DNA of 64,000 nucleotides, taken from contig CAWJKR010000008.1 of the NCBI GenBank assembly GCA_963843505.1, positions 465,922 to 529,921 of the forward strand, given 5' to 3'. This stretch comes from Candidatus Aminicenantes bacterium. GTDB lineage: Bacteria > Acidobacteriota > Aminicenantia > Aminicenantales > Saccharicenantaceae. Positions 1-64,000 of the stretch are shown in pieces. Numbering within the stretch: the stretch's first letter is position 1; the number at the start of each line of letters is the position of its first letter. The position numbers were made by a program, and so were the translations under genes. Below the pieces are notes generated by a model. The model saw nothing but the letters and a program-made list of their open reading frames with translations, did no database searches and had not been told where the DNA came from.

Positions 1-109
1 TCGTCGTCGTCGGCGGCCTGGTCACGTCCACGATCCTGACGCTCTTGGTGCTGCCCGTTCTCTATAGCTGGCTCGGCGGCGGGAAGCGAGCGCCCAGCAA
101 CAGCTAAAG
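1..109 (+). CDS. C-terminal fragment of an RND efflux permease (AcrB/CzcA-like); the 5' part lies outside the window.
   Basis: Frame-1 translation ...VVGGLVTSTILTLLVLPVLYSWLGGGKRAPSNS* ends at TAA 107-109. This is the typical last TM helix and tail of the HAE1/HME RND family. Confidence 0.5.
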
Positions 110-114
110 AAGAT

Positions 115-205
115 GGGGTCAAACCTATACCTTTTTAATTTTCGAGGCTAGCCGTACCGGGGGCTGCTCGAAAATTAAAAAGGTATAGGTTTGACCCCGT
201 CTTAT
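115..205. repeat. Palindromic hairpin element, copy 1: about 30-bp perfect inverted arms (ggggtcaaacctatacctttttaattttcg / cgaaaattaaaaaggtataggtttgacccc) around a 25-nt GC-rich loop, followed by the tail gtcttat.
   Basis: Read directly from the sequence. It lies between the RND stop (109) and the permease start (228). A second copy is at 55063-55143. Confidence 0.7.
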
Positions 206-227
206 CCCTATGTTATAAATCGCCCTC

Positions 228-1679
228 ATGAAGAGCGTCCTGTTCGCCACGAAGAGCCTCGAGCAGCTGACGCAGGAGGCCTCGTCGGAGTCCTCCGGTC
301 TCAAGCGCGTCCTCGGCCCCTGGCACCTCATCTTCCTCGGCGTCGGGGCCATCGTCGGGGCCGGCATCTTCGTCATGACCGGCCACGTCGCCGCCCAGTA
401 CGCCGGGCCCGCCGTCACGCTGTCCATCGTCCTCGCCGGGGTCACGTGCGCCTTCGCCGGGCTCTGCTACGCCGAGTTCGCCTCGCTCATCCCCATCGCC
501 GGCAGCGCCTACACCTACGCCTATTCGACCCTCGGCGAGATCTTCGCCTGGATCATCGGCTGGGACCTCATCCTGGAATACTCGGTCGGCGCGACGACCG
601 TGGCCATCGGCTGGTCCGGCTACGTCGTCAGCTTCCTCAAGGGCGTCGGGATCAATTTCCCGGCCGCCCTGGCCGACGCGCCCTACGCCTTCGATCCCAA
701 GTCCGGCGCGTGGACGCGGACGGGCTCGTTCATCAACCTCCCGGCCCTCCTGATCATCGCCCTCATCACCATCGTCCTCGTCCGGGGCATCCGCGAGTCG
801 GCCTCGGTCAACTCCGTCATCGTCTTCCTGAAGATCAGCATCATCCTCGTCTTTGTCGGCGCGGGCATCTTCTTCATCAAACCGGAGCTGTGGCATCCCT
901 TCATCCCCGCCAACCAGGGGCAATCCGGCTTCTTCGGCTGGAGCGGGATCCTCCGCGGGGCCGGGGTGATGTTCTTCGCCTACCTCGGCTTCGACGCCGT
1001 CTCGACCGCCGCCCAGGAGGCCAAGAACCCCAAGCGGGACATGCCCATCGGCATCCTCGGATCGCTCTTCGCCTGCACGGCCATCTACATCGTCTTCTCC
1101 CTCGTCCTCACGGGCGTCGTCCCCTACAACGAGCTCAACGTCACCGCCCCCGTGGCCGTGGCCATCGACGCCATGCGGCTCTTCTGGCTCTCGCCCCTCA
1201 TCAAGATCGCCGCCATCGTCGGGCTCATGTCGGTCATGATGGTCCAGCTCATGGGCCAGCCGCGGATCTTCTACACCATGGCCAAGGACGGGCTCCTGCC
1301 GCCGGCCGCGGCCAAGATCCACCCCAAGTACGGCACGCCCCACGTCACCACGATGATCACCGGCATTCTCGTCGGCGTCGCCGCCGCGCTCCTGCCCATG
1401 GGCATCGTCGGCGAGCTCGTCAGCATCGGGACGCTCTTCGCCTTCGCCATCGTCTGCGGCGGCGTCCTCGTCCTCCGCTACACCCGGCCCGACATCCCGC
1501 GGCCGTTCCGGACGCCCCTCGTCCCGTTCGTCCCGCTTCTCGGCATCTTTTCCTGCGTCTACCTGATGACCTTCCTGTCCAAGGACACCTGGATCCGCCT
1601 CATCGTCTGGATGGCGATCGGGCTGGTCATCTACTTCACCTACGGCATCCGCAAGAGCAAGCTCAGGAGAAGGCCATGA
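228..1679 (+). CDS. APC-superfamily amino acid permease (cationic amino acid transporter-like).
   Basis: Intact 483-aa ORF with about 12 TM segments. N-terminal [11 protein letters not shown] and LCYAEF...GSAYTY motifs are characteristic of APC/CAT-family permeases. Confidence 0.85.
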
Positions 1680-1745
1680 ACGTCCCCGCCGCTCCCCCCG
1701 CCGCCGCCGCCGTCGAGGCCGGGGCCCACGCACTTCAAGCGCGAG

Positions 1746-3173
1746 ATGTCCCTCTTCGACGCCATGATGATCGTCATGGGCGCCATGATCGGCTCGGGCA
1801 TCTTCATCGTCAGCGCCGACATCGCCCGCACGGTCGGCTCGCCCGGCCTCCTGCTCCTCGTCTGGCTCATCACCGGCATCGTCACGATCATCGGCGCCTT
1901 GAGCTACGGCGAGCTGGCCGGGATGATGCCCCACGCCGGCGGCCTCTACGTCTACCTGCGCGAGGCCTACGGCCCGCTCATCGGCTTCCTCTACGGTTGG
2001 ACGACCTTTCTCGTCATCCAGACCGGGACCATCGCCGCGGTGGGCGTCGCCTTCGCCAAGTTCACGGGCCTGCTCGTCCCCTGGTTCAGCGAGAAGCACG
2101 TCCTGGCGAACGCCCTGGGCCTGAAGGTCTCGGCCGCCCAGCTCCTGGCCATCGTCAGCATCATCGTCCTGACCTGGCTCAACATGCGCGGCCTGCGCAC
2201 CGGCAAGACCATCCAGGGGATCTTCACGGTGACCAAGACGGTCGCGCTCGGCGGCCTCATCCTGCTCGGCTTCGTCGTCGGGGCCAACGCCGCGGCCATC
2301 AAGGCCAATCTGGCCGGCCTCTGGAAGGCCTCCTGGACCCATATGGCGGCCGGCCAGATCGTCTCGGTCGAGCCGCTGACGGGCCTCATGCTCCTGGCGG
2401 CCATCGGCGCGGCCATGGTCGGGTCGCTCTTCGCCTCGGACGAATGGTACACCGTGACCTACATCGCCGGCGAGGTCAAGAACCCCCGCAAGAACATCCC
2501 CCTGAGCCTCGTCCTCGGGGCGGGGATCGTCATCCTGCTCTACTTCCTGGCCAACGTCGCCTACGTCGTCACCCTGCCGGTCCTCGGCAGCCCGGACGCG
2601 GCCGACGTCATGGGCCGGGGCATCCAGTTCGCCCAGTCCGACCGCGTCGGCACCGCGGCCGCCGAGATGATCTTCGGCGGCCCGGCGGCCCTCATCATGG
2701 CCGTGCTGATCATGATCTCCACGTTCGGCTGCAACAACGGCCTCATCCTCTCGGGCGCCCGCGTCTACTACGCCATGGCCAGGGACGGCCTGTTCTTCAA
2801 GTCCACGGGCACCCTGAACCGGAAGTCGGTCCCGGGCACGGCCCTCGTCGTCCAATGCGTCTGGGCCTGCCTGCTCTGCCTCTCCGGCACCTACAGCGAC
2901 CTTCTGGACTACGTCGTCTTCGCCGTGCTGATCTTCTTCGTCCTGATCGTCTCCGGGATCTTCATCCTCAGGAAGAAGCACCCCGACTGGGAGAGGCCGT
3001 ACAAGGCCTGGGGCTATCCCGTCGTGCCCGCCCTCTATGTCCTGGTCGCGGCGGCCATCGCCGTCGACCTGCTCGTCTTCAAGACGAAGTACACATTCCC
3101 CGGCCTGCTCATCGTCCTGATGGGCATCCCGGTCTATCTCATCCGCAAGCGTTTCGCCCGGACGCGGGCCTAG
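1746..3173 (+). CDS. APC-superfamily amino acid permease (LAT/SteT-like exchanger family).
   Basis: Intact 475-aa ORF. MIVMGAMIGSGIFIVSADIA...GGLYVYLREAYGPLIGFLYGW is typical of the L-type amino acid transporter branch. Second permease in tandem. Confidence 0.85.
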   Translation: MSLFDAMMIVMGAMIGSGIFIVSADIARTVGSPGLLLLVWLITGIVTIIGALSYGELAGMMPHAGGLYVYLREAYGPLIGFLYGWTTFLVIQTGTIAAVGVAFAKFTGLLVPWFSEKHVLANALGLKVSAAQLLAIVSIIVLTWLNMRGLRTGKTIQGIFTVTKTVALGGLILLGFVVGANAAAIKANLAGLWKASWTHMAAGQIVSVEPLTGLMLLAAIGAAMVGSLFASDEWYTVTYIAGEVKNPRKNIPLSLVLGAGIVILLYFLANVAYVVTLPVLGSPDAADVMGRGIQFAQSDRVGTAAAEMIFGGPAALIMAVLIMISTFGCNNGLILSGARVYYAMARDGLFFKSTGTLNRKSVPGTALVVQCVWACLLCLSGTYSDLLDYVVFAVLIFFVLIVSGIFILRKKHPDWERPYKAWGYPVVPALYVLVAAAIAVDLLVFKTKYTFPGLLIVLMGIPVYLIRKRFARTRA

Positions 3174-3175
3174 GC

Positions 3176-3367
3176 CTATTTCTTCCGCTCGGCGGCGAGA
3201 ACGCCGCCGATCATGTATTCCCGGGGCGTGAACTCCTGGACCCAGACGCGGATCGATTCGAGCGGGGCCCCGATCGAATCGTGCACGGCCGCGGTGACCG
3301 CGGTGAGCAGGGCCTTCTTCTGTTCGTCCGTCCGGCCTTCGAGCATGTGGATCTCGACGAGTGGCAT
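3176..3367 (-). CDS. 4-oxalocrotonate tautomerase family enzyme (63 aa).
   Basis: MPLVEIHMLEGRTDEQKKALLTAVTAAVHDSIGAPLESIRVWVQEFTPREYMIGG: Pro-1 after Met, and a length and motif typical of the 4-OT/tautomerase superfamily. Start chosen at the internal Met of the listed 84-aa ORF. Confidence 0.75.
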   Translation of the reverse strand: MPLVEIHMLEGRTDEQKKALLTAVTAAVHDSIGAPLESIRVWVQEFTPREYMIGGVLAAERKK

Positions 3368-3432
3368 GGCCGACTCCTTCTGTTTGACTTTGCGGAGGCC
3401 TTCTGATAATACCATAGAAAAGACGGACACCC

Positions 3433-3780
3433 ATGATCATCAAGACCCGCGAGATCGATAACATCGTCGTCTTCGACGTCGAGGGCGAGATCCGCCGCAC
3501 CGACACGGCCCAGGAGACCCTCCACAGCCTGGTCGAAGCCCAGCTCGACCGGGGCCGGAGGAACGTCCTGCTCAACCTCGGCGGCGTGGAGTTCATCGAC
3601 AGCTTCGGCGTGGGCCAGATCCTGGCCAGCTACATCTCGACCCAGAACCTCGGCGGCCGGCTCAAGCTCTGCCAGATCTCCCACAAGCTCCTCCTCATCT
3701 TCCAGATCACCATGCTGACCAAGGTCCTCGAGATCCACGAGGATTGCGACCGGGCCTTGGAGAGCTTCAGGAAGGCCTGA
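3433..3780 (+). CDS. STAS-domain anti-sigma-factor antagonist (SpoIIAA/RsbV-like).
   Basis: 115 aa. ...NVLLNLGGVEFIDSFGVGQILASY... is the STAS fold signature (conserved phosphorylatable Ser region DSFGVG). Confidence 0.8.
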   Translation: MIIKTREIDNIVVFDVEGEIRRTDTAQETLHSLVEAQLDRGRRNVLLNLGGVEFIDSFGVGQILASYISTQNLGGRLKLCQISHKLLLIFQITMLTKVLEIHEDCDRALESFRKA

Positions 3781-3808
3781 CCTTCCGGGGGCCTGAGGGG
3801 GGAGGGGA

Positions 3809-6365
3809 GTGCCCGACGGGCGGCTCGAAAGGATCCTGAGAGGCTTCGGGGACGTCCGCGGCCGCGAGGCCCGCGCCGCCCTGTCCCTGTCCGCGTACTT
3901 CTTCCTGATCACTTTCACCTTCTACATCATCAAGCCGGTCAAGGAGAGCTTCCTGATCGGCACCGCCCCGACCTGGTGGCCTTTCGCCGAGCTGGCCACG
4001 GCCCTGCTCATCGGCTTCGTCGTCGCCCTCAACGCCCGGCTCCTCGACCGCCTGCCCCGGCGGACCTACCTGACGGCCTCGCTCCTGTTCTTCATCGCCA
4101 GCCTCCTCGCCTTCTGGTTCGTCTTCGACGTCCACCAGAAGAGCCTGGTCATGACGCCCGTGGCCGACGCGTCCGGCATCTTCTTCTTCCTCTGGGCCCA
4201 GGTCATCATCCTGAACTCCTGGAACGTCGTCGTCATCGTCTTCTGCTTCTGGGCCGACATCTTCATCGCCCTGTCCGTGACCCAGTTCTGGATCTCCGTC
4301 AACGACATCTTCGACCCGCACCAGGCCAAGCGGCTGGTCGGGCTCTTCGTCGCCGGGGGCCTTTTCGGCGGCATCGCCGGCTCCGGCGCCGCCGCGCTGG
4401 TCACCTTCGCGCGCGTCATCCACGCCGAGGACCTTCTTCTCGTCTGCCCCGTCCTGCTCGTCCTGGCCCTCGTCGTCATCAACGTCGTCTACGCCGAGCA
4501 GCGCAAGATCGACGCCGCGGTCGGCGACGAGCGCATCGCGCGGGGCTCCAAAGTCGGGTATCTCGAGAGCTTCCGGACCGTCCGGCGGGACCGCTACCTC
4601 CGCCTGCTGGCGGCGATGCTGGCCTCGGCCATGGTCGCCGGCTCCCTCATCAACTACCAGTTCAAGACGGTCGTCAAGAGCATCGTCACCAACGATCAGC
4701 AGAGGACGGCGGCCATCGCCGGGTTCTTCCTGATCATCCTGGTCGTTTCGACGGTCTTCCACCTCCTCACGACCGGCCGCGTCCTCAGGACCTACGGCAT
4801 CCGCTGGGCCATCCTCGTCGCGCCGGCCCTGCTGCTGCTGGGATCGGCGGCGGTCTTCCTGATCCCCGCCGGGGCGATGCTCGCCTGGGCCTGTTTCGTC
4901 CGCGGCGGCGACAAGACCTTCGACAACACGCTCAGCCAGTCCGTCCGCGAGCTGCTGTATATCCCCGTGTCCGCGGACGTCAAATACCGGGCCAAGCTCT
5001 TCATCGACATGTTCGTCAGCAAGTTCGCCACGGGCCTCGGCGCCGCGCTCTTCCTTCTCCTCTACTCCACCCGGCAGTTCGCCTACCGCACCGACCAGCC
5101 GCTGGCCGTCGTCCGCGAGATCGGCCTCGCCGTCCTCGTCTTCCTGGCCCTCTGGCTTGTCCTGACCCGGCTCGTCTACCGGGAGTACCCGGCGGTCCTG
5201 AAGAAGGACCTCGGCCGGCTCTGGGTCCCCGGCCAGGACGTCGTCGACAAGCACATCGACGAGAAGCTCGTCCGCGAGGTCTTCGAGGCCATCCAGAGCC
5301 GCGAGCGCAGCACGACGCTCTACTACATGAACCTCTTCAACCTCGTCCGGTCGAACAACCTGACCCCCGAGCTCAAGGAGCTCCTGGGCATCAAGCGGGA
5401 CGAGATCAAGGCCCGGGCCATGGACGCCCTGTTCGACGTCGGCGGCGAGGCCTTCTTCCCCGGCCTCGACGAGGCCATCACCGACACGGAGTTCCAGAAG
5501 GAGATCGACCTCATCTTCCTGCTGCCCTCCTACCAGAAGATCATGGACGACCGCCTCGGCGGGATCGTCGGCCTCGCCCGTCCGAGGTCGACCGGATCGA
5601 GGCGGCCAACAGCATCTGCCGGATGGCGCCGAGCCCCTCGACGATCGAGGCCCTGAGCCCGCCTCCTCCAGGACCCCTCGCCCGACGTCGTCCTCTACGC
5701 CCTGAACAGCGCCTCCGTCCACCGGCGCCGCGAGCACCTGCCGCTCATCGTGAGGCAGCTGGCCAATCCCCGGACGGTCGCCGAGGCCCAGACGGCGCTG
5801 GCCGCCTACGGGCCCGATGTCCTCGGGCTTCATCGCCCCGGTCCTCCGCTCGGCCGACGAGCCCCTGGAGGTCCGCCGGGCCATCCCGGACGTTCTGGCC
5901 CGGATCGGCACCCAGAAGGCCGCCGACATCCTCGTCGCCGAGCTGGCCCGCCGCCGCGACGACATGGAGCAGCCGCTCGTCGACGCCCTCTACAAGCTCC
6001 GCGCCGCCCGGCCCGAGGTCCGCTTCCGGAGAAGGACGTCCGGCCGGAGCTCCTCCATCCTGATCCGTCAGGGCCTGCGACCTCGTCACGGACCCGCCCG
6101 GCTCCCCGGACGCGGCCAAGGCGCAGCTGGACGATCCGCGATCCGGCGCGTCTTCGACCTCCTGACGCTCCTCTATCCGCGCGAGGAGATCGTCAACGAC
6201 TACCAGAACATCCTCCAGGGGACCGCCAAGTCCGTCGACTATTCCCTCGAGCACCTCGACAACCTCCTCGACCGGGAGGTCAAGGAGCTCCTTTTCCCGC
6301 TCATCGAGGACCTGCCGGCCGACGAACGGTGCCTGCGCCTGAAAAAGGCGCTGAGGTTGAAATGA
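3809..6365 (+). CDS. TLC/NTT-family nucleotide (ATP:ADP) transporter with a C-terminal HEAT/PBS-lyase-like repeat extension; CDS read across at least 3 apparent frameshifts.
   Basis: N-terminus YIIKPVKESFLIGTAP..., multi-TM body with FWISVNDIF, matching the TLC ATP/ADP translocase pattern. After about 5570 the translation continues sensibly in other frames (SEVDRIEAANSICRMAPSPSTIEAL; LLQDPSPDVVLYALNSASV...; DVLARIGTQKAADILVAELARRRDD...LKKALRLK*), which are HEAT-like repeats. GTG start at 3809 preceded by GAGGGGGGAGGGG. Confidence 0.55.
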
Positions 6366-6403
6366 CGGGCCGCGTCATTTAGAATGAAGAGGAAGGGCGA
6401 GCC

Positions 6404-8088
6404 ATGGCCAACCTGTACATCTACCCGAAGACCGGAGAGCCCTCGACCTTCCCCCTGGGCCCGCGCCGCGTGACGATCGGCCGGTCGGCCGCGAACGACA
6501 TCGTCCTCTCCGACCAGTTCAGCTCGGGCTGCCACGCCGTCGTCGTCCCGACCGAGCGGGGCTACGCCCTGGTCGACCAGGGCAGCAAGAACGGGACCTT
6601 CGTCAACGGCCGCCGCGTCAGCGGCGAGATCGATCTCGCCCGCGGCGACGAGATCCTCATCGGCTCGACCCGCTTCTACTTCGACAAGGACTTCCAGCCC
6701 TCCGTCGAGACCGTCGAGGGCACGACCTTCACCCACAGCTCGAACACGATCATCCAGGTCAAGGACCTCCTCAAGAAGCCGCGGCCGGCCAGCGCGCCTC
6801 GTGAAGACCCCGGGCGGCGGGCTCGACCTCGAGCGCTTCCAGCAGGACCAGAAGATCATCGCCGGTCGTGGGCGAGGTCAGCCAGGCCCTCATCTATCAC
6901 ATGCCCCTCGACAAGCTCCTCGACCACATCATGGACGTCCTCATCCAGCACCTGCCCATGGACCGGGGCGTCCTCATGCTCAAGAACGAGGAGACCCAGG
7001 CCCTCGAGCCCAAGGTCGTCCGGGTCCAGAACGGCGCCCTGCGGACCCAGAGCATCTTCGTCAGCCAGACGATCGTCAAGACGGCCCTGGAGCGCAACTC
7101 GGCCATCCTCATCTCCGACATCCAGGCCGACGAGGGCCTGCGGGCCCAGATGAGCGTCGTCCAGGCCCAGATCCACTCGGCCATGTGCGTGCCGCTCTGG
7201 AACAACCAGGACATCATCGGCCTGATCTACTGCGACCGGGCCTCGCTCATCGAGCAGTTCACGGAGGACGACCTGCGCCTCCTGACGCTTCTCGCCAACC
7301 TGGCCGCCGTGAAGATCGAGAACGCCCGCCTCATCGACGAGTCCATCAAGGCCCTCCAGTACGAGCGGGAGATCGCCCTGGCCGTCCAGATCCAGAAGAA
7401 CTTCCTGCCCCGGGACGAGCCGGACTTCGCGCCCTACGAGATCAGCGGCAGCGCCCGGGCCTGCCGCCGCGTCGGCGGCGACTATTACGATTACATCGCC
7501 ATCGACAAGGACCGCCTGGCCGTCGTCATCGCCGACGTCTCGGGCGTCGGCGTCAGCGCCTCCCTGCTCATGGCCTCGCTGCGCGGGGCCCTCCACGAGA
7601 AATTCCCCGGGACCGTCGATCTCGGCGAGCTGGCCGCCAAGCTCAACGATTTCGTCTACGCGAGCTCGGACAGCCACCTCTTCATCTCGTTCTTCCTGGC
7701 CATCCTCGACCGGGCGCAGGGACGAGGTCTCCTTCATCAACGCCGGCCACAACCCGCCGCTCCTCCTGGGGCGCAAGGGGCCGGCCCGTCTCCTCGAGAG
7801 CACCGGGCCCTGCCTGGGGATGTTCCCGGCCCAGGCCTTCGCCGAGCAGACCGTCGCCCTCGGCGCCGGCGACATCCTCTGCCTTTACACCGACGGGATC
7901 GTCGAGAGCCGGAAGGGCGAGCACGACGAGTACGGGGTCGAGCGCCTGGCGGAGAAGGCTCAGGGAGCTCGGCCGGCCTGCCGGCCGCGGAGGTCCGGGA
8001 CAAGATCTTCGAGGACGTCCTCGCCTTCAGCGGCTGCGCCGAAGCGGGCGACGACATGACGCTCGTCGTCGTCAAGCGGAACCCGTGA
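6404..8088 (+). CDS. FHA-GAF-PP2C (SpoIIE/RsbU-type) serine phosphatase; 4 or more apparent frameshifts.
   Basis: N-terminal FHA: RVTIGRSAANDIVLSDQFSSGCHAVV...ALVDQGSKNGTFVNGRRV...GDEILIGSTRFYF. Middle GAF: MDRGVLMLKNEET...CVPLWNNQDIIGLIYCD. C-terminal PPM/SpoIIE: GGDYYDYIAIDKDRLAVVIADVSGVGVSASLLMA...ILCLYTDGIVESR...MTLVVVKRNP*. Segments lie in frames 2, 0, 1, 2, 1. Confidence 0.75.
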
Positions 8089-8531
8089 AGAACGCGGACG
8101 TGAGGCGCACCGGGACCGGCGAGGACGCCGCGGAGCTCCGCGTTTCCGCCGACCTCAAGGCCATCGACCGCGTCCGCGGCTTCCTCAGGGAGGCCATCGC
8201 CGACCTGCCCTTCGATGAGCAGGACCGGCTCAAGATCGAGCTGGCCCTTCACGAGATCTGCGTCAACATCGCCCGCTATGCCTATCCCCGCGGACGCAAG
8301 GGCGAGATGACCGTGCGCATCTGGCGGGACGGCGGTTCGCTGTTCATCGAGGTCCGGGACAAGGGCATCCCCTTCAATCCCGTCCGGAAGAAGAACCCCG
8401 ACCTCATGGTCAAGCTCCGGCGCGGCGTCCCCGGCGGGCTGGGCGTCTACTTTTTCAAGACGCTGATGGACGGCCTGTCCTACCGGCGGACGGGCGGACA
8501 GAACATCCTGACCGTCCGCAAGTCCCTCTGA
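8085..8531 (+). CDS. RsbW/SpoIIAB-like anti-sigma-factor serine kinase (HATPase_c).
   Basis: GTG start overlaps the phosphatase stop (GTGA). ...LHEICVNIARYAYPRGRKGEMTVRIW...IEVRDKGIPFNP...GGLGVYFFKTLMDGLSY... is the GHKL ATPase fold of partner-switching kinases. Confidence 0.7.
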   Translation: MKNADVRRTGTGEDAAELRVSADLKAIDRVRGFLREAIADLPFDEQDRLKIELALHEICVNIARYAYPRGRKGEMTVRIWRDGGSLFIEVRDKGIPFNPVRKKNPDLMVKLRRGVPGGLGVYFFKTLMDGLSYRRTGGQNILTVRKSL

Positions 8532-9437
8532 TCAGTAGAAGACCTTGTCTTCCCCGTTGGCCCTGACCAGCCGGTCGATCTCCGCCAGGATGAGGTCCCG
8601 CCGGATGAGGACGGCGCGGATCTCCTCGTCGGTGAGATAGCTCCCGACGACCGACTTGATCGCGGCGAAATCGAGGGACTTGACCTTGTCGACGACCGCC
8701 CGGGGCAGCTCGCTCATGAGCATCGGCCCCGCCGGGCTCTTGGCCGAATAGAGGAGTCCCTTGGTGAACTTGCCCGACGTCCGGAACGACCGGGAATGGT
8801 CGATGAGGATCATCCGCCAGTCGCGCGTGATCAGGATCTGGTTCGAGTGGCGGTCCTCGTTGGCGATGAGGTTGTCGAAGAGCCGCTGCAGATAGGTGGC
8901 CCGGTTCCAGCCGAGGACCTTGATCGGGGGCATCTTGATCCGCTTCTCGTCCCTGTCCCTGAGCGACATGGCAGTCGTCGATCCAGTATTGGCAGGAGCC
9001 GCGGTCGCCGCGAAAACGGCGCTCGACCGTGGGGGGGACCATGCCGAGCCCGAGGTACTTGTCGAGACGGTAGGCGGCGATCTCGTAGTGCCAGCCTTCC
9101 CAGTAGCCGCCCATGCGGCCCTCGGGGTTCTTCCAGAGGCCCCGATGTGTGACGCCGCCGAGCTTGAGCGTCAGGACCCAGGGCGAGGTCACGGCCTCGG
9201 CCCCGCTCAGCTGCTTGCTTCCGACTCGATCACGGCCGCCTTCTCGAGGAATTCCTCCCACTTGCTCGCGCTGGGCCAGCTCGTCGGGAAGGAACTGGAG
9301 CGGGGCGGGGGAGACCGCCGCGGGCGGGCCGGGCGAGGCCTTGTCCGCGGGGGCCCCGGCGTCGACGCAGGCCAGCAGGATCGCGCCGAGAGGCAGGAGG
9401 ACGGCCAGGCCGGTCGATAGGAAGCGCTTGTTCCCTC
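8532..9437 (-). CDS. Lipoprotein with a type II PI4-kinase-like (PI3/PI4K-superfamily) catalytic core, paralog A; one apparent frameshift.
   Basis: Lipobox LAVLLPLGAILLAC. EIAAYRLDKYLGLGMVPPTVER resembles the PI4KII segment ASLVDQKLELNIVPRTKVV. LIANEDRHSNQILITRDWRMILIDHSRSF matches the catalytic loop DRxxxN and the DFG-like IDxxxxF of PI3/PI4 kinases. C-terminal helix ...LTDEEIRAVLIRRDLILAEIDRLV shared with paralogs B and C. Start codon not resolved (no ATG after the upstream stop). Confidence 0.5.
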
Positions 9438-10275
9438 TCAATACAGCACCGCCTCTTCGCCCTGTTCCTCGACCATCCGGGCGATCTCCCGGAGGAGGAT
9501 GTCCCGGCGGGCGAGGACGGCCTTGATCTCCCTGTCGGTGAGCGTCTTCCCGACGGCCTCGCGGATGTTCTCGAAGGTCAGGGTCTTGATCCTGTCGACG
9601 AACCAGCGGGGCAGGCGGCGAAAGAGGAACGGCTCGCCCAGGGCCGACGTCTTGAGGCCGTCGCGGCCGAACATGAGACGCTCCGAGTACTCGCCGCCCG
9701 CACCGGAAGGACCGCGAGTGGTCGAAGACGATCGTCCGCCAGTCCTCGGTATAAAGGATGTTCTGCTGGGTCCGGTCCTCGTTGGCGATGAGGCTGTCCC
9801 AGGCCCGGGTCAGCCATTTCATCTTGTCGGTCCGGTCCTTGGCCTCGTCGGGGATGGGGATGCCCTGCTCGATGACCTTGAGCAGGCTGTACTTGCTCTC
9901 GGCCCAGAGGACCAGGGCGCCCGGCTTGCCCTGGAACTCGCGCTCGACGGCCGGGGGGACCATGTTCGTCCCGAGGAGCTTGTCCATGCCGTAGGCGGCG
10001 ATCTCGTATTGCCAGCCCTCGAGGTGGCCGCCTTGCAGGCCGCGGGGGTTCTTCCAGGCGGCCGCGAGCTCGACCCCGTCCTTGCGGAGATAGAGCTTGA
10101 GCGGTTTCGTCACGCCTTCGCCGATCTCCTCGAAGCGGACGATCTCGGCCGTGCGGAGGAACTCCTCCCGGGCCGGCCTCAGGGCGATCTCATCGGGCCG
10201 GAACTGGGCCCACGAGCCGGGCGGACCGGCCGCCGCGGCCAGGGCCAGGACGAAGAGGACGGCGACGCGTTTCAT
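9438..10275 (-). CDS. Secreted PI4KII-like kinase-fold protein, paralog B; one apparent frameshift.
   Basis: Signal peptide MKRVAVLFVLALAAAAGPPGSWAQ. WQYEIAAYGMDKLLGTNMVPPAVERE; LIANEDRTQQNILYTEDWRTIVFDHSRSF; C-terminus ...LTDREIKAVLARRDILLREIARMV. ATG at 10275 (complement of cat 10273-10275). Confidence 0.5.
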
Positions 10276-10334
10276 GACATCCTCCCCCGACGATGAACGG
10301 ACCGTTCCGATGATAGTCTCACGTCGGGACGATT

Positions 10335-11807
10335 TCAAGGCCGCCCGGCGGCCTCCTGAGCGACGGCCGCGTCGCACGCGGCCTTGCGCTTCCCGTAGGC
10401 CGGGATGATCTTGAGGCAGATGACGAGCAGGACCGCGATCACGGCGACGTTGAGGAGCGCGTAGCGCTCGATCCGCAGCCCCAGGAGCTGGGTCCCGGCC
10501 AGGACGGCCAGGGCCGAGAGGGTATCGCCGCCGCGGACGAAGAAGGTGTCGATGGCCGCCTTGGCCTTGTACTTCTCCTCCCTCTTGGTGACCAGGAACA
10601 GGGCCGCCTTGGTCGTGTTCTGCAGGGAGTAGTCCGTGCCGTTCTCCAGGGACTTGACCCAGCGGACGAGGACGAGCGTGGCCCCGAAGGAGATCAGGGC
10701 GTAGCCGCCGAGGGCCAGGATCGGCAGGAAGAGGAGGGCGCCTCCGACCCCGATCCACTTGAAGATCCTGGAGACGAACAAGAGCTGGATGATGAGCGCG
10801 ATGAGGTTCGTCAGGAACTGGTAGTTCATGAAGGCGTTGTGGATGGCCTTGCTCTCGGTCTGGCCCGGCAGGACCGGCGGCGCGGCGGGGGCGCTTCCCC
10901 GGCAGGCTCGCCGCCGCTTGGGCCGGGACCGCGGCCGCCTTCGCCTCGGTCGTCTCGATCGATCGATTGACCGTCACGGCGGTGATGATGAACTCCCCGG
11001 TCGCGTTGACGAAATTGTAGAGGCCGATCATGACCGCGATGAGCAGGAGATAGCGGCTCTTGAAGACCAGCCTGAAGCCGCCGCCGGCCTTGAGGGGCTG
11101 TTCCTGGACGAGGGGCTTTTCGGCCGGCCCCGGCCGGGCCCTCGCCCCGCTCCGCGCGGGACCTCCGGACGTCGCGGCCGTGGATCGTCCGGGCCAGGAC
11201 GATGCAGAGGAAGAGCACGATCCCGGCGATGAGCATGAGCTTGAACTCCCAGCTCCCGCCCAGGATGTCCCTCAGCCTGCGCATGAACGGCAGGGTCGCG
11301 ATGAGGCCGCCCAGGGTCGCGCCCAGCGCGACGAGCGGGAAGGTCCGCTTGCCGGCCTCGTCGGAATAGAGGTCGTTGGCGAAGCCCCAGAACTGGGCGA
11401 TGACGAAGTAGTTGAAGATGCCGACCCAGATGTAGAACAGGATCCCCATCGGCTTGACGGCCATGCCGCCGGCGTGCAGGACGTAGAAGATGACGAGGTT
11501 GGAGATGAAGAACGGTGGTCGTCCAGGTGATGAGGACGTGGCGGGGGACGCGGGAGGCCAGGCGGCTGAAGGCCTTGATGACGAAGACGAACAGGACGGC
11601 CTGCGCCCCGCCGAGGACGCTCTTGACGACGGGGGAGTCCTTGTCGACGAGCAGGAGCGATTCGCGCAGGGGTTTCAGGATGTAGTAGGCGAGGAGCAGG
11701 AGAAAGACGTTCAGGGCCAGGAGGAGGGCCTTGGGCGCTTCGCCGTGGCGGATGTCGGCGAACAGGCGGAGGAACCTGTAGCCGGGATTGTAGCGCGGTT
11801 CGGCCAT
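10335..11807 (-). CDS. TLC/NTT-family ATP:ADP translocase no. 2; 2 or more apparent frameshifts.
   Basis: N-terminus MAEPRYNPGYRFLRLF...LAYYILKPLRESLLLV (TLC N-terminal signature, compare YxILRDxKDxLV). Middle YIWVGIFNYFVIAQFWGFANDLYSDEAGKRTFPLVALGATLGG (compare the TLC consensus FWSFANDIY). C-terminal MNYQFLTNLIALIIQLLFVSRIFKWIG. ATG at 11807 with AAAGGGGA SD. Confidence 0.65.
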
Positions 11808-11827
11808 CGCTTCCCCTTTCCGCACGA

Positions 11828-13699
11828 TCAAAAGAGGACGTTCGCTTCGCCGAGGCTCTTGATCATCATCCGGAGACGCCTGACGATGAAGGTGCGCCGC
11901 GTATTGAGCGCCCCGATCTCCTCCGGTCCGAGATAGCGGCCGAGGTAGGCGGAGACGGTCCGGTCCTCCCAGCCGAGGAGCCGCCGGTAGAGGAGCCGGG
12001 AGCATCGCCGGATCTCGCAGCCGGGGGCGTCCCCCGTCTTCGGGGCGAAGGCCTCGGAGAAGTCGACGTGGTAGATCCGGCCGTCCTCGCTGACCAGCGT
12101 GTCCTTGTCGTTCCGGCAGTCGTCATAGACGAGGGCCTGGAACACGACGAGGTCGGCCAAGGCGCGTTCGAAGGCCTCGGGGTCAGGCGGGACGGCCTTC
12201 TTGTCCCGGAAATCGGCCAGGGACCGGGCGTCGGAGATGAAGGCCTGCAGGGCCCCCGGAACATCCTCGACGGTCCGCTCGACGATCGGCGGGACGTAGG
12301 AGAGGCCGAGGTACTTGTTCAGCGCGTAGGCGGCCAGATCGTACCGGAAGCTGTCGGCGAGCGGATCGGGCCGCCGCCGGTCGATGTACCTGAACAGGGC
12401 CTCGAGAACGGTCCCCTGCGATTCCAGAGCGTGAGCCGCCAGGCGTCGGTCCGGCCGCCGGGCCCGGGGCCGCGCCCGGTGACGGCCGCCGTCCGCAGGA
12501 ACGTCTCCATCTCCCGGGTCATCAGGGGCTTCGGCGGCGGGCGGCGGATGCCGCTGCGCGCGGCCACCTCCTCGGTCTCGCCCCAGACCCGGAATTCGCC
12601 GTGGTCGTAGATGAGGGCCGAGGGGACGCCGCCGTAGCTCCCGGAGGAAATGCCGGTGTCCATGATCCAGATCTTGTCCTGGAAGCGGGAGACGCTCCTG
12701 CGGTCGACGGTCGGGCTCGCGCCGCTCGGAAAAGCGGAAGTAATTGTGCCCGACGACGATGGCCCGGGCCCCGAGGTTGGCCAGGGTCCGGTCGATCTCG
12801 GCCTGGGCCGCGGCCTCGTTCTTGGTGGCCAGGCCCCGGAACCAGAGCGGGCTGTCCGGGTTGTAGACGAGCCGGGGGTGGAACGGCTTGCCGTATTGCC
12901 GGGGATTGCGCATGCGCCCCTGGAAGAACTCGAGCTCGGAGCGCATGACCTGGTTGATCTCGCGGATCGGCCACTTGGAGAAGGCCTCGCTGACGCCGCC
13001 GTGGGCATAGATGACGTCGTTGATCTTGATGACCGTGTTCTTCTTGATGAGCCAATCCCCGCAGGCCTCGTTGAAGCCCAGGACATAGGCGCGCATGGCG
13101 TCCGGGTCCTTGGCGGCCATGATCTTCCGCCAGAATTCGGCCAGGCGATCGTCGGCGTGGACGTCGAGGCCTTCGATCTCGGCCCGCTTCCTGTCCTCGT
13201 CGGAGAGCGTCTTGAGGTACTCGGCCTGCCTCTCGCGGCGGAAATCCTCGGGCAGGAACGAGACGAACTGCTCCACGGTGACGTAGTCCGGATAGTCGAG
13301 GGCGATGCCGGTGATGTTCATCTCCTCGTGGTTGCCGAGGAGCATGTGGACCATGCCGCCGGCGGCGGCCGCTTCCTTCTCGAGGCGCATGAGGAGCTCG
13401 AGGATCTCCTTGGCCCGGGGGCCCCGGTCCACGACGTCGCCGAGCTGGACGAGATGGGTCTTGCCGCCCGTCCAGTGGAGGTCGTCGTCGATGAGGCCGA
13501 CCTGCGGGTGGGCGAGGATGAAGACGAAGCGGTCGTAGTCGCCGTGGAGGTCGGCGACGGCCACGACCCGGTCGACGCCCGTCCATTCGAAGGGGATGTC
13601 GGCGGCGGGGGTGAGCCGGGGCAAGACGGCGAGGGCCAGAAGGAGGAGGAAGAACGGCCGGCGCCTCCGGCGAACCTCTCTGCGGCTGGTCATCGGCAT
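11828..13699 (-). CDS. Secreted fusion of a calcineurin-like metallophosphoesterase and a PI4KII-like kinase fold, paralog C; 1-2 frameshifts in the middle.
   Basis: N-terminus MPMTSRREVRRRRRPFFLLLLALAVLP (signal, possibly Tat-like RR). MPP motifs: VAVADLHGDYDRF, GDVVDRGP, GNHE, YAHGG. C-terminal half: FRYDLAAYALNKYLGLSYVPPIVERT; FQALVYDDCRNDKDTLVSEDGRIYHVDFSEAF (DxxxN loop plus DFS, a DFG-like motif); tail ...LGPEEIGALNTRRTFIVRRLRMMIKSLG paralogous to A and B. Confidence 0.6.
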   Translation of the reverse strand: MPMTSRREVRRRRRPFFLLLLALAVLPRLTPAADIPFEWTGVDRVVAVADLHGDYDRFVFILAHPQVGLIDDDLHWTGGKTHLVQLGDVVDRGPRAKEILELLMRLEKEAAAAGGMVHMLLGNHEEMNITGIALDYPDYVTVEQFVSFLPEDFRRERQAEYLKTLSDEDRKRAEIEGLDVHADDRLAEFWRKIMAAKDPDAMRAYVLGFNEACGDWLIKKNTVIKINDVIYAHGGVSEAFSKWPIREINQVMRSELEFFQGRMRNPRQYGKPFHPRLVYNPDSPLWFRGLATKNEAAAQAEIDRTLANLGARAIVVGHNYFRFSERREPDRRPQERLPLPGQDLDHGHRHFLRELRRRPLGPHLRPRRIPGLGRDRGGGRAQRHPPPAAEAPDDPGDGDVPADGGRHRARPRARRPDRRLAAHALESQGTVLEALFRYIDRRRPDPLADSFRYDLAAYALNKYLGLSYVPPIVERTVEDVPGALQAFISDARSLADFRDKKAVPPDPEAFERALADLVVFQALVYDDCRNDKDTLVSEDGRIYHVDFSEAFAPKTGDAPGCEIRRCSRLLYRRLLGWEDRTVSAYLGRYLGPEEIGALNTRRTFIVRRLRMMIKSLGEANVLF

Positions 13700-13816
13700 C
13701 TCCCTCCTTTATAGCCGTTTCCCCGGGGCGAATCAAGGGCGCTCCGGTTTGACTCGCCGGCGCCCGTCCTGTTATCCTGAGCGGGCCGGCGACTCCCGAG
13801 CGGAAGGAGCGAGACC

Positions 13817-15186
13817 ATGAACGGACGAACGAGCTTCGCGGCCATCGTGACGGGGAGGCGGGCGCGGAAGGTCCTGCCCGTCCTCGGGCTGGCCCTGGCG
13901 CTGGGCCTCGCTCTCACGGGATGCGGCGGGCCCGAGCGGCCGGCCGCGCCGCGGCCGGCGGCCGTGGTCAAGGTCAAGCCCGGGGTCGAGGTCTTCCTCG
14001 AAAAGCACCTCGACCTGGTCAAGGGCAAGCGGGTCGGGCTCATCACCAACCCGACGGGCACGGACGCGGCGCTGCGGTCGACGATCGACCTCTTCCGGGC
14101 CGAATCCGGGGATCGATCTCGTCGCCCTCTACGGCCCCGAGCACGGCGTCCGCGGCAACGCCCAGGCCGGCGAATACGTGCCGTTCTACCTACGACGAGA
14201 AGTTCAAGCTCCCCGTGTTCAGCCTCTACGGGCAGTCCTTCAAGCCCGACCCGGGCATGATCAAGAACATCGACGAGTACATGCGCTCGTTCGACACGAA
14301 GGAGACCGGCAAGGTGCCGGAGGCGGCCATGGTCAAGGGGATCGACGTCCTCGTCTTCGACATCCAGGACGTCGGGACGCGCGTCTACACGTACATCGCG
14401 ACGATGGCCTACGCCATGCAGGCCGCGGCCGAAGCCGGCATCGATTTCATCGTCCTCGACAGGCCGGCGCCCGTCAACGGCGTCGACATGGAGGGGGCCA
14501 TCCTCGAGTACCCCGAGTTCAGCTCCTTCGTCGGGCTGTTCCCGATCCCCCTGAGGTTCGGCATGACGGTCGGCGAGCTGGCCAGGCTGTTCAACGACAA
14601 GTTCCTGGCCCACACGGCCAAGCTGACGGTCATCCCCATGGAAGGCTGGAAGCGGGCCATGTGGTTCGACGAGACCGGCCTGCCCTGGGTCATCCCGTCG
14701 CCGAACATGCCGACCCTCGACACGGCGACCGTCTACCCGGGGCTGGTGGCGATCGAGGGAACGAACATGTCCGAGGGCCGGGGGACGACGCGGCCGTTCG
14801 AGCAGTTCGGGGCGCCGTGGATCGACGGCAACGAGCTGGCGGCGCGGCTGAACGCCCTGGCCCTGCCGGGGGTCCGTTTCCGCGAGGCCTGGTTCACGCC
14901 CTGGTTCTCCAAGTTCCAGGGCGAGCTCTGCGGCGGCTGCCAGGTCCACGTGACCGACCGGGCGGCCTTCCGGTCCGTCGCCGCGGTCCTCCACATCGTC
15001 AAGACCGTGCGCGACATGTACCCGGACAAGTTCGCCTTCCACGCCGATTACTTCGACAAGGTCATGGGCACGGCCTCGGTCCGCAAGGCCCTCGAAGCGG
15101 GGTCCGACGCGGCGGCGATCCTGGGCAACATCCAGCCCGGCCTGGACGCCTTCGCCTCCCTCCGCAAGGCCTATCTGCTATATTAG
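13817..15186 (+). CDS. DUF1343-family lipoprotein (exo-beta-N-acetylmuramidase NamZ-like); 2 apparent frameshifts.
   Basis: Lipobox LALGLALTGC. GLITNPTGTDAALRSTIDLF...LYGPEHGVRGNAQAGEY...IDVLVFDIQDVGTRVYTYIATM... matches DUF1343. Indels at tccGGGGatc (14100) and ttctacCtacgac (14190). Confidence 0.65.
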
Positions 15187-15214
15187 AGTATCATCCGACA
15201 AGGAGACCGACGTC

Positions 15215-16787
15215 ATGGCGATGAAGACTCCCCGATACGCCTTGGGCAACCCTCTGTCCCTCATCCTCGACAAGCCGGCCGCGGATTTCACCCGGGCGGA
15301 TCTCATCCGGGTCATCGAGGCGAAACAGATCGAGCGCGTCACCTTCCATTACCTGGCCATCGACGGGAAGCTCAAAGAGCTCACCGTTCCCGTGACGGAC
15401 CGCGCCCGCCTGGAATCCCTCCTGGCCGAAGGGGAGCGCGTCGACGGCTCGTCGCTCTTCAAGGGCATGGTCGACATGGCGCTTTCGGACCTCTACATCG
15501 TCCCCGTCTACCGTTCGGCCTTCTTCAACCCGTTCGACGAGGGCAGCCTCGATTTCGTCTGCCGCTACCTGACCCAGGACGGCACGCCCGCTCCCTTCAC
15601 CTGGGACGGCATCCTGGCCCGGGCCGCCGGCCTCTTCCGCGACCACGACGGGCCTCGAGCTCAAGGCCATGGGCGAGCTCGAGTTCTTCCTGGTCACGAC
15701 GCCCGCCGACAGGTCCTATCCGGTCGAGAACCACCGCGGCTACCACGGCTCGGCGCCGTTCGCCAAGAGCGGGCCGATCCTTCACGAGATGGTCGCCAAC
15801 ATCTCCCGCGTGACCGGGGCCGTCAAGTACGCCCACAGCGAGAACGGCGTCATCGAATCCGTCAAGAGCGATCTTCCGGAGATCGAGGGGCGCCTGGCCG
15901 AGCAGCTCGAGATCGAATTCCTGCCCCGGCCCATCGAGGAGACGGCCGACAACCTCGTCCTGGGCCGCTGGATCATCCGCAACACGGCCTTCCGTCACGG
16001 CGCCGTGGCCACGTTCACGCCCAAGCTCGAGGAAGGGGTCGCCGGCAGCGGCCTGCACTTCCACCTCGAGCTGGCCAAGAACGGGCGGAACATCATGCGC
16101 GGCGCGGACGGCAAGCTCTCCGTCGAGGCCCGCAAGCTCATCGGCGGCCTCTGCGACTACGCCGAATCCCTGACCGCCTTCGGCAACACCGTCTCCTCGG
16201 CCTACCTGCGGCTCGTCCCCAACCAGGAGGCCCCGACCCGGATCTGCTGGAGCGACCTCAACCGCAGCGCCCTCATCCGCGTCCCGCTCGGCTGGGCCGG
16301 CGCCTCCGGACTGGCCCGGCGCGTCAATCCCGCGGAAACGGACGATTTCGTCGACGAGAGCGGCGGCCGCCAGACCGTCGAGATCCGCAGCCCCGACGGC
16401 AGCGCCATCATCCACCTGACCCTGGCCGGCATCGCCATGGCCGCCAATTGGGCCTTCGGGAGCGACAAATCCCTCTTCAAGGACTCGGCGCCCCTCGAGC
16501 TGGCCGACAGCCTCTACGTCAAGGGCAACATCTTCGCCGACAAGGAGCTGCTCAAGCGCCTGCCCGTCCTGCCCGCGAGCTGCGTCGAATCGAGCCGGGT
16601 CCTTCTCGAGAAGCGGGACCTCTACGAGCGCGACGGCGTCTTCCCGCCGAGCGTCATCGATTACATCGCCCGAACGCTCCAGGCCGAGGACGACGAGTTC
16701 ATGAACAAGAGGCTGGCCGACCTGCCGGCCCACGACCGGCTCCACGAGATCCGCCAGATCATGCACAAGGACCTGCACAAGCACTGA
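15215..16787 (+). CDS. Glutamine synthetase family protein (GS catalytic domain); one frameshift near 15650.
   Basis: ...GSGLHFHLELAKNGRN...RLVPNQEAPTRICWSDLNRSALIRVP... Gln-synt_C-type motifs. AGGAGA SD before ATG 15215. Confidence 0.6.
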
Positions 16788-16788
16788 G

Positions 16789-17856
16789 ATGAGCGCGAAA
16801 CCGGACGCCATGACCTCGCGGGAGCGCTGGCTGGCCCTCTTCGCCCGCCAGAAGCCCGACCGCGTCCCGACCGACTACTGGGCGACGCCCGAGTTCGACC
16901 GCAAGCTGATGAAGCGCCTCGGCTGCCGGCACCCGCCGCCGGATGCTCGACACGCTCGGCGTCGACTACGAGGTCCATCTCGAGCCCCGCTACGCGGGCC
17001 CGCGCCGGCCCCGCATGCAGGACGAGTTCGGCCGCCGCTTCCGGAGCGTCGATTACGGGACCGGCTCCTACCGCGAGTGCATCCACTTTCCGCTGGCCGG
17101 CTTCAAGTCCGTCGCCGAGATCGAGAAGAATTACGTCTGGCCCACGGCCGACTGGTGGGACTTCACGGACATCCCGGCCCAGGCCCGCCGGCAACGAGAC
17201 CCATCCCATCCGCGGCGGCGGCTCGGAGCCCTTCCTCATCTACAAGGAGCTCCGCGGCATGGAGCAGGCCTTCGTCGACCTCGTCGAGAACCCCGAGATC
17301 GTCCATTACTGCCTGGGCAAGCTCTTCGACCTGGCCTACGAGAACGCGCGTCCGGATCTACGAGGCCATCCCGGGCCGCGTGGACATCTCCTACGTCGCC
17401 GAGGACATGGGCGGCCAGACCGACCTGATGATCTCGGTCCGCCACATCCGCGAGTTCCTCCTGCCCGGCATGAAGCGGATGATCGATCTCGCCCACCAGG
17501 CCGGCGCCCACGCCTTCCACCACAACGACGGCAGCTGCTGGCGCATCGTCCCCGACATGATCGGCCTCGGCATCGATCTCCTGAACCCGCTCCAGTGGCG
17601 CTGCCCGGGCATGGAGCGCGAGCGGCTCAAGACGGAATTCGGCCCCCACGTCGTCCTCCACGGCGGCATGGACAACCAGTACACGCTGCCGTTCGGGACG
17701 GTCGACGACGTCCGGCGCGAGGTCGAGGACAACCTGCGCATCCTCGGCGCCGGCGGCGGCTACATCCTCGCCCCCTGCCACAACATCCAGGCGATCACGC
17801 CGGTCGAGAACGTCCTGGCCATGTACGAGGCCGCCCGAGAGTTGGGCAGAACCTAG
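16789..17856 (+). CDS. Uroporphyrinogen decarboxylase (URO-D) family protein (MtaA/CmuA-like methyltransferase fold); 3 or more frameshifts.
   Basis: ...VAEDMGGQTDLMISVRHIREFLLPGMKRMIDLAHQAGAHAFHHNDGSCWRIVPDMIGLGIDLLNPLQW...YILAPCHNIQAITPVENV... ATG at 16789 overlaps the upstream stop (TGAGATG). Confidence 0.6.
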   Translation: MSAKPDAMTSRERWLALFARQKPDRVPTDYWATPEFDRKLMKRLGCRHPPPDARHARRRLRGPSRAPLRGPAPAPHAGRVRPPLPERRLRDRLLPRVHPLSAGRLQVRRRDREELRLAHGRLVGLHGHPGPGPPATRPIPSAAAARSPSSSTRSSAAWSRPSSTSSRTPRSSITAWASSSTWPTRTRVRIYEAIPGRVDISYVAEDMGGQTDLMISVRHIREFLLPGMKRMIDLAHQAGAHAFHHNDGSCWRIVPDMIGLGIDLLNPLQWRCPGMERERLKTEFGPHVVLHGGMDNQYTLPFGTVDDVRREVEDNLRILGAGGGYILAPCHNIQAITPVENVLAMYEAARELGRT

Positions 17857-17887
17857 AGTCGGACAGCCCTCTTTTCTTGGATAGGGC

Positions 17888-19409
17888 TAGCCGGCCAGGG
17901 CCGAGCGGCGGGCCTCGAAATCCCGCACGAGCCCTCTCCAGAGGTCGTTGAATCGCCCTTGGAGGTCCGCGTAAAGCGACGACGTTCTTCGGGTCGGGCT
18001 CCGCGGCCAGCTTGTCCTTGGCCACCCATCTCGCGGCGATGGCGGCGATGTCCGCCTGTTCGCCCTCGGCCAACCGCCAGTTCCAGACCGATTGAAGCGC
18101 CGCCCCGTAGGCGGCCGCCTCGGCCTCTCGGAGCGTCACGACCGGCGCGCCGAAGATGTCGGCGACGATCTGGAGCCAGAGCCGGCTCTTCGCGCCGCCC
18201 CCGGTCGCCCGGATCTCGCCCGGCTTCAGGCCGAGCTCCCGCATGCGCGCGAAACCGTAGCCCAGGTTGAGGACCGCGCCTTCCATGATCGCCCTGACGA
18301 TGTGCGCGGCGTCGAACGATCGCCGGTCGAGGCCGAAGAGAACGGCGCTCGAGAAGGGGAGGGCGGGCACCCGCTCGCCGTCGACGAACGGCAGGAACAT
18401 GAGCCCGCCCGCGCCCGGCCCGGCCCGCCGCGCCAGCCGGTCGAGCCTGGCGTTATCGAGCTTGAAGAGCGACTTGGCGATCTCGGTCGTGTTGGTGACG
18501 TTCATGGTGCACAGCAGCGGCAGCCAGCCGCCCGTGCTGTCGCAGAAGGCCGCGATCTCGCCGGCGGGGTCGACGAAAGGCCGGTCGAAGTGGGAATAGA
18601 CCGTGCCCGACGTTCCCAAGCTGAGCGTGCAGACGCCCGGCGCGACGTTCCCGGTCCCGATCGCGCCCATCATGTTGTCCCCGCCGCCCGCTCGCGACGA
18701 GGACGCGGCCGAAGCCGAAGCGGGCCGCCACGGGCTTTTTCATGAGCCCGACGGGCTCGCGCGGGTGGCTGAGCGGCGGGAGCTTGGCGGCCAGGTCCGG
18801 GTCGATCGCGGCCGCCGCCCCCTCGTCCCAACGGAGCCGGCGGATGTCCATGAGCCCGGTGCCGGACGCGTCGCCGTATTCCATGTGGGCCCGGCCCGTC
18901 AGCCAATGGTTCAGGTAGTTGTGGGGGAGGAGGACGGTCGCCAGCCGGGCGAAGCTCTTCGGCTCATGCTCTTTCAGCCAGAGGATCTTCGACGCCGTGA
19001 AGCCCACGGCCAAGCTGATGCCAAGGCGGGCGATGACCTCGCCCGTCCCGCCGAGCGCGGCCACGATGGCCTTCGTCTCCTCGATGGTCGAGGTGTCGTT
19101 CCAGAGCTTGGCCGGCCGGATGACCCGGCCCTTCGCGTCGAGCGGGACGAAGCCGTGCTGCTGGCCCGAGACGCCCAGCGCGACGACCTTCCCCGGGTCG
19201 ACGCGGGCCGCCTTCAGGGCCGCGGCCAGGGCTTTCTCCGCGGCGCCGACCCAGACCGCCGGGTCCTGCTCGCTCGCGCCCGGCCCGAGGCCCTCGATCA
19301 TGGCGTGGGGGGCCTGGCCGCGGCCGAGGACGCGCCCGGAATCGGCGTCAACGACCAGCGCCTTGGTCCCCTGGGTCCCGGAATCGATGCCGACGGCGTA
19401 TTGGGGCAT
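17888..19409 (-). CDS. xylB: Xylulokinase (FGGY carbohydrate kinase); 2 frameshifts.
   Basis: MPQYAVGIDSGTQGTKALVVD...LWNDTSTIEE...GAIGTGNVAPGVCTLSLGTSGTVYSHF...ATGGGAKSRLWLQIVADIFGAPV... FGGY N- and C-domain motifs. Repaired C-terminus ...LYADLQGRFNDLWRGLVRDFEARRSALAG*. Confidence 0.7.
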
Positions 19410-19545
19410 TTTCGACCTCGCTCACCCCGATTCTATGGGAGCGCCCGCGGGGGTGTCAAACGGGGAATTTCGAGGGGGGACCCCGTTTTCTTGACAATTC
19501 AATAAGCGTCCGTCTTAATAGACTAAATATGAGAATAGGCAATAG

Positions 19546-22486
19546 ATGCTTAAGATAATCAGCAAGATCGCCCTTTTCGGATCGATCGGCCTTTTCGCCC
19601 TGGGCGCTCCCTCGGCGCAAGACAACCCGACCGGCGACCCCCACGCGACAGGCCTCATCCCTCTCGACGCCCGCGAGATCGAGCAGATCGCCTCGAGCTG
19701 GCCGCGGATCACCCGGGTCGGCATCAACCGCCTCGGATTCGAGCGCGTCAACGAGGTCCGGGCCCGCAAGGGCAAGCCGGCCCTCGATCCCTTGTCCGTC
19801 GAGCCGGTCGGCGCCGAGGTCCGGAGCGTCCTTCCCGGGCACGGCGCCTCCGTCCTGGCCGCCGCCGCCAACGAGGACCTGGCCGCCGACCTGCCGGTCA
19901 GCGTCGACAACAGCCTGCTGAGGTTCTTCCCCCCGATCCGGAGCCAGGGGAGCCTCGGCGCGTGCGTCAGCTTCGCTGTCACCTATTATCAGCTGTCCTA
20001 CATGACGGCCTTCCAGCGCAACCTGGATATCCGGGACACCGCGACAACACCAACAAGTACTCGCCGAAATGGACCTACAACATGGTCAACGGCGGGAGCG
20101 ACAGCGGCTCGAGCTTCTATCAGAACCTACAACGTGCTCGAGCGGAACGGGTCCGCCACTTGGGCAGGAGTTCCCGTACGATACGAACTTCCGCGCCTGG
20201 AGCCTCGACCCCGCGGTCTGGAGGAACGCCCTCGGCGTCCGGACCAAAGTCATCCAGTACGTCAATAACGCCAGCACGGCGACGGGGCTCGAGCTCATCA
20301 AGGAGCTCCTGATCGACGGCTATGTCGTCGTCTACGGCACCTATATCAGCTCCTGGGTCTTCATGAACGCCTCAGGACGATCCCTCGACCGTCCGACGAC
20401 GACGCCGCCGTGGGGCAGGCCGTCGGCTATTGGCTCAACGGCAGCAACGGCGGGCACGCGATGACCATCGTCGGCTTCAACGACGCCGTCTGGACGGACA
20501 TCAATACGGACGGGATCGTCGACGCGGGCGAGAAGGGCGCCTTCCGGATCGCCAATTCCTGGGGCACCGGGTGGCATCAGGGGGGATTCACGTGGCTGGC
20601 CTACGACGCCCTCCGGAACCCCTCGGCGGTCCCCGGCGCCCCGTCGGGCGGACGCGTCGCGGCCTTCCAGGGCGACCAGGTCTACGTCCTGACGGCCCGC
20701 AACGGCTACGCGCCGCTGATGATCGGCGAGTTCACCGTCAACCACGCCAAGAGGGGCCAGATGCGGCTCTCCCTCGGCCGCTCGAACACGGCCGCCACGT
20801 CCCCGCGGAGACGTGGTCGCCGGCGGCCCTCGTGAGCGCGGGCGGCTCCTATGCTTTCGACGGTTCGACGACGGCCGTTCCCGCGACCTTCGTCCTGGAT
20901 TTTACGGACCTCCTGGCCGCCGGGGCCGGGCTGCAGCGCTATTACCTCGGCATCAACGACGGCATCGCCGGAGATCCGGCGACCTTGAGCGCTTTCAAGA
21001 TCGTCGACCTGACGACCGACCCGGACGCCGAGGCGGCCTCTTCGCTCGTGCCCCAGACGATCGACGGCCAGCAGGCCTATGCCTACGTCGACTATGCCTA
21101 TGCCGGTCCGGCGGCCAATGATCCGCCGACGCTCTCCTCAGCCTCAGGTCAACCCCGCGACCGGCAGGCCGGGCATCACGTATACGTTCACGGTCCGGTA
21201 CACGGACCAGGACGGCAACGTGCCGTCGGTGAAGAACGTCGTCATCGACGGGACCCCCCACGCGATGAGCCTCGTTTCCGGCCAGCTGCCCGCGAACGGC
21301 TTGTACAGCTATGCCATGACGCTCTCCCTCGGCAGCCACAGCTTTTATTTTTATTTCGAGGACGGCCACGGCGAATCGGCCCTGGCGCCTCTCGCCGGCG
21401 AGATGAGGGGCCCCGAGGTCTATACCCATGTCCTCTCCAACCTCTCCCCGTCGAGCGCGACGGCCGGCGACCCGGCGTTCACCCTGGCCCTGACCGGGAG
21501 CGATTTCGTGAGCGGGGTCGTGGCGGACATGGGACGGCAGCGACCGCCCGACGACCTTCGTCTCGAGCACGCGGCTTGACGCCCAGATCGCCGCCGCCGA
21601 CCTCGCCTCGGGCAGGACGGTCCCGGTCTCCGTCCGGGACACCGGGGGCTGGAACAGCAACGTCATGACGTTCACCGTCAATAACCCCGTGCCGTCGTTG
21701 ACCACGGTCTCGCCGGCCTCGGCGAGCGCGGGAGGGACGGGGCAGGCCCTGACCCTGCGCGGGACGGGCTTCGTTCCGAGCTCGCTCGGTCGAGTGAACG
21801 GCCTCGGCAAGACGACGACCTATGTCGGCGAAACGGAGATCCAGGTCGCGCTCTCGGCCCAGGACCTCGCGGCCGGAGGGGAATTCGAGGTGACCGTCGA
21901 CAATCCCGCCCCGTCCGGCGGCGTCTCCGCGGGGCTGACCTTCGTCGTGTCCGATATCACCATGAGCGCGGCCCCGACGGAGCTGTCCGCCTCCGCCGGG
22001 CAATCGGCGACCTGCGCCGTCGAGGTGACGCCCCGGTACGGCGCGTTCACTTCCGCGGTGTCCTTCAGCGCCACGGGCCTGCCGCGAGGGTGCACCGCGA
22101 CCTTCTCGCCGTCGACCGTAACCCCCGGCGACGCCGCCGCTTCGACCACTCTGACCCTCGCCACCCGGGCCCGCCAGAGCTCCGGCGCCGCGGCCGCGAT
22201 CAGGCCGGCGGGGCCCGTTCCGCCGGCGCTGGGGCTTCTCTTTCTCGCCGCGGCCGCCCTCGTTTGGATCCTCTCCCGCGACGTCGCCCTGCGCGGCTCC
22301 GCCGCCCGCCGCCGGTTGGCCACGGCCGCCTTGGTCCTCCTCGTCGTCGGGATGGCCGGCTGCGGGGCGGGGGGGACGAACGACCCCCAGGACCTCGGCA
22401 CCCCGGCGGGGACCTACGGCGTGATCGTCCACGCGACCTCGGGCGGCCTGTCGGCCGAGACCCCGGTCACGCTCGTCGTCCGCTGA
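19546..22486 (+). CDS. Secreted papain-like (C1-family) cysteine peptidase with C-terminal Ig-like/IPT repeats and a C-terminal hydrophobic anchor; 6 or more frameshifts.
   Basis: Signal MLKIISKIALFGSIGLFALGAPSAQD. Catalytic-Cys region IRSQGSLGACVSFAVTYY (compare the papain QGxCGSCWAF). His region NGGHAMTIVGFND...NSWGTGWHQGGF. Downstream repeated ...NPAPS..TV...GTGF modules. Tail with LGLLFLAAAALVWIL. Confidence 0.6.
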
Positions 22487-22537
22487 GGATCCGTCGCCCT
22501 GGCCGCCGCCGGCGAAAAAGACTAGAATGGAGCGGTC

Positions 22538-23101
22538 ATGAAGAAAAGCCTCGCCGCCGCCTTGTTCGCCCTCGTTTTCGCCGTATCCGCCGGGGCGGCC
22601 TTCGGCGCGGGCTTCACGTTGACGCTCAAGGCCGGCTATTTCATGCCGTCCGCCCAGGTCTTCCGCGACGTCTATGGCGGGGGCCCGGCCTTCGGCGGCG
22701 AGATCTCCATCCCGATCGCCGGTCCCTTCCAGATCTGGGCCGGGGCGGACGTCTTCGGCAAGACGGGTCTTCTTTCGGTCTCGGAAGAGGAGACCAAGGT
22801 CCGCATCACCCCTCTTTACGCGGGCCTGAGGGCCGAGTTCGGCAAGACGGGCATCCGGCCATACGTCGGCGCCGCGGCCGCCTACTTCCTTTTCCATGAA
22901 GAGAATCCGCTCGGGGCGGTCAGCGAGAACGGTCTGGGCTTTCTGACCCAGGCGGGGATCATGGCCCGGCTCGGCGGCTCCCTCTGGCTCGACGTCTTCG
23001 CCGGGTTTCGGGCTTGCACCCTTCGCGTCGATGCCGACGACCCCCTCGAAGCCAAGATCGGCGGCCTGTCCGCCGGCCTGGGCCTGGCCTATCGGTTCTG
23101 A
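22538..23101 (+). CDS. Outer-membrane beta-barrel protein (OmpA-like / porin-family small barrel).
   Basis: Signal MKKSLAAALFALVFAVSAGAAFG. Alternating amphipathic strands. C-terminus ...GLGLAYRF*, the aromatic terminal residue typical of OMPs. Confidence 0.55.
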   Translation: MKKSLAAALFALVFAVSAGAAFGAGFTLTLKAGYFMPSAQVFRDVYGGGPAFGGEISIPIAGPFQIWAGADVFGKTGLLSVSEEETKVRITPLYAGLRAEFGKTGIRPYVGAAAAYFLFHEENPLGAVSENGLGFLTQAGIMARLGGSLWLDVFAGFRACTLRVDADDPLEAKIGGLSAGLGLAYRF

Positions 23102-23148
23102 CATTTCCCGTCTTGAAATAACCCGCCGGGACCGCTAAACTGGATGCC

Positions 23149-23778
23149 ATGAAAGCCATCGCCAAGACCGCCGGCGCCTTCGCCTTGCTCCTCGCGCTCT
23201 TCGTCCCGTCGTTCGCCGTCATGAAGCCGGGCGAGAAGATCGTCCCGTTCTCCCTGAAGAACGTCGACGGCAAGGACTATACCGTCTCCGTCGAGGAGGG
23301 GAAGCTGACCCTGACCGTCACCGAGACCGTCGGCGGCGAAACGAAGGCCGTCAAGACCCACCCCGCCGGCGTCCTCATCGACTTCTGGGCGACCTGGTGC
23401 GTGCCCTGCCGCAAGGCCATGCCCCACATGCAGCAGCTCAACGAGACCTACAAGCCCGCCGAAGGGCAGTCGGAAGGCGGCCTCCACGTCATCGGCATCG
23501 CGCTCGACGACGCCGGCGGCAAGGTCGTCAAGCCCTTCTACGCGAAGCTCAAGATCACCTATCCCATGCTGGCCGACGCGCCGACGTGCGCCGCGGCGGC
23601 CGGCATCGCCGCGACGGCCAAGGACATGAAGAAGAGGTACGGCGTCCAGGAGATCCCCGTCGTTTATCTGATCGACTCGACGGGGACCATCACCCACGCC
23701 CACGTCGGCTTCAAGGAAGCGTTCGTGGCCGAGCTCGACGCCGCGGTCAAGGCTGTCCTCGGGGGAGCCGGGCGGTGA
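23149..23778 (+). CDS. TlpA-like periplasmic thioredoxin-fold thiol:disulfide oxidoreductase.
   Basis: Signal peptide. FWATWCVPC active site. ...YPMLADA...QEIPVVYLIDSTGTI... TlpA/ResA-family layout. Confidence 0.7.
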   Translation: MKAIAKTAGAFALLLALFVPSFAVMKPGEKIVPFSLKNVDGKDYTVSVEEGKLTLTVTETVGGETKAVKTHPAGVLIDFWATWCVPCRKAMPHMQQLNETYKPAEGQSEGGLHVIGIALDDAGGKVVKPFYAKLKITYPMLADAPTCAAAAGIAATAKDMKKRYGVQEIPVVYLIDSTGTITHAHVGFKEAFVAELDAAVKAVLGGAGR

Positions 23779-23909
23779 AGCGCCGGCTGCCCTGGGTCCT
23801 GCTCACGGTTTCCCTCGTTCTCATGGCCGCCGGGCTTCTCCTCGGCGAATACAGGACCGTCCTCGAAAAAGCCATCACCGTCTGCCTCGACTGCATCGGG
23901 ATCGGCTGA
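23775..23909 (+). CDS. Small single-TM Cys-motif protein (44 aa, CLDCIG), unknown function.
   Basis: GTG overlaps the TlpA stop (GTGA). VKRRLPWVLLTVSLVLMAAGLLLGEYRTVLEKAITVCLDCIGIG*. It sits between the TlpA and NapH-like genes. Confidence 0.35.
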   Translation: MKRRLPWVLLTVSLVLMAAGLLLGEYRTVLEKAITVCLDCIGIG

Positions 23910-23917
23910 GCGCGCAG

Positions 23918-24827
23918 ATGGCCCGGAAGCTCCCCCGCAAGCCCCGCGATAAAAGGCCCTGGTACCAGGCCGCCTTCGCCCTCGGGATCAACGCCTGGAT
24001 CCCTTCGTGGTTCAAGGGCGAGATCTTCCAGGGCGGGATCAAGGGCATCTGCGTGCCCGCCCTCAACTGCTATTCCTGTCCCTCGGCCATGGGCGCCTGT
24101 CCCATCGGGGCCATGCAGACCTTTTTCGGCGGCCTGCGCTTCAACCTGTCCATCGCCGAGAAGAAGTTCGGCCTCTACGTCGCCGGCTTCATGGCCGCCG
24201 TGGGCAGCGCCGTCGGCCGCATGCCCTGCGGCTGGATCTGCCCGTTCGGCTTCTTCCAGGAGCTCGTCTACAAGATCCGGACGCCCAAGCTGCGCATCCC
24301 TCACTTCATGACCTATTTCCGCTACGTCGTCCTCGTGACCATGGTCGTCGCCCTGCCGCTCCTCATCGTCGACGAGTTCGGCTACGGAGAGACCTGGTTC
24401 TGCAAGTGGATCTGTCCGGCCGGGACGCTCGAGGCCGGCATCCCGCTCATGCTCATCAAGACGGACCTCCGCCCCCTTATCGGGTTCATGTACTACTGGA
24501 AGCTCGGGCTGCTCGCCGTCTTCCTGGGCTGGTTCGTCGTCAGCCAGCGGCCCTTCTGCCGGACGGTCTGCCCGCTCGGCGCCTTCTGGGGCCTGTTCAA
24601 CAAGGGGAGCCTCTTCCGCATGGCCGTCGACGACGAGAAATGCACCCTCTGCGACAAGTGCCACAAGGACTGCCCCGTCGAGATCAAGATCTACGAGCAG
24701 GCCAACTCGCCCGACTGCGTCCGCTGCCTGACGCTGCGTCTCGTCGTGCAAGTTCGGGGCGATCAGCTACGAGTTCCTCGGCAAGAAGGAAGTCTCCCCG
24801 GACTTGCGCGTCAAGAAGCCGGCCTGA
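23918..24827 (+). CDS. NapH/MauN-type membrane polyferredoxin (4Fe-4S binding); one C-terminal frameshift.
   Basis: ...CVPALNCYSCPSAMGACPIGA...MPCGWICPFGFFQE...WFCKWICPAGT...CRTVCPLGAFW...EKCTLCDKCHKDCPV...DCVRCL-[shift]-SSCKFGAISYEFLGKKEV...* The CxxC(P) motifs interleaved with TM helices are typical of NapH/MauN/RdxA. Confidence 0.7.
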
Positions 24828-24846
24828 TGTTCGAAGGGATCTCCGA

Positions 24847-26449
24847 ATGAGCCTCATCGATCCGGGGCCGGACAAGGCCCGCTACCGGCGCATCGCGGTC
24901 CGGGGCGTCGGCAGGACCGTGTGCGGCGGCCGGCCGGCCCTGCGGGTCTCAGACGGCGCCCTCAAGGCCCTGACGGGAGAGGCGTTCACCGACCTCGCCT
25001 TCTACCTTCGGCCGGACTTCCTCGCGGCCATGCGAGGCATCATCGACGACCCCGGGGCGTCGGCCAACGACCGGTTCGTAGCGGGGGCCGTCCTGCGGAA
25101 CGCCGTCATCGCGGCCGAGGGCGTCCTGCCGCTCTGCCAGGACACGGGCTCCATCCAGGTCTACGCCTTGCGCGGCCACCGCGTCGTCACCGAAGGCCGG
25201 GACGAAGAGGTCATGGCCGCGGCCGCGTCCGAGGTTTACAAGAAACGTAACCTGCGCTATTCGATCATGGCCCCGCTCACGGTCATGGACGAGGTCAACA
25301 CGGGAAACAACCTACCTGCCCAGATCGACATCCAGGCCGCCCCGGGCGCCGAGTACCGCTTCTTCTTCACGGCCAAGGGCGCCGGCTCGTCCAACAAGAT
25401 CGCGCTGTTCCAGGAATCGAAGGCCCGGCTCGAGGACGGCGCCCTCGAGGCCTTCCTCGCGGAGAAGATCCGGGCGCTCGGCGTCGCCGCCTGCCCGCCC
25501 TATCGCGTCGCCGTCGTCGTCGGCGGGCTATCGCCCGAGATGACCCTCAAGACGGTCAAGCTCGCCTCGGCCGGCTTCCTCGACGGCCTGCCCAAGCGAG
25601 GCTCGAAGCGCGGCGGGGCCTTCCGCGACCCGGGTTGGGAAGAGCGGACGATGCGCCTGGCCCGGGAGACGGGCCTCGGGGCCCAGTTCGGCGGGGTGTG
25701 GCTGGCCCACGAAGCCCGCTTCGTCCGCCTGCCGCGCCACGCCGGCTCGTGCCCGATCGGGATCGGCGTCTCGTGCAACGCCGACCGGGGCCTGAGGGGC
25801 AAGATCACGGCCGAAGGCGTTTTCCTGGAAGAGGTCGAGCGCCGGCCGTCCCGGTTCCTCGAGGGGGCGCGGACGGCCGGGCCCGCCGGGTCCGTGGCCG
25901 TCGATCTCGGGCGGCCCATCGCCGACGTTCTGGCCGAAACTGCGGACGCTGCCCGTCGGCACGCTCGTCAGGCTGTCCGGTCCGCTCGTCGTGGCCCGGG
26001 ACATCGCCCACGCCCGGCTGGCCAAGATCCTGCGGGAGACCGGGGACGTGCCCGACTACCTCAAGCGCCATCCCGTCTATTACGCCGGCCCGGCCAAGAC
26101 GCCGCGCGGCATGGCCTCGGGCAGCTTCGGCCCGACGACGGCCCAGCGCATGGACGGCTACATGGCCGATCTCATGAAGGCCGGGGCCTCGCTCGTGACG
26201 CTCGGCAAAGGCAACCGGACCGCGCCGGCGACCGAGGCGCTCAAGGCCTGGGGCGGGGTTTTCCTGGGGACGATCGGCGGGGCGGCGGCGCTCATCGCCA
26301 AGGAGCATATCGTCTCGAGCGAGACGATCGATTTCGCCGATCTGGGGATGGAGGCGGTCCGCCGCATCGTGGTCAAGGACCTGCCCGCTTTCGTGATCTA
26401 CGACGGGAAGGGCGGCGATCTCTACGCTACTTCTTCTCTTCTTCCTTGA
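24847..26449 (+). CDS. Class I (Fe-S) fumarate hydratase, fused alpha+beta (FumA/FumB-type); one frameshift near 25930.
   Basis: ...VLPLCQDTGSIQVYAL... (class I alpha-subunit CQDTG motif), ...AACPPYRVAVVVGG..., beta part ...VYYAGPAKTPRGMASGSFGPTT.... Confidence 0.8.
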
Positions 26450-27020
26450 CCTTCTTGATGACTTCCTGCACCTGCGGGAATATCTTCGGGCTGCCCTCGT
26501 AGGTCTCGACGGAGATCAATCCATCCTGCGGGTCCAGCCGGATCTGGGCGTCCTCGTAGAATCGGCCTTCGCCCTTGTTCTTCGCGTTGAGCTTGAGCTC
26601 CATGGCCATGAACAGGTGGCGGGACATCGATCTCTGGTAGTTCGAATCCCACTGCTGGCGGTTGAAGAAGAGCAGGATCTTCTTGCCCTTTTCCGTGGGC
26701 ACGGTGAAGGCGGCGTGGATGGTCAGGTTGAAGCCGCGGGCGTACATGAAGCGGACGACGCCCTTATTGGCGCGGCTGTACGCGGCCATGAAGGCGTCGA
26801 CGCCCGCCTCGTTCATGGTCCGCTGGAGCTCGATGACCTCCTCGGGGGTGGTCCAGCTCGAGACCTCGATCTGGATCTTGATCAGGGGCGGCTCGACCGG
26901 GGCCTTCCCCGTCAACATCTGGGCCCGGAAGATGTCAGTGGCGCCGAGAGGGGAGACCCCCGCGGCCAGGAGCGCGGCGAAGGCGATAACGGCCAGTGTT
27001 CTTGGGGACAGAAATCTCAT
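26427..27020 (-). CDS. Secreted hypothetical protein (197 aa).
   Basis: Intact ORF with signal peptide MRFLSPRTLAVIAFAALLAAGVSPLGA, high-GC3 codon usage, Lys/Glu-rich C-terminus. No family recognised. Its 3' end overlaps the fumarase gene tail-to-tail. Confidence 0.45.
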   Translation of the reverse strand: MRFLSPRTLAVIAFAALLAAGVSPLGATDIFRAQMLTGKAPVEPPLIKIQIEVSSWTTPEEVIELQRTMNEAGVDAFMAAYSRANKGVVRFMYARGFNLTIHAAFTVPTEKGKKILLFFNRQQWDSNYQRSMSRHLFMAMELKLNAKNKGEGRFYEDAQIRLDPQDGLISVETYEGSPKIFPQVQEVIKKVKEEEKK

Positions 27021-27086
27021 GATGGTGATTCTCCAGTGGTTCTCTGACTATCATGCGCCAGAAAGGCGGGGCGATGTCAAACGGGC

Positions 27087-29181
27087 TACTTCTGGACCGT
27101 CGTGAGGACGATCTGCTCCTCGTCGATCGTCCGGACCGTGTCGTAGAAGCGACTTGACGGCCTTGTACTGCTCGACCGGGAAACAAGCTCTTCTTGATGA
27201 TGAGGTCGCGCTGGATGTGAAGCCGGTTGGGCGCCTCCAAGCCGCAGACGATCGAAAATCGGAGAACTCGGTCTCGTTCTTGCGGGGCACCGGCCGGACC
27301 TCGGCGGATCAGCCCCTCGGGCAGGGTGATGATGATGTCGTCGAACTGGCGGAACGGGTAGGGGATATAGACGGGGTATTTGCGCTCGTCGTGACGGAAC
27401 GGATACTGTCCCGTGCCGGCCAGCGGGGAGATCGGCAGGAGCATCTTTTCGCCGGCGGCGGTCCCGATCCCCGGGATGGAGACCTCATAGGAGCGATCAG
27501 GGACGGGGTCGTTGTTGTCGATGTTCTCGACCTTGGTCAGCTTGGCCGATCGCGCCCATGGGGAGGAGGTCGCCGAGCTCCTTCTCGAGCGCTTCCCGGC
27601 GGGCCGCGTCGTCGTCGTGGATGTGGTCGAGCCGCCGGACGAGGGCCTCCTGGCCGGTATAGGTCGTCGTGACCGTCCCGGCGAGGTTGCCCTGCAGGTC
27701 GAGCGTCAGGGCGATCTCGCGCTGCGTCAGGGCCATGTCGGGCGGGAAGACCGGGAGCGAGAAGAAGGCGGGCGGGTCGTCCGAGAAACGGAGGGCGGCC
27801 GAATTGGTCCGGCTCCAGTGGACGAGGCCGAAGGGGCAGAACGGCGTCGCCGGGTCGAAGGCCAGGACCCTGTCGCCGACCTTGACCGTGGCCACCTCCG
27901 AATCGAGCTGGCCATAGAAGGAGAGGTAGTTGTTGCGGAAGATCTTGTTGTCGCGGGCGGTGACCCGGACGACTCCGGCCTTGAAGCCGGCGGCCCGGGC
28001 CAGGGCGACGAACGTCCGGGTGATGTCGCTCCGCACGCCGAAGCCCCGCTCGAGGACGTCGGAGACCTTGCGCGTTGTCCTTGATCTTCTGCTCCTTCCT
28101 CTGCCGGCGGGTCAGTCCCTTCTCGTAGCTGAGGTTGCGGAGTCCCTGGACCTTGGCGTAGATCCGTTTGAGCTGCTCGATCGGGTCGGTCGCGTCGCCG
28201 ACGATCTCCCGGGCGGCGGCGTCGAGCCGGCCGGGCTTGCCGAGGAAGGCTTCGACGCCCTTTTGCCACTCCTTGCTCTCCAGCTTCCAGAACTCTTCGT
28301 TGCTCTTCGACCTTGTCGTTGATGATAGAAGAGGTCGACCGACGTCCGCATCGTCTCCTCCGGGACGGAATACTCCTCCTCTTCGAAGGCCGGGATGTCG
28401 ACGAGCTCCAGCTCGATCCGGCCCTTTTCGAACGTGGGCCTCGCCGACATCTTGCCGATGGAGACCCAGGCCATCCGGCAGCCCGCCTGCCGAACAGGTA
28501 GCTCAGCCAAGCCCGGAGTTGGACGTCGGTCGCGAACTTGGCCTTCTTGGTGAACAGGTCGTCCTGGACATCCCAGCTCTCGAAGGGCAGGGCCCGCAGC
28601 TCGGTCCTCTCGGGATAGCCGCCTTCCTCCGGCCGTCCGCCGGAGCCGCCGAGGCCGGTGACGATGTCGTCGAGGCCCTCGGTCGATCCGCTGCCCTCGC
28701 GATCGATCTCGACCTTATAGCGGTAGTCGATGATCGAGCCGACGGCGACGTCGGGCAGGGCGAAGGTCTTGGCGGCCACCCGCATCTTGCGGTAGCGGAA
28801 GGCCGTCTTGTCGAAGATCTGGCCGCCGAACTCGCGCGCCGGGCCTTCGGGCGGCACGACCCGGGCCTGGAGGCCCGTGATCTTGGTGGAGCCGGTGACG
28901 AAGGGGATCTCGATGTTCGAGTACTCCCGGCCGGCGTCGGTGAGGATCTTCAGGCGCCTGAAGACGGACGTCGCGAAGGTCTCGCCGTCGGTGATCTCCT
29001 CCCGGTAGAGGATGATCGCCGGCGCGCCGGGCTGCTGCGGGCAGTCCTTCATGGCCAACTCCTCCGGGCTGATCGGAGGCCAGGGCTTCTGGGCGAAGGC
29101 GGGCCGCCCGCAGAGGAAAACGAGGACGGTCGCGAGAAAGAGGGCCGCGGCCGGTGCCGGTAGGGAGCGGGTCTTGGACAT
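27087..29181 (-). CDS. Secreted DUF3857 / transglutaminase-like / DUF3858-architecture protein, paralog X; many frameshifts.
   Basis: Signal MSKTRSLPAPAAALFLATVLVFLCG. N-terminus EELAMKDCPQQPGAPAIILYREEITDG...FRRLKILTDAGREYSNIEIPF (DUF3857-like). Transglutaminase-like core ...DITRTFVALARAAGFKAGVVRVTARD.... C-terminus repaired to ...FYDTVRTIDEEQIVLTTVQK*. Confidence 0.55.
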
Positions 29182-31248
29182 CAGGGCCTCCTGGTCTCGG
29201 CGGTTTTCAGGAGCAGGCTCTGCTGCTCCTCGGCGCCCACGGCGAGGAAGAACTTGAGGGCCTCTTCATGGCGCGACGCCGGCAGGAGCGGCTCGATCAG
29301 CCGGTACTCGCGCCGGTAGACGAGCGTTCGCCCGGCCGCCTCCGTCCGGCTCGAATAGGAGGCGAATCCGGCGTCGAGGGCGACCGGCTTCGGCAGGCTT
29401 TCGGCGGTCCAGCCCTCCGGCAGCTCGATCGTGAACTCGTCCCGGGAGAACGAAGTCGTTTCCAGGTCGATGGGGTAGCGCCGCGGTTTCTTGTCCTTCG
29501 AGGCGAGGTCGATGGCCTTGTTGCCGACGACCCGGGGGCGGACGACGAGATAGCCGCCGGCGCGCTTGGCGTAGGCCGGAGGCGATGAAGCGGTAGCTGA
29601 CGACGAGGTCGCCGCGGGCGTCGTCGAGGTTCTTGAACTCGTAGGCTCTGGAGCGAGAAGGACGCGAAGGAGCGGGACAGGAACGTCTCGAGATACTTGC
29701 GCCGCTCCGCCTCCGTCGCCGACTGGATCTGATAGCGCAGGGAATCGGCCTCGGCGCCGCGCCGCGTCTCGGTGATCTCGCCGGCCAGCGCGCCGTCGCC
29801 CGTCAGGACGAGTGTGCCCCGGCGGTCGAGGACGTTGCCCTCGGGGCCGGGACGGGGGAGGAGCAGGAGCTCGCCGCTCCCGCCGGCCACGAGCAGGCCC
29901 GTGTTGTCCTGGAGGTAGTAGGGCAGGCGCCCGAGCGGGCGTCGTCGGCATGGTCGGGTCGAAGACGAGAAGCCGGCCCAGGCCCGGATGGCGGACCAGG
30001 CTGTCGAGCCCGGCGTCCGGAACGTCGTCGGGCAGGCGGATGGCCAGGATGACGTGGTTGAAGCTGCCGAGCGAGACCGGCGACTGGAGGTTCACGCCGC
30101 CCCGGTCGGTGTGGATGACGATGAAATGGGAATCGATCCCGACCGCCTCGAGAAGGGCCGCGAGGAGCGTCGCCTTGTCCTTGCAGTCGCCGTAGCGGTT
30201 GGCGAGGACGCTCGGCGCCGGGTGGGGCTGGAACCCGCCGATGCCGATCTGGATGGAGACGTAGCGGATCTCCTTCTGGGCGAATTCGGCCAGGGCCCTG
30301 ATCTTCGAGAGGGTGTCGGGCGAGGCCGCGGTGAGCTCGCGGGCCTTCTTGCGATACGGTCTCGTCGGGGACGCGCCGCGGCCCGCTCAGCGCCGGCGTA
30401 CCAGGCCCCCATGTCGGCCCAGCCGGAGAAGGACGCGCACGCCCGGGTCGGCCGACTTGAGCCGGACGAGCAGGCGGCCGGCCAGGGCGCGGTCGCCGGG
30501 CCGATAGGGTTCGTCCTCGATGGCCGGGATGTCGGCGATCTCGATGGAGAGCTTCCGGGGCAGCAGCGGGGAGATCGGCTCTTGCTTCGGTTCGACCGGC
30601 GTCCAATTGACCCAGCTGAAGTCCGGCTCCCAGCGCGTCGGCAGGGACAGCGCGTAGGTCGCCCGAAGGACCGGGAGCTCTCCTTGGAAGTCGAAGCTGT
30701 CCTCGAGCGGCGGGCGGGGTCCGCTCGTGCACCCATTCGAAGCCGACCACGCTGCCGACGTCGACTTCCGGGACGACGAGCAGCATGATCTTGGCGTCCA
30801 TGTAGAGGGTGTCCGGGGCGAGCGAGGACGAGATGACCTGTCTTCATGGTCACCTGGCGCGGCGAGCCGGACGGGTTGATCACCCATCCGGTCATCGCCT
30901 TGACCTTGGTGTCGTAGGTCTCGGCCGGATCAGGCGCTGGGCGATCCTCGATCGCCGCCGGACCGGAGGACGCGGGTCGCCCGCCGGACGGTCGTGGTCA
31001 GGACGCCCTTGGGACTGATGACGGTCGACTGCTCGTTGAGCAGGACGACGGCTTCGGTCTCGGCCGGGAGCGACGGAATGGGACGGGCGGCCTCGTCGGC
31101 GAGCCAGGACGGCGGTTTGACCGCGCCGCCGGCCGGCGGACAAGGGGCGGACGATGGGGACGGACGATGGCCATGCGGCCGGGAAGGAGAGGATCAGGGC
31201 AAGAAAGAAGGTCCTGACGGACGCGGAAACCAACAGGCGCGTTCCCAT
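29181..31248 (-). CDS. Secreted DUF3857 / transglutaminase-like / DUF3858-architecture protein, paralog Y; many frameshifts.
   Basis: Signal MGTRLLVSASVRTFFLALILSFPAAW. YMDAKIMLLVVPEVDVGSVVGFEW. TGase-like Cys motif YGDCKDKATLLAALLEAVGIDSH (inferred by frame repair). C-terminus ...IELPEGWTAESLPKPVALDAGFASY...VYRREYRLIEPLL.... Its stop overlaps the start of paralog X by 1 nt. Confidence 0.55.
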
Positions 31249-31392
31249 ATTCCCCTTGACACGCCCTCCTGTGCCCGAGAATATTCTCTGTTTGGACTGA
31301 ATGTCAAGGCGATTGTATGACTTATTGCGCCTTCTCGAGACGTGCTATAGTGGTCGGGGGAGGAAAACCATGAAGCTTCGAGCGCTGACCTC

Positions 31393-32341
31393 ATGAAAGC
31401 CATCGTCTACACAAAATACGGGCCGCCCGATGTCCTTCGGCTCAAAGAGGTGGACAAACCCGTTCCCAAAGACAACGAATTATTGATCAGGGTCCGTGCG
31501 GCCGCCCTGAACGCCTATGACTGGCGCCATTTGAGGGCCGACCCGTTCTTCATCAGGCTCATGGGCGTTGGCCTTTTCAAGCCAAAGCACCGGATCCTGG
31601 GGGCCGATATCGCCGGCCTGGTCGAAGCGGTCGGCCGCGCCGTCACGCAGTTCCGGCCCGGAGACGAAGTCCTCGGCGACGGCGGCTACGGGGGATTCGC
31701 CGAGTTTGTCTGCGTCGACGAAAAGCGCTTTGTGCCGAAACCCGCCTCCCTCACGTTCGAGGAAGCCGCGGCCGTGCCGATGGCCGGACTCACGGCTTTG
31801 CAGGGCCTTCGCGATAAGGGACAGATCCGGGCGGGGCAGAAGGTCCTGATCAACGGGGCCTCGGGCGGCGTGGGGACTTTCGCCGTGCAGATCGCCAAAT
31901 CCTTCGGGACCGAAGTCACCGGGGTTTGCCGCACGTCGAAGATGGACCTGGTGCGCTCGATCGGCGCGGATCATGTCGTCGATTACACTCATGACGATGT
32001 CACCCGGAGGGCGGAGCGATATGATCTGATCTTCGATGTCGCGGCCTTTCGTTCGGTCTTGAAGTACAAGCGCATCTTGAGCCCCGGCGGAATCTATGTT
32101 CTGGCCGGCGGCTCTATCGCCCGGATGTTCGCAGCTGATGGTCATGTCCATGTTCGTCAAGAACATGGGAGTCATGGGCGCCAAGATCAACCAGGAGGAT
32201 CTGCGCTTCCTCATGGAGCTCATGAACGCCGGCAAAGTCCGGTCGATCATCGACCGACGCTACCCGTTAGGCGAAACGGCCGCGGCCCTTCGGTATCTTG
32301 AAGACGGGCGCGCCCGCGGGAAAGTCGTCATCACCGTATAA
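31393..32341 (+). CDS. MDR-superfamily Zn-dependent dehydrogenase / NAD(P)H quinone oxidoreductase; one frameshift near 32120.
   Basis: MKAIVYTKYGPPDVLRLKEV...VRAAALNAYDW...GDEVLG...GGFAEF...GQKVLINGASGGVGTFAVQIAK... Lower GC than the contig average. Confidence 0.75.
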
Positions 32342-32459
32342 GAATCCATAAGACCCTCCGCTTTTTCGGTCAGGCACTGGGCCGGAAATTGACAAATTCT
32401 TGACAACTCTCCGCCGGACCATGGGTATCTTTCCCATAGAAGGAGATCAGGGTGATCTC

Positions 32460-33065
32460 ATGAGTCAGAACGGGCCAGGCCTGTGGAGAAACGGCGCAGC
32501 GGGATTCGCGATCCCGATCGTCATGAGCCTTCTCCTGTCGCAAGCCTGCGCCACGCTGGCCCGAAGCGTCGAGCAACCCATCCCGGTGACTTCCTCTCCC
32601 GCAAGGGCCACGGTGATCCTCAACGGGATATCGCAGGGCGCGACCCCGCTCATGATCAGGCTGCCCCGGTACAAGAAGGACCAGGTCATCCGGATAGAAT
32701 CCCCCGGATATAACCCTGCCGAGATACGGCTAAGGCGGAAGATCTGGGGAGGAACGATCCTCGGAAACATCCTTATGGGATTGGCGCCGGGATTGGTTCC
32801 GGTCCTGCTCTTATCGGGATCATCTCATGCCAGAATCGATCCCTCCGACGAGAAGGCCGTTCTCTCGATCTATCTCAAGAGCGCCGCGGTCCTCGGCGGG
32901 CTCTTTGTGTTGATAGACATCGGCAGCAGCAACGGCTACACTTTGACGCCGGAGAACCTCACCGTGAGGCTGACGAAGGCCGATGGGCCGCCGCGGGTCG
33001 ATACGGTTGTCCTCGACGCCGACGACCTTCGGAACGTCAAGTGGATCCGCGTCCGAAGGGACTAA
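32460..33065 (+). CDS. PEGA-domain lipoprotein, paralog 1.
   Basis: Lipobox LLLSQAC. SSPARATVILNGISQGATPLMIRLPRYKKDQVIRIESPGYNPAEIRL (PEGA-type module). C-terminus ...ADDLRNVKWIRVRRD*. About 55% identical in layout to the next ORF. Confidence 0.5.
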   Translation: MSQNGPGLWRNGAAGFAIPIVMSLLLSQACATLARSVEQPIPVTSSPARATVILNGISQGATPLMIRLPRYKKDQVIRIESPGYNPAEIRLRRKIWGGTILGNILMGLAPGLVPVLLLSGSSHARIDPSDEKAVLSIYLKSAAVLGGLFVLIDIGSSNGYTLTPENLTVRLTKADGPPRVDTVVLDADDLRNVKWIRVRRD

Positions 33066-33107
33066 GCGCGTTGACATGTGCCCACAGGGCTCCATAAGAG
33101 ACCGGCC

Positions 33108-33674
33108 ATGAACGATAAAAGCACAAATTGTTTTCTTTTCATCCTGACCCTAGCGAGCATACTGCTTTCTCCCGGCTGCGCGACTTTGACGCGGAGCAGG
33201 CACCAGATCGTCTTCGTGACTTCTTCTCCCCTGGGAGCCGCGGTTACCATCAACGGCGTCGAGAAAGGCCTGACCCCGCTCATGATGAAGCTGGACAGGA
33301 CGTTGAGGCGCCCGGTCATTCGGATAGAATCCCTGGGCTACAACCCTGTTGAGATCCGGCCAATAAGAAGGCCGTCGGGAACGCACTTTTTTGCGAACCT
33401 CCTCGTCGGGCTGATACCGGCCTGTGTGCCAGCCGCCGCCTATTCGTTGGCCCATGATGGCGAGGGAGCTATGATGGTCTGGATCCTCAGCGCAGCGGCC
33501 TTCGGCGGACTCTTCACTGCCGTCGACAGCGGCGCCGGAGCGATCTACGATTTCAGGCCGACCGATATCACCGTAATTCTGAAGAAAGCCAGCGGGCCTC
33601 CCCGAGTCGATACGATTCTCATTGATGCTGACGACTTCCAGAACGTCAAGTGGCTTCGGGTCCATAGGGACTGA
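33108..33674 (+). CDS. PEGA-domain lipoprotein, paralog 2.
   Basis: Lipobox ILLSPGC. SSPLGAAVTINGVEKGLTPLMMKLDRTLRRPVIRIESLGYNPVEIRP. C-terminus ...ADDFQNVKWLRVHRD*. Tandem duplicate of 32460-33065. Confidence 0.5.
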   Translation: MNDKSTNCFLFILTLASILLSPGCATLTRSRHQIVFVTSSPLGAAVTINGVEKGLTPLMMKLDRTLRRPVIRIESLGYNPVEIRPIRRPSGTHFFANLLVGLIPACVPAAAYSLAHDGEGAMMVWILSAAAFGGLFTAVDSGAGAIYDFRPTDITVILKKASGPPRVDTILIDADDFQNVKWLRVHRD

Positions 33675-33769
33675 ACCCTGGCCCTGCGGTAGGCCGCGAA
33701 CTCGGGCCGAATCTTCTGAAAGCCCATGCTCCTTGTCAGAACGGTGTTGAGAAATCAGGCATAAGGGAG

Positions 33770-33864
33770 TGGCGGGAAGGTGTGGGAGTCGAACCCACCC
33801 GGGACGTCTATAGCCCCATACCGGATTTGAAGTCCGGAAGGATCACCGGATCCTTCACCCTCCC
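33770..33864 (-). tRNA. selC: tRNA-Sec (selenocysteine tRNA, anticodon UCA), 95 nt including encoded CCA.
   Basis: Minus-strand read: GGGAGGGT-GAAGGATCCGGTGATCCTTC-CGGACTTCAAATCCGG-TATGGGGCTATAGACGTCCC-GGGTGGGTTCGACTCCCAC-ACCTTCCC-G-CCA. It has an 8-bp acceptor stem with one G-U pair, an extended D-stem, anticodon loop CTTCAAA (UCA), a long variable arm, and the T-arm GGTTCGACTCC. Segment for segment it parallels E. coli selC (CCGGTGA / GGACTTCAAATCC / GGTCCCGGG..GGTTCGACTCC). Confidence 0.8.
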
Positions 33865-34096
33865 CGTGGGTCAAAAGATGGTAGTCCGTCCGGGCACGGG
33901 TGTCAATTCAGCCGTGGCTCTTCTCGATCGCTGCCCAGGGGCGGGGCCCGGAAAGATCACCCCTACTTGCGCTCGGAATTTACAGCTGGTCCAAGATCTT
34001 CTTTCCACCTTCATTCTTAGGATTCAGCTCGCGCGAGACAGGCTGCGTGTTTCCATCGTGGCCCGGATGGGTTAAAATGATCGTCCGGGAGTAAGG

Positions 34097-35845
34097 ATGT
34101 CCGCTCGCTCAAGACCCGATATCAAAGCCGTCTGGCGCGACAATATCGTTTTGCGCCGGCTGCAGAAGCTCCCCGACAATGTCCGGCAGGTGACCCAGAC
34201 CATCGTCCTCAGCCTGGCGGCCGGCCTGTCTGCGGTCTTGTTCCTGTTCATGACCAATCTGTTGTTTTCCTTGACGTACGTTCAATTCGCCGAGCGATCG
34301 AAATTGTCCTTCGCTGTGGCCAGTTTCATCCTGATCATCGGCACATCGGTCATCGTCGGATTCCTGCTGAACAGGCTCAGCCCCGACGCGGCCGGGAGCG
34401 GCATCCCCCAGGTCAAGTCGGCTTATTGGAAAGAGCTCGGCTTCCTGCCGTTCCGGTCGACCCTGGTCAAGTTCTTCGCCGGCATGCTCAGCATCGGCGG
34501 GGGCGCCAGCCTCGGCCGCGAGGGGCCCTCGGTCTTCATCGGCAGCGGGGTCGCCTCCAACGTCGCGGGCGTCCTCGGCACACCGCGGCGGGAAAGGCGG
34601 GCCGCCACATTGATGGGGGCGTCGGCCGGACTGGCCGCGGCCTTCAACACGCCCATGGCCGCCATCACCTTCGCCATTGAGGAGATCGTCAACGACCTGA
34701 ACAGCCGCTACCTGGGGCGCGTCGTTCTCGCTTCGGTCCTGGGCGCCTTCGTCGTCTACGCCGTCCTCGGCCGCCAGCCGGCTTTCTCCCTTCCGTCCAT
34801 TGAGAACGTCAGCTGGCTTCATTATGCCGTCGTCCCCGTTGTGGCCGCCGTTGCTTCGTTCGCCGGGGTCGCTTTCCAAAGAGGGACCCTGTTCCTGAGG
34901 GGGAGGGTGAGAAAGATCGGCTCCGTCCCGGCCTGGCTCCGCCCCGGCCTGGGCGGTCTCGTCACCTGGATCTTGGGCGTCAGCGTGTTCCTGACGGTCG
35001 GAAAGATCGGGGTCTTCGGGCTGGGCTACCAGGACCTGAGCCGGGCCTTGAACAATAATTTCGAATGGAAGATCGCCGGCATCATGGTCTGCGCCAAGCT
35101 GCTGGCCACGATCGCGAGCTACGGTTTCGGCGGCTGCGGAGGTATTTTCGCGCCCATGCTCTTTGTCGGGGGGATGAGCGGCTTTTTCATAGGCGGCCTG
35201 GCGGGAACTTGGATGCCCTTGACGCCTGCCGACCATATCGTCCTGTCCGCTGTCGGAATGAGCGCCTGCCTCGGGACGGTCGTCGGGGCGCCCTTGACCT
35301 CGCTTTTGATCGTCTTTGAAATGACCCATCAGTTCGCCCTGGTGCCGGCGCTTATGATCGGGATGATCATCAGCCGGGCGATCTCGCGTTTCGCCGGCCG
35401 GCTCAATTTTTATGACGCGGCCCTTGTCCAGGACGGCCACGAGCTCCATAAGATCCGCCCGCCCCTCGATCTTCAGAGCTGGCAGAACCTTCCCGTGGCC
35501 GCCATCGCGAATCCCCACCCTGTGGTCATCCGGGACCTCGCCCCGGGAGCTCTGCACGCTGCCATCGACAGGTACCCCTACAATAGCTTTCCCGTAGAGA
35601 TCGACGGCCGGCTCAGAGGGATCCTGACCCGCCAGCAGATCCTCGAATCCCTGGTAGCGAAGGACGTGCCGGAGATCCGCAACGTGGTCACATGCTTTCC
35701 AGAACAGACAGTCCGGGAGGTCGGGGACAAGTTCATCCAGTCTCCGATCAATGTCCTCGTGGTCGTCAGCCCGGAGACCGGCGCGATCCAGGGCATCATC
35801 ACTTTACACGACCTCATTCGGGCCCAGGCCTCCGTCAACACCTAG
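34097..35845 (+). CDS. ClC-family voltage-gated chloride channel / H+:Cl- antiporter with C-terminal CBS pair.
   Basis: Intact 582 aa. GSGIPQVK, GREGPSVFIGSG, GIFAPMLFVGG selectivity-filter motifs. C-terminal tandem CBS-like segments. Confidence 0.85.
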   Translation: MSARSRPDIKAVWRDNIVLRRLQKLPDNVRQVTQTIVLSLAAGLSAVLFLFMTNLLFSLTYVQFAERSKLSFAVASFILIIGTSVIVGFLLNRLSPDAAGSGIPQVKSAYWKELGFLPFRSTLVKFFAGMLSIGGGASLGREGPSVFIGSGVASNVAGVLGTPRRERRAATLMGASAGLAAAFNTPMAAITFAIEEIVNDLNSRYLGRVVLASVLGAFVVYAVLGRQPAFSLPSIENVSWLHYAVVPVVAAVASFAGVAFQRGTLFLRGRVRKIGSVPAWLRPGLGGLVTWILGVSVFLTVGKIGVFGLGYQDLSRALNNNFEWKIAGIMVCAKLLATIASYGFGGCGGIFAPMLFVGGMSGFFIGGLAGTWMPLTPADHIVLSAVGMSACLGTVVGAPLTSLLIVFEMTHQFALVPALMIGMIISRAISRFAGRLNFYDAALVQDGHELHKIRPPLDLQSWQNLPVAAIANPHPVVIRDLAPGALHAAIDRYPYNSFPVEIDGRLRGILTRQQILESLVAKDVPEIRNVVTCFPEQTVREVGDKFIQSPINVLVVVSPETGAIQGIITLHDLIRAQASVNT

Positions 35846-36065
35846 ACGGACCTTCTGGCTCGCCCGCAAGGCGAAATCGTCGGGGGGGCTCGGGGGACAG
35901 ACAGGGATGTTGCTTTAAGAAACGACGGGCAGGGTGATCGGCGTCAAGAAAGTGTGGCGGCGGCGAGAGTGGGGAGTGGGATTGTACGACCGGGCCGGAT
36001 TTGCTAACGTTAGATAGCGGCTCGCACCCCACAATGAGGGAACCAATGCATGACCGGTCTTCCCG

Positions 36066-37172
36066 GTGGATTCTTCAGAACGGCGGGCGCTGGCTGCTTT
36101 TATTTCTTCCTTGGCGGTTATCGGGACCGCCCAACAGGTCATCGATAATCCGGCGAAACCCGCGAGCCTCAACGCGGGCCGTGTGCTCGCGCTCAAGGAG
36201 GTCGTCCGGATCACGGACGATAAGGGTCAGTTCCTCTTCGTCCAGCCCTTCAACGTCTTGACGGGGCACGACGGATCGGTCTATGTCCAGGAATACAGGC
36301 AGCTGCTCAAGTTCGACGCCCAGGGCCGGTTCGTCAAGAACATGCTCAAGAGAGGGCAGGGGCCGGGCGAGCTCGACGACAACCTGACCGACGTCGTCGT
36401 CCGGGAAAAGGACATCATCCTCTGGTCGTCCAACAACCATAAGTTCATCCGGCTCGACCTCGACGGCCGCCTCATCGAGGATAAGAAGATCGTTCAGGGA
36501 TTCCTCGGCTCCCTCCTCGGCGTGTTCGGGGGCCGGTGTTTTTTCCTCAGGAGCGAGATCGACACCGATAAGTCGAGGCCCAGGATCAACGGGATCTTCG
36601 AAACCCCTAGCCGTCTCGTCATCCTCCCTGAAAACGGGGAGGCCGTTCCCACGCCTTTCCTGATGCCGATGACGGCGGGCTTCCATTTCGGACCGAGGGC
36701 CGCTTCGAGCAGCACGATATCCCGGGCCATGCCGGTGGCGGCGGGCGAACGCTCGGTCTTCCTCTTCCATTCGCCGGACTATCTCATCAAGCTCATCGAC
36801 CTCGAGACCGGGGTGGTCGTGCGAAGCTTCCGACGGGATTACGATCGGGTGAAGTACGAAGTCAAGACGCCGGCCGGCTATCCGGCCGAGCTCATCCCCA
36901 AATATCACAACGACCTCTGCCGGCTCCTCTGGCGCAACGATAGGCTGTGGGCCGTGACGTCGACCGTCGACCCGAAGAAGGGGATCCTGGTCGACGTATT
37001 CAGCCGGGAGGGTCAGTATGTCGACAACTTCTACCTGCCCCTCTTCAAGATCCGCAAGAACAACCCGCAGTATTACGCCCCGATGGCGGTTTGGGGGAAC
37101 TTTCTTTATCTTCTCGAGGCGGACGAAGACGACATCATCTCCCTCATCAAGTACGAGATCGTCGGAGAATGA
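36066..37172 (+). CDS. Secreted hypothetical protein, probably a beta-propeller fold.
   Basis: Intact ORF with GTG start and N-terminal hydrophobic RRALAAFISSLAVIGTAQQ. Repetitive beta-strand-rich blades; no confident family call. Lower-GC block. Confidence 0.4.
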   Translation: MDSSERRALAAFISSLAVIGTAQQVIDNPAKPASLNAGRVLALKEVVRITDDKGQFLFVQPFNVLTGHDGSVYVQEYRQLLKFDAQGRFVKNMLKRGQGPGELDDNLTDVVVREKDIILWSSNNHKFIRLDLDGRLIEDKKIVQGFLGSLLGVFGGRCFFLRSEIDTDKSRPRINGIFETPSRLVILPENGEAVPTPFLMPMTAGFHFGPRAASSSTISRAMPVAAGERSVFLFHSPDYLIKLIDLETGVVVRSFRRDYDRVKYEVKTPAGYPAELIPKYHNDLCRLLWRNDRLWAVTSTVDPKKGILVDVFSREGQYVDNFYLPLFKIRKNNPQYYAPMAVWGNFLYLLEADEDDIISLIKYEIVGE

Positions 37173-37200
37173 TCGGTCCGGGATACGGAGTCGGTGACGC

Positions 37201-38421
37201 TTATCGCCCGGCTCGAGGCGCAAAGCCCAGGACCTGGAACGGCGCCTCGTCCGGCCGCCCCGGCGAGATGTGAAGCTCCGGCTTCTCGCCCAGGACCATG
37301 ATGGTGCAGCCGTAGGTTTCCGCGTTATTGATCCCGGAGGCGCGGTCCCGGAAGAGCCCCTGGAGCGCGTCGAGGTCCAGGACGGCGGAGTTGTCCTTGA
37401 GCCGCCGGCCAAGGAACTTGAAACGCGGGCAGCGGGCCTGATAGCTCTCGAGCGTCAGGTTATTGCGCTTCAGCAATTGCGGGAATTTCGGATTGTAATC
37501 GTCGTTGACCATCGGATGGTTCGTGTGGTAGCTGAACTCGGCGCCCTCGAACGGGACGAACTTGGACATCTTGCCGGCCGAGCGCTCGAAGACGGCGACC
37601 TCAGCCGGCCCTCCGATGACATAGGTCTGCGGCGCCGCGGGCTGGATGTCCTCGAGGAATTTCACCGCCCGCTCATAAGAGCTCTGGCGCAGGAGGCCCC
37701 TGATGACGAAGGCCACGGGGAGCCCCTTGGTCGAATAGGCGAGCTGGGTCACGGCGTTGACGCACACCCCGACCGAACGGCTGTTCAACCCGTTGGCGGC
37801 GACGACCCCCGGGATCGTGAAGACGAGGGTCTCGAGATCATCCCGGCTGTCCCGGATGCGAAGGACGGTCTGAAAGCCGTGATAGAAGTCGGGGATGTCC
37901 AGGGTTTGGGAGACAGAGGCGGGGTGCCCATTCCTCTTTCCGGCCGCGATCGAGGTGCATTTGGAGAAGCTCAGGTCCGGCCCGACGGTCCAGAGCTCGT
38001 CGATGAGCTGATAAGCGTACATCGTGTCGAAATCGACCCCGGCCCCGTCGGCGATGCCGCGGACTTCGTCGAGGAGGCCCGGCGTCCAACGGTCGATGGC
38101 CGGCTTGAAGTCCGTCTTCTTCAGGAATTCACGGATAAAGACCTCGGCTTCGACTCGATAGGTCCTTTCCAGGTCTTCCTTCCAGCGCTTGACCAGCTCC
38201 AGGATCTCCGCCTTGAGCGTCTGGCCGTGGATCTTGCCCATCTGGTAGGGCGTTCCCGCGAGATCGACGATCCTCAGCTTCGTCTCCGGTCCGGGGCGCG
38301 ACCTGTCCCCGGCCCGAAGGGAATTCAACTGGGCGGTGAAGAGGAGGAGCAGAAAGACGAGCCCGTTGGCCGAAATCCGGCGGACGGCTCTTATCGGCGA
38401 TTTTCTTTCCGATATTGGCAT
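37201..38421 (-). CDS. C45-family peptidase / acyl-CoA:6-aminopenicillanic-acid acyltransferase-like (Ntn-hydrolase), secreted.
   Basis: Signal MPISERKSPIRAVRRISANGLVFLLLLFTAQLNSLRA. ...GPDLSFSKCTSIAAGKRNG... (autoproteolytic Cys nucleophile context of AAT/C45). ...NAETYGCTIMVL.... Confidence 0.55.
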   Translation of the reverse strand: MPISERKSPIRAVRRISANGLVFLLLLFTAQLNSLRAGDRSRPGPETKLRIVDLAGTPYQMGKIHGQTLKAEILELVKRWKEDLERTYRVEAEVFIREFLKKTDFKPAIDRWTPGLLDEVRGIADGAGVDFDTMYAYQLIDELWTVGPDLSFSKCTSIAAGKRNGHPASVSQTLDIPDFYHGFQTVLRIRDSRDDLETLVFTIPGVVAANGLNSRSVGVCVNAVTQLAYSTKGLPVAFVIRGLLRQSSYERAVKFLEDIQPAAPQTYVIGGPAEVAVFERSAGKMSKFVPFEGAEFSYHTNHPMVNDDYNPKFPQLLKRNNLTLESYQARCPRFKFLGRRLKDNSAVLDLDALQGLFRDRASGINNAETYGCTIMVLGEKPELHISPGRPDEAPFQVLGFAPRAGR

Positions 38422-38550
38422 GGGGAGACTATACTTCCGGCCGCCGGCGACCGTCAAGGATTGACCATCCTCCTCGGCCTGGGGCCGAGGCAACTATTCG
38501 CCGGGCTGGATCGTCTCTAGGAATGATATCCAACCTGGAGGTCTGCCGCG

Positions 38551-39362
38551 ATGAATAAGCTCTTCGTGGCCGCCATCCTTTTATTCGTCACCGCCCTGGC
38601 GCTGGCCGCCCCGCCGCAGCGCGCCGAGATCTTGGTCCTCGGCACCTACCATATGGCTAACTCCGGGCCGCGATGTCTTCAACATGGAGGCGGACGACGT
38701 GCTCGCGCCCAAGCGGCAGGCCGAGATCGCCGAGCTGCTCGAGGTCCTGAAGAGATTCAAGCCGACCAAGATCGCCATCGAGTCCACGGTTTATGAAGAC
38801 CGTCGCCCCAAGCAGTACGCCGATTACCTGGCCGGCAAGTACACGCTGACGGCCAACGAGATCGAGCAGGTCGGTTTCCGGCTGGCCAAGGAGCTCGGCA
38901 TGGAGGCCATCTATCCCGTCGATATCGACGGCGATTTCCCCATGGCAGCGGGTGATCAACTTCGCCAAGGCCAAAGGGCAGTCGCAGATCATGGACCGGC
39001 TCATGTCCGAGATCGGCAAGATGGTCAAAGAACAGGACGCCTACCTCAAGTCCCACACCATTCTCGAGACGCTCCTCTTCATGAACGACGACAAGAAGGT
39101 CGCCCAGGACGTCGGATTCTACTACCGCGAGGCCCACTTCGGAGAGCCGGGCGACTATGCCGGCCCGGACCTTCTGGCCAGCTGGTATCAGCGGAATATC
39201 CGCATCTTCAACAATATCGCCGCTATCATCGGATCCCCGAACGAACGCGTGCTGGTGATCTACGGGGCCGGGCATCTCGGCTGGCTGCGGCAGGACGTCG
39301 AGAACGATCCTAGCATGAGACTCCGGAAGCTGGCCGAGTTCGCGAGCCCGAAAACGAACTGA
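38551..39362 (+). CDS. Secreted hypothetical protein (DUF5694 / TraB-GumN-like layout); 2 frameshifts.
   Basis: Signal MNKLFVAAILLFVTALALAAPPQRA. EILVLGTYHMAN...DDVLAPKRQAEIAELLEVLKRFKPTKIAIE...VLVIYGAGHLGWLRQ.... The family assignment is tentative. Confidence 0.4.
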
Positions 39363-39389
39363 CCGCCCTTGACGGGGTCCGCGGGCCCT

Positions 39390-39418
39390 TGACAATCTCT
39401 GAACTCGAACCTATATAT
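39390..39418 (+). promoter_or_regulatory. Putative sigma-70 promoter: TTGACA (39390-39395), 17-bp spacer, TATATA (39413-39418).
   Basis: Near-consensus hexamers with optimal spacing in a 380-bp lower-GC intergenic region. It would drive a transcript of about 320 nt ahead of the ABC ATPase at 39744. Confidence 0.35.
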
Positions 39419-39743
39419 GAAGACGAACGTTGCAGAGGGGATTTCTCGCGTAAGGGGTTCGAGATCTCGATCTTTCCGTCCGCAACATAATCCGCGTTCC
39501 GGCGGTTATCGATAGTGTAAAGTTTTTTGCGGACTTTACGGGCCGCGGCGCCCACCGGCCGCGCGATATGGGTACGGGAGCCATATTGATTTTGGCATAT
39601 TTTATGCAGCAACGGGCGATAAGAACGTTGGGATCAAGAATCAAGCTTTAGCAGGTCATCTATTCTGGCCTTGGGGAGTTAGGCCATGATCAAAAGATGC
39701 CCTCGGGGGGGCCGAGCCGGGCAGCGACGCCGCTGATCGAGCC

Positions 39744-40404
<661 letters not shown>

Positions 40405-40421
<17 letters not shown>

Positions 40422-42906
40422 GCTGAAACGGAAGGTTTGGCGCTTCCGGCGGGCCTACGTCCTCGCGGCCGTCCCCGTCCTGGCCCTCGCGATCTCGCTC
40501 GCCGTCCTCCCGGGCCGGAGCGACGTCGACGCGGTCCCCGAGGCGTCCGACGCGAAGGTCGCCCAAGGGACCTTCCGGCCGACCGTCGTCCTTACGGGGA
40601 GCTTGACGGCCCTCCGGTCGGAGGAGCTCAAGGTCCCGATCACCGAGACGTACCGGGTCCAGATCAAATGGATGGTGAAAGAAGGCGAGACCGTCAAGCC
40701 GGGCGACCCCGTGGTCCGGTTCGACACCTCCGGATTGGCCACGTCGATCGAGGGCGCCCAGGATTCGCTGAAAGCCAAGTGGGAGGAGAGGTCCCGGAAG
40801 AAGGCCGAGTACGAGAACCAGACCTTCGAGCTGGACGTGGAAGTGAAGAAGGCCGAGAACGACAACCGGCAAAAGGCCCTCGACGCGTCCATCCCCGAGG
40901 GGCTCGAGTCCCGGTACGAGTACGACCGCAAGCAGCTCGAAAAGAAGATCAGCGATCACGCCCTGGCCAGCGCCCGGACGAACAAGAGCGTCAAGATGGC
41001 CGACCTGGAAAGCCAGATCAAGACGCTCGCCATCGAGGCCGCGGAGCTCGAAACCAAGCTGCGGAGGCTGAATGACAGCCTCGACGACCTGACCCTCATC
41101 GCCAGGACCGAAGGCGCGGTGATCTACGATGTCGACGAATGGAGCGGCCAAAAGGTCCAGGTGGGCGACACGGTCTTCGCCACCTCTGTCGTGGCCACGA
41201 TCCCCGACATGACGTCGCTCCTGGTCCAGGCCTGGATCAGCGAGACCCACATCCAGCGCATCAAGACCGGGCAGAGCGTCGACCTCTATCTCGACGCCTA
41301 CCCGGAGAACCGGTATGCCGGCGCGATCCGGGAGATCTCCCAGAGCGCCGATCCCGTCCGGCGCTGGGGCCGGTCCAACTATTTCCGGGTCGACATCGAA
41401 ATGGAAAAGCTCGAGCCGGACATCATGAAGCCCGGGATGAGCGTCCGATGCGAGGTCCGCGGGCCGGAATACAAGGACGTCCTCCTCATCCCGCTGGGGA
41501 TGACGCTGTTCGACGGGCGCTCTTTCTGGGTCAGGCCCGCCGGCGGCGAAGCCGTCGAGCTCACGGCCCTGGATTACGACGAGTTCGCGGTGGCCGCCGA
41601 CCCGGGGGCCAATCCCTCCCTCAAGGCGGGAATGACGCTCCTCCCGGTCGGCGCGCTTCCCGAAGAAGAGTCGGAGAGAAGAAGGCCGGTGAAAAAACCT
41701 AGGCTCTTTTCGCGCGCCGCCGCCGCGGCCCTGGTGTTCGCCCTCGCGCTCACCGGGTGTTCGCGGTCGGGCAAGGGCGCGGTGGCAAAAGTCGTCAAGG
41801 CCCCCATGAACATCACGGTCCACGCCACGGGCCAGCTCCAATCGGCGGCCTCCCACAGTGTCGGGTGCCCGTCGGTCGAGCGGGTGTGGCAGTACACGAT
41901 CTCCTTCATGGCCCCGGAGGGCAAGGCCGTCAAAGAAGGCGACATGATCCTCTCTTTCGACGCCCGGGAGATCATGCAGCGGCTCCAGGTCAAGCAATCG
42001 GACCTGGATACGGCCCTCAAAGAGCTCGAGAGGATGCAGCTCACCGAACGGCAGACCCGGGAGAACCTGGCCCTGCAATTCGAACAGGAGAAGGTCAACA
42101 AGCAGAAGGCCGTGCGCAAAGCCGACTACCCCGAGGGGATCATCGCGCCGATGGAGCTCCAGAAGAGGCAGATGGAGCTCGAGCTGGCCGATCTGCAGGA
42201 GAGGCTCGCGGAAAACCGCCTGGCCAACCAGAACTCGGGGATGGCCAGCCGCATCCAGGTCCAGGAATCGAAGGCCCGGCTGCTCCAGGCCCAGGTGGAC
42301 CGGCTGCAGCGCGACATCCAGACCATGAACGTCCTGGCGCCCACGGCCGGGCTCGTCGTTTACACGCCCAATTGGAACGGCAAGAAAAAGGCCGTCGGCG
42401 ACACCGTGTGGATGGGCGACACGATCCTCGAGCTGCCCGACCTCGGGCGGATGCAGATGAAGGCCGTGATCCTCGAGGTCCAGGCGGGCCGGGTCAAAGT
42501 CGGGCAGCCGGCCGAGGTCCGGCTCGACTCCAACCCGGACCGCGTGTACAAGGGCGAGATCACGTCCCTGGGCCGCGTCTTCCGCGTCAAGTCGGACAGC
42601 CAGCCGGCGATCGTCTTCGACGCCGTCATCGATCTCTCCGAATCGGATCCCGAGCTGATGCGGCCCGGCATGGCGGCCGGCGTCAATATCGTCATCTCCT
42701 CCAAAAGCGACGTGCTGCAGGTGCCGGAGGCCGCGATCGTCTACCGCGAGAAGGGCGCGGCCGTTTGGAAAAAGGGCGCTTTATCCCGGGATCTGACGCC
42801 GGTCACCCTCGGGGCCCGGTCCGACGGCATGGTGGAGATCACGAGCGGCCTGGCGAAGGGGGATTCGATCGTCATCCTCTCGGGGGCCGCGGGAGCCGGA
42901 CGATGA
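40405..42906 (+). CDS. HlyD-family membrane-fusion (periplasmic adaptor) protein, read as one 833-aa ORF that contains two complete MFP units (second unit begins about 41689 with a lipobox).
   Basis: Unit 1: N-terminal TM anchor AYVLAAVPVLALAISLAV, coiled-coil, beta-barrel ...VIYDVDEWSGQKVQVGDTVF.... Unit 2: RBS GAGAGAAGAAGG plus GTG 41689, VKKPRLFSRAAAAALVFALALTGCSRSG (lipoprotein signal), coiled-coil LQVKQSDLDTALKELERMQL..., ...VVYTPNWNGKKKAVGDTVWMGD.... No stop codon separates the two units in this assembly. Confidence 0.6.
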
Positions 42907-44126
42907 GAGCGAAGGCCCTGGCGGCCGCGCTTCTCATGATCGCCCTCCTCGCCGCCGGCTGCGGCGGGCCGGGCGGCGGGGCCTCGGCCGGCATGAATGT
43001 CCGTCGAGGGACTTTCGAGATCGTCATCCCGGCCTTCGGCGAGCTGCAGGCGGCCAAGTCCACGCCGATCGTCGTCTCGCCCGAGAGCCGCTTCGCCCTG
43101 CAGTCCATCGCCTGGATGGCCCCCGATTATACGGCGGTCAAGAGCGGCGACGTCGTCATCCGGCTGGCCAGCACGCAGCTGCCGGACATGCTGCGCTCCG
43201 AAGAAGCCGAGATGGCCAAGCTCAACCTCGAGATCGCCCAAAAGGAGAAGCAGCTCGAGAAGGAAAAGAACGACCTGACGGGCCAGATATCGGTGACGGG
43301 CATCCAGAGAGAGCTGGCCGACGTCTACGCCGCCCGGGACGAGACCATCTATTCCCGCAATAAGATCATCGAAGACGCCATCGATCTCAACTATCAGACC
43401 ATCCGCGAGCGCTACTTCCAGCAGGAGAGGACGCAGCTCGAGAAACGCATCGCCGCGGAGCTCCAGCTCCTCCAATCGAAGGCCCGCGCCCACGAGGTGA
43501 AGATCAAGCAGTTCCAGGACCAGCTGAACAACCTCGAGATCCGGGCCCCGCACGACGGCATGCTGATCATCGGCAAGATGTGGAACGGCGAGAAGTACCG
43601 CGTCGGGATGAACGCCTACAGCGGGATGAAGCTGGGCTCCCTGCCCGACCTCAGCGTCATGGAAGCCAAGGTCTTCGTCCTGGAGTCGGAGGCCGCGGGC
43701 CTCAAGGAGGGCCTGCCGGTCACGGTCGGCCTCGATTACGAGCCGGGGCGGACCTTCACCGGCAAGGTGGCCGGGATCGACACGATCGCCAAGCCTTTGA
43801 GCGAAGACAGCCCGCTGAAATATTTCGAAGCGCGCGTCGCGCTCGACGTCACCGATCCCCAGCTGATGAAGCCGGGCGTCCAGGTCCGGGCCTCCATTTT
43901 CGTGGAGAAGCTGGACGACGTCGTCGCCGTCCCGAACCAGGCCTTCGCGTTCGAGGGGGACGCGGCCTTCGTCTTCGTCAGGAAAGGCGGGCGGGTCCTG
44001 AAGAGGCCGGTCGAGATGGGCGCCCGGAGCCTGACCCAGACGGTCGTCACCAAGGGATTGGAAGAGGGCGCGCAGATCCTCCTGGGCCAGCCGGGGACCG
44101 CGGCCAAGGCGGGGAAGCCGTCATGA
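42903..44126 (+). CDS. HlyD-family membrane-fusion lipoprotein (third MFP).
   Basis: ATG overlaps the upstream stop (ATGA). Lipobox LLAAGCGG. Coiled-coil ...EEAEMAKLNLEIAQKEKQLEKEKNDL..., ...LIIGKMWNGEKYRVGMNAYSGMKLG.... Confidence 0.7.
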   Translation: MRAKALAAALLMIALLAAGCGGPGGGASAGMNVRRGTFEIVIPAFGELQAAKSTPIVVSPESRFALQSIAWMAPDYTAVKSGDVVIRLASTQLPDMLRSEEAEMAKLNLEIAQKEKQLEKEKNDLTGQISVTGIQRELADVYAARDETIYSRNKIIEDAIDLNYQTIRERYFQQERTQLEKRIAAELQLLQSKARAHEVKIKQFQDQLNNLEIRAPHDGMLIIGKMWNGEKYRVGMNAYSGMKLGSLPDLSVMEAKVFVLESEAAGLKEGLPVTVGLDYEPGRTFTGKVAGIDTIAKPLSEDSPLKYFEARVALDVTDPQLMKPGVQVRASIFVEKLDDVVAVPNQAFAFEGDAAFVFVRKGGRVLKRPVEMGARSLTQTVVTKGLEEGAQILLGQPGTAAKAGKPS

Positions 44127-45358
44127 AGATGACCTTCGAGTTCGCCGAATCGATGGAGTCCCTCCTCCATCACAAGCTCCGGACGCTGCTCACGCTGTTG
44201 GGAATGATCTTCGGGGTCGGGGCCGTGATCGCCATGCTGAGCATCGGGCGCGGCGCGGAACGGGAAGCCCTGCAGCTCATCGACACGATGGGCCTGCGCA
44301 ACATCATCGTCAAGGCCAAGACCTTCGAGGAGAGCAAGCTCAAGGAGATCCGCGAGAGCTGCCCGGGACTGACGATGCAGGACCTGAACGCGGCCCGGGA
44401 GACGCTGCCCTTTCTCAGCACCTACAGCGCCAGCAAGCAGGTCAAGGTCTTCGCCGTCGTCAGCCGGGACCGGGAGAGCGACGCCGAGGTCTCGGGGGTG
44501 ACGCCGACGCACCTCGACATGGCCAATCTGAGCGTCAGCGCGGGCCGGTTCCTGCTGCCTTTCGACGACCTCGTCTACGCCCACGTGTGCGTGATCGGGT
44601 CGCGCGTCGCCCAGGTCCTGTTCCCGGGGGAGTCGCCCCTCGGCCGGCAGGTCAAGATCAACCACGTCTGGATGACGGTCGTCGGCGTGCTGCTGGACAA
44701 GAACCTCCTCAAGGAGGAATTCCAGGGCATCGCCCTCAAGGGCGAGCAGAACAACATCTATGTCCCGCTCCAAACGGCCCTGAAGGTCTTCCGGTTCGGG
44801 AACTACGAATCCGACCTCGACGAATTCCGGGTCCAGCTGAGGCCCGAGATCTCGAGCGCCTCGGCCGCGGGGACCCTGGCCCACCTGATGAAGCGCCGCC
44901 ACAAGGAGATCGACGATTACGAGATGATCGTGCCCGAGGCCCTTCTCGAGCAGCACCGCAAGACCCAGAACATCTTCACCATCGTCATGGCCTGCATCGC
45001 CGGGATCTCGCTCCTCGTGGGCGGCATCGGGATCATGAACATCATGCTGGCCACGGTGCTCGAGCGGACGCGGGAGATCGGGCTGAGGCGGGCCGTGGGC
45101 GCGAGGCAGATCGACATCCGGAGCCAGTTCATCGCCGAGACGGTCACCATCTCGGCCATCGGCGGGACGGCCGGGATCCTCTTCGGCTTCGCGCTGTCCA
45201 TGCTCATCTCGGCGTTCACCGGCTGGCCGGTCGGCTGGACGATCACCGCCGTGCTGCTGTCGTTCTTCGTCTGCACGGTCATCGGCCTGGCCTCCGGGAT
45301 CTACCCGGCGCTCAAGGCCTCACGGCTGGACCCGATCGAGGCCCTGCGTCACGATTGA
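44123..45358 (+). CDS. ABC transporter permease, MacB/FtsX family (MacB periplasmic domain plus 4 TM).
   Basis: ATG overlaps the upstream stop. N-terminal TM LRTLLTLLGMIFGVGAVIAMLSIG. Large periplasmic domain. C-terminal FtsX helices ...TIVMACIAGISLLVGGIGIMNIMLATVLERTREIGLRRAVGA.... Confidence 0.8.
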   Translation: MKMTFEFAESMESLLHHKLRTLLTLLGMIFGVGAVIAMLSIGRGAEREALQLIDTMGLRNIIVKAKTFEESKLKEIRESCPGLTMQDLNAARETLPFLSTYSASKQVKVFAVVSRDRESDAEVSGVTPTHLDMANLSVSAGRFLLPFDDLVYAHVCVIGSRVAQVLFPGESPLGRQVKINHVWMTVVGVLLDKNLLKEEFQGIALKGEQNNIYVPLQTALKVFRFGNYESDLDEFRVQLRPEISSASAAGTLAHLMKRRHKEIDDYEMIVPEALLEQHRKTQNIFTIVMACIAGISLLVGGIGIMNIMLATVLERTREIGLRRAVGARQIDIRSQFIAETVTISAIGGTAGILFGFALSMLISAFTGWPVGWTITAVLLSFFVCTVIGLASGIYPALKASRLDPIEALRHD

Positions 45359-45453
45359 AGCGCGCCGGACACCCGAGCGACTCCAGCCCGATGGGCGGAG
45401 AGCCAGGCCCACGAAGCCCCGCCATCGGGGCCGTTCTGAGCCGTCCGAACGGT

Positions 45454-46698
45454 TCAGTTCGAGCGGCGCGCCGCCGTCAGCGGCGTGGGAACCGGAAACG
45501 AGAAGTTCAGGGCGTTCGGGCCGGCCTTGGTGATCGTGATGGTCTGCTCGAGCGAGACCCGGCCCTCGAACGACGCGACGACCGCATAGGCCCCGACCGG
45601 CAGATCGACCTTGACGGCTGTGATATCGGCGGGCAGCCATTCGTCGTCATAACCGACGATGTCCTGCCTTTTGACCTCGACCATGGGCGTCCCGGGCAGG
45701 TCCGAGAGCTGCCGGATGGAGAGGGACACGAAAAGCGTGTCGACCGGGACCTTGTCCAAGTCCCCGTCCATGACGACGGCCTTGAGGTCCAATGAGCCGG
45801 TCTCCGCGGGGACGGGGAGCGTGAAATCCACCGGATAGACATTGCCGTTCACCGCGCCGGCGATCTGGTCCCAATCGGGCGCATAATACGGATTGGTCGA
45901 GTTCCATTGGGTCGCCACGGCGTTGAGCTCGAGCGGATCCGGGATATTGAGGAACCAGAACATATAGGCGCCGGTGCTGTCGGCCACGGTCGTCCCGTAC
46001 CGGGTGATCTCTTCCGCGAAATCCTGGCCGTCGGCCCGGGGCTTGTAGATCTGGAGGCTGACTTCGGCGCCTGGGATCCCCGCGCCCTCCGCGGTCTTGA
46101 CGAACCCCTTGATGATCGTCCGGGTCTGGCTGTCGTCGATCTGGTGGATCGTCGGCCTGAGGATGTACTTTCCACTATGGCCCGTGGCCACGACCGACGC
46201 GGCGACGTCGAAATCGAAGATCAGCTCGGTCGTGGAGTTCTCGTTGATGTCAAACCCCTGGACGAGCTTGACGCCGGACTGGACGCCGCTCGGGGTCTTC
46301 ATCTCATGGATGTTCTCCGCCTCGTCGACCACGTAGTTCGCGAACTGGAGAGGATCCACGCTATTGACGGTGCCGATCATGAGCCGCATTTGCGTGTAGT
46401 GGCCCGGGGCGAGGTCGACCATCCCCAGCTCGAGCCGGACGCCGTTGGCCAGGGTCAAGAGATCGACCGTCCGGTTCACGTCGAGGATCTTCGTCCAGGA
46501 ATCCTCGGGATCGCCTTCCATATGGACGTAGATGTCCCGAACGGTGACCCAGACCTCCTTGTAGTCGTGCGTCGGCTTGTCGGTGAGGCTCAGCGAAAGT
46601 CGCCCCGTGTTGTCGCCGCCGACGTTGCAGGCGATCAGACCCGTGAGAAGAAAGGCCAACAGAGTGATTCCCTTGACCTTGGAGAGATGAGATGCCAT
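45454..46698 (-). CDS. DUF4382-like lipoprotein (secreted).
   Basis: Perfect SD AAGGAGG before ATG 46698. Lipobox LLTGLIAC. ...GRLSLSLTDKPTHDYKEVWVTVRDIYVHMEGD...VDLLTLANGVRLELGMVDLAPGHYTQMRL.... Confidence 0.55.
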   Translation of the reverse strand: MASHLSKVKGITLLAFLLTGLIACNVGGDNTGRLSLSLTDKPTHDYKEVWVTVRDIYVHMEGDPEDSWTKILDVNRTVDLLTLANGVRLELGMVDLAPGHYTQMRLMIGTVNSVDPLQFANYVVDEAENIHEMKTPSGVQSGVKLVQGFDINENSTTELIFDFDVAASVVATGHSGKYILRPTIHQIDDSQTRTIIKGFVKTAEGAGIPGAEVSLQIYKPRADGQDFAEEITRYGTTVADSTGAYMFWFLNIPDPLELNAVATQWNSTNPYYAPDWDQIAGAVNGNVYPVDFTLPVPAETGSLDLKAVVMDGDLDKVPVDTLFVSLSIRQLSDLPGTPMVEVKRQDIVGYDDEWLPADITAVKVDLPVGAYAVVASFEGRVSLEQTITITKAGPNALNFSFPVPTPLTAARRSN

Positions 46699-46938
46699 GG
46701 CAAGACCTCCTTTTTCTTTCCCGAATAAAAGCCCCGGACAATCCAAGTTCAAGTTAGTCCCACTTCGGTGGATTGTCAAGAATCCGAACATTAAAATTTC
46801 ATTAAAATCGGGGACACAATACCATTTTCCGAATTGGCCGGCCTTACGGGGCAGGGGGACAGGAACCTTTAGGCCGTCCATTGCGTCCTAATTAGAGGCC
46901 GAAGTCGAAATCTGCCTCCCGCACGGAAAGGACGGAAA

Positions 46939-48656
46939 ATGACCTCCAACAAGCTCGCGACCCGGTTTTTCCTCATTGGCGCGGCGTTGATCCTCCTCCA
47001 ACTCGAGGCCTTGACGGCCTGGCCCGCCCAGACCGCGCCGTCCCGCGCCAGCGGCCTGACCGACCAGCAGTGGCGGGAAGACATCGATTTTCTCGCCAAG
47101 ACGGTCGCCGAAAAGCACCGCCATCCCTTCGATACCCTCGTCCCGGGCCGATTTCGACAAAGCCGTCGCCGCGCTTCGCGACCGCGTTCCCGCCCTGGCC
47201 GACCACGAGGTCGTCGTCGGCATGATCAAGCTGGTGGCCATGCTGCGGGACGGCCACAGCCGCCTGACCCTGCCGGTCGGCCCGGCCGCGGACACGCAGA
47301 GCCACACGCCCGACGGCCGCTCCCAAGACCGGCATGGCCTTCCACATCCTGCCCTTCAGGCTCTATCTCTTCAGCGACGGCCTCTACGTCCAGGCCGCGA
47401 CCCCCGAGCATCGCGACCTCGTCGGCGCCCGGATCGTCCGGATCGGCACGATGACGGCCGAGGCCGCGCTGGAGGCGGTCCGGCCCGCGGTCCACTACGA
47501 TTCCGAGATGTGGCTCAAGCTCGTCGGCCCTCAGTTTCTCGGGGTCCCCGAGATCCTCCAGGCCTGCGGCGTCACTGAGGCCGTCGAACGGACGCCCCTG
47601 ACCCTGGAGAAGGACGGGCGGACGACGACCGTCGTCCTCGAGCCGCTGCCCGCCTCTCCCGATCCGGCCTGGGTCGTTTGGAGTGACGTATCGGGGACGC
47701 CCAAGCCTCTCTTTCTCAGGAATACGGACAAGACCTTCTGGTTCGAGGTCCTGCCCGACCGGAAAGCCCTCTACGCGCAGGTCAATTCCGTCCAGGACGG
47801 AGAGACCGAAACGCTGGCGGCTTTCTCGGCCCGGATGGTCGCCGCGGCCCAGGCCGCCGGCGCGGACAGGATCGTCCTCGACCTCCGGCTGAACGGCGGC
47901 GGCAACAATTATCTCGGGCGCGGACTGGTCCTGGCCCTGCTCGGCGCCGAGAACCTCAATCGCTACGGCCGCCTGTACACGATCATCGGCCGCAACACGT
48001 TCTCGGCCGCGGTCAGCCTCGTCTCCGCCCTCGAGCGCTGGTCGGAGACGATCTTCGTCGGCGAGCCCACGGGCAATGTCCCGAGCCAGTACGGCGACTC
48101 CCGGCGATATCCCTTGCCTCACAGCGGACTGACCGTCCGTCTGTCTTCGGTCTACTGGCGCGACGCGGAGGTCGACGAGCGCCGGCCCTGGGTGGCCCCG
48201 GACATCGCGACCCCCCTCGCCTGGGCGGATTACGCGGCCGGCAGGGACCCGGCCCTCGAGGCCGCCCTGGCCTATGAGGCTCCGGCCTCCCTTATCGACC
48301 AGCTCAAGGACAAGTACAAATGGGGCGGGATGCGCGCGGCGGCTTCCCACTATTACAAGCACCGCAATTCCCCGATCACTGCCGCGGTCCGCACGGACGA
48401 CACGCTCCTGGCGATGGCCGACTTCCTCTTCGCCCAAAAGGACGCGGACAACGCGGTCGAGATCCTGCGCCGCGCGGTGGCCGAGTACCCGGATTCCGCG
48501 CCATGCCTTCTGGCCTTGGGGAAGCGGCTCGTCGAGCGGGGCGACGGTCAGGGCGCGCTCGAGCCGCTGAAAAAAGCGCTGGCCCTCAAGCCCGGCGACC
48601 CCGTTGCCGCCGAGTGGCTCGAGAAGGCGGAGAGGATCGTCCGGGCCAAGAAGTGA
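46939..48656 (+). CDS. S41-family (tail-specific / tricorn-like) peptidase with C-terminal TPR region; 2 or more frameshifts.
   Basis: Signal MTSNKLATRFFLIGAALILLQLEALTAWPAQ. ...DRIVLDLRLNGGGNNYLG...TIIGRNTFSAAVSLVSAL... (S41 Ser/Lys core region). C-terminus ...AVEILRRAVAEYPDSAPCLLALGKRLVERGDGQGALEPLKKALALKPGDP... (TPR). Confidence 0.6.
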
Positions 48657-48671
48657 ACCTGGCCCCGCCGG

Positions 48672-49082
48672 CTATGAGGCCCGTCCGTCGAGGACGCAGC
48701 GGATGGCCGCGGCGATCTCGCGGAGGGTGTAGGGCTTCGCCACGAGCTGGCGGATCCCCAGACGGGCGGCCTTTGCCTCGCCGGACTCGTCGATGCATCC
48801 CGAGCATAAGAGGACGGGGAGGTCCTTCCGGATCCTCATCGCTTCCTCCGCGAGGGCCGTCCCGGTCATGTGCGGCATGTTCTGATCGGTGACGACGATA
48901 TCGAAGGCCTGGGGATCGTCGCGAATGAGCTCGAGGGCCTTGGGCCGTCGGTCGCGAAGGTCGAGACGTAGCCCAGCCGCTCCAACACGGCGGAGAGGCT
49001 CTCGGCCTGAACACGGTCATCGTCGACGACCAGGACCCGTTCGTTTCCCCGGGGGACGCGGACTCGGTTATCTTTCGACCAT
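48672..49082 (-). CDS. Single-domain response regulator receiver (CheY-like); one frameshift near the N-terminus.
   Basis: Repaired: MVER-NRVRVPRGNERVLVVDDDRVQAESLSAVLERLGYVSTFATDG-KALELIRDDPQAFDIVVTDQNMPHMTGTALAEE...KPYTLREIAAAIRCVL.... Confidence 0.65.
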
Positions 49083-49102
49083 GCTGTCTTGCCCAGCGGA
49101 TA

Positions 49103-49622
49103 CTAAGGTTTGTCCCTCAGGTCCGCCAGGACCTGCTCCAGCTTGTCGAAGGACTGGTTCCATCCTTGCCGGGCGCCCTCCTGATCCGGACCGGGCGCGA
49201 AGCCGGCGTGCTTCAATGTCATCTTGGTCTTGCCGCCGATCTCCTCGAAGGTCACGGTCAGCGAGCAGCTCGCGCGGGAAATCGGGGCTCATGCCGTATT
49301 GGGTCGCCGGCACGATGTTGCCCTTCTCGTCGGCGAAGGAGTCGGTCATGACGATCCGCTCGAAAGGCGTGATCTCGCGGTAGAATCCCGTGCCCCAAAT
49401 GTCCTTGCCCTCGGGCGATCTCATGCAATAGAGGAATTGCCCGCCGACGCGGAGCGATATCCTGGCCACGGGGATCGGATACCCCTTGGGACCCCACCAG
49501 CGCATGACCAGGTCCGGCACGGTCCAAGCCTCCCAGACACGCTCACGGGGAGCGTCGAACTCCCGCTCGATATCCAGAGACGCGCCGAAGGTTTCCAGCG
49601 CTTCGTCCTTGTGCATGACCAT
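49103..49622 (-). CDS. SRPBCC / AHSA1-family (Activator-of-Hsp90-ATPase-like) protein; one frameshift.
   Basis: ...DAPRERVWEAWTVPDLVMRWWGPKGY...GGQFLYCM...GTGFYREITPFERIVMTD.... Repaired C-terminus TVTFEEIGGKTKMTLKHAGFAPGPDQEGARQGWNQSFDKLEQVLADLRDKP*. Confidence 0.7.
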
Positions 49623-49820
49623 GGCCGCTCCTCCAGGAGGCGATTAGCTGGACCTCATCCGCCCCTAAGTTACGCAAGAATCTTGCCAAATGCCGGTTTT
49701 TCCGAGAATTCTCTTCCCCTGCCTGAAAACAGGCGGAGGGACGGCGCACGGACCGCCCGGAGCGTGGGCAAAATCCCACGGCGCAGGACGGCTTCCTATC
49801 GGAGGGGAATAGGAGAAGGG

Positions 49821-51759
49821 CTAGGCGGCGGGGCGCTTGGCCGGGACGTGACGGTCCTCGACGCGCAGGGTGAAACCGGTCTTGTCGAAGTACTCCAGGA
49901 TGGCCTGGGCGTACTTGCGGGACAGGTCGAGCCGGTCGCGAAGCTCGGCGATGGTGACGCTGCCGTGGCGCTCGATGAGGCCGGCGACGGCGGCGCGCGC
50001 CGCTTCGATCGTCTCGCGGTGATAGATGACCTTGGGGGCCAGCCGGACGAGCTCGCCGGAGCGGAGGAGTCCGGAAAGGACGGGGTTGAAAACGGAAGGG
50101 TTGAGGCCGAGCTTCGTCCTCACGTCGTCTTCGAGCGGGGCCGAGAAGCGGGCGGCGCGGAAGGCGCCTTCGACCCGGGCGCGGAGCGCGGCCTCGACCG
50201 GGTCGGTTTTCGCCTCGCGGCCGGCGAGCCCGATCTCGGCGTCCTTCCGGACGAGAAGGCCGTCCGCGATGAGCGCGTCGAGGACGAGCTTGAGGGTCGG
50301 CGCGTCGCTCGTCTTGAGGAATTCCGCCCGGAGGTCCGAGTAGGGCATGGCCGCGCGGAACGGGTTCCTCTCGAAATACGCCCGGACCGCGGCCACGAGC
50401 CCGTCGGAGAGGCGCGCAAAGGCCGATCGGTGGAGATAGCGCTCCGGCTTCTCGCCGGGGAGGGCGACGAGGCTGCCGTCGGCGAGGAGGGCCGTGACGG
50501 CCTCGGCGACCTCGGGCTCGCCGCGGCCGAGCTTGCGGGTGATGTCGAGGACGGCCTGGGGCGCGCCGCCGGCCTTGGCGAACATCTGCTCGACGGCGTC
50601 GCGGGACGTGCCCCCGAGCTTGCCCAGGCCTTCGAGGACGCCGCCGCTGAAGCGCTTGTGCTTTTCGGGCGCGGCGTCGAGCACGCGGCCGCCGCCGATC
50701 GTCACGATGGGGGAGAAGGAGCGGATGACGAACCGGTCGCCGGGGAGGGCGACGGCCGGGCGCTCGAGGATGAGCTGGACGGCCGCCGTGGCGCCGGGCG
50801 CGATCGTCGGCGCGCCGATGACGGACAGGCGGGCCATGACCTCGTCCGTGCCGATGTGGAGGCGGACGCGGTCGCGGTGCTTGATCTCGCGGGGGGCGCC
50901 CGGCAGGACGTCGAGGCGGACGTCGAGGCGGGCCGTCGGGGCGAGCGATCCCGTCGGCGGCCGCGACCTGGCCGCGGCGGAGGTCGTCCTTGGCGACGTC
51001 CTGGAGGTTGAGCGCGGTCCGCCGGCCGATCGCCGGACCGCTCCGCTTTCGACTCGTGGACCTGGACGCCGCGGACGCGGGTCTTGAGGCCCTCGGGGTA
51101 GATCTCGATCCGGTCGCCCGCGCGCGACCGCGCCCGGACAGGATGGTCCCGGCGACGACCGTGCCGAAGCCGTGGATGATGAAGACGCGGTCGATGGGCA
51201 TGCGGAAGACGCCGCTGTCGGGGCGCGGGCCCGACGCGGCGGCCGATCTCCTGGAGCGCCGCTTTGAGCGCCGGGACGCCGGCCCCGGTCAGCGCCGAGA
51301 CGGGGATGACGGGCGCGTCGTCGAGGAACGAGCCGCGGACGAAGTGCGCGGACCTCGGCCGTGAGCTCGGCCAGGCGGGCCTCGTCGACGAGGTCGCACT
51401 TCGTCAGGGCGATGATGCCGCGCTTGACGCCGAGGAGCCGGAGGATGTCGAAGTGCTCGCGGGTCTGGACGGCGATGCCCTCGTCGGCGGCGATGACGAA
51501 CAGGGCGGCGTCGATGTTGCGAGGCGCCGGCGACCATGGTCTTGACGAACTTCTCGTGGCCGGGGACGTCGATGAAGACGATCTGCTTCTCGTAGTCCGG
51601 GTCGTCGAGGAAGACGAAGCCGAGCTCGATCGTCATGCCCCGCTCTTTTTCCTCGGGCAGGGTGTCGGGGTCGATGCCGGTCAGGGCCCTGACGAGGGCG
51701 CTCTTGCCGTGGTCGATGTGGCCGGCCGTGCCGACGATGACGTGGTCGAGGTCGGGCAT
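49821..51759 (-). CDS. selB: Selenocysteine-specific elongation factor SelB; 3 or more frameshifts.
   Basis: N-terminus [52 protein letters not shown]...[12 protein letters not shown] (SelB GTPase G1-G3). C-terminal 338 aa ...[43 protein letters not shown]... (tandem winged-helix SECIS-binding domains). Confidence 0.8.
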
Positions 51760-52978
51760 GGGCGCGAAGCGGGGGCGGAGGCGCGGAGGCGGATGCGGGC
51801 CGGGCCCTTGCGCGAGGACGCGGCCGATGACCGCGGCCGCGGGGACGCCCTGCTCGCGGAGGGCGGCGAGGAGGGCGCGGGGCCTTGGACTTGCGGACGG
51901 CGATGAGCAGGCCCGCCCGAGGTCTGGGGGTCGTAGAGGAGCGTCTCGAGGTCCTCGCCGGCGGCCTTGTCGCGCTTGACGAAGGCGGCGGCGTACTCGC
52001 GGTTGCGCTCGACGGCGCCGGAGATCGACGCCCGTCGCGGATGAGGTCGAGGACGCCGGGGAAGACGGGGATGGCGGCGCCGTCGATCTCGACCGTCGAC
52101 GCCGCTCTGGGCGGCCGATCTCGCCGAGGTGGCCGGCCAGGCCGAAGCCGGTGACGTCGGTCGCCGTGCGTGACGCCGGCCGCGGTCATGACCTCGGCGG
52201 CGGCCCGGTTGAGCGCGCCCATGGAGCGCTCGGCGGCGGCCAGGCCGTCGGCGGGCGCCCGGCCGATCTGGCGGGCGAAGCTGAGGATGCCCGTGCCGAT
52301 GGGCTTGGTCAGGATGAGGAGGTCGCCGGGCCGGGCCTTGCTGTTGACGGTCATCCGGCGGGGATCGACGACGCCGGTCACGGCGAAGCCGAACTTGATC
52401 TCGTGGTCCTTGATGCTGTGGCCGCCGAGGAGGGCGACGCCGGCCTCGCGGAGCTTGTCGACGCCGCCCTGGAGCATGCGGTTCATGATCCGCGGGCGAG
52501 AGCGTCTCGATGGGGAAGGCGATGATCGAGAGGGCCGTGAGCGGCTTGCCGCCCATGGCGTAGATGTCGCTGACGGAGTTGGCCGCGGCGATCTCGCCGA
52601 AGGCGTAGGGGTCGTCGACGACGGGCGTGAAGACGTCGACCGATCTGGACGAGGGCCGTGCGGGGCGTGAGCCGGTAGACGCCGGCGTCGTCGCAGGTCT
52701 CGGCGGAGACGAGGACGCGCGGGTCGACGACGCGGGGCAGGCCGGCGAGGGCCCGCTTGAGGTCCTCCTGGCCGATCTTGGAGGCGCAGCCGGCGTTCTC
52801 GACGAGGGGGGTCAGGGCGACGTCCTCGGGGGCGTCCTCGAGCGCGCTCGCCGGCGCAGAGGCAGACGTTCTTCTGCTTGAAGAGGTCGCAGGGGCAGGG
52901 GTCCTTGGGGTTGCAGATGCAGTGGCCGAGCTCGATCGACCGGCCCATGATCCGCTTGCGCTTCTCGAAGTCGATCAT
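51760..52978 (-). CDS. selD: Selenide, water dikinase SelD (Cys-type), apparently preceded in the same reading by a 45-aa Cys-rich N-terminal segment; the 3' boundary is approximate, and 3 or more frameshifts are present.
   Basis: Repaired: ...[104 protein letters not shown]...[48 protein letters not shown].... This parallels E. coli SelD, with GxGC-x2-K having Cys, not Sec. The upstream segment [44 protein letters not shown] starts at an ATG overlapping the selA stop (tcATGA, 52975-52980). Confidence 0.7.
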
Positions 52979-54405
52979 GACCAGGACTGCGGAAGCGCGC
53001 TTCGCGACCGGTCTTCCTCGGGCTGGATCGTCCGGAGATCGAAGAGACGCGTCCTTGTGGATGCGGGCGAAGACGGCTCGGAGCGCCAGGCGGAGCGCCC
53101 GCCATCGGCATCGATGCGGAGGGCGCAGCCGGACGGCCAGAACTCGCGGGGACCGCTCCGACCGGGACCGCCGCTTCGACCTGCGGCTCGCCGTCGAACC
53201 GTACGGCCGCGGCTCGACTCGAGGCAGCCGCTTCCGCAGCGCGCGCTCGAGGCGGCCGGGCGCGCCGCTCGAGGTCGTCGGGCGTGAGGGCGAGCATCCG
53301 GTAGAGGGGATGGCGGTCGCGGGCAGCTCGTCGGGGTCCAGGAAGAGCTTGAGCGTCGCCTCGAGGGCGGCGAGCGTCAGCTTGCCGCAGCGGAAGGCCC
53401 GGGCGAGCGGGTCTTTCTTCTTCCGGATCACGGCCGCGGCCTTGCCGACGATGATGCCGCACTGCGGGCCGCCGATGAGCTTGTCGCCGCTGAAGCAGAC
53501 GACATCGGCGCCGGCCGCGGACGCTCGCCTGGACGAGGGGCTCGGTCGGCCAGGCCGAAGCGGGCGAGATCGACGAGGGCGCCGCTGCCGAGGTCGTCGA
53601 TGACGGGGACGCCGCGGGCGCGGCCGAGGGCGGCCAGCTCCTCGATCGACGGCTCTTCGGCGAAGCCGACGATGCGGTAGTTGCTGTGGTGGACGCGCAG
53701 GATGGCGCCCGGTCGTTCGGTGACGGCGGCCTCGTAGTCGCGGAGGTGGGTCTTGTTCGTCGTGCCGACCTCGCGCAGGACGGCGCCGCTCGTGGCCATG
53801 ACGTCGGGCATGCGGAAGGAGCCGCCGATCTCGACGAGCTGGCCGCGGGAGACGATGACCTCCTTGCCGCGGGCGAGCGTGTTGAGGATGAGGACGGTCG
53901 CGGCGGCGTTGTTGTTGGCGACGGTCGCGGCCTCGGCGCCGGTGAGCTCGCGGAGGAGCGCCTCGACGTGGCGGTCGCGGGAAACGCGCTTGCCCGCTTC
54001 GAGGTCGAGGGCGAGGGTCGAGTAGCCGGAGGCGACGGCGGCCAGGGCGTCGCCGGCGGCGGACGGAGAGGACGGCCCGGCCGAGGCCGGAGTGCATGAT
54101 GACGCCGGTGGCGTTGACGGCCGGGGCGAGCGAGGGGGCGAATTTGCGTTCGAGGCGGCGACGGAGCCGCTCGATGATGGCCGGCGCCGAGATATCGGGC
54201 GGGAACGGGGAGGAGGCCGCCTCCCGCCGGGTCCGGAGGACGCGCCGGCGATCGCCGTCCGGAGCTCGTCGAGAGTCTCCCGGGCCGAGGCGACGACGGC
54301 CTCGCGTCCGAAGCGATCGATGAGCGGGCCGGCCGCGGCCTCGGCGAGAAGCGCGTCGAGGGAGGGGATCTTCCGGTAGGCGTTCGCTTTCGTCGGATCG
54401 TTCAT
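52975..54405 (-). CDS. selA: L-seryl-tRNA(Sec) selenium transferase SelA; several frameshifts.
   Basis: [20 protein letters not shown]...[65 protein letters not shown]...[23 protein letters not shown]...[20 protein letters not shown].... These motifs include the PLP-Lys region GDKL and are collinear with E. coli SelA. Confidence 0.8.
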
Positions 54406-54425
54406 GGGGACCTGACCCGGGCCTG

Positions 54426-55004
54426 CTATTTCTGGAGGGACTTGAACCGGAGCTTGCCGAAGATCTCCGGATGGAGGTCGGCGGCGCCCCCCGCGGCCGC
54501 GACGGGCACGGCGATCTCGAAGGTCAGCTCCTTCGGGGGCAGGCACGATTCGTCGTTGCAGGCCTGGTAGCTCAGGGCGCCCTTGAGTGGGTGCGGCCCG
54601 GACGCGCAGCCGACCTTGGCCTTGACGAGCGCGCCCAGGACGACCTCGCCTTCGTAGACGACGAGCTCGGCTTCCGAATAGGAGAAGCGGGCCCGCCGGC
54701 CCCGAGGATAGAGGATCTCGACGATCTCGAAGTCCGGGTCCTCGTCGAAGACGAGGGCGGTCGGGATCATGAACTCGTCGATGGGGGCGTTGTCGTTGAT
54801 GTGGTAGCCGGCCTGGACCTTGAGGATGAGGGCGGCCTTGAAGGTTTCGCCGGGCTTCACGGCGTCGCGCGAGATGAGGCCCTTGGCCTCGACGACCTGC
54901 TCGACGTCCTGGGCGACGCCGGCGGGAGCGGAGATCATCGCCGCGGCGGTGAAAACGAAGACCGCGGCGAGGATCTGAGACATGCCGGACAGGAGTTTCC
55001 TCAT
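54426..55004 (-). CDS. Lipoprotein/secreted protein with a DsbD N-terminal (alpha)-domain-like fold.
   Basis: Signal [32 protein letters not shown]. ...[20 protein letters not shown]...ILYPRG...[31 protein letters not shown]... (the paired Cys in the YQAC.DE.C context is typical of DsbD-alpha / DsbD_2-like domains). Confidence 0.5.
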
Positions 55005-55062
55005 GCTAAAAACCTCGCTGTCAATTAGAGACGTTTGGCCAGGTTTTGTCAACCGATGAAGC

Positions 55063-55143
55063 GGGTCAAACCTATACGTTTTTAATTTTCAGGGTCGGCT
55101 TTGACGGCGGAATTAAAAACGTATAGGTTTGACCCCGTCTTAC
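55063..55143. repeat. Palindromic hairpin element, copy 2: arms gggtcaaacctatacgtttttaattttc / gaattaaaaacgtataggtttgaccc around a 20-nt loop, followed by the tail cgtcttac.
   Basis: Read directly. Same element as 115-205. The arm position C/G (copy 1 atacC...Ggtat) is G/C here (atacG...Cgtat), which is a compensatory swap. The stop codon of the minus-strand gene 55082-57006 falls inside this copy. Confidence 0.7.
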
Positions 55144-57002
55144 TTCCGGCGGCCTTGCCGCCGGTCGCGCCCTTGACGCCCTCCTCGAAGGGCTCGGTCA
55201 GGATGGGCACGACCCAGCCTTCGGGGCTCTCCTTGTAGGTTTCGATGTCTTCCCTCACGGCCAGGGGGTACTTCAGCGCGTCGAAGCGCCGGTCGAGGTA
55301 GGCGCCGATCCCCTCCGTCTTCGGATAGGGGAACGTGATCCAGGCGCTGCGGTCGTAATAGACGCTCCCGGCCTTGACCGGCAGCATCCGGGTCTGGTTG
55401 TTCGTGGCGAACGAATAGACGTACCCCCTCGACACGTAGTACCACGGCCCGTTCTGGATGTAGAGGAACGGCTCCTCGAGCGAGGCCAGCCCGCCGTTGA
55501 GGTTCGGCGTGGCCTGGTCCAGGTACAGGGCCGCGAAGCCGATGCCCTTGGCCTCGTCGAAGAAGCTGACCCACGGCGTGTCCGGCCGGAGCACGGCCGC
55601 GTGGTCCGGATGCATCTTGGACGTCGCGAAATCCAGGATCTCCGTCCGCCCGCCCTCCTTGAACGCCGCCTTGGTGAAGACGGCCTTGTTGAACACGACC
55701 TCGGCGTCGCGCAGGGCCATGACGAACGTGTCCTTGCCGACCGTCGTGACCGACTCGACCGTCACCGACCGGCGACCCCGCGTAGAAATGATACCGGATG
55801 CCGATGTCGACGCCCTCGGGCTGCGGCAGCTTCCCCTTGAGATTGAGCGAGTAGAAGACCGGCCCGGCGACCTCCGTCGCCTCCGGGTCCGTCCAGTCGG
55901 AGCTGTGGTACCAGGCGTGGGGCGGCGCGTAGACGTCCGGGTTCCAGTGGATGGCGCCGTTCGTCTCGAGCTTGTGCTCGAGCTTGATCCCCGTCGACTT
56001 CTCGACGATCTCGTAGATGACGCCGCTCGTCTCGTGGAGCACGATCTTATAGAACGCGTTCTCGACCGTCCGGCCGAGTCCCTTGCCCTTCGTCACCGCC
56101 AGGTCGGTTACATAGGCCGGCTTCGGCGCCGCCGGGTTGTCATAGAAGACGATGTAGGTGGCCTTCGCCCCGGCCTCGACGTCGGCCAGGAAAGCGACGC
56201 TGAACGACGTCGTCGGGTGGTAGCGGACGACCCGCTCGCCCGTCGCCGCGTCTTTCTCCTCGACGGCCAGGATCTTCGGGTCGTTCCAGGTGACGACGTC
56301 GTACACCTGGCTGGGGATCTCCTTGTAAACGACGTCCTTTCCGTCCCTCTCCGCCCTGACCACCCGCACCTCGTCCGGCGATCGCAGGTAGCTCGCCAGG
56401 ATCCCGATCGTGGCGTGGACGGGATAGCCCGTCCGGGCGAAGCCGTGCTCCTCCGACACGACGAGCGACATGTAGCTCTTCCAGGCCGGGTCCCAATAGC
56501 CCTTTCCGGCCGGGGCGCGTCCCCGACGCCTCGAGGACCTGGATATCGCCCGACTCTCGGTTCGACGAGCTGGACCTTCATCCTCGTCTCGGCCCCGGGC
56601 CGCCAGACGTGCCGGGCCTTGACCTCGAAGGCGAGCTTCCCGCCCGCCGCCTTGACGCGCGTGCCTGTCGATCTCGCGGCCGCCCTGATAGACGAGGAAG
56701 TCCCGTGACCCGCGCGCCGTCGACCTCGACCCGGTCGACGCTCCAGGCGGCGCTTCTCGAGGCCGGCCGGCAGCGTCCGGCTGCCGCCAGGGCGCACTTG
56801 ACGAAATACCACGGCTCGCCCGCGACCGGGTAGCCGAACTCGGGGCCCGCCGCGTCGGACGGGGCGCCGGCGCTCGGCCGGGCGATCGAGCCGCCGCCGC
56901 CCTCGCCCGCGCCCGAGGGCGCTTTCCCGCACCCGGGCATCAGCCCCAAGCCCGCAACGGCCACCGCGACGCCGGCGAAAAACAGAAACGTCCCCATTTT
57001 TT

Positions 57003-57006
<4 letters not shown>
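55082..57006 (-). CDS. Lipoprotein of unknown function (about 640 aa); 4 or more frameshifts. Its last about 20 codons and stop lie inside hairpin copy 2.
   Basis: Start MKKMGTFLFFAGVAVAVAGLGLMPGCGK (ATG 57006, within the homopolymer atgAAAAAAAtg). Body ...MSLVVSEEHGFARTGYPVHATIGILASYLRSPDEVRVVRAERDG...YHFYAGSP...TVESVTTVGKDTFVMALRDAEVVFNKAV...GPWYYVSRGYVYSF.... Tail ...KTGSNLYVFNSAVKADPEN* (taa = complement of 55082-55084). No family recognised. Confidence 0.4.
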
Positions 57007-58787
<1,781 letters not shown>

Positions 58788-58790
58788 GGG

Positions 58791-58958
58791 TTATCGCCTG
58801 GCCCGGAAGATGAGCGCGCCGACGAGGAGGAACACGGCCGCGAGCAGGAGGACCGTCACCCGCTCGGCCGCCGTGTCGCAGAACAGGATCCCGAACAGCG
58901 CGAGCGGCAGGCCGACGCCCCAGAACCCCAGGGCCATCGGCCGGTATTCTTTTTTCAT
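58791..58958 (-). CDS. Small 2-TM membrane protein (55 aa), probable SSS small subunit (DUF4212-like).
   Basis: Not in the ORF track (under 60 aa). MKKEYRPMALGFWGVGLPLALFGILFCDTAAERVTVLLLAAVFLLVGALIFRARR*. It ends 3 nt before the symporter start. A position and size typical of solute:sodium symporter small subunits. Confidence 0.45.
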   Translation of the reverse strand: MKKEYRPMALGFWGVGLPLALFGILFCDTAAERVTVLLLAAVFLLVGALIFRARR

Positions 58959-59025
58959 CCCGTCCAGGATCCAAAAAGAAGGGACCGGGTCTTCGCATCC
59001 GCGAAAACCAGGTCCCTTCCGATGA

Positions 59026-59893
59026 TCACTTCATCCGCGGGAGGGCGAAGACGGGCACGCGGCTGTGGGCGATGACCTTCTCGGTCGTGCTGCCGAGGAA
59101 GAAGCGGGCCAGCCGCTTCACGGTCGTCGACATGACGATGAGGTCGAAGTGCTTCGTGCCGGCGTAATCGATGATGCCCTCCCAGGCGTGCACGGCCTTG
59201 ACGACGTCCTCGCCGATCTCGACGGCCTTGTGCTCCCGTTTCTTGCGGGCCTGGAGCTTCTTGAGGACGGAGTCGAACATCTGGTCGGTCAGCCGGAAGT
59301 CGTGGCCGAAGAGCTCCAGGACGTAGAGGAACGTCAGGCCCGCGCCCAGGGCCTTGCCCAGCCGCCAGGCCTGGTCGCGCTCGATGTCCTCGGCGGCCGT
59401 AGAAATCGGTCGGGACGAGGATCTTCTTGATCGGCTGGACTTTGGCGTCGGTCCCCTTGGTCACCAGCACGGGGACGCAGGAGCTCCGCAGGATCTGGTG
59501 GGTGACGCTGCCGATGAGGTTCTGTTCCTGCCCGGAAACGCCTTTCCGGCCGACGACGATGAGGTCGGCGCCTTCCTTCTTGGCCGTCTTGACGATGATC
59601 TTGGCGGCCGAGCCCTCGGCGATGACGACCTTGGTCGGGCAGATGCCCTGGGTCTCGCACATGCGGTCGAGCTTGACCTTGGCCGAGACCTTGCTGGCCT
59701 CGATCTGCCCGGCGAGCTCCGCCTGCACTTCGGGCCAGGCCTCGTAGAGGACCGGCGCGAAATCGGGGACGACGTGGAGGGCGGTCAGCTTGGCCTTGAA
59801 GGTCTTGGCGAAGAGATCGGCGTAGGCCAGGGCTTCCTTCGACTCGTCGGAGAAGTCCGTGGCCCAGAGGACGTGCTTGATGGGTTGCGTCAT
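59026..59893 (-). CDS. Tandem universal stress protein (two UspA domains); one frameshift.
   Basis: SD AGGAAGGAGAG before ATG 59893. Domain 1 MTQPIKHVLWATDFSDESKEALAYA...ADLIVVGRKGVSGQEQNLIGSVTHQILRSSCVPVLV. Domain 2 ...KKILVPTDFS...HFDLIVMSTTVKRLARFFLGSTTEKVIAHSRVPVFAL.... Confidence 0.7.
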
Positions 59894-60061
59894 GAGGTTC
59901 TCTCCTTCCTTCGCATATCGGCGGTCTTCGGGAGCCCCGTCGCGTTCTGTCCCCAGTTTACACAGGACGGCGCGAAAAGGGAAGAGGAGTCCCTCTCCAA
60001 AAAAAGGTTGACAAATCAATTAACTGTATTATATTATTAGTACAGTAATACGGAGGCGACG

Positions 60062-60472
60062 GTGCTGATCAAAGTCGACACGGGCGCGTTCGTGCCCCTC
60101 TACGAACAGGTCAAGACGGAGATCCGGCGGCTGGCCGCGCTCGGCGCGGTCAAGCCGAACGACCCGCTGCCGTCGATCCGTGAGCTCGCCGCGGAGGTCC
60201 TGGTCAATCCCAACACCGTGGCCCGGGCTTATCGCGAGCTCGAACAGGAAGGCCTGATCTACACGCAGAAAGGCCGCGGCTCCTTCCTGTCCGCCCGGCG
60301 CGAACGGGGCCTGGACCGGAGAGGCGGCCGAGGCCACCTGGGCCGGAGGATGGACGAGACCGTCCGGGAGGCCGGGACGTTCGGGTTGGGGCCCGCGGAG
60401 ATCCGGAGGCTCGTCGACGACAGCCTGCGCCGCTTCAAGGGCGCCGGGCGCACGGGAGGCGGGAATGAGTGA
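60062..60472 (+). CDS. GntR-family transcriptional regulator (short YtrA-like subfamily).
   Basis: GTG start. ...PLPSIRELAAEVLVNPNTVARAYRELEQEGLIYTQKGRGSFL... is the GntR wHTH. Followed by an ABC ATPase and permease (ytrABC-like layout). Confidence 0.7.
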   Translation: MLIKVDTGAFVPLYEQVKTEIRRLAALGAVKPNDPLPSIRELAAEVLVNPNTVARAYRELEQEGLIYTQKGRGSFLSARRERGLDRRGGRGHLGRRMDETVREAGTFGLGPAEIRRLVDDSLRRFKGAGRTGGGNE

Positions 60473-61348
60473 GCTGCTCAAGGTCGAACGGCTCTCCAAG
60501 GGGTTCGGCGGCGGGCCGTCATCCGGGACGTCGGCTTCACGGTCGAGCCGGGCCGGGTCTACGGGCTCCTGGGCCGGAACGGCGAGGGGAAGACGACGCT
60601 CATCCGGACGATCATGGGCGTCATCCCTCGCGACGCCGGCGTCATTTCCTTCAAAGGGCGGCCGGTGACGTACGGCGACGCGGACTACAAGCGGGCGATC
60701 GGCTATGTGCCCGAGGACTCTTTCTTTTACGGCGGCATGTCCGTCGCGGCCCTCCTCGCGTTCAACGGCCGGTTCTTCCCGAAGTGGGACCCGAAGAAAG
60801 CCGAGGCCGACGTCGGGCGGTTCGGGCTCGATCCCTCCGCCAAGGTCCGGACGCTGTCCCGGGGCCAGAAGCTGAAGCTGGCCGTCGTCGCGGCCCTGGC
60901 CGCCGAGCCCGAGCTCCTCATCCTCGACGATCCGACGTCGGGCCTCGATGTCCCGACCCGGCGGGAATTCCTCCGTGACATCATCGGGGAGCTGGCCCGC
61001 GGCGGGACGGCCGTCCTCTTCGCGACCCATCTCGTCCACGAGCTCGAGCGGATCGTCGACCATCTCTTCATCCTTCGCGGCGGCCGGATCGTCCTCGACG
61101 AGCCCTATGACAAGGTCAAGTCCCAGGCGAAGCGCGCCGTCATCGGCTTCACAGGCCAGCCGCCGGAGAGCCTCGAAGTCGGCAACGTCATCGGCCGGAG
61201 GCGGATCGGGCAGGACTGGGAGCTGGTCATCTATCCTTGGAACGAAGCGGTGAACGGATCGCTCCTGGCCCTGAGCGCGGCCCGGCTCGAAGTCGAGGCC
61301 CTCAGCCTCGAGGATATTTTCGCGAGTTTCGTCCAGGACGCGCGGTAG
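60465..61348 (+). CDS. ABC transporter ATP-binding protein; one frameshift near 60520.
   Basis: Walker A GLLGRNGEGKTT, signature LSRGQKLKLAVVAAL, Walker B LLILDDPTSGLD, H-loop FATHL. Confidence 0.8.
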
Positions 61349-61364
61349 ACGCGGGAGAGCCACG

Positions 61365-63325
61365 ATGTTCAAAACCCTGCTCATCAAGGAATGGAAGGAC
61401 AAGGCCGTCCTGGTCGCCTTCGGCCTGGCGATCATGGGCTTGATGCTGACCGCTTTTCTCGTCTCCGGCGGCGACAAGGATCTCCGCGAGCTCATACCGG
61501 CGACATTTTTGATCTTTTTCTTTCCTGTCTTCGGCGCTATGCTTGGCGCCGGGGCGTTCGAGTCCGAGTTCCGCGACGGGGCCTGGACCTATCTTCTCTC
61601 CCGGCCGGTCCGGAAGGGGACGATCTGGTCGGCCAAGCTCGTTGCCCTCCTGTCGATCCTGGCCGGGTTCTGGCTGGCCTTCATCGGCCTCATGGCGGTC
61701 GTGCCGGGGCTCGGAGAAGTCGTTTCGGGCTTCAAGCTTCCGGAGATGCTCGGGTCAGGGCTCGAGTTTCTGCCCTTGATCCTGCTCAGCTCCCTCTTCT
61801 TTTTTTCGATCGCCTTCTCTCTCTCCATCCTCACGGATAAGCAGCTCAGCCTCGTATTCGGGACGCTTTTTCTTGGCTTGGTCCTGGAAGGCGCTCTGCT
61901 CTTTCTCGCCCTTCCTGGCCGCGGGCGGGGAAATGGAGACCCGGACGGGACGGTTTCTCGTGCTCGGCGTCTTCAATCTGGGCCTTGTCCTTTCGAGCCT
62001 GGCCTTCCTGGCCGCGTCGCGGCTGACCCTCCTCAAGGCGGATTTTTCGCAGCCGAGGAAAAAAGCGAAGGCCTTGGCCATGTGGGGGTTTCTCTTTTTA
62101 GCCGCGGCCTGGGCCTTCTCGGCCGCGTGGCCGGCCCTACGGCCGGGGCCCGCGGAGGAGCTCAGTAGCAGGATAGAGGTCATCGAAGGCGGTGCCTTCT
62201 TCTCCACGACCAAGGGGCTTTATCGTTATGACATCGCCGGCGACAATGGTCAACCGGTTGGTCCACCAGAATCCCTTCGATGGAATATACGCCATGGGGG
62301 GCGGCAAGGTCCTCTACACCGTCTTTAGGCCGAAAGACGAGAAATTCGCGCTTTATGTCCAGAACACGGACGGCTCGGGCCAAAGGCTTCTCGCGGGAGG
62401 CAGTCAGGAGGATCAACACATCCTATCCGGGTTCATGTTCCCTAAGGTCTCCCCTGACGGGAAGACGGCCGTGCTTTTATATGAGGAGAGCTTCGAAACA
62501 TCGGTGCCGACCCATCATGTGTGGTCTCTCGCGTCGATCGGGACCGATGGGACAGGATTGAAGAAGCTGGCGCCCTTCGTTCCGGGCTTGGTCGGCGATG
62601 GAAAGGTGCGCACGCCGCTCGCGATCGTTGCCTGGCTCCCTACACCGGAAAGCCTTCTGATGTGGGGGCGCCCCCGGTCGACCCCGCCCTGGATCACCAT
62701 GCCACCTCACAGCGTATGGCGGTACGATCTGGCGTCCGGGGCCCAAACCAGGATTTTCGAGTCTCCCGGGTCCGTCTCGCTCGTCCCCAACCCGGCCGCG
62801 AACACGGCCATCCTGATCAGCGAAAAGGACGAGGCAGGTCCGATAGATGTGTCGCTCTTGGACCTGGCGACGGGGACTACGACACCCATCACGACCATCG
62901 AGAGGCCCTGGAAGGAATACCTCTGGTCCGCGATCCAACATTCCGCCTGGAGCGGGGATGGGGACAGGGTCGGATTCCTTATCCATCGGGAGGGAGACCT
63001 GTGGGCGCCTGCCGTTTACGCGGGGAAGGAACACCGGTTCGTCACGGGCCCTGACATCCGTCTCGAGGGGTCTCAGGATCGGTATCCCTCTGTATTGGCC
63101 TGGACCGGCGACGGGACAAAGCTTGTCGTTGCCGGGGGCCAAGACCGATCGCTGCGCTTCCTCGGCCCCGACCTGACTCCGGCGAAAGAGGTCCCATTCC
63201 CTCCGGCCGTCGGCGGGCATTTCACGGCTTGTCCGGTGGGCAATGCGGTCCTCGTATCGGATTATTCAAAAGAGGCCGTCTGGCGGCTGGACCTCAAAAC
63301 GGAGAAGTGGAAGAAGATCTTTTAG
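61365..63325 (+). CDS. ABC-2-type permease fused to a C-terminal periplasmic TolB-like (WD40-like) beta-propeller domain; 2 or more frameshifts around 61900-62250.
   Basis: N-terminal 6-TM body MFKTLLIKEWKDKAVLVAFGLAIMGLMLTAFL.... The C-terminal 370 aa repeat ...GDG.../...PDGK... blades (VSPDGKTAVLLYEE; WSGDGDRVGFLIHR; WTGDGTKLVVAGGQD). Frame segments join as ...YRYDIAGDNGQ / TVNRLVHQNPFDGIYAMGGGKVLYTVF.... Confidence 0.5.
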
Positions 63326-63327
63326 CC

Positions 63328-64000
63328 TCAGTACTTCTGCCAGTCCGGCTTGTGCTCGTTGACCCACACGTAGTAATCGGCCATCTTCAGGTCCGAGGCG
63401 GCGTCCTGGTCGATGACGAGGATGGCCCGCGGGTGCATCTGGAGGATCGAGCCGGGGACCATGGCCGTGACCGGCCCTTCGGCCGCGAGCGCGACGGACC
63501 GGGCCTTTTTCTTGCCGAAGGCCAGGAGCAGGCACATCTTGCTGTCCATGATCGTGCCCAGGCCCATCGTCAGGACGTGGGTCGGCACGTTCTCCTCGCC
63601 CCCGAACGCGTCGGCGGCGCCGCGGCGCGTCTCCTCGGTCAGGGTCTTGATGCGCGTCCGCGACGAGAGCGACGACGACGGCTCGTTGAAGCCGATGTGG
63701 CCGTTCATGCCGATGCCCAGGATCTGGATGTCGATGCCGCCGGCCGAGCGGATGGCTTGTTCGTACTTGCGGCAGGCCGCGGGGATATCCGGGGTCATGC
63801 CGTCGGGGATGTTGATCCGCTCCTTGGGCATGTTGATGTGGCTGAAGAGCTGGGCCCACATGTAGCTGTGGAACGAGGACGGGTGGGCCGGCGGGACGCC
63901 GACGTACTCGTCGAGGTTGAAGCCCGTGACGCCGCTGAAGTCGAGCCCCTCTTCCCGGTGCATGCGGACGAGGTTCCGGTAGAGCTGGAGCGGGGTGTTG
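63328..64000 (-). CDS. nagB: Glucosamine-6-phosphate deaminase (NagB), C-terminal 220-plus aa; the 5' end lies beyond the window.
   Basis: ...LDEYVGVPPAHPSSFHSYMWAQLFSHI...IDIQILGIGMNGHIGFNEP...THVLTMGLGTIMDSKMCLLLAFGKKKA... The reading frame continues to the window edge (…LYRNLVRMHREEG). Confidence 0.75.
   Translation of the reverse strand, partial: NTPLQLYRNLVRMHREEGLDFSGVTGFNLDEYVGVPPAHPSSFHSYMWAQLFSHINMPKERINIPDGMTPDIPAACRKYEQAIRSAGGIDIQILGIGMNGHIGFNEPSSSLSSRTRIKTLTEETRRGAADAFGGEENVPTHVLTMGLGTIMDSKMCLLLAFGKKKARSVALAAEGPVTAMVPGSILQMHPRAILVIDQDAASDLKMADYYVWVNEHKPDWQKY

Follow-up and report, generated by a model that had tools for sequence, protein, structure and literature searches.

A 64-kb stretch of DNA from Candidatus Aminicenantes (the window) contains two long hairpins, copies 1 and 2, which we consider with a probability of about 80% to be a REP/TIR-type non-autonomous repeat of Aminicenantes whose partner is a syntenic Y1 (HUH) transposase of the TIRYT type. 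The hairpins belong to a dispersed family with co-varying arms. Copies are present in one genome and absent from another at two sites, persist over long periods at others, and the family is associated with a transposase gene at a syntenic locus. Judging from sequence comparison, a TIRYT-type transposase most likely maintains the family. By analogy with related enzymes this protein would also mobilize the hairpins, and the same analogy would provide the single-stranded substrate and the position of the cut.

The two hairpins and their family

Copy 1 has arms of 37 nt (110-146 and 167-203) with a single mismatch, which is a G.U pair on the + strand. Pairing is perfect over 115-146/167-198, and the arms enclose a loop of 20 nt (147-166). 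The left arm consists of the foot AAGATGGGGTCAAACCT followed by the inner stem ATACCTTTTTAATTTTCGAG and is of the C-type; the right arm ends in GGTTTGACCCCGTCTT and carries an outward-facing TTGACC (191-196). In copy 2, the left arm GGGTCAAACCTATACGTTTTTAATT (55063-55087, G-type) and the right arm AATTAAAAACGTATAGGTTTGACCC (55111-55135) form a perfect stem of 25 bp, or 27 bp counting wobbles, around a loop of about 23 nt (55088-55110). The outer AAGAn part of its left arm is degenerate, and its outer foot (55136-55142) is CGTCTTA, reading TAAGACG on the - strand. The original prediction gave the stems as 28-30 bp, which is a little long for copy 2. Its description is otherwise accurate: the loops are G+C-rich and 20-25 nt long, the stem top next to them is A+T-rich, and the tail GACCCCGTCTTA(T/C) is common to both copies. 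The compensatory swap it reported is also real and affects both arms; the 15th base after GGTCAAACCTATAC differs, with atacC...Ggtat in copy 1 and atacG...Cgtat in copy 2. The two loops are unrelated to each other. That of copy 1 is not conserved even in its orthologues L045 and L099, and that of copy 2 is unrelated to the loop of its orthologue L012.

Folded as RNA, copy 1 reaches -68.6 kcal/mol (z = -13.2) and copy 2 -46.5 kcal/mol (z = -5.8), with none of 200 shuffles equally stable; as DNA, copy 1 folds at -43.4 kcal/mol (z = -14.1). The core 14-mer has four exact matches in the window, in both arms of both copies, and one further match with three mismatches. With up to three mismatches allowed 0.9 matches are expected in the window, and five were reached in none of 100 shuffles. 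Rfam covariance models at the gathering threshold matched only a tRNA-Sec in the whole window and nothing at the hairpins. An intrinsic terminator was rejected, in agreement with the original prediction: no T-run follows either stem, a terminator scan gave no terminator-like site at either copy, the stem top is A+T-rich and the tail reads GACCCCGTCTTA.

Further copies are found well beyond the window. An exact 21-mer from the arm occurs at 21 loci in six Candidatus Aminicenantes MAGs and on 83 metagenome contigs, with no match in viral contigs. The pattern used left the C/G-variable position as N and placed a constraint on one arm alone. Estimates of conservation are inflated, all loci having been retrieved by an exact match to an arm. 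A relaxed search of the fetched loci gave 107 paired (inverted) elements and 24 single arms. Short elements, with lengths of mainly 70-95 nt, make up 104 of the 107 pairs and represent about 50 distinct sites when grouped by flank clusters. A MAG has up to about 8-10 exact-match loci and 10 or more copies, a moderate number in the tens and not the hundreds. All classified sites lie between genes. A literature search for the arm sequence, and for Aminicenantes with palindromic repeats, returned nothing relevant.

The foot (Y)AAGAnGGGGTCAAACCT is common to all copies of the family, and GGGTCAAACCT is invariant. Several inner-stem subfamilies occur on this one foot, varying in sequence while keeping complementarity. 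The subfamily of the window is TATAC[C/G/T]TTTTTAATTTT; others include TTAATTCTTATAAT, TCCATTTTTACAG, TGCTTATCGTCAG and TACTTTTTTT. Loops vary from 0 to about 90 nt, and their sequences are not alignable between copies. Single arms folded as DNA give -0.7 and -0.6 kcal/mol, no better than shuffles, so an arm has no nested palindrome. The foot, AAGAnGGGGTCAAACCT, also has no GTAG (or CGTC) tag. Based on the alignment, pair counts and folding, the whole element is an (imperfect) palindrome with conserved ends and a variable spacer.

Some elements depart from this plan. Hybrids of 121-131 nt (L022:3074-3194, L024:1402-1532, L027:2717-2837, L063:11848-11973) have one arm of the window type and another with the same foot and an unrelated, non-complementary inner part (GGGGTCAAACCTACGGCAGGGAGCGGATTC...). 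The window also holds a lone arm-like match at 49100-49120 (- strand), AGGTTTGTCCC, which deviates from the foot at one position, lacks a partner arm and is probably due to chance.

A second hairpin family is represented in the window at 58978-59019 (AAGAAGGGACCGGGTCTTCGCA...GCGAAAACCAGGTCCCTTC), with a DNA fold of -17.5 kcal/mol (z = -4.6). This family, also denoted GGGACCGGGTCTTCGCA, recurs in L002, L004, L011, L013, L014, L021, and L077 and shares its AAGAAGGG start with the first. In three to four cases it is nested in or next to first-family loops (L014, L021, L011, and, beside a lone arm, L002), which fits insertion into exposed single-stranded loops. At one orthologous site, L013 has a second-family hairpin in place of the first-family copy of L016. 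No transposase partner of the second family was found among the fetched loci. In L011 (4540-4782), a canonical terminator (GGCCCCGGGCGG...CCGCCCGGGGCCTTTTTT) directly precedes the first-family arm, and the loop contains a second-family arm followed by unrelated DNA up to the contig end. The content of this loop may be an insertion sequence that landed there.

Co-variation of the arms and history of the sites

Co-variation was assessed in an alignment of 88 non-identical copies, with the structure taken from window copy 1. In the alignment 89.6% of cells are paired, 20 of the 35 pairs have changed on both sides, and none of 500 shuffles reaches the covariation score. Pairing drops to 34-55% when the partner column is shifted by one to three positions. 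The pair first seen to be swapped between the window copies is CG in 40 copies, GC in 25, UA in nine, AU in three, UG in one and unpaired in 10. It is not a search artefact, because the fetch pattern had an N at this position and constrained one arm only. A mismatch or wobble recurs at TTTTTA[A/G]TTTT. The double changes and the covariation score thus bear out the proposal that the hairpin is maintained and is not a chance palindrome. What the compensation means is that the arms are kept complementary, and it is not by itself proof of selection on RNA. The same compensation would be expected from hairpin-templated DNA correction or from a transposase recognizing the folded single strand. The process keeping the arms complementary could be selection for recognition, templated correction in the hairpin, or replacement from other copies.

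We compared sites shared between genomes. L012, L045, and L099 are 80-90% identical to the window. With flanks 75-95% identical, window copy 1 shares its site with L045 and L099 and window copy 2 with L012; the other shared sites are L008/L015/L098, L010/L018/L021/L084, L005/L014/L030/L061 and L013/L016. The possibility raised earlier that the second window copy is an assembly duplicate is thereby refuted, because the loops and flanks of the two copies differ and each has orthologues in independent assemblies (L045 and L099 for copy 1, L012 for copy 2).

At orthologous sites the arms are nearly unchanged and the loops are not alignable. Sub-A orthologous pairs have five differences in about 1,500 comparisons over arm positions 0-14 and 16-21 versus about 13% divergence in the flanks, though fetching loci by their arms biases these numbers, overstates conservation and makes them unusable as proof of selection. 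At at least four orthologous sites the copy is of the C-type in one genome and the G-type in another, always in both arms. A few copies are half-converted (L023, L054:5362, L009), some orthologous sites have different inner-stem subfamilies at the same place, and decayed copies exist, among them the single arms and L075. One orthologous site was found in varied states (L054:5885-5933, L004:4965-5046, L025:4292-4372, L060:7563-7645, L075:313): a C-type copy, a G-type copy, a 49-nt copy, or one remaining arm. In the 49-nt copy both arms look short of the same two bases (CCTA--CCTTTT).

Two sites are filled in one genome and empty in another. L006 has a 141-nt copy between convergent genes where L099 has only CTC TGA GACGGGA TCA. 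At the other site, L025:5088, a 40-nt copy lies just after a tRNA gene and is absent in L075, L087, and L054; only a degenerate short remnant is found in L004. The original prediction proposed a search for target-site duplications, and neither pair (L006 versus L099; L025 versus L075, L087, and L054) has a direct duplication.

Genes next to the hairpins

Both neighbors could be classified at 63 sites, of which 32 are tandem, 17 convergent and 14 divergent. At least one gene ends at the element in 49 of them. Among 78 element ends adjacent to a gene end, the stop codon is exactly at the outer end (TAAGAnGGGG) in 28, with TAA used in 24 of these, and in 12 the frame continues for another 27 nt to the TAA of TTTTTAA. 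The AAGA is conserved whatever the neighbor. A T precedes it mainly where a gene ends (35 of 78), and a C where a gene starts (39 of 70). As the outer end reads AAGA, an in-frame T just before a copy is enough to give the neighboring gene a TAA stop. Our reading is that the element brings the AA, and that the insertions or later changes giving an immediate in-frame stop are those that were tolerated. A T mainly at gene ends and a C at gene starts also indicate that the TA at many ends is a stop-codon effect and not a target duplication; a TA duplication like that of IS630 was ruled out by these base counts and by the empty sites. For annotation, the repeat accounts for odd gene ends, with some stop codons lying inside the repeat and some ORFs running into an arm.

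Both window copies are at tandem gene junctions directly 3' of genes, as originally described. The ORF entering from the window start ends with a TAA at 105-107 (+ strand), 2 nt before the copy 1 element. The gene downstream of copy 1 starts with an ATG at 228 and encodes an amino-acid permease (Pfam AA_permease_2). The neighbors of copy 2 are on the - strand: the end of an ORF at 55140-56471 and the start (55004) of a DsbD_N-domain protein. The TTA at 55140-55142 in the tail of copy 2 is the TAA stop of the former ORF, and the corresponding stop in L012 is TAG. The gene upstream of copy 2 (- strand, 55082-56471) is split in two frames, 55770-56471 and then 55082-55765. With a 1-nt difference from L012 near 55160, the second frame runs about 20 codons into the hairpin and stops in the loop-proximal TAA. 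Either sequencing indels or a decaying gene would account for the split; neither part has a Pfam match. Elsewhere in the window is a tRNA-Sec gene (33774-33864, - strand; Rfam 80.8 bits), and reading of the ORF translations only points to SelA-like and SelD-like ORFs near copy 2, at about 51400-54550. If so, the region would carry selenocysteine machinery.

The outward TTGACC of copy 1 (191-196) is followed by 17 nt, TATAAA (214-219), 8 nt and the ATG at 228, an arrangement conserved in L045 and L099. In several element-adjacent genes (window 191-230; L008:3500-3550; L015:4270-4310), only 7-8 nt separate a -10-like box from the start codon. The short distances hint at leaderless transcripts using the outward TTGACC of the element as a -35. 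Promoter donation was not retained as a candidate function: a consensus scan calls no promoter, the -10 of copy 1 lacks the conserved final T, and across copies the spacing from TTGACC to -10-like boxes is irregular. Promoter donation by element ends would be an unproven side effect.

The proposed partner gene and competing explanations

A 1.1-kb insert containing a single ORF of about 320 aa lies between family arms in the orthologous loci L044 and L071 and in L088. In L044 and L071 these arms measure at least 28 nt and have one or two mismatches. The encoded protein matches Pfam Y1_Tnp at 42-43 bits (cut-off 23) and NCBIfam REP_Tyr_transpos, the REP-associated tyrosine transposase, at 71.5 bits (E = 6e-20), below the curated cut-off of 80. 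Over 6,000 homologues of about 320 aa were found, many named RayT by JGI. Those at 67, 55, and 47% identity are at one syntenic locus, with a 724-aa SIS-like protein on one side and a radical-SAM aminomutase-like gene, an acetyltransferase and a Ddl-like ligase on the other. Inverted arms starting AAGACGGGGTCAAA(C/T)C, whose inner parts differ by lineage, flank every one of these. In L106, L107, L109, and L112 the gene is directly bordered by exact inverted repeats of 16-27 nt. The homologue in L112, another locus, has a 27-nt TIR, GGGGTCGCGTCTACACTTTGCACTTTT, starting GGGGTCGCG. A further homologue (L113) has complete 46-nt hairpins on both sides with the foot GGGGTCAAACCT, the same as the family foot. 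The loci compared are genome fragments, and homologues outside the syntenic locus exist. Many public contigs with the transposase (P0003, P0006, P0009, P0019, P0022, and others) are 1.08-1.18 kb, the distance from arm to arm, which suggests that short-read assemblies break at the repeated arms and leave contigs of about 1.1 kb. Neither the gene nor its syntenic neighbors are encoded in the 64-kb window, and we therefore infer the partnership in the genome of the window from its relatives.

The 26 homologues compared share the motifs NHYH, FQ, YIHxNP, and WSS, with H60 Y61 H62, F98 Q99, Y119 H121 N123 P124, and W138 S139 invariant. In profile searches the C-terminal 60 residues match DnaA domain IV structures (E = 1e-3), a hit of the protein to HTH_23 (E = 0.004) stays below its cut-off, and the N-terminal domain weakly matches the solved E. 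coli TnpA-REP (E = 0.45). A single-sequence search against PDB chains gave no informative match. By its motifs and long C-terminal domain, the protein fits an IS200-like Y1 (HUH) transposase of the type called TIRYT, RAYT group 1, or TnpA-Y1 subclass 2.1. The same motifs and domain set it apart from RAYT groups 2 and 3. With a REP-type tyrosine transposase gene associated with the hairpins, the REP-like option among those first offered for them is upheld; a DDE-type MITE and a dedicated structured regulatory RNA, the other two, are unsupported.

The name TIRYT comes from Di Nocera et al. 2013 (PMC3733652), a study that calls the loci TIRtrons, gives the TIR motif as GGGGWSAS and describes 'moderately abundant families of TIRs' whose members often occur as dimers; the acidobacterium Koribacter has one such family. 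The motifs of TnpA-Y1 subclass 2.1 are NH[YF]H, FQ, Y[IV]HLNP, and SS (Table 1 of Quentin et al. 2018, PMC6006769), and that study lists the subclass as without REPs. It equals RAYT group 1 of Bertels et al. 2017 (PMC5581495), and only groups 2 and 3 have been linked to REP/REPIN sequences (RAREFAN preprint, 10.1101/2022.05.22.493013). Like TIRtrons, the Aminicenantes loci encode a RAYT-like Y1 HUH protein of about 320 aa with a putative C-terminal DnaA_C/HTH-like domain (here at E = 1e-3), bracketed by long inverted repeats starting GGGG(T)(C)A; GGGGTCAA and the GGGGTCGC of L112 each agree with GGGGWSAS at seven of eight positions. In both, repeats are scattered in moderate numbers and often form inverted pairs, here 107 pairs against 24 single arms. 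The Aminicenantes 8-mer differs in its last base, an A instead of S. The Aminicenantes repeats are also distinct in forming a defined hairpin unit, in which the foot is fixed, the inner stem co-varies and the loop is free. Their gene is syntenic across 47-67% protein identity, and in one lineage it lies between two whole hairpins, a REPtron-like layout.

In REPINs the ends are conserved and the middle varies, retaining only the hairpin (RAREFAN preprint, 10.1101/2022.05.22.493013). The family resembles the REP/REPIN-RAYT systems (Nunvar 2010; Bertels and Rainey 2011) in its extragenic hairpins with conserved ends and a variable middle that keeps pairing, a partner Y1 transposase gene flanked by repeats, long vertical persistence, and a location mostly beside gene ends. 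It differs in having no GTAG or CGTC tag, conserved ends that are not small palindromes, a copy number in the tens instead of hundreds, a transposase of group 1/subclass 2.1 and not of groups 2 or 3, and, in most lineages, a gene sitting in the 'loop' between two single arms. As single arms are non-palindromic and the GTAG tag is missing, the classical definition of a REP or REPIN applies only in part. With IS200/IS605 the family shares the transposase superfamily (Pfam Y1_Tnp), the lack of a target duplication and an expected single-stranded hairpin substrate. IS200/IS605 elements, however, lack long TIRs, carry unlike subterminal hairpins on one strand at the left and right ends, and have mobile genes in multiple copies, whereas the Aminicenantes ends are symmetric and the gene is in one syntenic locus. 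MITEs such as Correia/NEMIS, RUP, and ERIC are likewise small and intergenic with inverted ends and can fold in transcripts. Their origin is in DDE insertion sequences, their internal sequence is common to the copies, and target duplications are usual; the Aminicenantes family has none of these features. We also considered integron attC sites, uptake-sequence pairs and operators of a dimeric regulator; all seem a misfit with dispersed single copies, low copy number and an inter-arm spacing varying over 0-90 nt. The family matches TIRtrons as described, and its behavior is that of a REPIN population; we regard it as neither a novel type of system nor a new regulator.

Enzymes of the IS200/IS605 and RAYT groups recognize a folded single strand and transfer it without duplication. 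A TIRYT-type partner would work on the Aminicenantes hairpins in the same manner. The element would fold when its DNA is single-stranded, for example on the lagging-strand template, and the transposase would recognize the foot together with the stem, cut beside it, and move or copy the hairpin into other single-stranded DNA, leaving no target duplication. Because recognition would need the folded stem, changes in one arm would be matched in the other while the loop drifts. The proposed partner gene itself lies between two arms of this kind or, in one lineage, between two whole hairpins.

Other explanations have to account for the same features. That the hairpins are classical MITEs, internally deleted DDE insertion sequences (e.g. 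IS630/Tc1-like with a TA target) moved by cut-and-paste through their TIRs, could be argued from the arms acting as long terminal inverted repeats, the many ends reading TA|AGAC...GTCT|TA with a possibly duplicated TA, and the presence/absence polymorphism. We consider it very improbable. The only coding versions among the fetched loci carry a Y1 HUH transposase and not a DDE enzyme, neither filled/empty pair has a direct duplication, the T before AAGA at 35 of 78 gene ends against C at 39 of 70 gene starts makes the TA a stop-codon effect, and copies have no internal sequence in common, unlike MITEs that arose by deletion. Still harder to credit is a chance palindrome or an assembly duplication. 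The window has only two copies, but their z-scores of about -13 and -6 are matched by none of 200 shuffles, many copies occur in independent assemblies, and the window copies differ in loop and flanks and each have orthologues.

A structure selected by the host independently of a transposase, be it a terminator or insulator without a U-tract, a stabilizer of mRNA 3' ends or an RNase III site, is the best of these alternatives and still unlikely. Copies persist at orthologous sites with intact stems, and this long persistence would also fit a host function. At least one gene ends at the element at 49 of 63 sites. Of 78 element ends next to a gene end, 28 have the stop at the foot and 12 have it 27 nt beyond in frame. 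Known REPs can have such host roles (PMC3733652). Against this, 14 of the 63 sites are between divergent gene starts, where no transcript ends, the stem is not followed by a T-run and belongs to no Rfam family, and the same arms flank the transposase gene. The foot of 11-17 nt is fixed across subfamilies while the stem varies, a pattern that argues for recognition of a specific sequence over a requirement for stem stability alone. Neither the fixed foot nor the copies between divergent promoters can be accounted for by a role at 3' ends. An added, exapted role in transcript 3' ends is possible for some copies.

Within the preferred reading of a TIRYT-partnered repeat, we entertain a more specific version only tentatively, as it is rather less likely to be right than wrong. 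The syntenic gene, of a subclass 2.1/group 1 type that the two main surveys record as lacking REP association, may be domesticated and maintain vertically inherited hairpins whose feet donate stop codons, forming an independent REPIN-like symbiont that links TIRtrons and REPtrons. The unit would be a fixed foot, a self-correcting stem and a single-stranded loop serving as a landing pad, with the loop holding nothing (0-4 nt), nested hairpins, or the 1.1-kb transposase gene.

To our knowledge, REP-type repeats and tyrosine transposases have been studied almost only in Proteobacteria, and we know of no agreed DNA partner for the large subclass 2.1/group 1 branch. The Aminicenantes family gives an alignable case from an uncultured lineage, with an obvious partner repeat and a foot of 11-17 nt, likely the part recognized, beside a freely co-varying stem. 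TIRtron and REPtron layouts both occur with the same foot, and the gene is syntenic over deep divergence. The family is a concrete substrate for the biochemistry of this enzyme class and a data set on the persistence of repeat populations.

Follow-up and report, generated by a model that had tools for sequence, protein, structure and literature searches.

A putative partner switch attached to an NTT-HEAT transporter, in place of a sigma factor, in Aminicenantes

Partner switches of the RsbV-RsbW-RsbU and SpoIIAA-SpoIIAB-SpoIIE type are built from a single-domain STAS protein with a serine in a DSxG motif, a GHKL kinase and a SpoIIE-family PP2C phosphatase. The locus described here has the same three parts, but its gene cluster holds no sigma gene, its order is antagonist-transporter-phosphatase-kinase rather than the antagonist-kinase-sigma order of the RsbV/SpoIIAA-type modules, and its phosphatase, unlike that of the RsbU/SpoIIE modules, carries FHA and GAF input domains. 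Partner switches without a sigma factor as target have precedent (PMC8256260, PMC3999984, bioRxiv 10.64898/2026.04.08.717354). We compared the locus with V. fischeri SypA/SypE, Bordetella BtrU/V/W, R. capsulatus RbaV/W and the Anabaena Hep module; as in those switches (same three sources), the genes are embedded in the cluster of the process that they would control and the STAS protein is probably the effector, whereas the putative target here is a membrane transporter, secondary-active and HEAT-tailed. Our literature searches found no published partner switch with a target of this kind.

STAS folds acting on transporters are known in two forms. MlaB binds the ATPase subunit of its transporter and is not known to have a kinase and a phosphatase of its own that cycle it; in SulP proteins the STAS domain is covalently fused to the transporter. 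The account of MlaB-MlaF (PMC7367683) describes an ABC transporter regulated in trans by a free STAS protein, and together with the SulP/SLC26 family (PMC8256260) it offers a likeness to the arrangement proposed here from the genes. The STAS protein in our locus differs from both: it is free, has a kinase and a phosphatase as partners, and stands beside a transporter of TLC/MFS type; as STAS is a separate 115-aa product, the SulP comparison is an analogy only.

In its TLC plus HEAT architecture, the transporter matches the NTT-HEAT and NTT-HEAT-cNBD proteins described by Major, Embley and Williams 2017 (PMC5381601). Members of the NTT-HEAT clade occur widely among free-living bacteria and none has been characterised; the cNBD has been proposed to act together with the HEAT domain in regulation (PMC5381601). 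The Aminicenantes proteins differ in being shorter (~800-860 aa) and in having STAS/PP2C/RsbW instead of a cNBD partner. A homologous 12-TM core and family motifs are shared with ATP/ADP translocases (chlamydial/rickettsial Npt1/Tlc1, plastid NTT1; 9j3n, 9j3j); the relation is, however, at superfamily level only, with the NCBIfam ATP/ADP-exchanger model TIGR00769 scoring 47.2 bits against a cut-off of 387.2, and the host here is apparently free-living. Literature searches linking Aminicenantes, NTT and anti-sigma genes, or a periplasmic kinase and ATP export, returned nothing relevant.

Here, we report a plus-strand locus (3433-8531) in the window, i.e., the whole 64-kb stretch of DNA analysed, in which a STAS gene is followed by a gene for a TLC/NTT transporter with a HEAT-repeat tail, an FHA-GAF-PP2C gene and an RsbW-type kinase gene. 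The original prediction had described this order and these domains, and Pfam searches on the window pieces agree with it, as do the 4-bp overlap (GTGA at 8085-8088, PP2C stop and RsbW start) and the zero spacing to the convergent genes, the latter because the RsbW TGA finishes at 8531 and the stop codon on the minus strand starts at the next position, 8532. The two gaps, given as 29 and 39 bp, are each one less, 28 nt (3781-3808) and 38 nt (6366-6403). The tight spacings and the overlapping stop/start codon indicate co-transcription. A promoter-like element, TTGACT-15 nt-GATAAT (3384..3410, plus strand), was found just upstream of STAS by direct reading of the sequence, and its TTGACT block aligns with the related locus L001; the formal promoter scan, which requires a 16-18 nt spacer, missed it. 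The element sits in the divergent spacer beside a tautomerase gene (3179-3367, minus strand). A second promoter-like site, TTGAAA-17 nt-TAGAAT (6357..6385, plus strand; 10/12 consensus matches), spans the end of the transporter gene and, judged by consensus match only, is a possible candidate internal promoter for PP2C-RsbW.

Two of the four, transporter and phosphatase, are not open reading frames in the window; the original prediction treated all four as genes and joined these two across their frame breaks without saying so. The STAS and RsbW frames are intact. The transporter gene (3809..6365, plus strand; ~849 aa in relatives) measures 2557 nt, which is not a multiple of 3; the frame from 3809 stops at 5656, and the HEAT tail is spread across three frames. 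Eight one-base insertions (near 5571, 5580, 5657, 5824, 6060, 6065, 6133 and 6140) and one deletion (near 6028) are confined to about 5569-6140, and only once these nine indels are corrected does the window copy read as one NTT-HEAT polypeptide. The phosphatase gene (6404..8088, plus strand; 559 aa in relatives) measures 1685 nt and has five insertions, near 6799, 6864, 7716, 7957 and 7973. All these positions are clean in the 97.8%-identical contig L164 and the 92%-identical contig L001. The insertions are most probably assembly or sequencing errors, because similar ones run through the neighbouring genes: about 28 such +1 insertions are spread over all the genes as far as 15.6 kb. It could also be that the locus in the source organism is a decaying pseudogene cluster with real frameshifts, and the 14 indels in two genes, missing from both close relatives, as well as the zero indels within the first 5.5 kb of the window, would fit such decay. 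We consider decay improbable, given that the indels are almost all +1 insertions at about one per 350 nt, that every neighbouring gene up to 15.6 kb is affected too, that GC3-phase switches are patchy over the whole 64 kb, and that many sister assemblies in the clade carry names of the form 'MFD...contig_N', which we take to be long-read assemblies. The encoded protein is otherwise 97% identical to an intact orthologue and its premature stops are caused by the shifts only, which also speaks against decay.

All three parts of a partner switch are present, with conserved catalytic motifs. The STAS-only protein (3433..3780, plus strand; intact; Pfam STAS E 7.6e-14) is of the anti-sigma-antagonist type, scoring 61.9 bits against NCBIfam TIGR00377 (cut-off 53.45), and is 98% identical to its L001 counterpart. 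Its phosphorylatable Ser57 lies in a DSFG motif, and D56-S57-x-G59 is invariant in 74/74 orthologues. The phosphatase is of the SpoIIE/RsbU type: FHA was detected from 6404 (E 1.7e-18), GAF and SpoIIE/PP2C were detected in the 6868-8088 frame, and the intact L001 orthologue matches the SpoIIE domain with E 8.9e-45; the PP2C motifs GGDYYD, DVSG.G, NAGH..P, TDG and DD.T, with the metal-binding Asp residues, are conserved across 66 orthologues, the window copy being frame-broken. The kinase (8085..8531, plus strand; 148 aa, intact, GTG start; HATPase_c_2 E 3.1e-26) is of the RsbW/SpoIIAB-type GHKL class, and the N, G1 and G2 boxes (HE..N, D.G, GG.G) are conserved across 50 orthologues. The NCBIfam RsbW equivalog models match it only below their cut-offs, so it is to be read as a member of the family and not as an RsbW orthologue. 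In L025 and L027, a single fused ORF encodes both PP2C and RsbW.

For the transporter, Pfam TLC (PF03219) matched the window with E 1.9e-18 and 67 bits, and window and intact relative together range over 62-67 bits against a cut-off of 21, which places the protein in the TLC/NTT superfamily; MFS_1 was matched as well. A PDB profile match to the NTT structure 9j3n (E 1.3e-12, residues 16-452, shared motifs), with a further match to 9j3j, covers the whole TM core. A generic MFS protein, which would have undone the assignment to NTT, is rejected on these two lines. The nearest remote relatives in a 1.8-billion-protein library are NTT-HEAT and NTT-HEAT-cNBD proteins. In intact relatives, the 12-helix TLC core (aa 1-~465) and the HEAT-repeat tail (aa ~560-849) lie in one polypeptide, and the N-terminus and the segment after TM12 are rich in K/R. 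An AF2 model from a 13-sequence alignment predicts the tail as a confident helical-repeat solenoid (pLDDT ~90) after 12 long helices; the TM core is poor (pLDDT <50), and we took from this model no more than the number of helices and the HEAT tail.

That no sigma gene accompanies the switch, as the original prediction had stated, was borne out: a six-frame search of the 64-kb window found no sigma-70-family ORF, and in 82/83 related loci no sigma gene was found within ±10 kb by probes and Pfam gene lists, so that at these loci the kinase has no co-encoded cognate sigma factor over this range. The one exception is L072, where an rpoD-like gene stands immediately upstream. Sigma and Bacillus control sequences served as probes only; the sigma probes were validated by the L072 RpoD match. 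As a description of the locus, the original prediction thus stands for domains, order, overlap and absence of sigma, and needed correction for the two frame-broken genes and the gap lengths.

Homologues were collected with phmmer/hmmbuild/hmmsearch, and ±10 kb around each locus were inspected. Throughout a whole bacterial class the switch genes stay linked to the transporter gene. In 69 of the 71 informative Aminicenantes loci, STAS precedes NTT-HEAT by ≤100 nt, with a modal gap of 28-35 nt, and the two loci lacking an adjacent upstream STAS are frameshift or detection artefacts; PP2C lies ≤250 nt downstream in 69/75 loci, and RsbW is never farther away than about 10 kb. The genes come in three layouts, namely STAS-NTT-PP2C-RsbW (layout A), RsbW...STAS-NTT-NTT-PP2C with a tandem duplication of the transporter (layout B), and RsbW-Sat-CysC-STAS-NTT, from which PP2C is absent (layout C); one protein of the layout C type, P0141, is annotated Aminicenantes. 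With these three layouts, the expected co-occurrence of STAS, NTT, PP2C and RsbW was found in essentially every Aminicenantes locus examined. If this juxtaposition were a clade-specific accident of gene order, with switch and transporter functionally unconnected, one would expect what we see in two respects: the association was found in Aminicenantes only, and all the evidence is genomic context. An accident is nevertheless very improbable in our judgement, since STAS-NTT adjacency outlasts all three layouts, the tandem duplication and a divergence of the transporter down to 28% identity, and the spacings and the shared stop/start codon point to co-transcription.

Outside this class the picture is different. 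An HMM scan found STAS or RsbW in 0/79 distant NTT-HEAT loci, and the STAS/RsbW link to NTT-HEAT is confined to Aminicenantes. The literature consulted on Chlamydia is silent on an NTT-HEAT gene beside rsbV1 or rsbV2, which would carry the link across phyla. The distant loci were located with a 7-sequence subset of a 24-sequence NTT-HEAT alignment, the full alignment being too divergent. Insensitive HMMs were considered as the cause of the missing STAS/RsbW and rejected, as the HMMs detect B. subtilis SpoIIAA, RsbV, RsbW and SpoIIAB. The distant NTT-HEAT genes have instead a cNMP-binding partner (adjacent or fused in 41/79 loci) or genes for a putative exported Fam20-like kinase and a metallophosphatase, and the latter set is also present in the window.

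Because the switch genes consistently flank NTT-HEAT in Aminicenantes, the partner switch probably regulates this transporter, and we lean, somewhat beyond an even judgement, towards a switch attached to the NTT-HEAT transporter in place of a sigma factor. RsbW and PP2C would set the phosphorylation state of STAS Ser57, and one STAS state would dock on the cytoplasmic HEAT solenoid and open or close the transporter; RsbW itself docking on the solenoid is a less likely alternative. The inputs may be the ATP/ADP ratio through RsbW, a small ligand through GAF and a phospho-threonine partner through FHA. Direct gating of the transporter by STAS on the HEAT tail is inferred from gene context, and the linkage would fit just as well a transporter that is an input of the switch, or mere co-expression. 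Further points against this reading are the distance of RsbW from the transporter in layouts B and C, the missing PP2C in layout C and, in the window itself, the broken frames.

The transporter had also been called the only plausible output. This goes too far, since the targets of partner switches are often encoded at other loci; Chlamydia RsbW and sigma-66 are such a case (PMC4552016). The output could be conventional or otherwise unlinked, be it a sigma factor or some other protein that binds RsbW or STAS, with NTT-HEAT acting as a sensor or as co-regulated cargo; the HEAT tail could, for instance, recruit FHA-GAF-PP2C and so report transporter occupancy, that is, nucleotide availability. 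The Chlamydia case agrees with this, as do PP2C, with its two input-type domains, standing directly after NTT-HEAT in layouts A and B, the separation of RsbW and transporter in layouts B and C, and the rpoD-like neighbour in L072. We nonetheless regard an unlinked output as unlikely, though it deserves weight: STAS, the output-proximal part in known non-sigma switches, never leaves the transporter, the other 82 of the 83 loci have no sigma gene at ±10 kb, and the pairing of NTT-HEAT with cNBD elsewhere fits a transporter that is the regulated object. For regulation of the transporter by the switch, the original interpretation holds in co-occurrence, NTT identity and lack of sigma; its exclusive output was overstated, two of its genes are broken, and the association is confined to Aminicenantes.

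The convergent minus-strand genes, which the original prediction had described as a kinase-like operon abutting without spacer, were overlooked as members of the same conserved cluster: putative Fam20-like kinases, TLC2 and metallophosphatase form a wider companion set of NTT-HEAT. The first gene, dn1 (8532..9441; frame-broken), whose stop codon abuts that of RsbW, encodes by its motifs (DRHSNQ and IDHSRSF) a putative exported, lipobox-bearing Fam20/PI4KII-like atypical kinase homologue; dn2 (9438..10275; frame-broken near 9697) encodes a further putative exported Fam20-like kinase homologue with a signal peptide. TLC2 (10335..11807; frame-broken; 487 aa in L001) is a second transporter of TLC/NTT type, one that lacks the HEAT tail, and an exported PPP/ApaH-like metallophosphatase with a C-terminal Fam20-like kinase-like domain follows at 11828..13693 (619 aa in L001). 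Because the transporter belongs to the ATP/ADP-translocase superfamily and clusters with TLC2, Fam20-like kinases and metallophosphatase, its cargo is likely an adenine nucleotide, with exchange between the two sides of the inner membrane.

Speculatively, and we hold this to be rather unlikely, the cluster could be a bacterial counterpart of secretory-pathway phosphorylation in eukaryotes. The TLC/NTT transporters would send ATP, or PAPS/APS in the Sat-CysC layout, out into the periplasm and take up ADP in return; the exported nucleotide would fuel the signal-peptide-bearing Fam20-like kinases, balanced by the exported PPP phosphatase, and in Aminicenantes STAS/RsbW/PP2C would throttle the export by cellular energy charge. 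If true, this would account for the persistence of 'energy-parasite' NTT transporters in free-living bacteria.

The cluster gives the NTT-HEAT clade a dedicated and genetically tractable regulator set with a predicted phospho-switch at STAS Ser57, and the conserved exported kinase-like and phosphatase partners suggest what NTT-HEAT feeds. If confirmed, this would be, as far as our literature searches show, the first partner switch with a secondary transporter as its output, and a regulated bacterial supply of nucleotides to the periplasm would become a testable idea.

Four plus-strand units lie in the window according to the ORF listing and Pfam: a STAS protein of 115 aa (3433-3780), a TLC/MFS transporter starting at 3809, a phosphatase with an FHA domain starting at 6404 and GAF plus SpoIIE/PP2C domains in the 6868-8088 frame, and a HATPase_c_2 (RsbW/SpoIIAB-type) protein (8085-8531). 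They are the units named in the original prediction, in which a partner switch controls the transporter and not a sigma factor. The spacers from STAS to the transporter and from the transporter to the FHA gene are 28 and 38 nt, not 29 and 39 bp as had been stated; the predicted 4-nt overlap is there, i.e., PP2C ends and the kinase begins within a shared GTGA, and so is the zero space to the convergent gene, the kinase stop (8529-8531) abutting the stop of a minus-strand gene at 8532. A stretch across the 3' end of the transporter gene (6357-6385) matches the sigma-70 consensus well (TTGAAA-17-TAGAAT, 10/12) and is a candidate internal promoter for PP2C-RsbW.

The transporter and phosphatase had been taken as whole genes, and neither is continuous in the window. 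Translation of the transporter from 3809 halts at 5656, with the HEAT tail spread across all three frames, and the phosphatase gene is likewise divided among three frames. DNA alignment to two related contigs, L001 (92% identical) and L164 (97.8% identical), both intact at each indel site of these two genes, located eight one-base insertions and one deletion between 5569 and 6140 and five further insertions in the phosphatase gene. About 28 one-base differences from these intact relatives, mostly +1 insertions, occur over 5569-15641, where nearly every gene is broken, and 206-5568 has no such insertions. A GC3-phase scan of the whole window showed patchy switches that suggest frame breaks also around 20-32 kb and 48-60 kb. 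Because the insertions run on through neighboring genes and the phase breaks are patchy across the window, we are rather confident that they are assembly errors, in a pattern resembling that of a long-read assembly polished unevenly. Genuine pseudogenization of the locus in this strain would also give broken frames, but with damage reaching so far past the switch genes we consider it improbable; please note that this is a separate matter from whether the switch acts on the transporter or on an unlinked target. An in-frame 12-nt difference from L164 in the HEAT tail (5902-5917, four codons, ...RIGT...) is, in contrast to the frameshifting insertions, a genuine strain difference.

The identities of the parts were worked out on the intact L001 orthologues. 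The transporter (849 aa) scores 62 bits against Pfam TLC (cut-off 21) and carries HEAT_2; its family profile matches the solved NTT structures 9j3n/9j3o (E 1.3e-12) and the plastid NTT1 9j3j, the matches spanning residues 16-452 with family motifs in common, which agrees with the predicted TLC/NTT type. Since it reaches only 47 bits on the NCBIfam ATP/ADP-exchanger model (cut-off 387), by sequence it is a divergent TLC-superfamily member. The AF2 model has 12 long helices followed by a helical-repeat solenoid (residues ~560-849, pLDDT about 90), with the TM core poorly modeled. STAS scores above threshold for the anti-sigma-antagonist superfamily model, and its loop D56-S57-F-G59 is invariant in 74/74 orthologues. 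Motif checks across orthologues found the N, G1, and G2 boxes of the kinase and the full set of SpoIIE-family metal-site motifs of the phosphatase all kept. In two independent MAGs (L025, 12565-14754; L027, 12570-14753), FHA-GAF-PP2C and the RsbW-type kinase form a single ORF of 727-729 aa.

Metagenomes hold hundreds of close ~850-aa transporter homologues, the named ones from Aminicenantes or Acidobacteriota MAGs. Gene tables of three loci (identity 94% and 68%) give the identical order STAS, TLC/HEAT, FHA-GAF-SpoIIE, HATPase_c_2, all four genes unbroken, with no sigma gene within 10 kb. We then scanned 80 loci, one genome per species (transporter identity 100% down to 28%), by ORF calling and HMMs built iteratively from L001 proteins. 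The predicted co-occurrence extends across them. Of the 71 loci with sufficient upstream sequence, 69 have STAS ahead of the first NTT-HEAT gene at a distance of <100 nt, the exceptions being one frameshifted transporter and one undetected first paralogue; in 69/75 loci PP2C follows downstream at no more than 250 nt. The window's clade is arranged as tautomerase(-), STAS-NTT-PP2C-RsbW(+), dn-dn-TLC2-metallophosphatase(-), and the Saccharicenans type as RsbW(+), dn-dn-TLC2-dn-metallophosphatase(-), STAS-NTT-NTT-PP2C(+), with the transporter tandemly duplicated and RsbW still tail-to-tail with the dn genes. In a third layout, RsbW, ATP sulfurylase, APS kinase, STAS, and NTT-HEAT follow one another, PP2C is absent from the locus, and the transporters (801 aa, 28-29% identity) match a cluster annotated Aminicenantes. 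The most divergent Aminicenantes-type loci (L079, 7304-12400; L083, 294-3828) have this order; SAM synthetase precedes it, and a Macro-domain gene and two M16 peptidases follow. The presence of PAPS-synthesis genes between kinase and STAS is a hint that the cargo may be an adenine nucleotide or a sulfonucleotide. Sigma-factor probes, as predicted, found nothing in the 64-kb window, and among 83 loci, each covered to 10 kb on either side, their sole match was an rpoD-like gene (L072, 7898-9415, minus strand) divergent from the STAS gene; this match validates the probes, and its position beside STAS is probably coincidental.

The convergent minus-strand genes, passed over in the original prediction, are part of the same conserved cluster. 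The block of dn1, dn2, TLC2, and metallophosphatase (window 8532-13693; L001 14712-19856) adjoins the switch genes. The dn1 protein has a lipobox and dn2 a signal peptide; both carry DRHxxN and IDHS motifs and match NCBIfam TIGR03843 under its cut-off, and the family profile matches FAM20A (1.2e-6), FAM20B, and FAM20C in the PDB. TLC2, a further TLC transporter, lacks a HEAT tail. The Metallophos protein (619 aa) carries a signal peptide and combines a PPP/ApaH-like phosphatase domain with a dn-like domain at the C-terminus. In the first two layouts the stop codons of RsbW and the convergent dn gene adjoin or overlap each other (0 to -9 nt; window 8529-8534; L001-L043), and therefore RsbW moved together with the dn block during the rearrangement of the cluster.

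Searched exhaustively with HMMER, a library of 1.8 billion representatives gave 7038 relatives of the transporter; those beyond ~35 Aminicenantes-like clusters are NTT-HEAT (~920 aa) and NTT-HEAT-cNBD (~1050-1100 aa) proteins, both described by Major et al. 2017 (PMC5381601), NTT-HEAT being a described yet uncharacterized clade. A metagenome scan seeded with distant NTT-HEAT proteins gave 80 loci, 79 of them informative. A cNMP-binding protein is adjacent or fused in 41/79, and in 32/79 (non-Aminicenantes, among L104-L163) an exported metallophosphatase directly upstream and/or dn-type genes flank NTT-HEAT, again with signal peptides; the two sets are almost mutually exclusive (one locus has both), and six loci have neither. 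In two cNBD-type loci (L087, 12487-13722; L096, 12662-14083) the cNBD gene is followed, ~1.3-1.4 kb further downstream and past one intervening gene, by a SpoIIE-family PP2C. The HMM search found STAS or RsbW adjoining the transporter in 0/79; insensitivity was ruled out as the cause, the same HMMs recovering B. subtilis SpoIIAA, RsbV, RsbW, and SpoIIAB at E 1e-9 to 1e-18. On this sequence evidence the switch is thus an Aminicenantes-specific addition to NTT-HEAT, and it fills the same niche of a small regulator beside a HEAT-tailed transporter as cNBD does elsewhere.

The switch is complete, apparently catalytically competent, and tied to the transporter by gene linkage, and no sigma gene lies near. 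In the mechanism we propose, RsbW would phosphorylate STAS Ser57, PP2C would remove the phosphate, and one STAS form would dock onto the cytoplasmic HEAT solenoid and gate transport; STAS is favored over RsbW as the putative docking protein because it is the only component never parted from the transporter gene. As the Bacillus RsbW and SpoIIAB kinases do, the kinase could report the ATP/ADP ratio, and GAF may add a ligand input and FHA a phospho-threonine input. We lean toward direct regulation of the transporter by the switch; its main rival, that the switch targets something unlinked, with the transporter as its sensor or co-expressed cargo, we regard as unlikely. Partner switches with non-sigma outputs are already known, as are STAS-transporter relationships; our literature search turned up neither a partner switch that is coupled to an NTT or MFS transporter nor a case of NTT-HEAT tied to exported Fam20-like kinases. 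The wide linkage of NTT-HEAT with kinase and phosphatase genes suggests a more radical, if less likely, reading, i.e., that regulated nucleotide export may supply extracytoplasmic kinases.

Follow-up and report, generated by a model that had tools for sequence, protein, structure and literature searches.

Why would an uncultured bacterium encode exported proteins with a kinase-like fold next to a nucleotide transporter? The question is raised by a locus in a Candidatus Aminicenantes bacterium from sediment (GCA_963843505.1, CAWJKR010000008.1:465922-529921), of which we analyzed a stretch of 64,000 nt, hereafter the window. ORF and frame analysis identified four co-directional genes on the minus strand, here called A, the TLC/NTT gene, B and C (Table 1), in agreement with the original prediction of four nearly abutting genes at 8532-13699. 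The intergenic gaps are 20 nt between A and the TLC/NTT gene and 59 nt between the TLC/NTT gene and B. Genes B and C share 4 nt (TTGA), the TTG start of C overlapping the stop codon of B; the start of C, formerly placed at 9437, is corrected to 9441. A scan with a promoter consensus returned 2 sites compared to 0.2 expected, and the match in the spacer upstream of B could represent an internal promoter for B and C.

In the window, the four genes are disrupted by nine single- or two-base indels. Nearby housekeeping genes show the same kind of frame breakage and orthologues with 78-96% identity in related Aminicenantes MAGs are intact. On these grounds, the frameshifts were attributed to assembly errors and a pseudogene reading of the broken genes was rejected. 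The intact A orthologues in loci L001 and L002 are 619-620 aa long (803 A homologues were found), and the intact transporter orthologues are 476-487 aa long.

Table 1. Features of the kinase-transporter cluster and of neighbouring plus-strand genes in the window.
Feature	Position	Strand	Remarks
Partner-switching set around TLC-HEAT	3430..8531	+	Aminicenantes-specific association
STAS	3430-3780	+	Partner-switching set
Second TLC transporter, fused to HEAT repeats	3809..6365	+	~848 aa; tblastn mapping, own HMM 1e-185
FHA-GAF-SpoIIE phosphatase	6404-8088	+	Partner-switching set
RsbW-like HATPase_c_2	8100-8531	+	Partner-switching set
Gene C	8532..9441	-	301 aa; predicted Fam20-like kinase lipoprotein
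Frameshifts in C	9264, 9220, 8973	-	Frame analysis
Lipobox LLAC of C	ends ~9367	-	Predicted
Gene B	9438..10275	-	278 aa; predicted exported, soluble Fam20-like kinase
Frameshift in B	9699	-	Frame analysis
Signal peptide of B	10275-10207	-	B-type orthologues: signal peptide, then conserved mature N-terminus QF.PEEIA
Sigma-70-like promoter match	10310..10338	-	TTGAAA-17-TATCAT, 10/12; NTT-B spacer; consensus scan only
TLC/NTT-family transporter	10335..11807	-	~489 aa after repair; without HEAT domain
Frameshifts in TLC/NTT gene	11513, 11122, 10902	-	Frame analysis
Gene A	11828..13699	-	~621 aa after repair; signal peptide, Shelph-type PPP phosphatase, predicted C-terminal Fam20-like pseudokinase domain
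Kinase-like domain of A	11831..12534	-	DDCRNDKD instead of NEDRxxxN; VDFSEAF kept (alignments)
Frameshifts in A	12727, 12428	-	Frame analysis
Shewanella-like (Shelph) PPP phosphatase domain of A	12550..13600	-	Motifs DLHGD, GDVVDRG, GNHE intact
Signal peptide of A	13601..13699	-	MPMTSRREVRRRRRPFFLLLLALAVLPRLTPAA, cleavage before D; basic n-region, hydrophobic core, AxA-like cleavage site

The kinase-like domains of A, B and C had been described as three type-II-PI4-kinase-like paralogues. Their kinship was borne out by tblastn searches, in which intact B matched the C region at 2e-50 and the A region at 2.5e-15, and by alignments displaying the predicted EIAAY..LDK.LG..VPP.VER segment, the DFG-like (I/V)D(H/F)S..F motif and a C-terminal helix ending in GE..VL(Y/F). 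The AF2 model of C had a pLDDT of 84.5 and a pTM of 0.79, and Foldseek returned a match to Fam20C (E 3e-9). Profile searches against PDB sequences identified FAM20A (1e-7) and FAM20C (3e-5), with alignments spanning the catalytic loop, the DFG-equivalent motif and the C-terminal helix, while PI4KIIbeta scored an E of 0.94. Both a Fam20-type atypical kinase fold and a PI4KII-like fold were recognized. Judged from the profiles and the predicted structure, Fam20 is the closest family, followed by PI4KII; thus, the PI4KII-like fold stands but the lipid-kinase label is better replaced by a Fam20-like secretory-pathway kinase fold.

Pfam contains no family for these kinase-like proteins. C scored 11.4 bits against the cut-off of 26.8 for Fam20C (PF06702), where B was not listed, and 15.3 bits against the gathering score of 27.1 for PI3/PI4 kinases (PF00454). 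The gathering score of HipA_2 (PF20613) was not reached, and the NCBIfam model TIGR03843 (SCO1664 family) gave 44.7, 24.1 and 23.5 bits against a curated cut-off of 172.4, indicating only distant superfamily similarity. A few family members have a precomputed PF06702 match; a distant relative, P0242, passes the Fam20C cut-off at 29.4 bits.

Like the Fam20 proteins (the Golgi casein kinase Fam20C, the xylosylkinase Fam20B and the pseudokinase Fam20A), the proteins studied here carry signal peptides predicted to target them to an exoplasmic compartment, and B and C have the catalytic Asp in the loop corresponding to (G)N.DRH and the metal-binding Asp in the DFG-equivalent motif. They differ in being bacterial and shorter (~250 aa mature compared to ~400 aa), in that one is a predicted lipoprotein and another a putative pseudokinase fused to a phosphatase, and in the nucleotide transporter encoded alongside. 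PI4KIIalpha and PI4KIIbeta, in contrast, are palmitoylated lipid kinases of the cytosolic face with marginal sequence similarity (profile E 0.9), and the predicted export signals argue against such a cytosolic location. Within the same fold group, H. pylori CtkA acts in host cells, HipA in the cytoplasm and CotH in the mother cell; none of CtkA, the HipA toxins and the CotH spore-coat kinases is known as a periplasmic protein, exported by Sec or as a lipoprotein, with phosphatase and nucleotide-transporter partners.

The DRxxxN loop predicted for all three paralogues was found in B, in variant form in C and not in A. B has the full catalytic set, consisting of K in AAWKN, E in YEIAAY, DRTQQN and FDHSRSF. 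In C the loop is DRHSNQ, where Gln occupies the canonical Asn position and the residue before it is Asn, and the DFG-like motif is IDHSRSF. The catalytic Asp and the metal-binding Asp of B (NEDRTQQN, FDHS) and C (NEDRHSNQ, IDHS) align with GNMDRHHYE and LDNGRGF in Fam20. In A, the loop reads CRNDKD, with Cys in place of the catalytic Asp and Asp in place of Asn; the Cys is invariant across 38 close orthologues and the loop is variable in more distant ones. Because the catalytic Asp and Asn are lost, the fused domain of A is a pseudokinase, predicted to be catalytically dead. At 50% identity the family forms more than 5,000 clusters, and a signal peptide is nearly universal among its members. 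Among 150 representatives at 50% identity, D195 was present in 111, R196 in 118, N200 in 107, D213 in 145, E119 in 112 and K/R103 in 119, and the position aligned with the ATP-binding Lys was R, Q or H in 62. The Fam20 fold and the conservation of Asp, Asn and Asp in the family argue against a non-kinase family with unconserved DRxxxN/DFS residues.

The fusion to a calcineurin-like phosphoesterase in A was confirmed by Pfam Metallophos (1.4e-9) and by phmmer, which matched the domain to the Shewanella psychrophilic phosphatase I, or cold-active protein-tyrosine phosphatase (1v73; E 2.7e-32), with similar scores for 2z72 and 2zbm. The phosphatase part was modeled by AF2 with a pLDDT of 80-94, and the PPP metal-binding motifs (A)DLHGD, GDVVDRG and GNHE were invariant in 38 orthologues. 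The domain is clearly homologous to the Shelphs (Shewanella PPI/CAPTPase, plant SLP1/2 and apicomplexan SHLP/Shelph) and shares their metal-binding motifs, but A has an insert of about 70 residues and the C-terminal pseudokinase domain. Its closest characterized relative is the Tyr-specific PPP phosphatase of Shewanella (PMC535813), and no description of a Shelph within a kinase-transporter cluster was found in the literature (PMC535813). Fusions of a Shelph to a kinase-like domain recur in other lineages with an intact catalytic loop, for example in P0301 from Myxococcota.

Signal peptides and lipoboxes were called by heuristic analysis. A hydrophobic h-region was found in 118 of 119 A-type and 117 of 120 C-type orthologues, a lipobox in 91 of the latter, and a signal-like N-terminus in 124 of the 150 family representatives. 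This conservation across orthologues indicates that the export signals predicted for all three paralogues are not artefacts of wrongly chosen start codons. An RRx## motif was present in only 23 of 119 A-type orthologues and is too poorly conserved to suggest Tat export.

The transporter had been predicted to be an ATP:ADP translocase. The repaired protein is a member of Pfam TLC (PF03219; 56.6 bits compared to the cut-off of 21, E 2.8e-15), as are the intact orthologues in L001 and L002. It retains the signature motifs FWGFAN, (G)KR and Y.L...TK...K.KAAID, and a crude hydropathy scan yielded 9-12 hydrophobic segments, compared to about 12 transmembrane helices in TLC/NTT proteins. The match to a solved ADP,ATP carrier (9j3n) covered residues 124-471 at E 8.7e-6, and the NCBIfam model for NTP/NDP exchange transporters (TIGR00769) gave 52.3 bits against a cut-off of 387.2. 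Thus, the family assignment holds, but the protein is remote from characterized translocases and ATP/ADP exchange is an extrapolation. Nucleotides are the cargo of all characterized TLC/NTT proteins, and those of class I act as ATP/ADP antiporters in a direction set by the gradients (PMC5381601). Compared to the ATP/ADP translocases of Chlamydia, Rickettsia and plastids, the transporter is very divergent and comes from a free-living organism, and the physiological direction of the parasite NTTs is opposite to the export of ATP and uptake of ADP proposed below.

The association of the transporter with kinase-like genes is conserved. The complete A-NTT-B-C cluster was found in 49 of 80 Aminicenantes loci, down to 36-58% identity, and a few loci without the short NTT gene still have a TLC-HEAT gene nearby. 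In 11 of 25 metagenome loci of 6 kb or more from distant lineages, a TLC gene adjoins a kinase-like gene, many of the pairs being on the same strand with overlaps or gaps of 0-60 nt. The adjacency predicted for the window is hence found in relatives both near and far. The link also recurs with shuffled gene order in L165, L168 and L171. Where distant kinase-like genes adjoin a TLC-HEAT gene, Shelph phosphatases and cNMP-binding proteins are often present too; Pfam-annotated operons have the order TLC-HEAT (two copies), cNMP_binding, Metallophos::kinase-like, kinase-like, or alternatively Metallophos::kinase-like, TLC-HEAT. These clusters use exactly the NTT-HEAT and cNBD operon described by Major et al. 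(2017, PMC5381601) for the uncharacterized NTT-HEAT(-cNBD) proteins of free-living bacteria; kinase-like or Shelph neighbours were not reported there. A TLC-HEAT gene is present in more than 30 Aminicenantes loci (Pfam TLC and HEAT_2 in L001 and L002). Since transporters of this class accompany kinase-like and Shelph genes in other phyla, the TLC-HEAT gene of the window probably belongs to the functional neighbourhood of the kinase module. The surrounding partner-switching genes are possible cytoplasmic regulators; such genes were not found beside TLC-HEAT in the distant loci.

We consider it about an even bet that the cluster encodes an ATP-fed phosphorylation-dephosphorylation module outside the cytoplasmic membrane. 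B, as a soluble periplasmic protein, and C, as a lipoprotein, would leave the cytoplasm through the Sec and lipoprotein pathways and act as kinases of the Fam20/PI4KII fold type, and A would be an exported Shelph-type phosphoprotein phosphatase reversing their modification. The pseudokinase domain of A may be a module for docking or substrate recognition; alternatively, it may act on B and C allosterically, a role that would mirror the activation of Fam20C by the pseudokinase Fam20A. The periplasm lacks an ATP pool, and proteins exported by Sec are unfolded during translocation; the transporter would therefore feed the kinases on demand by exchanging cytoplasmic ATP for periplasmic ADP. Protein substrates are favoured, since the partner is a PPP phosphatase; no candidate substrate gene conserved in the cluster was found. 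Of the extracytoplasmic phosphorylation system originally predicted, the fold, the export and the linkage to the NTT are retained, but not the lipid-kinase label or the third kinase, A being a predicted pseudokinase. Against such a module, periplasmic ATP could leak through porins, for about half of the distant homologues no TLC gene was found within 8 kb, the transporter is remote from characterized NTTs, the ATP-binding Lys position holds R, Q or H in 62 of 150 representatives, and Gln replaces the canonical Asn in C.

It is unlikely, but worth weighing, that the same exported enzymes and nucleotide supply serve another chemistry, such as phosphorylation of envelope lipids or glycans or another nucleotide-dependent transfer. 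There are precedents in PI4KII (lipids), Fam20B (xylose), SelO (AMPylation) and SidJ (glutamylation), but the conserved Asp/Asn/Asp triad fits ordinary phosphotransfer, and the enzyme constantly found with the kinase-like proteins belongs to the PPP phosphatases, its closest characterized relative acting on phosphotyrosine (PMC535813). Less probable still is scavenging of nucleotides or phosphate, in which the phosphoesterase would process extracellular nucleotides or nucleic-acid fragments for import by the TLC protein and the kinase-like proteins would merely bind nucleotides. In its favour, every characterized NTT takes up nucleotides for its own cell (PMC5381601), nucleotidases occur among the metallophosphoesterases and diadenosine tetraphosphatases among the bacterial PPPs (PMC535813), and weak ApaH/PrpE matches were obtained. 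However, the phosphatase of A is specifically Shelph-type (E 3e-32) rather than a 5'-nucleotidase or ApaH (E >=1e-4), and dephosphorylation of nucleotides would destroy the substrate of the transporter. Moreover, mere binding proteins would have no reason to keep the catalytic Asp, Asn and metal-binding Asp, and simple binding would hardly call for three paralogues with a kinase fold.

A role of the kinase-like proteins as secreted effectors or toxins inside other cells, comparable to that of CtkA or HipA-type proteins, with the transporter unrelated or otherwise employed, is considered very improbable. Plain Sec and lipoprotein signals target the periplasm or outer membrane rather than target cells, genes for secretion systems, immunity proteins or antitoxins were not found nearby in the window, L001 or L002, the cluster is vertically conserved across the whole class as a core syntenic locus, and this reading offers no account of why TLC and Shelph genes recur beside the kinase-like genes. 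The least probable alternative, inherited synteny of a TLC gene independent of the kinase-like genes, draws on NamZ, GlnA and partner-switch genes being syntenic too, so that conservation inside Aminicenantia alone is weak evidence, but the core cluster persists despite differing flanks (as in L055, L058 and L075, loci from Saccharicenans), the association reappears with other gene orders, strands and transporter architectures on contigs of 42-72% GC, and, with TLC genes being uncommon in bacteria, chance adjacency should be far less frequent than 11 of 25.

The recurrence in distant bacteria points to an undescribed ATP-supplied extracytoplasmic phosphorylation system; no description of such an exported kinase, phosphatase and nucleotide-transporter system was found in the literature. 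The proposed module follows the logic of the eukaryotic ER/Golgi lumen, where Fam20-fold kinases act in an ATP-free exoplasmic compartment supplied with ATP by an antiporter, but there the transporter is of the unrelated SLC35 type, the compartment here would be the periplasm, and the bacterial counterpart is a prediction. We tentatively raise the unlikely idea of an inside-out signalling device, a bacterial forerunner of secretory-pathway phosphorylation. A cytoplasmic sensor would gate the TLC(-HEAT) exchanger, namely a cNMP-binding protein in most lineages and the STAS, RsbW-like and FHA-GAF-SpoIIE partner switch in Aminicenantes. The cell would thereby set periplasmic ATP and, in turn, the phosphorylation state of envelope proteins, written by the exported Fam20-like kinases and erased by the exported Shelph phosphatase. 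Fam20 kinases and Shelph phosphatases both reside in the ER/Golgi of eukaryotes; therefore, if this idea is true, these secretory enzymes could derive from such a bacterial periplasmic module.

The four co-directional minus-strand genes of the original prediction are present, running from 13699 to 8532, in a window with a GC content of 67% whose closest relatives are Candidatus Aminicenantes MAGs. The order is gene A, the transporter gene and genes B and C, which encode two exported kinase-like proteins. The spacers measure 20 nt between A and the transporter gene and 59 nt between the transporter gene and B, and B and C overlap in TTGA, which places the start of C at a TTG at 9441. The stop of gene C abuts the stop of a convergent RsbW-like HATPase_c_2 gene in the palindrome TGATCA, with zero intergenic bases and no space for a terminator between the two convergent operons. 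A sigma-70-like promoter match (TTGAAA-17-TATCAT) lies inside the 59-nt spacer; transcription of B and C separately from A and the transporter gene may also occur.

Features of the window; indels were located by frameshift-aware alignment to intact orthologues
Feature	Position	Strand	Remark
Gene A	13699-11828	-	signal peptide, Shelph-type PPP phosphatase, kinase-like domain
Gene A indels	12727, 12428	-	
Transporter gene	11807-10335	-	TLC family
Transporter gene indels	11513, 11122, 10902	-	
Promoter match	10310-10338	-	sigma-70-like
Gene B	10275-9438	-	exported, kinase-like
Gene B indel	9699	-	
Gene C	9441-8532	-	exported, kinase-like
Gene C indels	9264, 9220, 8973	-	
Palindrome	8529-8534		abutting stops of gene C and HATPase_c_2 gene
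RsbW-like HATPase_c_2	8100-8531	+	partner-switching gene beside TLC-HEAT
FHA-GAF-SpoIIE phosphatase	6404-8088	+	partner-switching gene beside TLC-HEAT
TLC-HEAT	3809-6365	+	second TLC transporter, HEAT repeats fused
STAS	3430-3780	+	partner-switching gene beside TLC-HEAT
Frameshifted housekeeping genes (examples)	6404-8088, 13817-15186, 15215-16787, 16810-17493		
Selenocysteine tRNA	33770-33864	-	ARAGORN; Rfam tRNA-Sec, 80.8 bits

Small indels disrupt all four genes, with one to three in each. The housekeeping neighbours, including glutamine synthetase, NamZ, URO-D and the SpoIIE phosphatase, are likewise broken, at a density of about 1 frameshift per 0.6 kb that is similar to that of the operon. 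In addition, the operon is uninterrupted in its orthologues on contigs L001 and L002, both from a related metagenome, where the products have lengths of 619-620, 476-487, 278 and 301-302 aa. Thus, the indels represent assembly errors rather than decay, and pseudogenisation of the operon is ruled out. Such frameshifts across the window are characteristic of long-read assemblies that have not been polished, and the nearest intact relatives derive from nanopore-based MAGs (MFD isolates). The selenocysteine tRNA sits in a lower-GC stretch at 32-40 kb (0.59-0.63 versus 0.67 elsewhere), and the region at 50-54 kb is unusually GC-rich (0.73).

The domain shared by A, B and C had been described as PI4KII-like, which is right with regard to the structure; closer still, in sequence as well as in structure, is the Fam20 group of secretory-pathway kinases. 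Matches to Pfam and NCBIfam models were all sub-threshold (PI3_PI4_kinase, HipA_2, Fam20C, FAM198 and TIGR03843), and membership in the SCO1664, HipA_2, PI3_PI4_kinase or Fam20C models was rejected since every score fell below the threshold. A profile built from the three paralogue groups matched the PDB sequences of FAM20A (E 1e-7), FAM20C (3e-5 and 1e-4) and the xylosylkinase Fam20B (1e-3), while PI4KIIbeta reached only E 0.9. The aligned region covered the EIAA(F/Y).LD..L....VPP segment, the catalytic loop, the DFG-equivalent motif and the C-terminal helix. In the structure comparison, for which the domain was predicted from a shallow alignment of 39 rows, the scores were 19.8 for Fam20C, 19.7 for a Fam20B-type kinase, 18.7 for PI4KIIalpha, 18.6 for C. 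elegans Fam20, 16.0 for H. pylori CtkA, 13.5 for actin-fragmin kinase, about 12 for HipA and 12.0 for CotH. Foldseek agreed with this comparison.

The catalytic loop of B reads NEDRTQQN, with the canonical D...N spacing, and is followed by the DFG-equivalent motif FDHSRSF; the corresponding motifs of C are NEDRHSNQ and IDHSRSF. Contrary to the original proposal, the DRxxxN motif is not common to all three paralogs, the respective residues being DRTQQN in B, DRHSNQ in C and CRNDKD in A. B carries a classical signal peptide, and the mature proteins of its orthologues share the N-terminal sequence QF.PEEIA after the cleavage site, while C has the lipobox LLAC. Judged by simple rules rather than by SignalP, the export signals are kept in 117 of 120 C-type and 118 of 119 A-type homologues, and the lipobox in 91 of the 120 C-type proteins. 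This conservation bears out the predicted export of the three paralogs and argues against artefacts of start codon choice.

The product of gene A starts with a signal peptide that has a basic n-region and a hydrophobic core. Tat export was rejected as a general feature of A, as an RR motif was found in just 23 of 119 orthologues. The phosphatase domain aligns at E ~3e-32 with the Shewanella psychrophilic phosphatase I / cold-active protein-tyrosine phosphatase, the enzymes with which the "Shelph" branch of PPP phosphatases was founded (PMC535813). Its metal-binding motifs, DLHGD, GDVVDRG and GNHE, are preserved and show no variation across 38 orthologues. The last 235 residues are paralogous to B and C, with DDCRNDKD as the catalytic loop and VDFSEAF as the DFG-equivalent motif. 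A Cys occupies the position of the catalytic Asp, without exception among close orthologues; the Asn is lost as well, and in more distant orthologues the loop is variable while the DFG-equivalent motif is kept. For these reasons, A is best read as a pseudokinase fused to a predicted active phosphatase, an assignment based on the alignments. The full-length model of A was of low confidence (pLDDT 67.5; 35-75 in the kinase-like domain) and was kept out of the fold searches.

An exhaustive profile search placed 5,128 clusters at 50% identity in the kinase-like family at E <=1e-3, and 783 at E <=1e-30. Of the best 150 of the 5,128 clusters, 111 have the catalytic Asp, 118 the Arg, 107 the Asn and 145 the metal-binding Asp, and 124 have a signal-like N-terminus. 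Outside Aminicenantes, the dominant signature was N.DRN.GN.L ... IDH(S/T)R(A/S)F. A length of at least 400 aa is reached by 27 of the 150, several of which are fusions of a Metallophos and a kinase-like domain with an intact catalytic loop, one of them (P0301) from a Myxococcota MAG. Almost no member has a Pfam domain, and the source names are all "hypothetical protein" or "metallophosphoesterase". One of the few members above Pfam gathering thresholds is P0242 (671 aa), with two tandem kinase-like domains and scores of 29.8 bits for HipA_2 and 29.4 bits for Fam20C. In locus L173 (5793-6653), a stand-alone member lies between ruvB and ruvA, away from any TLC or Metallophos gene; membership of a transporter cluster is not universal in the family.

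The transporter is a member of Pfam TLC (56.6 bits against a cut-off of 21), with a score far under the NCBIfam cut-off for NTP/NDP exchangers. It matched the solved ADP,ATP carrier 9j3n (E 8.7e-6) and has kept the FWGFAN and KxKAAID signatures. To our knowledge, its family is the only one known for ATP/ADP exchange. All characterised members of the TLC/NTT family carry nucleotides (PMC5381601). A TLC-HEAT gene is located just downstream of the operon, and the partner-switching genes around it suggest that it is under cytoplasmic regulatory control. This arrangement is conserved in Aminicenantes and not in distant lineages; STAS, SpoIIE and HATPase_c_2 were therefore rejected as general companions of TLC-HEAT.

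A scan of genome contigs returned Aminicenantes only, as its peptide patterns were specific for the C type. The complete A-NTT-B-C order was present in 49 of 80 Aminicenantia loci, at protein identities as low as 36-58%; contig ends truncated most of the remaining loci. Variants had a duplicated B, an inserted opposite-strand lipoprotein gene, or no short NTT, with a TLC-HEAT gene still within 5 kb. The inserted gene (277-281 aa) lies between the transporter gene and B in L061 (3873-4706, minus strand) and L066 (5056-5901, minus strand). A metagenome scan was seeded with distant, non-Aminicenantes family members. Here, a TLC-family gene adjoined the kinase-like gene in 11 of 25 loci of at least 6 kb, and in six shorter loci. 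Gene order and strand varied, the spacers were often nearly zero, and the contigs ranged from 42 to 72% GC, which means that several lineages are involved. Pfam annotation bore out the linkage. Loci L168 (1-8945) and L171 (1-8948) contain, in this order, two TLC-HEAT genes, a cNMP_binding gene, a Metallophos (Shelph)::kinase-like fusion and a kinase-like gene, followed by a UbiD-family decarboxylase. L165 has a Metallophos::kinase-like fusion followed by TLC-HEAT, with a convergent kinase-like gene. A cNMP-binding protein was also found in L095, L096, L111 and L118; in L120, L131 and L141 it forms a single protein with the transporter. Only a Metallophos neighbour was present in L163 and L169, and neither a TLC nor a Metallophos partner in L164, L170, L172 and L173; the linkage is thus frequent and not obligatory. 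Clusters of the L168 and L171 type correspond to the NTT-HEAT(-cNBD) operon noted in free-living bacteria by Major et al., who left its function open and reported neither kinases nor phosphatases beside it (PMC5381601).

All results presented here are computational, and they establish the structure of the genes, the fold, the conservation of the residues, the export signals and the linkage. From these we infer the kinase and phosphatase activities, their substrates, and the substrate and direction of the transporter. The most economical reading, about evenly poised between right and wrong in our judgement, is an ATP-fed extracytoplasmic cycle in which the soluble B and the lipid-anchored C would phosphorylate as kinases and A would dephosphorylate as the phosphatase. 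The dead kinase domain of A could serve as a docking site for substrates, or it could control B and C in the way that Fam20A regulates Fam20C. Enzymes that are exported and have kept their phosphotransfer residues would need nucleotide in a compartment without any, and the sole recurring partner besides the phosphatase comes from a nucleotide-carrying family, which points to the TLC protein as the ATP supply. It would swap cytoplasmic ATP for ADP made outside, and the loss of ATP would be limited since an antiporter would deliver it solely when ADP is present there. The foremost alternative, the same module acting on a non-protein substrate or by a different chemistry, is unlikely yet deserves consideration. 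Nucleotide scavenging appears distinctly improbable, and a role of the kinase-like proteins as secreted effectors slightly more so. That the adjacency is meaningless synteny is hardly credible; the linkage in the distant metagenome loci is more telling than the synteny within Aminicenantia.

According to the textbook view, the bacterial periplasm is without ATP, so that ATP-dependent kinases do not work there, and the periplasmic phosphotransfers known to us use lipid donors. Full-text literature searches, of incomplete coverage so that prior work is possible, returned no description of bacterial Fam20-like proteins, of periplasmic kinases paired with an ATP supply, or of a function for NTT-HEAT. 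Each fold by itself is known, whereas their combination, the compartment in which they would act and the ATP supply that this implies are not. The analysis defines a large protein family (>5,000 clusters at 50% identity) for which there is neither annotation nor a Pfam model, and offers a prokaryotic relative of the Fam20 secretory-pathway kinases. The gene cluster, which recurs across lineages and combines predicted exported kinases with intact catalytic residues, a predicted exported protein phosphatase and a transporter of the ATP/ADP exchanger family, is a candidate for regulated phosphorylation in the cell envelope. If true, this would provide a role for the widespread NTT-HEAT(-cNBD) transporters of free-living bacteria, the function of which has been open since 2017.

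Follow-up and report, generated by a model that had tools for sequence, protein, structure and literature searches.

How did the gene for tRNA-Sec (selC) in this Candidatus Aminicenantes genome come to lie apart from selA, selD and selB, and was the DNA around it acquired or rearranged? The window analysed here, that is, the whole stretch of 64,000 nucleotides, had been described in an earlier note as holding selC about 16 kb from selABD, inside a block of low GC content at 31.2–39.7 kb, and this atypical composition was taken to suggest acquisition or rearrangement. The distance proved accurate: the gap from the stop codon of selB to the 5′ end of selC is 15,956 nt; the two genes share a strand, and selC is the downstream one. 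The proposal that the region was acquired or rearranged, parting selC from the sel operon, is also supported, but by synteny with related loci and not by composition. The features of the window are collected in Table 1, together with tRNA-Sec fragments found in related loci, which carry numbers beginning with L.

The first point to be settled is the identity of selC. ARAGORN calls a selenocysteine tRNA where the earlier note had placed one, with the anticodon tca at position 35, and assigns it to the minus strand; this tRNA-Sec(UCA) is the only tRNA in the window. The Rfam model RF01852 matches the gene over its full length (1–91) with 80.8 bits (gathering score 47, E = 4.5e-15). In the centroid fold, an acceptor stem of 8 bp and a T stem of 5 bp make up the 13-bp acceptor/T helix of the bacterial 8/5 type; the D stem has 6–7 bp with a 4-nt loop, and the 5-bp variable arm qualifies as long. 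The UCA anticodon, the 8-bp acceptor stem and the long variable arm, by which the gene had originally been recognised, are thus borne out by ARAGORN, Rfam and the centroid fold. The anticodon loop is 7 nt long (CUUCAAA), the discriminator is G and the CCA end is encoded. The D, anticodon and T loops agree with the Rfam tRNA-Sec consensus, and the D stem co-varies across relatives. A comparison with E. coli selC in a 28-Gb database returned no match at E ≤ 1e-3, which is uninformative on the likeness of the two genes. The promoter of the window selC, here called type A, also precedes selC or selC halves in L137, L128, L122, L107, L097 and L133. The gene is untouched by the frameshifts of the assembly, and selA, selB and selD occur with it in the window (49.8–54.4 kb), as is usual for a bacterial tRNA-Sec. 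Judged by these features, selC is a genuine tRNA-Sec gene of an Aminicenantes (Acidobacteriota) genome. It is most probably functional and separately transcribed, and its partner would be the selA-selD-selB operon, 16 kb distant but on the strand of selC.

To place this arrangement among relatives, the C-terminus of SelB was used to scan metagenomes, which gave 80 loci. The relatives of the ClC, SelB, ABC and PEGA proteins are Candidatus Aminicenantes metagenome-assembled genomes or sediment metagenome contigs. The comparison of synteny that the earlier note had proposed supplies the support: selC follows selB directly in five loci, and the two genes share a strand in all five. In L112, L114 and L121, whose SelB is 72–73% identical, the tRNA-Sec gene lies ~543–545 nt past selB, behind a YacP/NYN gene (Pfam), and it follows selB after ~75 nt in L137 (SelB 56% identical) and after ~12 nt in L138 (48%). 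The order in L114 is Usp-SSF-...-DsbD_N-selA-selD-selB-YacP-selC-[4.6 kb]-TG2-TG1, where TG stands for the transglutaminase-like genes. The window retains both outer anchors of this order, namely the sel operon together with the genes upstream of it, and the pair of transglutaminase-like genes, but has 16 kb between selB and selC, and qor and two PEGA genes between selC and TG2. A relative at 93% identity (L081 and L171, which belong to one JGI contig) has a selB–selC gap of 43.4 kb, with strand and order as in the window, and L081 has the interposed genes from AHSA1 to ABC in common with it. Since selC adjoins selB in relatives and the gap of the 93% relative has yet another size, the split is read as derived: the ancestral layout was probably selA-selD-selB-(YacP)-selC, and the size of the split differs among relatives. 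The separation to which the earlier note drew attention therefore stands as a derived trait of this lineage; a selC located away from selAB is, however, common among bacteria.

Table 1. Features of the window and copies of the displaced tRNA-Sec 5′ half in related loci
Feature	Position	Strand	Support and remarks
Two DUF3857/transglutaminase-like genes (TG), many frameshifts	27100..31250	minus	Conserved anchor 3′ of selC; homologues follow selC in L114
Zinc-type alcohol dehydrogenase/quinone-oxidoreductase-like gene (qor), frameshifted at 32128	31393..32341	plus	Pfam ADH_N, ADH_zinc_N
PEGA-domain protein 1, tandem paralogue	32400..33065	plus	Pfam PEGA
PEGA-domain protein 2, probable lipoprotein	33078..33674	plus	Pfam PEGA
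selC, tRNA-Sec(UCA), 95 nt, CCA encoded	33770..33864	minus	ARAGORN, Rfam, 8/5 cloverleaf
Strain-variable segment abutting the selC 5′ end (selC promoter, ClC promoter, ClC gene)	33865..35938		Comparison with L161
Sigma-70-type selC promoter, TTGACA-17-TACCAT	33878..33906	minus	13 nt upstream of the tRNA 5′ end
ClC chloride channel, C-terminal CBS domain, strain-specific cargo	34097..35845	plus	Pfam Voltage_CLC (8e-84), CBS
DUF5128 beta-propeller protein	36066..37172	plus	Pfam; also in L161
C45-family acyltransferase (AAT)	37201..38493	minus	Pfam AAT
DUF5694 gene, frameshifted at ~38942	38684..39362	plus	Pfam on both pieces
Efflux operon: ABC ATPase, three HlyD-type adaptors, MacB/FtsX permease	39744..45358	plus	Pfam
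DUF4382 protein	45454..46881	minus	Pfam; recurrent downstream neighbour of selB
S41 peptidase/TPR gene (+), response-regulator fragment (-), AHSA1-like gene (-)	47334..49628		Pfam; common to L081
selB, frameshifted	49821..51759	minus	SelB wing and beta-barrel domains, GTP_EFTU; intact in L081, L114, L107
selD, frameshifted	51779..52996	minus	AIRS fragments; approximate limits mapped from L081
selA, frameshifted	52965..54405	minus	SelA, Se-cys_synth_N; 479 aa and intact in L081; approximate limits mapped from L081
5′ half + tract	L095 15959-16154		
5′ half + tract	L128 20116-20312		
5′ half + tract, two copies	L107 7532-7726, 9908-10102		
5′ half + tract, two copies	L129 6477-6671, 10423-10617		
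5′ half + tract	L122 19809-20003		
5′ half + tract	L106 6866-7060		
5′ half + tract	L123 2767-2961		
5′ half + tract	L108 3834-4028		
5′ half + tract	L097 4926-5121		

Two observations concern the outer parts of the sel locus. A DsbD_N-like gene and two genes without a Pfam match always lie directly upstream of selA (window 54429–56702, L081, L095, L099, L114, L128, L133 and L134), and the same trio follows the ClC gene in L003 (7537–10047) with no sel operon between them; the trio may be linked to selenium handling. In L114, an alpha/beta-hydrolase-like gene, identified by eye, lies 3′ of selC at 14627–15592, with 41% GC in a genome of 62–65% GC. This gene is clearly foreign, and the 3′ flank of selC also gathers accessory DNA.

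The genes that the earlier note had recognised around selC (two PEGA genes, a ClC channel and a C45 acyltransferase) all find support in Pfam, which adds the CBS domain, DUF5128 and DUF5694. Their distribution among relatives is uneven. The DUF3857/transglutaminase genes have intact homologues in L114, L168 and L171. The frameshift of qor is an extra T, and the gene is intact in L161 with 315 aa, as is the DUF5694 gene with 269 aa. The two PEGA genes share a direct repeat (D1) of 73% identity over 128 nt; L171 has one copy only, and orthologues of PEGA protein 2 adjoin selC in L161, L168 and L171. Orthologues of the C45 acyltransferase (74–76%) occur downstream of selB in L115, L122, L125 and L127, and in L122 the gene stands directly before the selC half. 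The DUF4382 gene comes after selB-YacP in L107, L129 and L101, and the ABC-HlyD-MacB efflux operon was found in other contexts in L004, L005 and L163–L166. Within this operon, the window has one HlyD open reading frame of 833 aa at 40405–42906 where L163–L166 have two adaptor genes (441 and 415 aa), which is either a fusion or a sequencing error.

The ClC gene is missing from the position next to selC in L161, L168 and L171. Its closest relatives are Aminicenantes genes, 83% identical, whose surroundings are unrelated to those in the window: in L004 and L005 the gene follows the ABC-HlyD-MacB operon, and in L003 it precedes a DsbD_N gene. A conserved adjacency of ClC and selC was considered and rejected, as none of the eight closest ClC loci, out of 80 ClC loci in all, has a tRNA at that place. 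About 11 of the 80 have tRNA-Val(CAC) in the slot; it lies on the opposite strand, ~140–310 nt upstream of ClC, in L013, L014, L015, L021, L022, L032, L033, L034, L043 and L052. The contigs with tRNA-Val form a more distant group, with labels that vary between Aminicenantes, Chrysiogenales/Chrysiogenia, Acidobacteriota and Patescibacteria. In one Smithella locus (L054, 9264–9361), a tRNA-Sec precedes the ClC orthologue by 640 nt. The tRNA genes beside ClC may be a coincidence or may reflect a tendency of this ClC to sit near tRNAs. In L003, an nhaA-I riboswitch (Rfam RF03057, 47.8 bits) was found at 182–244, ~5.4 kb upstream of the ClC orthologue.

The argument from composition fared less well. 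The GC content of the window is 66.3%, and the block at 31.2–39.7 kb has 60.7% against 67.2% for the remainder. The dip is real, since the block is the lowest-GC stretch of 8.5 kb in the window (Mann-Whitney on 1-kb bins, p ~9e-6) and its lowest 1-kb windows have a GC of 0.585; its depth, however, is 6.5 points and not the 10–15 points that had been claimed. The segment 33061–33120, which had been singled out as having about 50% GC, has 51.7%, and 2.4% of the 60-nt windows taken over the whole stretch have 50% GC or less. Shorter dips of like depth occur at 46–47 kb and at 61.5–62.5 kb. The tetranucleotide signature, another check that had been proposed, deviates mildly (z ~-1.7), and two other segments (14–18 kb and 19–23 kb) deviate more. 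The qor and PEGA genes are just as GC-poor in the relative L168, and the ClC orthologues are not GC-poor relative to their own flanks. The sel operon itself (49800–54500) is the GC-richest part of the window, with 72–74%, and exceeds the mean by as much as the flagged block falls short of it. By itself, the compositional evidence for acquisition is weak.

Nor does the block hold as a single unit. It is a composite of three parts that are shared differently among relatives: 31.2–33.7 kb, which lies 3′ of selC and holds qor and both PEGA genes, is common to L161, L168 and L171; 33.9–35.9 kb (ClC) is specific to the window strain; and 35.9–39.7 kb is common to L161 only. The DNA that parts selC from selB, at 33.9–49.8 kb, is mostly of ordinary GC content.

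The comparison of close strains is more informative on how these parts were joined. L161, whose ABC protein is 99% identical to that of the window, has DNA that is 97% identical to the window at 31089–33864 and again at 35939–40553. The 3.4 kb between these stretches in L161 hold two other genes, one for a lipoprotein of 331 aa and one of the DUF7948/SBBP type; at this place the window has the selC promoter and ClC. The two strains differ by a replacement rather than by a simple insertion, and the homology resumes cleanly at 35939, past ClC. L168, whose PEGA protein is 90% identical, is homologous to the window from 24.8 kb to selC and no further. Its selC is identical to that of the window in the 3′ half (56/56 positions) and differs in the 5′ half (34/39), and the 5′ half of the window selC is identical (39/39) to displaced halves in L095, L096 and L128. 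As judged from these alignments, homology with the 97% strain is lost inside the tRNA, near the anticodon arm, and selC is a mosaic gene. L161 and L168 have a different upstream region, type B, in which the last codons of YacP remain although the YacP gene is absent there. From the two types of upstream DNA and the YacP remnant, it follows that the 5′ half of selC probably travels with the DNA upstream of it. A 5′ fragment of the window type, that is, of the old type, is also present in L161, inverted relative to the selC of that strain.

A second pair of close strains shows the same boundary at the tRNA gene as the window and L161 do. L121 and L123 are 99.7% identical over 2714 nt up to position 42 of the tRNA. 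Past position 42, the tRNA runs on intact in L121, and in L123 a conserved tract follows, and then foreign DNA of 45% GC. A fall of GC beyond the joint is seen in most loci that bear such halves, for example from 0.65 to 0.45 in L123, and it is clearer in these relatives than in the window.

Displaced 5′ halves of tRNA-Sec (positions 1–39/42) were found in 11 distinct copies at nine distinct loci downstream of selB, twice in tandem, 2.4 kb apart in L107 and 3.9 kb apart in L129. Each half is followed by ~35 variable nucleotides and then by a strongly conserved tract of ~120 nt (~155 nt with the linker), the sequence of which is TTCTCCCCTGTTGGACCGTA...GATCTTGATGGTTTGATCACGTTTAGGCTAGACTGAGC...TTGTGCAAGAGTTTGCACAATCTCTGCACAATTTT. 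Partial copies of the distal part of the tract are present in L129, L124, L102, L134 and L122. The reverse case, a displaced 3′ fragment (positions 32–95, 89% identical) together with an intact selC, is found in L171 (10866–10929 and 11580–11674) and L172 (1138–1201 and 1852–1946), where an insert of 650 nt between fragment and gene encodes a membrane protein of 173 aa. The cargo near the halves includes a chromate transporter, an AbiEii fragment, an Na/H exchanger, a beta-lactamase-family protein, a GMC oxidoreductase, a radical SAM protein and enolase, a housekeeping gene, which lies after the half in L095. In L133 (15256–16028), an IS256-like transposase gene, as read from the translation, lies in reverse orientation with its 3′ end breaking into the anticodon loop of selC.

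Several other readings of the halves and the tract were tried and rejected. An intron or a split tRNA does not fit, as a 3′ half is absent up to 5 kb away and Rfam yields no intron match at E ≤ 0.1. As a tRNA without a T arm, the sequence reaches only 29.7 bits in Infernal (E = 0.055), and its invariant acceptor-like stem has no covariation support; Alifold of the tract gives this never-varying stem and one hairpin with two compensatory changes. A leader or riboswitch is at odds with downstream genes on either strand, and a phage origin with the absence of both the tract and the pattern of halves from IMG/VR contigs. The tract has no match in Rfam, occurs in no viral contig of IMG/VR and is absent from the window. 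A cargo protein of L123, which was used to extend the island, gave a single match, on a 2-kb contig. The conserved promoter hexamers of the halves and the covariation in their D stem can be a legacy of the functional genes from which the halves derive, and are no proof of present function. Given its conservation, the tract is possibly the end of an element family of its own kind, and as such possibly a novel item. A bolder reading, which we consider rather improbable, is that it marks undescribed small cassettes without an integrase, or else an expressed RNA. As cassettes, these would be mobilised in trans, each equipped with its own promoter and the 5′ half of tRNA-Sec, and they would pile up in the selB–selC interval as in an integron-type array; as an RNA, half plus tract would be an expressed tRNA-Sec-like molecule that lacks the T arm and has a role in selenium decoding. 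If either version were true, the 16-kb gap of the window would be the decayed product of such an array.

The search for island machinery was negative throughout its range. Among all called genes at 27–55 kb of the window, Pfam finds no integrase or recombinase. In ~25 related loci, none was seen in the cargo beside selC or the halves among the families listed, and a motif scan combined with Pfam on 72 cargo ORFs found no integrase among the 25 families listed, each of which is matched by at least two ORFs. The window contains no partial copy of the tRNA 5′ half or 3′ end and no att scar, and a search for direct and inverted repeats at 24–44 kb returned only the repeat between the PEGA paralogues. 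A displaced tRNA fragment in direct orientation is absent from the window but present in L095, L107, L123, L129, L171 and others. As the window has neither an integrase nor an att scar, it is a fossil mosaic in which the block is fixed, rather than an active island.

The quality of the assembly has a bearing on all of this. A frame map based on codon bias revealed ~40 abutting same-strand frame switches in the 64 kb, most of them within genes and some at true gene boundaries; only two fall in the lower-GC block. The genes affected include glnA (15197–16784), an FGGY kinase (17978–19412), selA, selD, selB and both DUF3857/transglutaminase genes. Because genes that are broken in the window are intact in relatives, the switches are probably single-base indel errors of sequencing or assembly and not pseudogenes, and in annotation the broken genes of the window are best treated accordingly, as probable sequencing errors.

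Taken together, the selB–selC interval and the flanks of selC are best explained, with a probability of roughly 70%, as a hotspot of insertion and exchange with its joint in the anticodon arm of the tRNA, similar to islands that integrate site-specifically into tRNA genes. A regenerated tRNA with a displaced fragment is an accepted signature of site-specific integration, and by this analogy we infer that a site-specific recombinase made the joints, and the order of events is likewise deduced. What the data show directly is the identity of the tRNA, the sel genes, the differences in synteny, the joint within the tRNA and the fragments of the relatives. Against a site-specific island stand the lack of a recombinase and of a tRNA fragment in the window, the replacement seen against L161 and the inverted fragment of that strain, as well as the enolase in the cargo of L095, the modest deviation in composition and the error-prone assembly. 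Homologous recombination with the conserved tRNA as the homology anchor is a real alternative, if a clearly less probable one. Incoming DNA would then stem from related strains, the variable gene sets flanked by conserved anchors would be swapped as alleles, and the fragments would be due to illegitimate events. This account sits well with the lack of an integrase in any locus among the families listed, with the two homologous flanks of the window/L161 replacement, with a cargo of ordinary metabolic and transport genes that includes enolase, and with the several different contexts of both the efflux operon and ClC. What it accommodates poorly is the regularity of the joints. The break falls at constant positions of the tRNA (39–42) in independent contexts, with upstream DNA of type A and of type B; the 5′ halves are always fused to the one conserved tract; and the tandem arrays of halves in L107 and L129 and the direct 3′ fragment in L171 are hallmarks of site-specific integration (PMC4383910).

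Two further explanations are both very improbable. In one, nothing was acquired: the low GC would reflect gene content (secreted, membrane and weakly expressed proteins) and normal variance, and selC would simply be unlinked, as in E. coli. The mild tetranucleotide signature and the dips of similar depth elsewhere agree with this, as do the qor and PEGA genes of L168, whose low GC makes the signal old and stable. This account is nevertheless already contradicted, through the synteny of L114 and the polymorphism of L161: selC adjoins selB in five related loci and both outer anchors are kept, strains of 97% identity differ in having or lacking ClC, and the ClC orthologues are no poorer in GC than their own flanks. 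In the other, the join of selC and ClC is a chimera of two strains in an error-prone metagenome assembly, probably of long reads. The many frame switches inside genes that are intact in relatives (glnA, selA, selD, selB) and the existence of L161 as a co-occurring strain variant lend some colour to it, but we give it very little credence, as the joint lies at the same place in the anticodon arm in several independent contigs from other samples, the 5′ half of selC goes with the type A promoter that belongs to it, which is also the case in L137 and L128, and the flank of ClC rejoins the homology with L161 cleanly at 35939.

Under the favoured reading of a hotspot at the tRNA, the anticodon arm of the tRNA gene would be the site of recombination, and the incoming DNA would supply its own promoter and 5′ half, or the 3′ half in some relatives. 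An intact selC would be regenerated every time, and the old fragment displaced. ClC, the selC promoter and the 5′ half of selC would then be the most recent piece in the window, with qor and the two PEGA genes as older accessory DNA of lower GC on the 3′ side of selC. The remainder of the 16 kb would be a mosaic of ordinary chromosomal genes that lie elsewhere in other relatives. Such a history would explain why sel loci are split so unequally in close relatives, by 0.01–0.5 kb, 16 kb or 43 kb, and the tRNA-Sec halves with their fused conserved tract could serve as a practical marker of accessory DNA in Aminicenantes metagenome-assembled genomes.

Islands at selC are well known from enterobacteria, where LEE, PAI-I536, SHI-2 and SPI-3 place strain-specific DNA beside the gene, with a content that varies in close strains. 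These islands are inserted at the 3′ end of selC, encode an integrase of the P4 type and carry direct repeats of the 3′ end of the tRNA. The locus described here resembles them in that the tRNA-Sec gene is the landmark for strain-specific foreign DNA. It differs in the position of its joint, which is the anticodon arm, in the exchange mostly of the 5′ half, in that no integrase was seen among the families listed, and in its host, an Aminicenantes bacterium. The picture of selC as an island hotspot would thereby be extended from enterobacteria to an uncultured phylum, and in a rarer form: the anticodon arm holds the joint, and what is exchanged is the promoter together with the 5′ half of the tRNA.

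Another parallel is offered by the Islander survey, in which 159 of 3919 tRNA-gene islands had a displaced 5′ fragment and 2083 had an att site centred on the anticodon (PMC4383910). In islands with a 5′ fragment, as in the relatives studied here, the intact tRNA is regenerated, and upstream of it a 5′ fragment that ends in the anticodon loop has been displaced; tandem arrays and inserted DNA of lower GC are further points of likeness. By contrast, Islander requires an integrase for each island, whereas none was found here among the families listed, and the displaced fragment is missing in the window and inverted in L161. The compact sel loci of L114, L112, L121, L137 and L138 have the arrangement selA-selD-selB-(YacP)-selC on a single strand, and the window agrees with them in strand and gene order. 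It differs from them in the 16 kb of unrelated genes (43 kb in L081/L171) that are interposed, and in that its selC has its own promoter. The locus thus belongs to a familiar class, accessory DNA associated with tRNA genes, for which selC is the hotspot here, in a little-studied phylum.
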